This document shows positions 1 through 64,000 of a stretch of 64,000 nt of DNA, one piece after another (within the stretch, counting starts at the first letter, position 1; the number at the start of each line of letters is the position of its first letter). The DNA lies in the NCBI RefSeq assembly GCF_947568905.1, contig NC_079165.1, positions 30,504,001 through 30,568,000 on the forward strand, in the 5' to 3' direction. The stretch comes from Ostrea edulis. Taxonomy: Eukaryota. The notes beneath the pieces were generated by a model. That model was not told where the DNA came from. It saw nothing but the letters and a program-made list of their open reading frames with translations, and ran no database searches. Both the position numbers and the translations under genes were made by a program.

Positions 1-175
1 TTTACTGAATCTGTCTAACCATGTGTACATTTTATATCAATTTTAAATCAGAAATTAATTCCTGAAAAATCATTCATATTTAAAGTACCTCCACCCCCAT
101 TTTTTTTTTTTTTGGTTATATGAAAGTCATCAATTATATTTGAAATTTTAAAATTCTTTTTAATTTTTTTAACAG

Positions 176-300
176 ATTTTACAGACATCATGCATATTGG
201 AGATCTGGTAGTAGCTTGGGAAAAACAATTGGAAAGTTCTTCTATCCTACGTTGTGACTATGATAAGAAATCATTCCATCACAACAGTACTGTGCATTGA
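176..300 (+). CDS. Possible terminal coding exon of a gene starting left of the window (product unknown)
   Basis: T-rich tract and aacAG acceptor end at 175. One open frame reads FTDIMHIGDLVVAWEKQLESSSILRCDYDKKSFHHNSTVH* (TGA 298-300). AATAAA follows near 360-375. No family recognised. Confidence 0.3.
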
Positions 301-586
301 AATACCCTTTGATATTAATTTAAATGTGTGATAAATTCTTAATGCATTTTCATAAGTGATATAAATAAATATAAACAAGTAAACATAGTTTGATGTTCAG
401 TTTTTATATTGTACATAATGTATATCACCAATTTACATATATGTAATTTGGGTTAAATCCAAAAGGTCTACAGGTCCCAGTCACCTGAGTTTGACACATG
501 TTGGTAGGAATTTGTGATCGGGGCAGGAGAATTACCAACAACATCCATTATATTAACTTCCTGGAGTTTCTGTAGGAGCCAAACTG

Positions 587-647
587 ATCACTTCCTGTAT
601 CAATTCAAAGGCTTAATCACTTCCTGTATCAATTCAAAGGCTTAATC
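587..647. repeat. Short tandem duplication (~30 bp x2)
   Basis: atcacttcctgtatcaattcaaaggctta occurs twice in direct succession. Confidence 0.85.
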
Positions 648-3236
648 TGAAATATAACAAAACGTTACAATTCAATAAACATGTACTTACTGTCTAGTAT
701 TATGAATATCCACTCACATACATACTAATTATTGGGTCAATTTAAAAAATGTACATATTTGAGGTAAAGAAAAACAAAACAAATTCAAAAGTCGCAGAAA
801 GTTAATTTTCATATTAATGAAGCATTGTAAAATAAATGTCTTAGATACTATTAAATACCAATGTTCTTTAATATTTTTTACATTGAAATTGCTAATTTAT
901 TCAAATATTTCAAATGATTTAATGTAAATTAGTAGATATTAATGGAAATAAGTATGCCAATGGTCAAAATTGACCTACATGTAAAACTTGTACATATATT
1001 CTGTTTCTTTTTCCAACAACTGGATTTATTTAATGATACAAGTTTAATTTTCCATCTCATAATTATAAGAATGTTATCAAAACTATGGTTGTAAGAGATA
1101 TTCATTTATCAATTTCACAATTTATCTCTTTAGTAAATTTGTAAAATTGCTTCGTTTTTGTTTTTTTTTTTGGTTCTGTAACTTGGGAAATTTGCATAAT
1201 ATCAGCATAGATAAATAAATATATGCTCCACATTTAATTAATCAAATGTGGATCATGTGTACTTAGTCATGTTGCATGTATATCATAAAGCTGATTAAGT
1301 ATACTCGACTAGTGATATTTTGATTGTACTACTACTTGTGTAGATTTTTCTATACCTATTTCTGGATTTTATATTAATTATTGTACTTGAGAGAAAACTC
1401 AGTACAAATATGTGTCCTATATTTACTTGTTTTAAAATCATTTACCTTTATGGCATAAAATAATGAATTTTAGAACAATTTACAAGTTTGTCATGCTTGA
1501 CACTGTATTGAGTTTGTATTCAAATTTAGTAACAGTATCGAGAGTAACATCATTGACAAAGTGTAAAAAATCTAAAGGGCATGTGTGTAGAACACAAGTG
1601 AAAAAATATTCAGATTTTATACAAAGTTACTTAACATGCACATTGGCTATGATTCTAATTTACACATTTGCAAAAGTTCAATTCAATCTAGAATAATATT
1701 TATAGATATTTATTTGATATCCTTCACCTAACTTGTATATATATGTATGTACACGTATGTATGTATGTTACATGAACATTCAAAGTATCCATTAAATTTA
1801 CACCAATATGTAATATTTTTGAAAACAAATTTGATAATACAATTCATGTCATTTGTGGCTCTAGTACAAATCTTACAATCATTCCATATGCGGTGTGTGT
1901 AGTCATTTCATAAGTGTTTGTTCCATTCATGATTTAATCATTTTGAATGGCAGGATCATATATGACATTGAATGGAATTGGTTGTTTTTGTTGATTGTCT
2001 TGGAATTGGGGAGGTGGGGGAAGAATGATTCGGACATTGTCATCAACTTCTAACTCATATAAACTAATCTAAACAAATGAATAAAAGTAAACTTCAGTTA
2101 TGAATGACTTGTGTGACCGCATGAAGGGGGGGGGGGGTGTAATAAAAATAATCTTCAGCATGAAATAAGAATTGTGTAACGGGTGAGGGTAGAGGATATT
2201 CGTATAGAGAACAAATAAATCGTGTCATACTATATTAATGTCAATAAAAAAGCTAATATGATTTACATCAAAACTTACGTTCTTTTCTCCACAGCTCTGG
2301 AAGTTTTGTTTATGAAGGGGAAAGTCCAAATCTGTTTTCCGTTTTCGGCCCTTTCAGGTCTTTGTAGCTACGTGTAGCGGTTTGTAATAAAAAAAAAAAT
2401 TGGGATTGGCTTTTTCTTTCATTGTATTCTTGAGTATTCCATGCAAAGACCATGCCATGGACAGCTGATGGACGGCTTATTATGTAGGCCTAACAGTCCT
2501 CAATAGAGTGCTCCGACGGCCAATAATTAATCCATTGTTTTTAATTTCCCCACCCAAACTCCGCAATTGTTTTTGTGTGTAGGGAAACTAAACATTGTTA
2601 CTCTGTCTATATTAAACCTTGCAGTCAGCAACCGCACAAAACACCATATTTACTCGTTGTTTACCGGACCTCACCTGCTGATTAGCGTCTTTAGTTTCAA
2701 TATGGCGGTTTCGTGTAAAGGGGCATAACTCCCGCAATATTTTCTGCTCTGACACAGGTGCGATATCTTTATCCGCGCGTATCGCGGATATATGACCAAA
2801 ATGAACCGAACAAACCCTCACAATCATTTTATACGATCTAAATGAAGCAAATACATACTTAATATGGAAAAAGTTATATTTCGTTTCAGTTGACAATATA
2901 CAACCAATCTATGATAAATCCAGTTCATTGTTTTATGAATATACAGTTATAGTAAATTAGATAGAATTTTGCAATTGAAATTATTTCTGAAATCATAGTT
3001 TCATAATCTTTCTTCCTATTTCTCAAACTATATAATATGTAAGTGGAGGCCTTGTTACGCCTCTACAAATATAACTCAGTAGATCTTATCACATTTTGTT
3101 GCCAAACTGTCTGTCGTTTGTAAACTTTACACAAGGAGATCACCAGTATTGCTTTACGAAAGATTCCTAAATCGTCTTAACTATTTCCTAAATCTTTCAA
3201 ATAATTTATTAAAACCGTTCTAGAAAACGATTCACG

Positions 3237-5450
3237 TTTTTAGCTCGCCTGGGCCAAAGGTGAAAGCGACTTTTTTCTGATTAAAATTTGTCCGTTGCCT
3301 GTCGTCGTCAGTATTTTAAACTTTTCACAATTTCATCTTCACTTTCAACCAAACTTTGCAGAGTATCATTGGGTGAAAGGAAGTTTGTTAAGTTTAAGGG
3401 AGATACATGTATAAACAAGAATAGGCAAAATCGGGGGTCTTTTAAAAATCTTTTCAAGAATTAATGGGCCAGGAAAGATAAAATTTATGTGGGAGCTTCA
3501 AATTTGTCCAAATCATAGTCCCCAGGGGTAGGGGGGTTGGGAATATATAGGGAAACATCGTTAAAATTCTTCTTCTCAAAAATTCCAGGGCAATTCATAT
3601 AAATATACAAGCATCATCCCGTAATTTTAAAGAAATAGTGAAAATAATTTTCTCAAGTACCACTGGTCCAGAAAAGAAAATTTTATTTAAAATCAAAGCT
3701 TCTTATATGAGTGGAGATTCAAATTTGTTCAAATCATTGACCTGAAGACAGGGTGGGACCACCATAGGGGATCAAAATTTTACAAGATCAACAGGGTCTT
3801 AAATTATGGACCCGGGGGTAAGGGTGGGCCACAAGATTAGTTATTAGCTTATCTGAGCTGAAAGCTCAAGTAAGCTGTTCAGATCATCTTTTGTCTGTTG
3901 TCCGTCCGTTTGTCTGTCTGTCCGTAAACTTTTACATTTTCATTTATTCTCCAGAGCCACTGGGCTAATTTCAACCAAATTTGTCACAAATCCTCATTGG
4001 GTAGAGGGATATCAAGTTTCTTCGAATGAAGGGTCATGCCCATTCAAAGAGAAGATAACCAAGAAAAGGCAAAAAATAGGGTGGGTCATTTAAAATCTTC
4101 TGAAGAACCAATTGGCCAGAAAAAGTTGAAAACATGAAAGCTTACTGACATACAGTAGATTCAAGTTTAATCAAATCATAGCCACCGGGGGTAGGGTGGG
4201 GGCCACAATAGGGGGTTAAAGTTTATCATGCGGATATACCTGTATAGGAAAAATCTTCTCAAGAATAACAGGACCATGAATAGTTATATTAGTTTACAAG
4301 AATTCCCCGATAGTGCAGATCCACGTTTGTTCAAACTGTAGCCCCCGGAAGTAGGGTGGGCCACAATAGTGGATCAAAGTTATACATGGAAATATATAGA
4401 GAACATCTTTAAAATCTTCTCAATAACAGAAGGTTCACGATTAGTCATATAATTATGCAAAACATCCCCAGGGAGTACAAATCAAGTTTGTTCAAATCAT
4501 GATCCTCGGGGGGTAGGTTGGGGCAATCAGAGTCTCAATAGAGAATCAAGGTTTTACATAAGAATTTCAAGGAAAATATCTTTAGAAACCTTCATCTCTA
4601 CAACAGCAGGGTCATGGTCATATTTACATGCAAGCATCTTTCGGTAAGGCAATTCACATTCAAGTTTGTTCAGTTCAGGGGTCCCCAGGATTGGATGGGG
4701 CCACGTTAGGAGATCAAAGTTTTATATGGACATATGGAATTCAAGTAATTGATTAAAATAAATTCTTATTAAAAGTACCAGGGCTACGCTAAATCACATT
4801 CACATGTCAATGTTCTTAAGTTTGTGGGTTTTTTTAAAAATTCAAATCACCAACCCTGGGCATGAGATAGATCAAATTTAACGTATTTGCGTGTATACAG
4901 GAAAGAAAATATTTTAACAAGTCCTCTTCATCAGAATAGCAGTTAGTCATATTGAAGTGTTGTGTGAATTTAAGTTCGGTGATGTCATGACCCTTTGGAG
5001 CTACATATATAGGTTGGGGCCTCTATGTGGTCAACATTATTCATGGGAATAAAGACTGAAAATATATCTTTTAAGGTGACTGGGGTGAGCAATGTGGCCC
5101 ATGGACCTCTGTATTGATATGCAAGCATCGAAAGATAGTGCAGATTGAATTTTTTTTAAACCATGCCCCCAGGGGTAGGGTGAGGCCTCAATAGCGGATT
5201 AAAGTTTTACATAAGGATATATGGGGAAATTCTTATCAGTAACAAGGTCATGATTTGTGGTTATTATGGAGATTTATTAAATACCAGAAGAACCATGATT
5301 TGTAATATCGATATTTAAACATTTTCAGGTACAATGGTGGATTTCAATTTATTCAAATCATGGCCCCGGGGGTAGGGTGGGCCACAATAGGGGAACAAAT
5401 TTTTACATGGCAATATGAGGAAATGTGTTTTAAAAATCTTTTTAAAACCG
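3237..5450 (+). mobile_element. Non-autonomous Helentron/HINE-type element with central satellite-like repeats (outer copy)
   Basis: 5' tttagctcgcctgggccaaagg...ttttctga, degenerate GTCY microsatellite, then ~170-bp monomers (gggtagggtgggccacaatag motif). Matches the HINE architecture known from oysters. Confidence 0.7.
3844..5111 (+). mobile_element. Complete HINE nested inside the outer HINE
   Basis: 5' ttagcttatctgagctgaaagctcaag, (GTCY)n, internal monomers, 3' ggtgagcaatgtggcccatggacctctg. Removing it rejoins an outer monomer motif (gattagtta|tattgatatgcaagcatc). Confidence 0.75.
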
Positions 5451-6323
5451 GTAGGGCCGTGTTTTATTATTATTATTATGTTTTCGGCCAGAATATGAGC
5501 TTCATCTACTCGTTTAATCATGTTCTAACACTAGAGCCATATTTTCCATTTTATTGCTAGCTTAAATCTCTGTTTACTATTTCACATGATAATTTACTAG
5601 ACTACATACTACTGTACACAGGTCTAGTTTCCCAACGCTCTACATGCACCTTTCCTGTCAGAAATATATATTTGTTGACTTTGACCATTATCTGACATAC
5701 CCATGCAATTGGTTATGTGTGCAAAACTCATTTATCAGTTTTCTGTGATTCTATGATATTATTCAATTTTTTACCCCTCTACCCTAGACATGATCAGTAC
5801 GGGAATATCTGATGATTGCTGCTAATTTTTTTGTTTCTTGAGTTGGTCCACTTTATTTACAATTTTTGTTTTCTGTATAAAAATTTTCTTAATTAAATAT
5901 TTTTATAATTTTTCACGTTTCTTTCGTTTATCATTTATTAACTTTATAAAAATATTTTTATTATTCATTATCATTGCTATTATTCATTTATTTATTCTTA
6001 GTACACAGTAACAAGAAAATCTCACCGGGTACGAGTTGACTTTTGCACTGATTAACGTAATTAGTTTACTATCATTACTACTTTGTGCATTGTGCATCAG
6101 TCCATTGTACATGTACGAGGAGGGCGTGTCTTAATTCGCTCCGTACGAAACGTTGATTAGTAAGTCAAAAACAATAAACATGTAATTGGCAGTGTAAATA
6201 TTTTGTAGATTTGGTGTATAGTTTTAATGCTAGTGGTCATGTTTTGTTTGTTGTCCCCCCCCCCCCACCCATTTTATTTGGTACATGTATATCTTTAGTC
6301 ATCTTATGTATAAAAAAAATCAT

Positions 6324-6361
6324 TTGTCCTGAAGAAGGGTCAGATCGTCCCGGAAAGACAA
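6324..6361 (+). other. Degenerate hammerhead-ribozyme core, probable Penelope-like relic
   Basis: ttgtc-CTGAAGA-agggtcagatcgtcccg-GAAA-gacaa. Stem I (ttgtc/gacaa) and a GGG/CCC stem II are present; stem III and the NUH site are missing. Confidence 0.35.
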
Positions 6362-6611
6362 TCTAATTGTTCGTGTCGTTGGTCATTGTAGTGCTTTGTA
6401 TACATACATATAATTATTCATACGTACCTATGTACGTACATACATACATGCATGTATACATATATGACAATTTTTTTGGTATATAAATTCTGTGCTTTTT
6501 GGTTTCAGATGCATGCTCTTTATTTATTTAGTTATGCCGATCTAAATTAATTTGAAATTTTTTATGCATAGGTAAGCTCTTAAGATACCTCCTCATTGTC
6601 CACCATGTCTA

Positions 6612-6743
6612 ATTCATAATACTCCCTGCTCCGTCCTATCTAATTACTGATACTCCCTGGTCCGTCCTATCTAATTCCTGATACTCCCTGGTCCGTCCTA
6701 TCTAATTCCTGACACTTCCTGGTCCGTCCTATCTAATTCATAA
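6612..6743. repeat. ~30-bp minisatellite, ~4 copies
   Basis: Unit actccctggtccgtcctatctaattcctgat repeated. Confidence 0.85.
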
Positions 6744-6776
6744 TACATGTCGTACATATGTAGATGTCTACTTTGT

Positions 6777-7830
6777 TCATAAACTCAAGATAAAATCATA
6801 CCATGCTGTGACTTTACACAAAGAGACAAATTGATTAAGCTTTTCAGTCATTCCTTTTATACACCTACATAGATTTTTCGACAATATCTCATTATCTTGG
6901 GAAAGAATCGGTTGCACATGCGATATTTTAATTAACATGAGTATCTCATTAAAGGCTACTTGCAATTCCTCCTAACGAATAAAATCCAATGTTTAACTTA
7001 TTGCTCTATTCAGATGGGAATCCTAATATTTCTGCCTCGGTGGCATCTTTGAAAATTTACCATTGATCTCCGTAAAGCAAAGCGGGAAGTCACGCGCGGG
7101 ATGATGAAGGTTCACGGATAAAAAAAATCTTACCGTTGACGAGCAATCAATCTCATCGTCAAATTGGAACAGTCTGCTCAAAGGATAAAGACATGCTTAA
7201 CGATGAAACGTATCCCCACATGGACTGATAAAAATCGTTATCTGTCCTCATCTTGTTCAAACAAAATACCAGGAATCTGCTCTATGATCATATTGAACAC
7301 CTTTCTTGTTCAAATATCATGGCGTGCTCTCTGGAAAACAAATTGTTAATGTTTCCCTTTTCCGGTTCAATTTTTCGAGCATTCAAGGAATAATTTTCAT
7401 TTAACCAGAACACTGAAGCCTAATCAGAAACAGAATCTACAAAATGCATCCTAACAGGGACTTAATTCGCAAGAATTTGTTCGAAACATGCTGATGTTAT
7501 TTGGATTTGCAAACTACGGTTGAAATCAACGATCAACGGGTTTAGTTCTTCAGCTTCCTTCACATACGCTCATGTTTTAGAACAATATGCAAATTCTTGG
7601 AAACCATAGCTTAAAACATAACAACTATAATGTATTTAATGATTTGTATGGGGCAATTTAAAGGTAACATATGGGTTAAGGCAAGCCATTTCTAACCCGT
7701 CTCCAGTCCTGCAATCAAATGCTATATAGTATGACTCTTCACAGATTTGCTCTGCCTTTCGATCAGTCAAGTTTAAACAAGCAGCACTAGCAATATTTAC
7801 CCCTCTTGAATACTCAAACACGTTATTGAC
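6777..7830 (-). pseudogene. Decayed intronless coding relic, family unidentified
   Basis: Long coding-like stretches with scattered stops (KGVQYDHRADSWYFV*, FFLSVNLHHPARDFPLCF, EELQVAFNEILMLIK) link the short ORFs 7636-7821 and 6777-6965. Confidence 0.3.
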
Positions 7831-8719
7831 AAAAACAACTGTAAAGTTTTACTAGAAATTGATTTTGATTTCAATAAAGGCCATATACTGGTCTTTAATA
7901 CCGGGGGGTAAGAAGCATTGGTCAATTATTCACGATAAGTATCATTAAAATACAGGAGTATACATACATTCGCTCGATTACTTGTTTTCTATAAGTACCA
8001 TTGTTCATCAGCTAAATTGATGAATGTTAGAAATAATAAGACTCCGGCAAGGTTTGACACAAATCAATTAGAGTTTATCTCTTTTTTCACAAACTAAGTT
8101 AAGGAGGAAAACCTGATTATTTTGTATGTATCATTATAAAGTGTATATCAATATGTCATTCATATTTCAGTATACGACCCGCATCAAAGAGATCCCATTG
8201 TGAACGCTTTAATATCGATACCTTAATTAGGAAATCGTTACTGAACACAGAGCCGTACTTAAAATATTGAAACGAGACTAATTGGGTAAATAACATCAAA
8301 TTATTAAATCGATTGACGATATCAGACTCTTCATCTAGAAACCTTCATGCCCAATTTCTTCTAGCACTACTCCATGGTATATGTTGGTGGTTTATTGTCG
8401 TTTTATTGAAATCCCTTGCGTTATAATCCTGAATGACATGGTACAAACAGCTTTAAAAACGGAGAATAATGACTGCCTAGTTTGCTGAAAATCAATTAGA
8501 CGAATTGTTCGATGATTAACACAAGGTTTTTATTCAACGTTTTTCAAACAGACAAACGAATAAAAAAAAAACCGGTCTTTGATGCAAAAGGGCAGGACAC
8601 ACTTCTGCATAGATATACGTCTGATTAAAGATTTTTACATCATGGAGAAATTTACAATTGAAATATATGACCCGTTGGGAATTTAAAAAGAAAGAAAAAA
8701 CCCGAAGAGGATTAAGTAT

Positions 8720-9010
8720 TTATGAAGCATACTTTGCTCCAATGCATTGTCGACTCAGAGATTAGTATTCCGCTATTGTTATTTTTAGTCAAACTTTCAG
8801 CAGACAGGTCAGATTTCTGAATGTATGGATTCTCGTCTGATCGATTCACAGATAATGTTACAAAACAGTCAACATCGCAACGTGTAATTTACCTTGATGA
8901 CATGGAATTAAACGGTTTCCTGTCTGTTGAAGTAATCATCAAACTAAAGCACAAGACTGTATTATGAGCATTTTTTAACAAACGCGGATTTTTGCATTTA
9001 AAACATGCAG
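8720..9010 (+). pseudogene. Possible decayed TIR-domain coding relic
   Basis: Frame-shifted fragments CIVDS / YSAIVIFSQTF / RVIYLDDM / KLKHKTVL* appear in the order of TIR-domain motifs. Weak, by-eye match. Confidence 0.2.
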
Positions 9011-9702
9011 AAAAGCATAGGCCTACTGGTCTTTCTCGTCTAGTGCATCCTATCTTCCAGTTAAGGCTAAATCATATACCGGGACGCCATAGAACACTAC
9101 GATTCCGTACCCCGCGCGGTTTGCATGCGCGTTCTTTCTACATTCCATGCACTGAACTAGAGAGGGATCGAGACCCCAAATGATACATTTACTTGACAAA
9201 ACGTATTTTTGCGACTATTTTCGTATGACTAAAGATGTAAACTTAACTGTCAGTCTTGGAACCTATCTGATAAAAGTCCAATACACTGTAATATTGTACC
9301 AATGATACAGATACTGAACATCAGACAATATGTTAGATTATTTATTGAATAAAAACACTATCGATCAGTGCACATGTATCGTAAGATATAGCAATAACTT
9401 TACATAATATGGTCAATCTAAAACAAAGATAGCATCAAAGACATTGAATGTGAAGGAATTACCAGATATGGACGGTGTTAATTGGATAAATATGAATATA
9501 AAATATTCAGAATACTGTTGAATGCAAACACTAACTACATATGTACATGAAGCACAAATCATATATTCAAGTCATTAAATGCATACCCGGTTAAGCCATC
9601 ACCAATCATGCCACATGTGACCAAAAAAAAAGCTCAACGTAACCACATGATAAAACACGACAACATGAGTAGAAAAATAATGGAAAAAATATCAATATCA
9701 TA

Positions 9703-9972
9703 TCAATGTTCTCTAGACTTTCCTCGAAGTTCCACCATCTCTTTACCATTTTCATCTTCTACGAACAATTTGAGTATATTCCTGGCGAAGGGGAACTCTT
9801 GGACTTCGTTGTCCGCGTTTTTGTTCGCGTCGTTGACCGCCTCGGCTTTTGTGTTGAACCAGTCACCAGAAATTTCTTCTTTGCTTGCAAACCCTCCCGG
9901 TCCCGCCAGGAATTCTGCTCTCCAGCGGTATCGCGGGCACTCCACATCTTTATTCCCTGGTTCTGTTGACAT
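9703..9972 (-). CDS. Small uncharacterised protein (89 aa), single coding exon
   Basis: Clean ORF MSTEPGNKDVECPRYRWRAEFLAGPGGFASKEEISGDWFNTKAEAV... in a GC-richer island. ATG context gaaaATG just after a possible acceptor (tctgacag). Minus-strand AATAAA at 9341-9346. Confidence 0.6.
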   Translation of the reverse strand: MSTEPGNKDVECPRYRWRAEFLAGPGGFASKEEISGDWFNTKAEAVNDANKNADNEVQEFPFARNILKLFVEDENGKEMVELRGKSREH

Positions 9973-12282
9973 TTTCCACTAACTGTCAGATATCCCGAAA
10001 GCTTCTACACTATATATATTTTTTAAATCCAAGTAAACAGTATCCTGTGATCAAAATTCTTTCACAGGTCGTGATGTTTTCTATAAATCCATCGAGTGTC
10101 AGATTCGCTCTTGAAGAACAAGCCTCCGTGCAGTATTACCTGCCCGAACTGAACACTCGGATCTAATACAATGACATCGAATATTTTCCTTGCCTCGTCA
10201 ATCGTAAGCGAAACAGGGACGATGCATCAATATTTCATAGACGTCGAGTGAGTCCGGGTTCCGCTTCCCTTCGTTTTATTACATGCACCCGTGAGTGCCA
10301 ACGCGCATGAATCCGAGCAGAAACAATCAATAGACTGAAAATTCGATTTTGCTGTATACAGCAATGGAATTTCCTTTTAACCAAATGCTTACAAGTTTGA
10401 AATTGTATTTCTGACGCCGTCTTTATTAATACGCCCTAGAACATGACTTTTTTTATACAGAAGTTTTTTGTAGAGAACATTCAAAAAGTTGTGTACACTG
10501 TTAACAAAATACATGGAATGACTTGACAATCAAACAATCAAAATCTTTTATATATCTATCTCGAGATCTCTGATTATTTTTAGATATCTAATGAAATATA
10601 TTACCTAAGCAAAACTTTCCTGTTTTGATCAGCGAGAATAGACCTTTAATTTCAAGATTTAATCCGATAGTTTCCACAGGCTAATTCTTTATCACCACAA
10701 TAACTCTCATTCGTAAATTGCTAATATCATTTTCAAGTTAAGCGCAGGTCCGCTTAGGAATTATAAAAAATAAATTTATTTGTTAAGTCCAAGTTTGAGA
10801 AATGGTGTTTTTTACATATAAAATCAGCAGGGCATGTCTATCAAATACATATCGTGATTTAGGTATATTCCGTACGGTTTAAGTTTTATAGCCAAATGTT
10901 TAAAAAGTACAATTTTTCAGTCAGTGTAAATGTATTCAATATACGCAATAAAATATTACACCAATCTGTAACCATTTTTGGTATGCAAAATTTTGTACAT
11001 TACGAATGAATGATGCATTTGTCTTTAGATTGTCTTTACTCCTTGATCGAATCACATGCATGAACATGCATTATCTGTTGTAAAAGTTATGAAAGAGGCG
11101 ATCATTAATCTTCGTAGTTAAATGGTTAATGGCATATCATCGACAAGGCGACACCCTCCTTGTGGCGACCGATTCCGGTAAATGCAGAATCATTAATGGG
11201 ACATCGTTTTAAAATGTTAACCAAATTAATGTTGCTACAATGTATATATCAAAGAAGAGCTGGTATTCACCGTTCTAACACAAGCAACAAGAAAATAAAG
11301 CGAATTTATATCAAAATAGTGGGAGAAAATCCCGGCAAATTTACGCTTAAAAATGAGCTTCAGAAATATCCCCATCTTACTTTTAGAGTTTGGTTGAATA
11401 AAATACATCAAAAGATAGATAAAATGCAGGTATACAACACACCTCGTGCCGCTGAACATTACCACAGTGCATGTGTAGTGTCGTGTCAGCAACAAGGGTT
11501 AAAATTATCAACGAATTGAGAGGTTATATCATGGATGGATGGAAGCTTTGCACAATTGATATCACATTAATTGTATAAACTCGATCTTCAGCATGAGACA
11601 TTTGACCTTGAAGTCATCTACAGTGAGGACAGGCCTTAGTACTCCTGGGGTCATTAGAGGAACTCGTTACTCTTACTTCTGCTGACTTCCATTACGGTTT
11701 GTTTGATGGAGTTTTGTTTCATATCTCGAACACACGATTACTGCTATGATAATCAGTTGTTGTACATATTAGTAAAAACAATCAAAGTCAATGAAGTCGT
11801 GCTATTCTTTTTCTGTGTGAGTAGACATCAGATTCTTCTTGGAAAGTTTCTTTACTAACTGTTAAATGATATAATGGAGATATAATCCAGACGCCAGTGT
11901 CTTAACGCTATGTGTGATGGTAACCTTGACCTTCAACCCTATGACTTAAATTCCACGAGGATCTCCCTCACAAGTTAAAGAGAATTTTATTGCACAGGTT
12001 AAAATAAAATAAATGTAGGCCTATATCATCCAGAAATCTTTCTCACAACACTTGAACAATTGATCTTAAGGATAGCACGAGCGCTACAATGCGACGTTTT
12101 CCTGACATAATGAAAAGTAACCTATAACAAATATCTCCCCACCTTAGAAATTACAAATAATATGGGTTATATCGGTTTTTTCAGAGACTACGTGAAGTTT
12201 CATTGCTAAATCGTAAATTGTACTTGAATATTCATCGGACATTCAGTTCTTATCATGTAAAACTTGCACGGTACCAATTTTG

Positions 12283-12323
12283 ATGCACCAGATGCGCATT
12301 TCGACAAATAATGTCTCTTCAGT
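12283..12323 (-). ncRNA. Minimal type-I hammerhead ribozyme motif of a Penelope-like element end
   Basis: Minus strand reads a-CUGAAGA-GACA-uuauu-UGUC-GAAA-UGCGCA-UC-uggugc: conserved core, 4-bp stem II, palindromic stem III (AUGCGCAU), AUC cleavage triplet. Stem I is truncated. Confidence 0.7.
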
Positions 12324-12804
12324 ATCTTACAAAGATATAACCCTTTGATGTTTGAGCTACATTGTATAAACAATACTGGCCATCGTTTTATAGAATCTTT
12401 AAATATGAAGGTCTATTGCTAAAGATAAAGTGCCATTTGAGATATCCGGAAAACCATGTCCTATCATTTACCAAACTTGGATTTCTCGGGGGAAAAAACC
12501 CAAACAAACCCTCAAACATTTCTTTTGATATGACTAAATTCCCAGACTTTAAAAGTCCAAGTTTCGACTTCAGATTGTTTCGAGAAATCTTGTCATTCTA
12601 ACCTTAGAAATGATGGGAGTCATCTCTATACCCTTCGTTTGTGAATATTTCATTCAATGTAGAAAAAGATTGGACAGCAGGCTGTGAGCCTATAAACGTC
12701 CTCTCCATATCTTTATAGTCACAGTCTTCGTGTAAAACTAAGCTACTCAACTTCAAATGGCATTAGTATTGAGATATTCTCCGGAAATCAATTTAAAAGT
12801 ATTA

Positions 12805-12890
12805 CGTACAACAGACGGACGGATAGACAAGTGGACGGACCCACATTGATAACCTCCGCTATCGCTATTTCTAACAGCGGGGACAAAAAA
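12805..12890 (-). mobile_element. HINE 5'-end fragment
   Basis: Reverse complement reads tttttgtccccgctgttagaaatagcgatagcggagg...gtccgtccacttgtctatccgtccgtctg (sub-terminal IR plus GTCY microsatellite). Confidence 0.55.
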
Positions 12891-37686: not shown

Positions 37687-40600
37687 TTATTTATTTGAAT
37701 CATAAGAAGATTTCAGCTTTTCTATCCTGTCTTTCCACGTAGAATCATCACTTGTCGCTTCTAGTTTGCGTATTAATGATTCACATGACTTCTTCTCTTT
37801 TCCACTTAAGAACTGAACTGATAGTGTAAATCTTTGAGCTGAGGACAAATTTTCTAGAATTGTTGTCACTGTCTCACTGTCCTGATCTTGGTATTCTGAA
37901 TCTAGTGCCACCAGAAAGTCCCCTAGAAGATTGATATCAGTTTTAAAAATCTGTCCAAGATGAATTCCACCTATTTCCAACAGGAAGTTGTACTGATCAG
38001 CTGTTGATTTTTGGTACCTTCTCCAGTCTCTTGTAAACTCCTGGCTGTCTTTTGGGAGATTGGAGGTCTGAAATGAAGTTTGAACATCTACAATGAAGAG
38101 TTACTTCAGAAAAAAAAATTCATTTGTGAAAAATACAAGAGCTATGATGCTTCACACCAGCATACTTTGTGCAGCACACTAGCGCTTCATGAAATGCTGG
38201 TGTGAAGCGTTGCAGATCATACCCTCATGTATTTTTCAAACCTGAAATTTATTTTTTAAATTTAATTTTTCCTACATCATTCCTGTCAGAATCCCCAGAT
38301 ATTAAAATAGCCATGCAATATTTATAATGATTTATACACACATTGTTCACATTCATGAGCAAATGGCTATCATTTCCATTGGGAAAGATATCGAAGGCAA
38401 AAACATCGGAAATGTACATATATGTATAACAAAATATTATTTAAGAAATGAACATTACTTTTTAGCTGTTCATGGTCAGTATGAACGGATTTGGATTTGA
38501 AGCAAATTCTGTGAATCGCGTTAGCGATTCACAGAAAATTTGCCTCAAATCCAAATCTGCTCATATTGACCATGAACAGCTCAAAAATGATGTTCATTTC
38601 TTATATTTATATTCATTTACTAAAACACCGTTTGTTTACATTACTTCTATTTTGTTGCATAAAACGAACTCCTAGCCTCTGTCACAGTCATATTGTGAAG
38701 TACGTCAACACATAGACATGACGTAACACTTCGTCTCACCCTGCCTTTTATCAACATTGCACTGTATTTTGGAGCTAGGAGGCCACAAGATTGGGATGAA
38801 AATCCACATAAGTTTACAATCTTAATCCGAGGTGTGACTTGCGAGATCTTTGTAACACATGTTGTATTTTTTCAAATCATTACACTCTCTCAGTCACGTG
38901 CTTTAAGCTAGTTCATAATCCGTTCATAGTCAATATGAACGGATTGTGTAGCGTGCTGAAATTGGTTGGTTCATAGAGGAAAACGCGATTTGTAATATAA
39001 ATGTATATATATATGTTTTGATGTTTTTCGTATTACTAGAGATGGATCAACTCTATGGAAGAAAGCAACAAAGATGATGCCAGTAACATCATTCATGAAA
39101 AAAAGAATTTTGAACTTGGAATATTAATCTTGCCTTTTTTGGGGGGGAGGTGTGTGGCGGTGGGGAACCAAGTTGGGGAGAATGAGAAAGTAAAATTGGT
39201 TTATTGGCTATCGGTAGATAACTAGTTATTAGAAACAGAATCCTTGCGTGTAATTCAAGAGTAAATTATAACAAATCAGTTCTATTGACATTTTTTGGCA
39301 TTTAACTTGTGTATTCTTTGTAGCCTGTGCAACTCTCCAATATGGTCTGTTATACAGACTGGGATGAAATTTTATACAATAGCCTGGTGGTTGGACAATT
39401 TTAACAGCCAGCATACTACTACAAATGTTACAAATAAGTTTCATTAGTAAATTCATGTAAAATTAATAAGCATCACAGAACTGAGAAGCAGGACAGCAGA
39501 TTTTGAACAGGGCTGGTAACTCTTAACTGTGACTGGCTCATAATTTCATTGACTTTCCAACCCTGTTCTTTGGCTCTATCCAATACTGATAGTTTGAAAG
39601 AAGTATCTATACAGGCATGTTTGCCACATATGATTCTCATATGAAGTGAGTTTGATATGATACACGCACGACTTGCATATGATCCTCATATGAATTTATG
39701 AGGATCATATGTGGCACTTTTCCTTATGTATATACATTGAATACATGTACCAGACCAGATAACCACACCTAGCTAAAATAATTTAGTAGTAGTAGTGGTA
39801 GTAGTACCTTTTTGATTTCAGACATGTTACCACTTGGAGGATTTGCTTTATTTTTGTCAGCGTGTGGATTCCATTTGACATCAAATGTAACATTTTCCAA
39901 AGTGTCACCCTTCTGCAGTGGCTTTATGTGAGAAGCAAGAACAATATCTCTAAAAAGAAAAACAACACAATGCATATATTTTGATAAACAAGTTGCTGTC
40001 CCTTAAAAAGGACTAGCTGCAATATGTAGAACATAGGCATGCATTTCTAACAGAAACTTAATATCCTAGGTTGAAAAAAAAGTGTTTTAAAATAGATTTT
40101 TTCATTCTTGAAACATGCAGATATTTTTCTTCTTACTAGACAGTGGCGGATCTAAAGGGGATTGGTTGAATATTTTCACACGCTTCCCCCATTTGGGTGG
40201 TAAAAGTCAAACTCAACCCCCCTAAAACCTTTGAAAAATGTCTGGATCCACCACTGTTTAGATCTGTAAGGTGATATAACGCCTTTCCTCAACATGAACT
40301 CATTGTACTAATTTTTCCGTTCAAATGAAGACTTCTATGGCACAATATTTTATCTCCCAAAATTGAAGAGTTCCTATAGTTTGTTTTATCTAGTTACTGA
40401 TACTTTGCATTTCTACACACTTCCTTGCATTTCACTAATTTAAAAAACAAACTATAGGCACTCTTCAATTTTGGGAAATAAAATATTGCACCATAGAAGT
40501 CTTAATATGAACGGAAAAATTAGTGATGGTTTATTTTATGGAATTTACATACTTAGACGGTAAGTAATACAGCATTAATAGTGATAAAGATTTGGTTTAA

Positions 40601-41690
40601 TAGTCAACTAACTGATTTGAAGCGAACAACAGTGTCATTAATCTCAGCGAGATTCGTCGAGGCTGGATATTTGGACTGACGCCTCTTCCGAATCTCAGAC
40701 CAGTGTCACATAAAGTGATTCGGGAAATCTTGCCTAAACTTCGGCCGCTCGTTGCGATTAAAATGGGTTAAATTGAATTTCTTGTCCGCTTCAACTTTTC
40801 GCCTCAGACATCCTATTAACTCCCTATCACAATGAAACATGCATTTGTTACCTTTACAAGGTGTAAATCCCACAGTAATTCAAGTTGGCTATTTTCAAAG
40901 CCATTGCAAACGGCCACCATTTCATATTTTACCTTCTCAACACTGAAGAGTTCCGATATACTACTTCATGACAATTTGTACTATGATTGAAAATACAGAA
41001 CTTACTGGTTGACAATTACTTTGTACAAAGCATTTAAGCATAAAAATTAAAAGCAATAAAAAGAAAACTGTGTAATATTTAATCAATCTATTTGAAGGCA
41101 TCCTAAACTATCGGAACTTAACTTGAATTAATGTGGGATTTACACCTTGTAAAGGTAACAAATGCATGTTTCATTGTGATAGGGAGTTAATAGGATGTCT
41201 GAGTCGAAAAGTTGAAGCGGACAAGAAATTCAATTTAACCCATTTTAATCGCAATGAGCGGCCGAAGTTCAGGCAAGATTTCCCGAATCACTTTATGTGA
41301 CACTGGTCTGAGATTCGGAAGAGGCGTCAGTCCAAATATCCAGCCTCGACGAATCTCGCTGAGATTACAGTGTCATATAAGTGCACATTAATTGCTAGAA
41401 CCGGTCGAAGCTGAAAGTAAATTTCCAGACATGAATTATAAAGGACTGCTCCGAGATTCTGTGAAGACGTCAGTCCAAATATTTAGCCGAGTTGAATCTC
41501 AACCGAGATTACAGTCATACATGTACCTAAATTCTTCATATGATCCAACTTTCTGGTGTACTGCCCTAAATTTGGCGTCATTTTCTCTCCAATATCGTTG
41601 ATCTTGTTCTACCGCCATAGCTAGCTCTTTTTCAAGTTTATTGAAGTCCATGGTATCATCGTCGTGACTCTTTTTATTTTCCATTTTCAT
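37687..41690 (-). CDS. CCDC103: Coiled-coil domain-containing protein 103 (dynein axonemal assembly factor 19)
   Basis: Exons 41690-41527, 39949-39808, 38067-37687, GT-AG and phase-consistent, 228 aa. Motifs DFNKLEKEL...[34 protein letters not shown] and RPAP3_C-like PKDSQEFTRDWRR...QIFKTDI...RFTLSVQFLS. An acceptor just upstream of the ATG implies a non-coding first exon. Confidence 0.95.
38116..38248. repeat. Palindromic hairpin element
   Basis: Arms ...gcttcacaccagcat / atgctggtgtgaagc... extending imperfectly to ~48 bp. Confidence 0.7.
38460..38586. repeat. Palindromic hairpin element (~60-bp arms, 4-nt loop)
   Basis: gctgttcatggtcagtatg...tgtgaatcgc-gtta-gcgattcaca...catattgaccatgaacagc. 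Confidence 0.8.
40141..40256. mobile_element. Tiny TIR element
   Basis: Termini cagtggcggatc / gatccaccactg. No TSD found. Confidence 0.5.
40307..40524. repeat. Foldback element (~80-bp arms)
   Basis: actaatttttccgttc...cctatagtttgttt and its reverse complement. Confidence 0.75.
40639..41367. mobile_element. Long-TIR foldback MITE with 9-bp TSD (Mutator-like)
   Basis: Near-identical ~240-bp TIRs. Perfect TSD CAGTGTCAT at 40630-38 and 41368-76. Confidence 0.9.
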
Positions 41691-43329
41691 GCTTCTGTTC
41701 AAATAAAATAAAAAAACTGAGGAAATTCTGGCAATATTTGATTAACCGTGTTTAGATTGTAAACATTTTATAAATTTGAACTTCATTTCTTGGTGTAAAT
41801 TGAGTAAGATACTGTAACTTTATCAAGACACTTTACAGAGATTAATGGTGTTAATAGCAGCTGTTTACTTTGCGTTTTTGCCGTCCGCATAAGTTGATGC
41901 CAATGATGTTGCGACTTGCCAACAAATAAACACTGTAGTCTCTATCATGCAGACGCTTAAGGTCAATAGTTGGGGGTGGGTGTAAATGTAGTCCAGGATA
42001 TATGTCTCCTCGATGTCCGGTATTGATGTTCGTTGATTGATCGTTATACGTTAGTTTTTCTTCAAATATCTTGATAAATATGTTTTTTAAAGACGGTCAC
42101 CAAGAATCTTCATTGTGACTTTGGTGTATGAAAATTGCGTAATTATTTTATAAATGGCTTTTATTTATTCTTTAGGGTGTAAAAGGAGTCCCGAAGATTT
42201 TACGAAAGTGGTAAATTTCACAACTATAGTAGACGACTCATTAAAATCATGCAAACATTTGGCCCCAGGAAGGCAGGGTCAATGAAATTCACAATTTTTG
42301 TTCCCCCTTTACCCATATATACTTTATACCAAAATTGGTTACAACTGGTTCAGCTGTTCAAAAGAAGCTTTAAATCTTGAAATGTTTATGACCGTGAAGA
42401 CAGATAGCAATAGGCCTTCTAAATTATTCATGTGATCTGAAAATTTTAAAGTCCCTTAACTCCGTATTGACAAAGCCAGAAAGACAGTATTGATGGATGG
42501 ACGTGCAGACCGAGTGATCACTGTAAGTCACCTGCCTTAGTGTGGGGACATAATTACTGAGTTTTATTATCAATAAATATGCATGCATGAAAATGAATAG
42601 TTTACGTTATATGATATTAATTTTATTTAAAAGTAATTTCTGCCAAATGTATTTTCCTTGGTGTACTTTCCACTGAACATGTGCAACCTTTAACTCTGTC
42701 GATATTGACTGACCAGTATGCAATAGTAACTACTGTTTACCGAATCTGTATAATCAATACATGTATTAGTCTTCTCAAAACATTCATTAATCTTGAGAAA
42801 ATATTATCTTTTTCATTTCACAAAAACCAACAAACTTCCTTGCAGAAGTTGATGCAGCTATTTGGTACACATATCGTCTTTTCAGGAAATTTATCTCTGT
42901 AAAGAAAATTTGGTCTTGTTAATTTTGTGTACAGTTTTGATTTTAACAAATTTATAGTTAATCATATTAAACAATTTAGCTAATTCTGCAACTATTGTAA
43001 AATCCAAGTGGTAAGGTAGAGCTAATCTTTATGAGAATTTCATTGACAATAATCAAGTTACATTTTAATAAGATGTTTTGAATAAATTAATTGGCCTTTC
43101 AAGTGATTTAAATAGCTATTATTGACCTACAGAATCGACCAACTCTGCAGTGTATACAAGGTATCTGATGCAGAGAAATCTGGTGGTTTTCTACAGCCTA
43201 TCATAATTGAAAAGTGAGTCTGTATGAAAAACACAAGGTTATACAACCCTACAATTTTCGTGGTAAATGAATCTGATGACTATGTTTGTCGGTTTGTCTC
43301 CCTGGGCCTCATCAGTCAGAGAAGAGATC

Positions 43330-43700
43330 AAACTGAGACATAGACTATTTAAACGAGATTGTTGAAATCCCTGTAGCATCAACTTATCTATCAATAACCT
43401 GTCTAGACTTAAACACTGATCATAAGCAGAACATGCTCCCACGTCTCGAATCAACTGAGAGATATAAACATCATATGCAGGTGATAACGGAATACTGCTG
43501 CATAGATATCGGAAGTTACCGGTGGAAATGCTGAAGCCATCCCCTTTGTCATGTTGAGTTGTTGGTTTGCCGTTAACATATATGTTCAATATGATATCCA
43601 AATATGAAGCAGATATGGAAGACTCTGTGATGTCTTTCATTTCAGATCACTGTGGTTTATCGAATCGACATATAAATAAAAACGAATTTGTTAATAGATA
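43330..43700 (-). mobile_element. Penelope-like RT remnant
   Basis: KDITESSISASYLDI...RYLCSSIPLSPAYDVYISQLIR...KLMLQGFQQSRL, same family as 21955-22528. Confidence 0.75.
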
Positions 43701-44873
43701 AAACGTAGTCGATATATCTCAATGTCGAGTTCAAAGCCACCAGAAGATATTTTTTTTATCTCAAGTGAAAGCTTTTGAATAAATTCTGTCTCATAATAAT
43801 ACAAAAACAGACTACGTAATAAAGAAACACAATTTGTATCCAACAGACTATTGGAAGACCTGATCACCAAATACTACGTAGATAATGTCAAAGAGGAACT
43901 CCGGCATATTTTCACTATCAACATCAGAATAATTATGCGTAGTTCTTATCATAGTGGTATTTAACAAAGTAATTTGAACAAAGAATAGAACTGTCTGGTC
44001 GATTAGAGAATACGTTTATAATTTCAGTTTGAATTTGAAAATCCACTTACTTTATTTATTAAAATTCATTTTAAATTGTCTGCATTCTGTATAACGTTTA
44101 TTTATTAAAAATCATTTTAAATTGTCTGCATTCTGTATAACGTTTATTTATTCTAGCGACGGAAATGTTATTTAAGCAACACTGAGAAGATGGAATTCTT
44201 CTTTAAATGCTTTTAAAAATTTCATCATTTGCTTCGGTGGCCATCATATTTCTTTTTCAGCAACATTGTCTGGAAGGAGGGACCATTCATTATTATATGT
44301 AGTAAGACATACAAAAAGATGGTATCTACTAGAATCAAATAGAAAATATCACAATTCCAAAACGAATAGATGATTTTAACTATTCAAATAAATAATTGTT
44401 GGACATTTCCATTTGAAGTTGTTTTTATTTATCTAAATACTAGTAGGCTAGCAGGTCTACCAGTTTAAAATGTTATGTCTAGCATTGGAATTCAATAGGC
44501 TTGAAACATCACGAGTCGCAGACTAACTACGTGTAACGAGTACATTTTCTACCGCCGGTGCATTATTTATTTCAATTTAAAGCATATCCTATGAACAGAT
44601 TAAAGTCGCTGGAGCCACGAGGGAACATGAACTGTGATGGTGAAAGAAGGAGAATCATAAGGCAAGCGAGAGGATAGTTGAATGAAGGAATTTGGAAAAG
44701 GTATTTCATTGCTCGGCGCACAAGATCGTCTTCAAGCGAAATACGAGATTTGTCTAGCCTGGCAGCTACAGAGACACCCTCCACACACACATGAATATAC
44801 CATATACCCCTTAGTTTGTCAAGTACAAGCCTGCATGCCAAAAAACTACATTCACCACGTATGTATTTTGAAA

Positions 44874-44879
44874 TTTATT
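44874..44879 (-). terminator. Polyadenylation signal of the vWA gene (repeated in every unit)
   Basis: AATAAA on the minus strand ~140 nt past the stop codon. Confidence 0.55.
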
Positions 44880-45018
44880 ACAGAATCAAAATATATTGTA
44901 ACAATATGAGGTAATGAAATAACAATATGAGGTCATCCAAATGATTCACATACAGATGTGAGCATACAAAACCTAATTATTATAGCTGCTGTTTATGTCT
45001 TCACGGTAGACGCCACTG

Positions 45019-46750
45019 TTAAACCATCTCCATATCCCTGTGAGATTCTCTAACATTTCTTACACGTCTCCATGCATAGTCATATCGTAAAAGAGACTTC
45101 TTTATCGTGTTCTTGTTACAGTCTGTTACCAAACATCTGCGCACAAACACGTAATATCCTAAGGATACCATTTTGTTCACTTGAGATCGAACGTCCGAAT
45201 CGGATAAAAGACGGGATTCCCAACACCTTGTTTTGGTAAATCCCGAAGACATTTTACAGTACGCAACAAAACGTTTGGAATCACCAGTTTTCCTCACCGA
45301 GAACTCGTACACAGCTGCGGGGAATGTCTTTCCTCCACAGATGGTAGATTTTCGGAAACCCCTTCTTCCTCTGTATCTTTCTACCCATTCAGCGTCATCT
45401 TCCGGTCTACTGGGAGCAATGGCGAGTTCCCATGGTGACCATTGTATCCTGCTCATAGAGAAATTCGTCTCTGGGACAATTTCCCTCTTCAATTTTCTTA
45501 GCGTATCAATCTGCAAAAGAAATATTCCAGTCATATAGAATTGCAACATTTTGATATATTGGAATCTAAATTACAGTATTGTGAAATAGGATTATCATTA
45601 GATGTCAAATGTTAATATTACTTCCAACTTCATAACGTTATTCTTCTTGATATCTAGAAAACATTACTTAAACTTTAATACCTTCTGACACGAAATGGCC
45701 AGAGATTTCGCTTTCTTTCTATCCACAGCAGAGCGAGGAGACCTTTTGGCGATTGTTTTCTTGACCCCGTGAATGATTGAAGTCTTTTTCTTCAGATTTA
45801 CAATGGAAGGAACTTTTGTCAAGGATGACACCTTTTTCAGGACCGGCTTGTAGGGAAGTGTTTTGGACTTTGGCGAATCTGCCACTTTAGTGGATGAAGA
45901 CGTACAAGGTTCTCCGTCTTTGAGTGCGCCAAACATCGCATTCAAGTCTTTATGAAGACCCATTCTAGCGTTTCTTTGTCGTACTTCTTGTTCATAGATG
46001 TCCAGAAATTCGGCTCCCTGTTCTCTGTAGCAGATGGCCATTATGAAGTCAAACAGGTTGGAGAACTGGTCTAGTTCTACTCGTCTGCCTGCTGTCTTGT
46101 CGGCTAGTGTTTGGTAGAAGTCATGGGTCCTTTTGTCACCCGAAGCTCTACATTGCACTCCATACACTCGGATACCCTACAATTTTACAATTGATATAAT
46201 CTATGATATTTGCAAAGAGATAAAGTAACATTGTCGTGGAGTTTAACAATCAAATATTGGAAGGTAGGACGATTTTTAGTCATCATGTAACATGTAATTT
46301 ACTCACCATCACTGCCAATTTTTCGACTTCCTGCTTCCAGTCCAGCTTCAATTTATTGTCTGGGTAATTCACATCATGTGGGTGGGCATCACCTATCATC
46401 ACAAGCGCCCTTTGAGTTCCGGGCGTCCAAGTCAGACTTTGAACCTCGTGCAAAACCAGTTCATAGCACTCATCCGAGTCGCCACCCCCCGTGGAGCCCA
46501 CGTTTTTCACCCACTGACACAGTTCCTTCAAGTCTGTAGAAAAGTCTATGTACTTGGTGACATAAGAAGAATTCCGGTCACAGTAGTCTCCGTGAGCGAA
46601 CACAGCGATTCTGATACCGGGTATATCCGTTTGAAGTCTTTGAATCATTTCTTGGACATTCTGTTTAACAGCATTGATGGAACTGGACATAGATCCAGTC
46701 GTATCAAACGAGAAACAAATCTCGATCGGACCGCCTGGTGGGGATGCCAT
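45019..46750 (-). CDS. vWA + basic linker + GIY-YIG/ET-like domain protein, copy 1 (476 aa)
   Basis: Exons 46750-46307, 46176-45682, 45510-45019, all phase 0 with GT-AG introns. vWA motifs FSFDTTGSMS, AHGDYCD, GGGDSDECYE, VMIGDAHPH. C-terminal AVYEFSV...FVAYCK...YDYAWRRVRN. Confidence 0.88.
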
Positions 46751-46837
46751 ATGTTAAATATTGTGGTCTGTATTGAGTTGTTTCAGAGTTACTTCGTGCG
46801 TCTCTGCTTGTATTGCTGTTTCTCGGTTAGAAATGAT

Positions 46838-46846
46838 CTTTATATA
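46838..46846 (-). promoter_or_regulatory. TATA box of the vWA gene (repeated in every unit)
   Basis: TATATAAAG on the minus strand ~90 nt upstream of the ATG. Confidence 0.6.
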
Positions 46847-47477
46847 CTATCGGTGCGATAGACTTGCAATTGAGTTGGAGACTTGCTCTTTAAGGTAGAC
46901 TGAGAATCTCCCTGTTCGAAATAGACTGACGATCCTATACGTATACAAAGACTGACAATTTCAACAATATAGAACTTTTATATAATATATTTCATCAAAA
47001 TTAAACGGATTCATGGAATCGACTAGTTGCGTAGCTATATTATTTCTATTAATATTTCTTTAAAAAATGGGTTTCAATAATAATGCTGGTTATGAAATAT
47101 TTCTTTAAAAAATGGGTTTTAATGCAAACATTTGCAAATCTCCAAACCGAGCACTTGAACAACAAGAAATTTACTACCGGTAATAGCCAATTGCTATATT
47201 TAACAAAGTATCAATACTGCATCGGTATGGTGTATTATAGATATGATATTATATAGCGTTAAAAGTTTCTATCATGAATTTTCTGAAGGTGGTCTAAAAT
47301 TCCAAGATTGCAAATGTGTTGTATTTAACGATATGTTTTCTTTAGAAATCGATCGCAATTTTGTTTCTATTTTAATCGGGTCTGGCGGATAACAATATTC
47401 CTTACACTTGTACAAACATTTCAATATTCTTCAGTTTGGAATTATCATTCACATTCTGCAATTACTCTTAATATGTA

Positions 47478-48150
47478 GCAGGGGACAGTTTCGCACTATA
47501 GGCCCGGTCAACTTTTTGAAAAAATGGAAATACCCCATATTTGAAGTGATATTACATGTGGAAAAATGTGTAGAATAATTTTAGGATACATGTCAAATGA
47601 AGCCGAGTGCTTATTAAAAATGTTGATATACAACATGTACATGTAGGTGTCACCATGATTCCTAGCATATAGATAGGTGCAAATACGAAACTAAGACACA
47701 TGGTCAGTTGCTGAAGAAATTCCGGTGAAAACATGCATGGTCCAACAAAAGATCTGTAGCTGAGAGGGAAGGTGGATGGCCCCATATGAAAGGTAGATTT
47801 TTAAGAAGGGCGGACAGGGTTCTTGATTGTGCACAGTGTCTAAATCTCCACGTTTGGTACTGTGCTGGTGGGGTGGGGGGTGGGGGGGAGCAGGTTGCGG
47901 ATTAGCCCAAATGAGAGAAAAGCAAAGCAAAAAAGGGGCACCTGCTCAGAGCATGCTTTGTGCACCCGCACCAGTATATATAAATCACATGTAATTTAGG
48001 GTCATAATTTATTAACTACACCAATATGAAATACAAGTATTGACATAAAAGGGAAATAGGATTTTTTTTATTAGTCTGTCATAATGTGACTTTGATGTAT
48101 ACCCCCTACCCCTACCCACATGTTTCAGAACCAAAGAAACTGTCCCCTGC
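47478..48150. mobile_element. TIR MITE in the array spacer (present in all four units)
   Basis: 15-bp TIRs gcaggggacagtttc / gaaactgtcccctgc. Contains a G-rich tract. Confidence 0.7.
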
Positions 48151-49089
48151 CACCATAGATACAACTAGATATCACTAGATGGGTATATATCAATGATGGG
48201 TACATAATAAAACTATATATCACTAGTGATCAAGGAGTGGCGGGGTGGGAACCAGACTTAAAAATTAACCGTTCTCGAGCTTTCGTAAACACCTTTTCCG
48301 TCGTATCAAAATGATGATATGGTAAATGTTGTGGAAGTTTAATACGAAAAAGGCACATTCAAAAAAGAATATAATAAAGTATTTTTTTACTCTCTACTTG
48401 AGGTACCTAAAATGAAATATTTTAAATGTAAATATTTTTAAAGTAAATAGTTTACTATTTTTCATTGAAGTGCCTATATAAATATTATATTTGAATAATC
48501 CTAATATCGATGTAAAAGTGCAATGGAATGAAGAACGGTTTTGGAATTTAGTGATATCAGAATAACAAAAATGAACTTTTTCGTTTAAAATGTACAACCA
48601 ACCAAACGGGCAAGGATGTTGCAACCCCCATTACCCCATTTAACCCCCCCCCCCCCTTGCATCAGCTGTTCAATTTAAACAGATATCCCTTTTTGAATAG
48701 TGATATAACTTTTTCCGAGTATGTTATATCATTCATTCTTCTAGGTGAGAATACCGATTCAATTTGATATCTCCGTGACTAGAAATAAAATATCACAGAT
48801 CCTAGTTCGCAATACAAGCTATTTACATTGATTTGGTAATGAATGAATTTGAATAGCAGGTATGATCACTTACTCGAATGAGTGATATCACCATTCAAAT
48901 AGGTGATATCACCAATTCAATAGGAATGATTTGGAATAGGTAATATCATTTATTCGAACTCTATTTCATAACGATATGTTGTTCTCAGAGTTGTTGCTCA
49001 TTATTTCGTTCATGAAAACGATTCAACTTGACGATGAAAATGGGGAAAAAACGAACGGTCATCAAATTCATAAATGCTATAAAGAATAC

Positions 49090-49372
49090 AACATTACGAT
49101 TGGGGCAATAAGCCGGACCCCTGGACATACCAGAGGTGAAATCATGAGCTTAAAAGCAGTCAATATTCCCTGTTGATCGGTCACACTCGCACGAGCCCCA
49201 TATTTCGATTAGGTAAACGTAGTAATCCGTAGTCGCAGTCAGTGTGTACGGAACGGACTAACAATTGGTATGAAACACGTCAGACAGCATTGGACCTAAC
49301 GACAGGCTATATTTGCAAATTAGATCAATTTGACAACCATAGAATTTGCGAAATGCAAATAGGTCATCTCAC
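49090..49372 (-). mobile_element. Penelope-like remnant next to the unit junction (also in units 2 and 3)
   Basis: Reverse complement resembles 22200-22460 (cgcaaattctatgg, tctgacgtgtttcata, tttacct, ctctggtat.tccaggggtcc). Confidence 0.7.
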
Positions 49373-50032
49373 TGATTCAAAATGAATACGAGATATTGCC
49401 TACTCAAATAAATAATTCTTGGACATTTCCATTTGAAGTTGTTTTTATTTATATAAATACTAGTAGGCTAGCAGGTATACCAGTGTTAGGTGTTAAGTTT
49501 AGCATATCGCATCATCTTGGAATTCACATCACGAGTCGGTGGCTTACTAACGAGTACATTTTCTACCACCGGTGCATTATTTATTTCAATTTAAAGCATA
49601 TCTTATGAACAGATTAAAGTCGCTGGAGCCACGAGGGAACATGAACTGTGAGGGTGAAAGAAGGAGAATCATAAGGCAAGCGAGAGGATAGTTGAATGAA
49701 GGAATTTGGAAAAGGCATTTCATTGCTCGGTGCACAGGATCGTCTTCAAGCGAAATACGAGATTTGTCTAGCCTGGTAGCTACAGAGACACCCTCCACAC
49801 ACACATGAATATACCACATACACCTTAGTTTGTCAAGTACAAGCCTGCATGACATAAAACTACATTCACCACGTATGTATTTTGAAATTTATTACAGAAT
49901 CAAAATATATTGTAACAATATGAGGTAATGAAATAACAATATGAGGTCATCCAAATGATTCACATACAGATGTGAGCATACAAAACCTAATTATTATAGC
50001 TGCTGTTTATGTCTTCACGGTAGACGCCACTG

Positions 50033-51764
50033 TTAAACCATCTCCATATCCCTGTGAGATTCTCTAACATTTCTTACACGTCTCCATGCATAGTCATATC
50101 GTAAAAGAGACTTCTTTATCGTGTTCTTGTTACAGTCTGTTACCAAACATCTGCGCACAAACACGTAATATCCTAAGGATACCATTTTGTTCACTTGAGA
50201 TCGAACGTCCGAATCGGATAAAAGACGGGATTCCCAACACCTTGTTTTGGTAAATCCCGAAGACATTTTACAGTACGCAACAAAACGTTTGGAATCACCA
50301 GTTTTCCTCACCGAGAACTCGTACACAGCTGCGGGGAATGTCTTTCCTCCACAGATGGTAGATTTTCGGAAACCCCTTCTTCCTCTGTATCTTTCTACCC
50401 ATTCAGCATCATCTTCCGGTCTACTGGGAGCAATGGCGAGTTCCCATGGTGACCATTGTATCTTGCTCATAGAGAAATTCGTCTCTGGGACAATTTCCCT
50501 CTTCAATTTTCTTAGCGTATCAATCTGCAAAAGAAATATTCCAGTCATATAGAATTGCAACATTTTGATATATTGGAATCTAAATTACAGTATTGTGAAA
50601 TAGGATTATCATTAGATGTCAAATGTTAATTTTACTTCCAACTTCATAACGTTATTCTTCTTAATATATAGAAAACATTACTTAAACTTTAATACCTTCT
50701 GACACGAAATGGCCAGAGATTTCGCTTTCTTTCTATCCACAGCAGAGCGAGGAGACCTTTTGGCGATTGTTTTCTTGACCCCGTGAATGATTGAAGTCTT
50801 TTTCTTCAGATTTACAATGGAAGGAACTTTTGTCAAGGATGACACCTTTTTCAGGACCGGCTTGTAGGGAAGTGTTTTGGACTTTGGCGAATCTGCCACT
50901 TTAGTGGATGAAGACGTACAAGGTTCTCCGTCTTTGAGTGCGCCAAACATCGCATTCAAGTCTTTATGAAGACCCATTCTAGCGTTTCTTTGTCGTACTT
51001 CTTGTTCATAGATGTCCAGAAATTCGGCTCCCTGTTCTCTGTAGCAGATGGCCATTATGAAGTCAAACAGGTTGGAGAACTGGTCTAGTTCTACTCGTCT
51101 GCCTGCTGTCTTGTCGGCTAGTGTTTGGTAGAAGTCATGGGTCCTTTTGTCACCCGAAGCTCTACATTGCACTCCATACACTCGGATACCCTACAATTTT
51201 ACAATTGATATAATCTATGATATTTGCAAAGAGATAAAGTAACATTGTCGTGGAGTTTAACAATCAAATATTGGAAGGTAGGACGATTTTTAGTCATCAT
51301 GTAACATGTAATTTACTCACCATCACTGCCAATTTTTCGACTTCCTGCTTCCAGTCCAGCTTCAATTTATTGTCTGGGTAATTCACATCATGTGGGTGGG
51401 CATCACCTATCATCACAAGCGCCCTTTGAGTTCCGGGCGTCCAAGTCAGACTTTGAACCTCGTGCAAAACCAGTTCATAGCACTCATCCGAGTCGCCACC
51501 CCCCGTGGAGCCCACGTTTTTCACCCACTGACACAGTTCCTTCAAGTCTGTAGAAAAGTCTATGTACTTGGTGACATAAGAAGAATTCCGGTCACAGTAG
51601 TCTCCGTGAGCGAACACAGCGATTCTGATACCGGGTATATCCGTTTGAAGTCTTTGAATCATTTCTTGGACATTCTGTTTAACAGCATTGATGGAACTGG
51701 ACATAGATCCAGTCGTATCAAACGAGAAACAAATCTCGATCGGACCGCCTGGTGGGGATGCCAT
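50033..51764 (-). CDS. vWA + GIY-YIG/ET-like domain protein, copy 2
   Basis: Exons 51764-51321, 51190-50696, 50524-50033. Differs from copy 1 by one R>K change in the ORF translations. Confidence 0.88.
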
Positions 51765-54700
51765 ATGTTAAATATTGTGGTCTGTATTGAGTTGTTTCAG
51801 AGTTACTTCGTGCGTCTCTGCTTGTATTGCTGTTTCTCGGTTAGAAATGATCTTTATATACTATCGGTGCGATAGACTTGCAATTGAGTTGGAGACTTGC
51901 TCTTTAAGGTAGACTGAGAATCTCCCTGTTCGAAATAGACTGACGATCCTATACGTATACAAAGACTGACAATTTCAACAATATAGAACTTTTATATAAT
52001 ATATTTCATCAAAATTAAACGGATTCATGGAATCGACTAGTTGCGTAGCTATATTATTTCTATTAATATTTCTTTAAAAAATGGGTTTCAATAATAATGC
52101 TGGTTATGAAATATTTCTTTAAAAAATGGGTTTTAATGCAAACATTTGCAAATCTCCAAACCGAGCACTTGAACAACAAGAAATTTACTACCGGTAATAG
52201 CCAATTGCTATATTTAACAAAGTATCAATACTGCATCGGTATGGTGTATTATAGATATGATATTATATAGCGTTAAAAGTTTCTATCATGAATTTTCTGA
52301 AGGTGGTCTAAAATTCCAAGATTGCAAATGTGTTGTATTTAACGATATGTTTTCTTTAGAAATCGATCGCAATTTTGTTTCTATTTTAATCGGGTCTGGC
52401 GGATAACAATATTCCTTACACTTGTACAAACATTTCAATATTCTTCAGTTTGGAATTATCATTCACATTCTGCAATTACTCTTAATATGTAGCAGGGGAC
52501 AGTTTCGCACTATAGGCCCGGTCAACTTTTTGAAAAAATGGAAATACCCCATATTTGAAGTGATATTACATGTGGAAAAATGTGTAGAATAATTTTAGGA
52601 TACATGTCAAATGAAGCCGAGTGCTTATTAAAAATGTTGATATACAACATGTACATGTAGGTGTCACCATGATTCCTAGCATATAGATAGGTGCAAATAC
52701 GAAACTAAGACACATGGTCAGTTGCTGAAGAAATTCCGGTGAAAACATGCATGGTCCAACAAAAGATCTGTAGCTGAGAGGGAAGGTGGATGGCCCCATA
52801 TGAAAGGTAGATTTTTAAGAAGGGCGGACAGGGTTCTTGATTGTGCACAGTGTCTAAATCTCCACGTTTGGTACTGTGCTGGTGGGGTGGGGGGTGGGGG
52901 GGAGCAGGTTGCGGATTAGCCCAAATGAGAGAAAAGCAAAGCAAAAAAGGGGCACCTGCTCAGAGCATGCTTTGTGCACCCGCACCAGTATATATAAATC
53001 ACATGTAATTTAGGGTCATAATTTATTAACTACACCAATATGAAATACAAGTATTGACATAAAAGGGAAATAGGATTTTTTTTATTAGTCTGTCATAATG
53101 TGACTTTGATGTATACCCCCTACCCCTACCCACATGTTTCAGAACCAAAGAAACTGTCCCCTGCCACCATAGATACAACTAGATATCACTAGATGGGTAT
53201 ATATCAATGATGGGTACATAATAAAACTATATATCACTAGTGATCAAGGAGTGGCGGGGTGGGAACCAGACTTAAAAATTAACCGTTCTCGAGCTTTCGT
53301 AAACACCTTTTCCGTCGTATCAAAATGATGATATGGTAAATGTTGTGGAAGTTTAATACGAAAAAGGCACATTCAAAAAAGAATATAATAAAGTATTTTT
53401 TTACTCTCTACTTGAGGTACCTAAAATGAAATATTTTAAATGTAAATATTTTTAAAGTAAATAGTTTACTATTTTTCATTGAAGTGCCTATATAAATATT
53501 ATATTTGAATAATCCTAATATCGATGTAAAAGTGCAATGGAATGAAGAACGGTTTTGGAATTTAGTGATATCAGAATAACAAAAATGAACTTTTTCGTTT
53601 AAAATGTACAACCAACCAAACGGGCAAGGATGTTGCAACCCCCATTACCCCATTTAACCCCCCCCCCCTTGCATCAGCTGTTCAATTTAAACAGATATCC
53701 CTTTTTGAATAGTGATATAACTTTTTCCGAGTATGTTATATCATTCATTCTTCTAGGTGAGAATACCGATTCAATTTGATATCTCCGTGACTAGAAATAA
53801 AATATCACAGATCCTAGTTCGCAATACAAGCTATTTACATTGATTTGGTAATGAATGAATTTGAATAGCAGGTATGATCACTTACTCGAATGAGTGATAT
53901 CACCATTCAAATAGGTGATATCACCAATTCAATAGGAATGATTTGGAATAGGTAATATCATTTATTCGAACTCTATTTCATAACGATATGTTGTTCTCAG
54001 AGTTGTTGCTCATTATTTCGTTCATGAAAACGATTCAACTTGACGATGAAAATGGGGAAAAAACGAACGGTCATCAAATTCATAAATGCTATAAAGAATA
54101 CAACATTACGATTGGGGCAATAAGCCGGACCCCTGGACATACCAGAGGTGAAATCATGAGCTTAAAAGCAGTCAATATTCCCTGTTGATCGGTCACACTC
54201 GCACGAGCCCCATATTTCGATTAGGTAAACGTAGTAATCCGTAGTCGCAGTCAGTGTGTACGGAACGGACTAACAATTGGTATGAAACACGTCAGACAGC
54301 ATTGGACCTAACGACAGGCTATATTTGCAAATTAGATCAATTTGACAACCATAGAATTTGCGAAATGCAAATAGGTCATCTCACTGATTCAAAATGAATA
54401 CGAGATATTGCCTACTCAAATAAATAATTCTTGGACATTTCCATTTGAAGTTGTTTTTATTTATATAAATACTAGTAGGCTAGCAGGTATACCAGTGTTA
54501 GGTGTTAAGTTTAGCATATCGCATCATCTTGGAATTCACATCACGAGTCGGTGGCTTACTAACGAGTACATTTTCTACCACCGGTGCATTATTTATTTCA
54601 ATTTAAAGCATATCTTATGAACAGATTAAAGTCGCTGGAGCCACGAGGGAACATGAACTGTGAGGGTGAAAGAAGGAGAATCATAAGGCAAGCGAGAGGA

Positions 54701-55044
54701 TAGTTGAATGAAGGAATTTGGAAAAGGCATTTCATTGCTCGGTGCACAGGATCGTCTTCAAGCGAAATACGAGATTTGTCTAGCCTGGTAGCTACAGAGA
54801 CACCCTCCACACACACATGAATATACCACATACACCTTAGTTTGTCAAGTACAAGCCTGCATGACATAAAACTACATTCACCACGTATGTATTTTGAAAT
54901 TTATTACAGAATCAAAATATATTGTAACAATATGAGGTAATGAAATAACAATATGAGGTCATCCAAATGATTCACATACAGATGTGAGCATACAAAACCT
55001 AATTATTATAGCTGCTGTTTATGTCTTCACGGTAGACGCCACTG

Positions 55045-56776
55045 TTAAACCATCTCCATATCCCTGTGAGATTCTCTAACATTTCTTACACGTCTCCATG
55101 CATAGTCATATCGTAAAAGAGACTTCTTTATCGTGTTCTTGTTACAGTCTGTTACCAAACATCTGCGCACAAACACGTAATATCCTAAGGATACCATTTT
55201 GTTCACTTGAGATCGAACGTCCGAATCGGATAAAAGACGGGATTCCCAACACCTTGTTTTGGTAAATCCCGAAGACATTTTACAGTACGCAACAAAACGT
55301 TTGGAATCACCAGTTTTCCTCACCGAGAACTCGTACACAGCTGCGGGGAATGTCTTTCCTCCACAGATGGTAGATTTTCGGAAACCCCTTCTTCCTCTGT
55401 ATCTTTCTACCCATTCAGCATCATCTTCCGGTCTACTGGGAGCAATGGCGAGTTCCCATGGTGACCATTGTATCTTGCTCATAGAGAAATTCGTCTCTGG
55501 GACAATTTCCCTCTTCAATTTTCTTAGCGTATCAATCTGCAAAAGAAATATTCCAGTCATATAGAATTGCAACATTTTGATATATTGGAATCTAAATTAC
55601 AGTATTGTGAAATAGGATTATCATTAGATGTCAAATGTTAATTTTACTTCCAACTTCATAACGTTATTCTTCTTAATATATAGAAAACATTACTTAAACT
55701 TTAATACCTTCTGACACGAAATGGCCAGAGATTTCGCTTTCTTTCTATCCACAGCAGAGCGAGGAGACCTTTTGGCGATTGTTTTCTTGACCCCGTGAAT
55801 GATTGAAGTCTTTTTCTTCAGATTTACAATGGAAGGAACTTTTGTCAAGGATGACACCTTTTTCAGGACCGGCTTGTAGGGAAGTGTTTTGGACTTTGGC
55901 GAATCTGCCACTTTAGTGGATGAAGACGTACAAGGTTCTCCGTCTTTGAGTGCGCCAAACATCGCATTCAAGTCTTTATGAAGACCCATTCTAGCGTTTC
56001 TTTGTCGTACTTCTTGTTCATAGATGTCCAGAAATTCGGCTCCCTGTTCTCTGTAGCAGATGGCCATTATGAAGTCAAACAGGTTGGAGAACTGGTCTAG
56101 TTCTACTCGTCTGCCTGCTGTCTTGTCGGCTAGTGTTTGGTAGAAGTCATGGGTCCTTTTGTCACCCGAAGCTCTACATTGCACTCCATACACTCGGATA
56201 CCCTACAATTTTACAATTGATATAATCTATGATATTTGCAAAGAGATAAAGTAACATTGTCGTGGAGTTTAACAATCAAATATTGGAAGGTAGGACGATT
56301 TTTAGTCATCATGTAACATGTAATTTACTCACCATCACTGCCAATTTTTCGACTTCCTGCTTCCAGTCCAGCTTCAATTTATTGTCTGGGTAATTCACAT
56401 CATGTGGGTGGGCATCACCTATCATCACAAGCGCCCTTTGAGTTCCGGGCGTCCAAGTCAGACTTTGAACCTCGTGCAAAACCAGTTCATAGCACTCATC
56501 CGAGTCGCCACCCCCCGTGGAGCCCACGTTTTTCACCCACTGACACAGTTCCTTCAAGTCTGTAGAAAAGTCTATGTACTTGGTGACATAAGAAGAATTC
56601 CGGTCACAGTAGTCTCCGTGAGCGAACACAGCGATTCTGATACCGGGTATATCCGTTTGAAGTCTTTGAATCATTTCTTGGACATTCTGTTTAACAGCAT
56701 TGATGGAACTGGACATAGATCCAGTCGTATCAAACGAGAAACAAATCTCGATCGGACCGCCTGGTGGGGATGCCAT
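55045..56776 (-). CDS. vWA + GIY-YIG/ET-like domain protein, copy 3
   Basis: Exons 56776-56333, 56202-55708, 55536-55045. Translation identical to copy 2. Confidence 0.88.
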
Positions 56777-59700
56777 ATGTTAAATATTGTGGTCTGTATT
56801 GAGTTGTTTCAGAGTTACTTCGTGCGTCTCTGCTTGTATTGCTGTTTCTCGGTTAGAAATGATCTTTATATACTATCGGTGCGATAGACTTGCAATTGAG
56901 TTGGAGACTTGCTCCTTAAGGTAGACTGAGAATCTCCCTGTTCGAAATAGACTGACGATCCTATACGTATACAAAGACTGACAATTTCAACAATATAGAA
57001 CTTTTATATAATATATTTCATCAAAATTAAACGGATTCATGGAATCGACTAGTTGCGTAGCTATATTATTTCTATTAATATTTCTTTAAAAAATGGGTTT
57101 CAATAATAATGCTGGTTATGAAATATTTCTTTAAAAAATGGGTTTTAATGCAAACATTTGCAAATCTCCAAACCGAGCACTTGAACAACAAGAAATTTAC
57201 TACCGGTAATAGCCAATTGCTATATTTAACAAAGTATCAATACTGCATCGGTATGGTGTATTATAGATATGATATTATATAGCGTTAAAAGTTTCTATCA
57301 TGAATTTTCTGAAGGTGGTCTAAAATTCCAAGATTGCAAATGTGTTGTATTTAACGATATGTTTTCTTTAGAAATCGATCGCAATTTTGTTTCTATTTTA
57401 ATCGGGTCTGGCGGATAACAATATTCCTTACACTTGTACAAACATTTCAATATTCTTCAGTTTGGAATTATCATTCACATTCTGCAATTACTCTTAATAT
57501 GTAGCAGGGGACAGTTTCGCACTATAGGCCCGGTCAACTTTTTGAAAAAATGGAAATACCCCATATTTGAAGTGATATTACATGTGGAAAAATGTGTAGA
57601 ATAATTTTAGGATACATGTCAAATGAAGCCGAGTGCTTATTAAAAATGTTGATATACAACATGTACATGTAGGTGTCACCATGATTCCTAGCATATAGAT
57701 AGGTGCAAATACGAAACTAAGACACATGGTCAGTTGCTGAAGAAATTCCGGTGAAAACATGCATGGTCCAACAAAAGATCTGTAGCTGAGAGGGAAGGTG
57801 GATGGCCCCATATGAAAGGTAGATTTTTAAGAAGGGCGGACAGGGTTCTTGATTGTGCACAGTGTCTAAATCTCCACGTTTGGTACTGTGCTGGTGGGGT
57901 GGGGGGTGGGGGGGAGCAGGTTGCGGATTAGCCCAAATGAGAGAAAAGCAAAGCAAAAAAGGGGCACCTGCTCAGAGCATGCTTTGTGCACCCGCACCAG
58001 TATATATAAATCACATGTAATTTAGGGTCATAATTTATTAACTACACCAATATGAAATACAAGTATTGACATAAAAGGGAAATAGGATTTTTTTTATTAG
58101 TCTGTCATAATGTGACTTTGATGTATACCCCCTACCCCTACCCACATGTTTCAGAACCAAAGAAACTGTCCCCTGCCACCATAGATACAACTAGATATCA
58201 CTAGATGGGTATATATCAATGATGGGTACATAATAAAACTATATATCACTAGTGATCAAGGAGTGGCGGGGTGGGAACCAGACTTAAAAATTAACCGTTC
58301 TCGAGCTTTCGTAAACACCTTTTCCGTCGTATCAAAATGATGATATGGTAAATGTTGTGGAAGTTTAATACGAAAAAGGCACATTCAAAAAAGAATATAA
58401 TAAAGTATTTTTTTACTCTCTACTTGAGGTACCTAAAATGAAATATTTTAAATGTAAATATTTTTAAAGTAAATAGTTTACTATTTTTCATTGAAGTGCC
58501 TATATAAATATTATATTTGAATAATCCTAATATCGATGTAAAAGTGCAATGGAATGAAGAACGGTTTTGGAATTTAGTGATATCAGAATAACAAAAATGA
58601 ACTTTTTCGTTTAAAATGTACAACCAACCAAACGGGCAAGGATGTTGCAACCCCCATTACCCCATTTAACCCCCCCCCCTTGCATCAGCTGTTCAATTTA
58701 AACAGATATCCCTTTTTGAATAGTGATATAACTTTTTCCGAGTATGTTATATCATTCATTCTTCTAGGTGAGAATACCGATTCAATTTGATATCTCCGTG
58801 ACTAGAAATAAAATATCACAGATCCTAGTTCGCAATACAAGCTATTTACATTGATTTGGTAATGAATGAATTTGAATAGCAGGTATGATCACTTACTCGA
58901 ATGAGTGATATCACCATTCAAATAGGTGATATCACCAATTCAATAGGAATGATTTGGAATAGGTAATATCATTTATTCGAACTCTATTTCATAACGATAT
59001 GTTGTTCTCAGAGTTGTTGCTCATTATTTCGTTCATGAAAACGATTCAACTTGACGATGAAAATGGGGAAAAAACGAACGGTCATCAAATTCATAAATGC
59101 TATAAAGAATACAACATTACGATTGGGGCAATAAGCCGGACCCCTGGACATACCAGAGGTGAAATCATGAGCTTAAAAGCAGTCAATATTCCCTGTTGAT
59201 CGGTCACACTCGCACGAGCCCCATATTTCGATTAGGTAAACGTAGTAATCCGTAGTCGCAGTCAGTGTGTACGGAACGGACTAACAATTGGTATGAAACA
59301 CGTCAGACAGCATTGGACCTAACGACAGGCTATATTTGCAAATTAGATCAATTTGACAACCATAGAATTTGCGAAATGCAAATAGGTCATCTCACTGATT
59401 CAAAATGAATACGAGATATTGCCTACTCAAATAAATAATTCTTGGACATTTCCATTTGAAGTTGTTTTTATTTATATAAATACTAGTAGGCTAGCAGGTA
59501 TACCAGTGTTAGGTGTTAAGTTTAGCATATCGCATCATCTTGGAATTCACATCACGAGTCGGTGGCTTACTAACGAGTACATTTTCTACCACCGGTGCAT
59601 TATTTATTTCAATTTAAAGCATATCTTATGAACAGATTAAAGTCGCTGGAGCCACGAGGGAACATGAACTGTGAGGGTGAAAGAAGGAGAATCATAAGGC

Positions 59701-60055
59701 AAGCGAGAGGATAGTTGAATGAAGGAATTTGGAAAAGGCATTTCATTGCTCGGTGCACAGGATCGTCTTCAAGCGAAATACGAGATTTGTCTAGCCTGGT
59801 AGCTACAGAGACACCCTCCACACACACATGAATATACCACATACACCTTAGTTTGTCAAGTACAAGCCTGCATGACATAAAACTACATTCACCACGTATG
59901 TATTTTGAAATTTATTACAGAATCAAAATATATTGTAACAATATGAGGTAATGAAATAACAATATGAGGTCATCCAAATGATTCACATACAGATGTGAGC
60001 ATACAAAACCTAATTATTATAGCTGCTGTTTATGTCTTCACGGTAGACGCCACTG

Positions 60056-61787
60056 TTAAACCATCTCCATATCCCTGTGAGATTCTCTAACATTTCTTAC
60101 ACGTCTCCATGCATAGTCATATCGTAAAAGAGACTTCTTTATCGTGTTCTTGTTACAGTCTGTTACCAAACATCTGCGCACAAACACGTAATATCCTAAG
60201 GATACCATTTTGTTCACTTGAGATCGAACGTCCGAATCGGATAAAAGACGGGATTCCCAACACCTTGTTTTGGTAAATCCCGAAGACATTTTACAGTACG
60301 CAACAAAACGTTTGGAATCACCAGTTTTCCTCACCGAGAACTCGTACACAGCTGCGGGGAATGTCTTTCCTCCACAGATGGTAGATTTTCGGAAACCCCT
60401 TCTTCCTCTGTATCTTTCTACCCATTCAGCATCATCTTCCGGTCTACTGGGAGCAATGGCGAGTTCCCATGGTGACCATTGTATCTTGCTCATAGAGAAA
60501 TTCGTCTCTGGGACAATTTCCCTCTTCAATTTTCTTAGCGTATCAATCTGCAAAAGAAATATTCCAGTCATATAGAATTGCAACATTTTGATATATTGGA
60601 ATCTAAATTACAGTATTGTGAAATAGGATTATCATTAGATGTCAAATGTTAATTTTACTTCCAACTTCATAACGTTATTCTTCTTAATATATAGAAAACA
60701 TTACTTAAACTTTAATACCTTCTGACACGAAATGGCCAGAGATTTCGCTTTCTTTCTATCCACAGCAGAGCGAGGAGACCTTTTGGCGATTGTTTTCTTG
60801 ACCCCGTGAATGATTGAAGTCTTTTTCTTCAGATTTACAATGGAAGGAACTTTTGTCAAGGATGACACCTTTTTCAGGACCGGCTTGTAGGGAAGTGTTT
60901 TGGACTTTGGCGAATCTGCCACTTTAGTGGATGAAGACGTACAAGGTTCTCCGTCTTTGAGTGCGCCAAACATCGCATTCAAGTCTTTATGAAGACCCAT
61001 TCTAGCGTTTCTTTGTCGTACTTCTTGTTCATAGATGTCCAGAAATTCGGCTCCCTGTTCTCTGTAGCAGATGGCCATTATGAAGTCAAACAGGTTGGAG
61101 AACTGGTCTAGTTCTACTCGTCTGCCTGCTGTCTTGTCGGCTAGTGTTTGGTAGAAGTCATGGGTCCTTTTGTCACCCGAAGCTCTACATTGCACTCCAT
61201 ACACTCGGATACCCTACAATTTTACAATTGATATAATCTATGATATTTGCAAAGAGATAAAGTAACATTGTCGTGGAGTTTAACAATCAAATATTGGAAG
61301 GTAGGACGATTTTTAGTCATCATGTAACATGTAATTTACTCACCATCACTGCCAATTTTTCGACTTCCTGCTTCCAGTCCAGCTTCAATTTATTGTCTGG
61401 GTAATTCACATCATGTGGGTGGGCATCACCTATCATCACAAGCGCCCTTTGAGTTCCGGGCGTCCAAGTCAGACTTTGAACCTCGTGCAAAACCAGTTCA
61501 TAGCACTCATCCGAGTCGCCACCCCCCGTGGAGCCCACGTTTTTCACCCACTGACACAGTTCCTTCAAGTCTGTAGAAAAGTCTATGTACTTGGTGACAT
61601 AAGAAGAATTCCGGTCACAGTAGTCTCCGTGAGCGAACACAGCGATTCTGATACCGGGTATATCCGTTTGAAGTCTTTGAATCATTTCTTGGACATTCTG
61701 TTTAACAGCATTGATGGAACTGGACATAGATCCAGTCGTATCAAACGAGAAACAAATCTCGATCGGACCGCCTGGTGGGGATGCCAT
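60056..61787 (-). CDS. vWA + GIY-YIG/ET-like domain protein, copy 4
   Basis: Exons 61787-61344, 61213-60719, 60547-60056. Translation identical to copy 2. Confidence 0.88.
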
Positions 61788-64000
61788 ATGTTAAATATTG
61801 TGGTCTGTATTGAGTTGTTTCAGAGTTACTTCGTGCGTCTCTGCTTGTATTGCTGTTTCTCGGTTAGAAATGATCTTTATATACTATCGGTGCGATAGAC
61901 TTGCAATTGAGTTGGAGACTTGCTCTTTAAGGTAGACTGAGAATCTCCCTGTTCGAAATAGACTGACGATCCTATACGTATACAAAGACTGACAATTTCA
62001 ACAATATAGAACTTTTATATAATATATTTCATCAAAATTAAACGGATTCATGGAATCGACTAGTTGCGTAGCTATATTATTTCTATTAATATTTCTTTAA
62101 AAAATGGGTTTCAATAATAATGCTGGTTATGAAATATTTCTTTAAAAAATGGGTTTTAATGCAAACATTTGCAAATCTCCAAACCGAGCACTTGAACAAC
62201 AAGAAATTTACTACCGGTAATAGCCAATTGCTATATTTAACAAAGTATCAATACTGCATCGGTATGGTGTATTATAGATATGATATTATATAGCGTTAAA
62301 AGTTTCTATCATGAATTTTCTGAAGGTGGTCTAAAATTCCAAGATTGCAAATGTGTTGTATTTAACGATATGTTTTCTTTAGAAATCGATCGCAATTTTG
62401 TTTCTATTTTAATCGGGTCTGGCGGATAACAATATTCCTTACACTTGTACAAACATTTCAATATTCTTCAGTTTGGAATTATCATTCACATTCTGCAATT
62501 ACTCTTAATATGTAGCAGGGGACAGTTTCGCACTATAGGCCCGGTCAACTTTTTGAAAAAATGGAAATACCCCATATTTGAAGTGATATTACATGTGGAA
62601 AAATGTGTAGAATAATTTTAGGATACATGTCAAATGAAGCCGAGTGCTTATTAAAAATGTTGATATACAACATGTACATGTAGGTGTCACCATGATTCCT
62701 AGCATATAGATAGGTGCAAATACGAAACTAAGACACATGGTCAGTTGCTGAAGAAATTCCGGTGAAAACATGCATGGTCCAACAAAAGATCTGTAGCTGA
62801 GAGGGAAGGTGGATGGCCCCATATGAAAGGTAGATTTTTAAGAAGGGCGGACAGGGTTCTTGATTGTGCACAGTGTCTAAATCTCCACGTTTGGTACTGT
62901 GCTGGTGGGGTGGGGGGAGCAGGTTGCGGATTAGCCCAAATGAGAGAAAAGCAAAGCAAAAAAGGGGCACCTGCTCAGAGCATGCTTTGTGCACCCGCAC
63001 CAGTATATATAAATCACATGTAATTTAGGGTCATAATTTATTAACTACACCAATATGAAATACAAGTATTGACATAAAAGGGAAATAGGATTTTTTTTAT
63101 TAGTCTGTCATAATGTGACTTTGATGTATACCCCCTACCCCTACCCACATGTTTCAGAACCAAAGAAACTGTCCCCTGCCACCATAGATACAACTAGATA
63201 TCACTAGATGGGTATATATCAATGATGGGTACATAATAAAACTATATATCACTAGTGATCAAGGAGTGGCGGGGTGGGAACCAGACTTAAAAATTAACCG
63301 TTCTCGAGCTTTCGTAAACACCTTTTCCGTCGTATCAAAATGATGATATGGTAAATGTTGTGGAAGTTTAATACGAAAAAGGCACATTCAAAAAAGAATA
63401 TAATAAAGTATTTTTTTACTCTCTACTTGAGGTACCTAAAATGAAATATTTTAAATGTAAATATTTTTAAAGTAAATAGTTTACTATTTATCATTGAAGT
63501 GCCTATATAAATATTATATTTGAATAATCCTAATATCGATGTAAAAGTGCAATGGAATGAAGAACGGTTTTGGAATTTAGTGATATCAGAATAACAAAAA
63601 TGAACTTTTTCGTTTAAAATGTACAACCAACCAAACGGGCAAGGATGTTGCAACCCCCATTACCCCATTTAACCCCCCCCCCTTGCATCAGCTGTTCAAT
63701 TTAAACAGATATCCCTTTTTGAATAGTGATATAACTTTTTCCGAATATGTTATATCATTCATTCTTCTAGGTGAGAATACCGATTCAATTTGATATCTCC
63801 GTGACTAGAAATAAAATATCACAGATCCTAGTTCGCAATACAAGCTATTTACATTGATTTGGTAATGAATGAATTTGAATAGCAGGTATGATCACTTACT
63901 CGAATGAGTGATATCACCATTCAAATAGGTGATATCACCAATTCAATAGGAATGATTTGGAATAGGTAATATCATTTATTCGAACTCTATTTCATAACGA

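What the first reader, a model, noticed from the sequence alone, without database searches (positions are those of the whole stretch)
44383..64000. Homogenised 5-kb tandem gene array encoding an unusual vWA-nuclease-fold fusion protein
Seen: at least four head-to-tail ~5.01-kb units, each a complete transcription unit (TATA, three phase-0 exons, AATAAA) for a 476-aa protein. Units 2-4 differ only by a few spacer SNPs and homopolymer or G-tract lengths. The protein has no signal peptide and combines a vWA domain, a Lys/Ser-rich linker and a GIY-YIG-like domain. Established: arrays of this identity are typical of dosage-amplified genes (rDNA, histones, snRNA) and of selfish or recently amplified loci. 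Intracellular vWA domains also act as adaptors in conflict systems. Inference: a dosage-amplified, possibly germline/chromatin or defence-related gene family with an architecture I do not recognise as described. No transposase or replication gene lies in the unit, so unequal crossing-over or rolling-circle (eccDNA) amplification is implied.
Basis: partly seen in the sequence, partly recalled or inferred. Interest (0 to 1): 0.88.

Follow-up and report, generated by a model that had tools for sequence, protein, structure and literature searches.

The report
Oyster tandem array: vWA–GIY-YIG-fold gene
The flat oyster keeps six near-identical head-to-tail copies of a conserved but unstudied mollusc gene, whose protein joins a metal-dependent docking domain to a nuclease-fold domain otherwise known from "plant-specific" ET regulators.

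Summary
Window 44336-64000 is a head-to-tail array of ~5.01-kb units, 99.0-99.96% identical including spacers. Each unit carries a three-exon minus-strand gene for a 476-aa protein. The window is Ostrea edulis OX387705.1:30,504,001-30,568,000, and the products equal RefSeq "uncharacterized" proteins exactly. The array continues past the window to six genes. Two more copies lie at 20.43 Mb and one at 40.46 Mb.

[quoted passage not shown] That fold is nearest to plant EFFECTOR OF TRANSCRIPTION domains (Pfam PF19239) and to T4 endonuclease II. The canonical Arg, Glu and Asn catalytic positions are not conserved, so nuclease activity is uncertain.

The architecture is not unique. More than 700 proteins across molluscs, a brachiopod and nemerteans share it, all unstudied. 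Magallana, Saccostrea and Haliotis also hold it in homogeneous arrays. Copies cluster by genus, spacers do not align between genera, and dN/dS is about 0.08-0.15. This points to dosage-type amplification with homogenisation, not an arms race. The Magallana orthologue is spliced and polyadenylated. Function remains inferred. This scan had not noted the family on other DNA.

The parts
44336..64000 (.). Tandem array as seen in the window. It continues about 8 kb beyond the window end to a total of six genes, ~27.7 kb.
   Evidence: extension from L001/L006
44380..49399 (.). Unit 1, the edge unit: 99.0% identical to unit 2, with differences concentrated at 44380-45654
49400..54411 (.). Unit 2 (5012 bp, used as reference)
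54412..59422 (.). Unit 3 (5011 bp, 99.96% to unit 2)
59423..64000 (.). Unit 4 (99.76% to unit 2), truncated by the window end
45019..46750 (-). Gene copy 1 (= XP_056009702.1, LOC125681602). Exons 46750-46307, 46176-45682, 45510-45019 (stop included).
50033..51764 (-). Gene copy 2 (= P0251 / XP_048757176.2 group). Exons 51764-51321, 51190-50696, 50524-50033.
55045..56776 (-). Gene copy 3 (identical protein). Exons 56776-56333, 56202-55708, 55536-55045.
60056..61787 (-). Gene copy 4 (identical protein). Exons 61787-61344, 61213-60719, 60547-60056.
46018..46726 (-). Copy 1: coding for the vWA domain (aa 9-201, interrupted by intron 1 at 46306-46177). MIDAS residues D16, T18, S20, T87, D121.
   Evidence: Pfam VWA_4 E 1.2e-10; model and fold search; invariant columns
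45502..45912 (-). Copy 1: coding for the disordered Lys/Arg/Ser-rich linker (aa 237-316, interrupted by intron 2 at 45681-45511), with bipartite NLS-like patterns
   Evidence: pLDDT below 50 at 237-296 and 300-316; composition and patterns
45022..45492 (-). Copy 1: coding for the ET-type GIY-YIG-fold domain (aa 320-476), all within exon 3
46839..46953 (-). Copy 1 promoter: five AGTCT-core motifs (46953-46860) followed by TATATAAA (46846-46839, -96 from the ATG). The same layout occurs in units 2-4 (51853-51967, 56865-56979, 61876-61990).
44874..44879 (-). AATAAA signal 140 nt after the stop of copy 1 (also 49888-49893, 54900-54905, 59911-59916)
   Evidence: use of the equivalent site is shown in M. 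gigas transcripts
48644..48656 (+). Poly-C tract of variable length in the spacer (13, 11, 10 and 10 nt in units 1-4; also 53658-53668, 58670-58679, 63673-63682). This position is occupied by (GT)n at the ends and the internal junction of the 20.43 Mb cluster.

Best explanation
SHOWN. This is part of a six-gene, ~27.7-kb head-to-tail array on Ostrea edulis chromosome OX387705.1. NCBI already annotates the gene as an uncharacterized protein. The gene belongs to a Lophotrochozoa-wide family. Its product is intracellular: there is no signal peptide, and the first vWA strand starts at residue 9. The product has four parts: (i) a vWA domain with a complete MIDAS metal site (DxTxS...T...D), (ii) a short helical extension, (iii) an ~80-residue basic disordered linker with NLS-like patterns, and (iv) a GIY-YIG-fold domain of the ET (Pfam PF19239) type. 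At least three oyster genera and an abalone keep the gene in arrays. In each array the spacers are homogenised within the species but cannot be aligned between genera. The coding sequence is under strong purifying selection. The Magallana orthologue is transcribed, spliced as modelled and polyadenylated.

INFERRED MECHANISM. The arrays grow and are kept uniform by unequal crossing-over and gene conversion between the gene segments, and they are retained because high dosage of an unchanged protein is useful. The protein probably acts in the nucleus. The vWA/MIDAS face would dock onto an acidic residue of a protein partner, and the flexible basic linker would place the GIY-YIG-fold domain on nucleic acid. 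Three canonical catalytic positions (alpha1 Arg, post-beta3 Glu, C-terminal Asn) are not conserved, while another polar set is invariant (R322, E323, E382, R437, D457-Y458, R471). That domain therefore either nicks DNA through a rewired site, as reported for the related plant ET2 domain, or only binds nucleic acid. I weight these two options about equally.
For: Array and gene model. Identity to RefSeq proteins and genome position. Six copies plus a 2-copy and a 1-copy locus. Family size and taxa: 131 representative clusters for the C-domain; 717 full-length hits; molluscs, Lingula, Lineus. vWA and MIDAS. GIY-YIG fold: AF2 model pLDDT 92.8; ET3 and ET2 TM 0.60 and 0.53, probability 1.0; T4 EndoII Z 7.4, then Hpy188I, I-TevI and UvrC; plant PF19239 cluster TM 0.70 over 145 residues; PF19239 hit by 51 of 137 family members, best E 3.3e-8. 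ET2 domain nicking activity as reported in PMC6585611. Arrays in other species: M. gigas, 8 copies at a 4016-bp period, 99.95-100% identical; S. echinata, at least 9 copies at 3756 bp; H. cracherodii, ~5.9-kb units at 96.6-99.0%. Genus-specific clades with 100/100, 100/98 and 99/99 support. Only the CDS aligns between genera. dN/dS 0.07-0.15. Spliced, polyadenylated M. gigas mRNA in 8 SRA-run assemblies. The array begins and ends with the gene segment. Linker disorder and NLS-like patterns.
Against: This protein's own PF19239 score (17 bits) is below Pfam's cutoff of 21.4. The canonical GIY-YIG Arg, Glu and Asn are not conserved, and those residue correspondences rest on low-probability alignments plus secondary-structure order, not on a superposition. 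There is no expression evidence for O. edulis itself in the data I could reach. Copy number rests on one assembly per species. No shared flanking genes were found between the O. edulis and M. gigas loci within 10 kb, so an ancient array is not separated from independent amplification. The mussel copy examined is solitary. No partner, substrate or localisation is known. 'Dosage' is inferred only from copy number and purifying selection.
Confidence: 0.6

Rival explanations
1. Inducible genome-defence or antiviral effector. vWA senses or docks to a conflict-system partner, the GIY-YIG domain destroys foreign nucleic acid, and the array gives burst expression on infection.
For: The fold is shared with phage and restriction GIY-YIG nucleases and with chlorovirus proteins. 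Copy number is high in several molluscs. The family is lineage-restricted and the C-domain occurs in several architectures.
Against: Purifying selection is strong on both domains (omega 0.04 and 0.10) and paralogues within a species are nearly identical, so there is no diversification. The canonical catalytic residues are not conserved. No induction data were found.
Confidence: 0.15
2. The arrays are independent, recent amplifications in each lineage (birth and death), not an old array kept uniform by concerted evolution. The homogeneity simply reflects youth.
For: Unit lengths differ (5.0, 4.0, 3.76 and 5.9 kb) and spacers do not align between genera. No shared flanks within 10 kb. O. edulis also has older dispersed copies (dS 0.04 at 20.43 Mb; 86% DNA identity at 40.46 Mb).
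Against: Four of the five lineages examined have arrays, so repeated independent amplification of the same gene would itself need a cause. Edge units are more diverged than central ones, as expected under ongoing homogenisation.
Confidence: 0.3
3. Assembly artefact: a single or low-copy gene inflated (or a larger array collapsed) by the assembler.
For: Units 2-4 are almost identical. The S. echinata array abuts a contig end, which shows that such arrays trouble assemblers.
Against: Units carry distinct SNPs and indels, and the edge copies encode four different proteins. Both array ends join unique sequence. Independent assemblies of three other species show the same organisation.
Confidence: 0.05
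4. The unit is, or derives from, a mobile element (for example a rolling-circle element or an eccDNA-propagated cassette), and the GIY-YIG domain is a domesticated element nuclease.
For: Copies lie at three loci on one chromosome. The 20.43 Mb block is exactly 2.0 units long (chance about 0.5%). Penelope-like elements with GIY-YIG nucleases abound in invertebrates (PMC8557442, listed).
Against: The unit has no transposase, RT or Rep ORF. The (GT)n also lies at the internal junction of the 2-unit block, which fits microsatellite-mediated unequal exchange. The singleton carries only the gene with its introns. The domain matches PF19239, not the Penelope type. The host-gene-like promoter and purifying selection are conserved across genera.
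Confidence: 0.07

Closest known systems
Plant EFFECTOR OF TRANSCRIPTION proteins (Arabidopsis ET1/ET2/ET3; Pfam PF19239 GIY_YIG_domain)
   Same: The GIY-YIG-fold domain is the nearest named structural relative: ET3 TM 0.60, ET2 TM 0.53, plant PF19239 cluster TM 0.70 over 145 residues. 51 of 137 family members hit PF19239, mostly over its C-terminal third.
   Different: ET proteins pair the domain with C-terminal zinc-binding ET repeats and are described as plant-specific (PMC6585611). Here the domain is C-terminal, is fused to an N-terminal vWA, has no ET repeats, and occurs in animals. This protein's own PF19239 score is below the Pfam cutoff.
Canonical GIY-YIG nucleases (T4 endonuclease II/DenA, Hpy188I, I-TevI catalytic domain, UvrC N-terminal domain)
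   Same: Same fold. They fill the top four places of a Foldseek-independent PDB search, with EndoII at Z 7.4 over 111 of 134 residues. The GIY-strand Tyr is kept (Y381, 83% Tyr).
   Different: The alpha1 Arg, the metal-binding Glu after beta3 and the C-terminal Asn are not conserved (C409, N447/T448 and R461 in this protein). A different invariant set is present instead (R322, E323, E382, R437, Y458, R471). Sequence similarity is not significant.
Intracellular vWA/MIDAS adaptor proteins (Dictyostelium alpha-kinase vwkA, TFIIH p44; mimivirus R811 by annotation echo)
   Same: A cytosolic or nuclear vWA with an intact MIDAS, fused to an enzymatic or effector module. vwkA is the best Swiss-Prot structural hit (E 8.5e-11), and TFIIH subunit 2 is also listed. 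Some orthologues are auto-named 'R811-like'.
   Different: The fused module is a GIY-YIG fold, not a kinase, zinc finger or RING. vWA similarity is generic (integrin beta I-domains score equally well), so no specific partner can be inferred.
Concertedly evolving tandem protein-coding gene arrays (for example histone gene repeats; from general knowledge)
   Same: Head-to-tail units that each hold a promoter, gene and spacer; near-identity within a species including spacers; species-specific clustering of copies; purifying selection on the product.
   Different: Copy number is modest (6 to at least 9). One intron-containing gene per unit. The function is unknown. Orthology of the arrays between genera is not shown.

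Membership tests
vWA domain with MIDAS | Significant match to a vWA profile above the curated cutoff | tested here: met
   PF25106 VWA_4 at 41.7 bits (cutoff 27), E 1.2e-10; PF00092 at 26.2 bits (cutoff 23.8)
vWA domain with MIDAS | Rossmann-like vWA fold | tested here: met
   Model strands and helices at 9-201. Foldseek probability 1.0 to vwkA, integrin beta I-domains and TFIIH p44.
vWA domain with MIDAS | MIDAS residues DxSxS...T...D | tested here: met
   D16, T18, S20 and D121 are invariant and T87 is at least 90% conserved in 110 sequences (DxTxS variant)
GIY-YIG nuclease superfamily | GIY-YIG alpha/beta fold | tested here: met
   VIA-align: EndoII Z 7.4, Hpy188I 4.3, I-TevI 4.1, UvrC 4.1, plus PD-T4-3, AtGRXS16-N and Eco29kI. 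Atlas GIY-YIG clusters at TM about 0.5.
GIY-YIG nuclease superfamily | Tyr of the GIY strand | tested here: met
   Y381 in beta1: Tyr in 114 and Phe in 14 of 137 sequences
GIY-YIG nuclease superfamily | Tyr of the YIG strand | tested here: inconclusive
   Y397: Tyr 67, Phe 39. Position 394: Tyr 52, His 36, Phe 13. The Gly of the motif is absent.
GIY-YIG nuclease superfamily | Conserved Arg at the start of alpha1 | tested here: not met
   The position before W410 is Cys here and Asn, Ser or His in the family. R413 is Arg in only 43 of 137 (the alignment is weak).
GIY-YIG nuclease superfamily | Metal-binding Glu after beta3, and C-terminal Asn | tested here: not met
   No conserved acidic residue at 441-455 (N447 and T448 here). 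R461 follows W460 where EndoII has the Asn of PPWN. D457 (84%) is the only conserved acid in that stretch.
GIY-YIG nuclease superfamily | Nuclease or nicking activity | not testable with these tools
   Needs a biochemical assay
Pfam PF19239 (ET-type GIY-YIG domain) | Profile score above the gathering threshold | tested here: inconclusive
   This protein scores 17.0 bits against a cutoff of 21.4. 51 of 137 relatives match at E below 0.01, best 3.3e-8. Orthologues in Haliotis and Gigantopelta carry precomputed PF19239 labels.
Plant ET proteins | C-terminal Cys/His ET repeats | tested here: not met
   No such region exists: the domain ends the protein at residue 476
Concertedly evolving tandem gene family | Near-identical head-to-tail units including spacers, with copies clustering by species | tested here: met
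Concertedly evolving tandem gene family | Arrays orthologous between species (an old array, not repeated new ones) | tested here: inconclusive
Transposable element or rolling-circle element | Element-encoded transposase, Rep or RT, or dispersed insertions | tested here: not met
   Spacer ORFs have no Pfam match. Only three loci were found, all on one chromosome.

The most novel reading that the evidence does not exclude
The ET-type GIY-YIG domain is not plant-specific. In lophotrochozoans it would be the working end of a nuclear, MIDAS-guided DNA-nicking or DNA-marking protein. Dosage would be so critical that oysters and abalone have kept the gene as histone-like, concertedly evolving arrays with a conserved AGTCT-repeat promoter. 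That would be a previously unrecognised animal chromatin, repair or genome-defence factor.
Probability: 0.15. Interest if true: 0.7.

Novelty: new variant of a known kind. Interest (0 to 1): 0.5.

Why it matters
The finding puts an anatomy on a large mollusc, brachiopod and nemertean protein family that is annotated only as 'uncharacterized'. That anatomy is a MIDAS vWA, a basic linker and an ET-type GIY-YIG fold. It shows that the fold called plant-specific in the ET literature has animal relatives in a different architecture. It also documents a rare case of an intron-containing protein-coding gene kept in homogenised tandem arrays in several mollusc lineages. This offers a tractable system for studying concerted evolution and dosage. 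It also matters for copy-number-aware genotyping in farmed oysters. If the domain proves to be an active nickase, it would point to an unstudied DNA-processing pathway in lophotrochozoans.

Tried and rejected
- Rfam and tRNA scans of the window found nothing.
- phmmer of exon 1 and exon 3 against PDB sequences, and the A2 profile against PDB, gave no significant hit.
- The ESM-Atlas feature search with exon 3 gave only low scores (0.56).
- The search for homologous proteins with the C-domain profile returned only 16 close hits, because of the word index and length window. It did not reach plant ET or prokaryotic relatives.
- hhalign of the family profile against single T4 EndoII and I-TevI sequences gave probability below 1%. 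I used it only as a topological hint.
- The synteny test by ORF-to-DNA search of M. gigas flanks against all O. edulis flanks gave no hits.
- Literature searches for the LOC and UniProt identifiers, SRA runs, PF19239 and PF25106 gave nothing useful.
- Rejected: 'standalone' 160-200-aa versions of the C-domain as evidence of a separate architecture. Several are simply ORF calls on exon 3 of genomic contigs; for example P0257 and P0261 start inside intron 2.
- Rejected: eccDNA integration as the necessary reading of the 2.0-unit block, once (GT)n was also found at its internal junction.
- I could not obtain model coordinates, so no residue-level superposition on GIY-YIG active sites was possible.

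Full report
**1. Observation**

K-mer autocorrelation of the window peaks sharply at 5012, 5011, 5014 and 5003 bp, and repeat finding gives four in-register copies. BLAST of unit 2 against the window returns four abutting matches:
- 44380-49399 (99.03%)
- 49400-54411 (unit 2 itself)
- 54412-59422 (99.96%)
- 59423-64000 (99.76%, cut by the window end)

A decayed 85% tail takes the array edge to 44336. Column-by-column comparison shows that units 2-4 differ only by a few SNPs, one 8-nt G-tract indel and a poly-C length. Unit 1, the edge unit, has its differences piled up in its outer 1.3 kb. There are no N runs, no Rfam hits and no tRNAs.

**2. Gene model**

The same structure gives intact ORFs in all four units. 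Units 2-4 encode one protein and unit 1 differs by K334R. These products are residue-for-residue identical to RefSeq proteins of Ostrea edulis: XP_056009702.1 for unit 1, and XP_048757176.2, XP_056009703.1 and XP_056009704.1 for units 2-4.

From the locus coordinates, the window is OX387705.1:30,504,001-30,568,000 of assembly GCA_947568905.1. Each unit has TATATAAA at -96 and AATAAA 140 nt after the stop.

Oyster orthologues have the same two intron positions. For Magallana gigas, eight assemblies of separate SRA runs carry the uninterrupted 1437-nt ORF. These contigs align to the genomic unit in three blocks at exactly the predicted junctions, and several end about 20 nt after the AATAAA. So the orthologue is transcribed, spliced and polyadenylated as modelled. 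I found no transcript data for O. edulis itself.

**3. Whole-array anatomy**

Past the window's right edge lie two more copies (P0250 and P0254), then 10 kb with no further called gene. The array therefore has six genes.

I use unit coordinates that run in the gene's orientation along unit 2, with the ATG at 2648. In these coordinates the array runs from phase 2453, which is 195 bp upstream of the last gene's ATG and next to a (TA)n run. It ends at phase 44, which is window 44336. So the array begins and ends with the gene segment and has the form gene-spacer-...-gene, about 27.7 kb in all. That is the form expected if unequal crossing-over between gene segments expanded an initial gene-spacer-gene arrangement. 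Edge copies are the most diverged, as expected when homogenisation works best in the middle.

A second locus at 20.43 Mb holds exactly 2.0 units, 96-97% identical to the main units including spacers (dS 0.036-0.042). Its layout is (GT)21-unit-(GT)20-unit-(GT)19. The main array has a poly-G/poly-C tract at the corresponding spot. Because (GT)n also sits at the internal junction, microsatellite-mediated unequal exchange explains the block as well as reintegration of a circle does.

A third locus at 40.46 Mb holds a single intron-containing copy with 86% DNA identity. Its homology covers only phases 2458-4478, so its upstream boundary falls within 5 bp of the main array's.

**4. The protein**

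*N-terminal half.* Exon 1 matches Pfam VWA_4 (E 1.2e-10) and VWA above their cutoffs. A full-length AlphaFold model built on 110 homologues gives four regions:
- a vWA fold at 9-201
- helices at 203-233
- a disordered stretch at 237-316
- a compact C-terminal domain at 320-476

The vWA part matches Dictyostelium vwkA, VWA3B, integrin beta I-domains and TFIIH p44 at probability 1.0. D16, T18, S20 and D121 are invariant and T87 is nearly so. This is a complete DxTxS...T...D MIDAS.

*Linker.* It has 22 Lys/Arg and 20 Ser/Thr in 85 residues and contains bipartite NLS-like patterns. By inspection there is no N-terminal hydrophobic segment.

*C-terminal domain.* Modelled alone from 137 sequences it is very confident (pLDDT 92.8, pTM 0.88). 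Its best Swiss-Prot structural matches are Arabidopsis EFFECTOR OF TRANSCRIPTION 3 and 2 (TM 0.60 and 0.53, probability 1.0). In the ESM Atlas, the nearest cluster outside its own family is the plant PF19239 family (TM 0.70 over 145 residues), followed by prokaryotic and phage GIY-YIG clusters.

A PDB search that does not rely on Foldseek places T4 endonuclease II first (Z 7.4, 111 residues), then Hpy188I, I-TevI and UvrC's N-terminal domain. Three more GIY-YIG entries appear in the top 15. Chlorovirus-type proteins match in BFVD. At sequence level this protein scores 17 bits on PF19239 (cutoff 21.4), but 51 of 137 relatives hit that model, best E 3.3e-8. The fold assignment is therefore firm, and the subfamily is the ET type. 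This agrees with the scan's separate note s1-274720.

**5. Is it a nuclease?**

Mapping conservation onto the secondary structure gives the following:
- The GIY-strand Tyr is kept (Y381, 83%).
- The YIG-strand Tyr is only partly kept (Y397, 49% Tyr and 28% Phe).
- No Arg is conserved at the start of alpha1 (C409 here; R413 is Arg in 31%).
- No acidic residue is conserved between beta3 and the YDYAW motif (N447 and T448 here).
- The residue after W460 is Arg or Lys, not Asn.

Profile alignments to single T4 EndoII and I-TevI sequences are not significant (probability below 1%) but give these same correspondences.

A different polar set is invariant or nearly so: R322, E323, E382, R437, D457, Y458 and R471. 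The domain evolves under omega of about 0.10. The ET2 domain is reported to nick DNA and to substitute for UvrC's domain (PMC6585611, read). I could not retrieve ET sequences to test whether they share this residue set. Activity is therefore open. I put a rewired nickase and a non-catalytic nucleic-acid-binding module at roughly equal odds.

**6. The family**

A search of 1.84 billion representatives with exon 3 found 131 clusters, and nine of ten 460-520-aa hits also have the N-terminal vWA. A full-length profile found 717 proteins at E of 1e-5 or better. The top 120 come from bivalves, gastropods, a chiton, Lingula and Lineus. All are named 'uncharacterized' or 'VWFA domain-containing', apart from a few auto-named after mimivirus R811. 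Longer architectures and a Mercenaria protein with five or more tandem C-domains also exist, all in molluscs where a name is given. Some short 'standalone' hits are only ORF calls on exon 3. I found no paper on the family.

**7. Arrays elsewhere and mode of evolution**

- M. gigas has eight copies at a 4016-bp period, 99.95-100% identical, plus one outlier. An EF-hand gene flanks the array.
- Saccostrea echinata has at least nine copies at 3756 bp, starting at a contig end.
- Haliotis cracherodii has ~5.9-kb units at 96.6-99.0% identity.
- The Mytilus copy I examined is solitary within 10 kb.

Copies cluster by genus with full support, and within-species branches are about 0.002. Between genera only the coding region (with intron 1) aligns. 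dN/dS is 0.07-0.10 between genera: 0.04 for vWA, 0.10 for GIY-YIG and 0.33-0.37 for the linker. Between the O. edulis loci it is 0.15.

This is the signature of concerted evolution or recurrent amplification of a functionally constrained gene. It is not the signature of an arms-race gene. Synteny within 10 kb was not detectable, so an ancient array and repeated amplification are not separated.

Despite the unalignable spacers, all three oyster genera have 3-5 AGTCT-core motifs (roughly TCG-Y-M-AGTCT) just upstream of the TATA box. These account for most AGTCT occurrences in each unit.

**8. Verdict**

The array is real and homogenised, and the domain reading is correct. Three points need changing:
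- The architecture is a widespread, database-annotated but unstudied lophotrochozoan family.
- The array organisation is shared by several mollusc lineages.
- Sequence evolution argues for dosage of a conserved function rather than conflict.

The mechanism is inference: MIDAS docking plus an ET-type GIY-YIG module acting on nucleic acid in the nucleus. This scan had not noted the family on other DNA.

Noticed in passing
window 46860-46953 (also 51874-51967, 56886-56979, 61897-61990); L008 and L012 upstream of 10001: Five AGTCT-core motifs (about TCG-Y-M-AGTCT) sit directly upstream of the TATA box. The same 3-5-copy module lies upstream of the TATA in M. gigas and S. echinata, although the spacers do not align. 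This is probably a conserved cis-regulatory element for an unknown factor.
   Followed up: partly
L005 8081-18180 (OX387705.1, ~20.43 Mb): A second cluster of exactly 2.0 units (proteins P0205 and P0253), laid out as (GT)21-unit-(GT)20-unit-(GT)19. The main array has a poly-G/C tract at that position.
   Followed up: partly
L025 9854-11832 (OX387705.1, ~40.46 Mb): A solitary intron-containing paralogue (P0255, 20-21 aa differences, 86% DNA identity). Its upstream homology boundary lies within 5 bp of the main array's upstream edge. A HYR/Sushi/EGF gene lies downstream.
   Followed up: partly
L030 1-14461 (Haliotis cracherodii JAJLRC010000004.1): Abalone members of the family also form a head-to-tail array of ~5.9-kb units, 96.6-99.0% identical including spacers.
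   Followed up: partly
P0043 (Mercenaria mercenaria XP_053393955.1, 991 aa): A predicted protein with five or six tandem copies of the ET-type GIY-YIG-fold domain and no vWA. It could be a real repeat protein or a gene model fused across a tandem array.
   Followed up: no
BFVD hits M1I060, M1HHK8, M1H415, M1HWP8; Atlas rows 3-8: Chlorovirus-type and prokaryotic or phage proteins share the PF19239-like GIY-YIG fold (TM 0.5-0.57). The ET-type domain therefore has a patchy distribution across plants, giant viruses, prokaryotes and lophotrochozoans.
   Followed up: no
window 49050-49354 and 54062-54366 versus 22208-22513 (opposite strand): A ~305-bp segment of the array spacer is 74% identical to a sequence 22 kb upstream in the window. 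This is probably a dispersed repeat (SINE- or MITE-like) captured in the unit.
   Followed up: no
L006 ~9765-9810: A long (TA)n run sits exactly at the upstream edge of the six-gene array.
   Followed up: no
L017 1-103 (Logan SRR21047134 contig): The first 103 nt of one M. gigas transcript contig do not match the array unit. They may come from a variant copy's upstream region, a 5' exon elsewhere, or an assembly chimera.
   Followed up: partly
window 31426-32545, 18642-18956, 33519-33780, 21593-21951: Unrelated short-period satellites lie in the left part of the window: 35 bp x 32, 26 bp x 12, 53 bp x 4.9 (100% identical), and 21/43 bp x 17.
   Followed up: no
window, at and below ~41948, minus strand: The gene next to the array on its left encodes a Dynein_attach_N / RPAP3_C protein (called gene in L003). 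It does not flank the M. gigas array.
   Followed up: no
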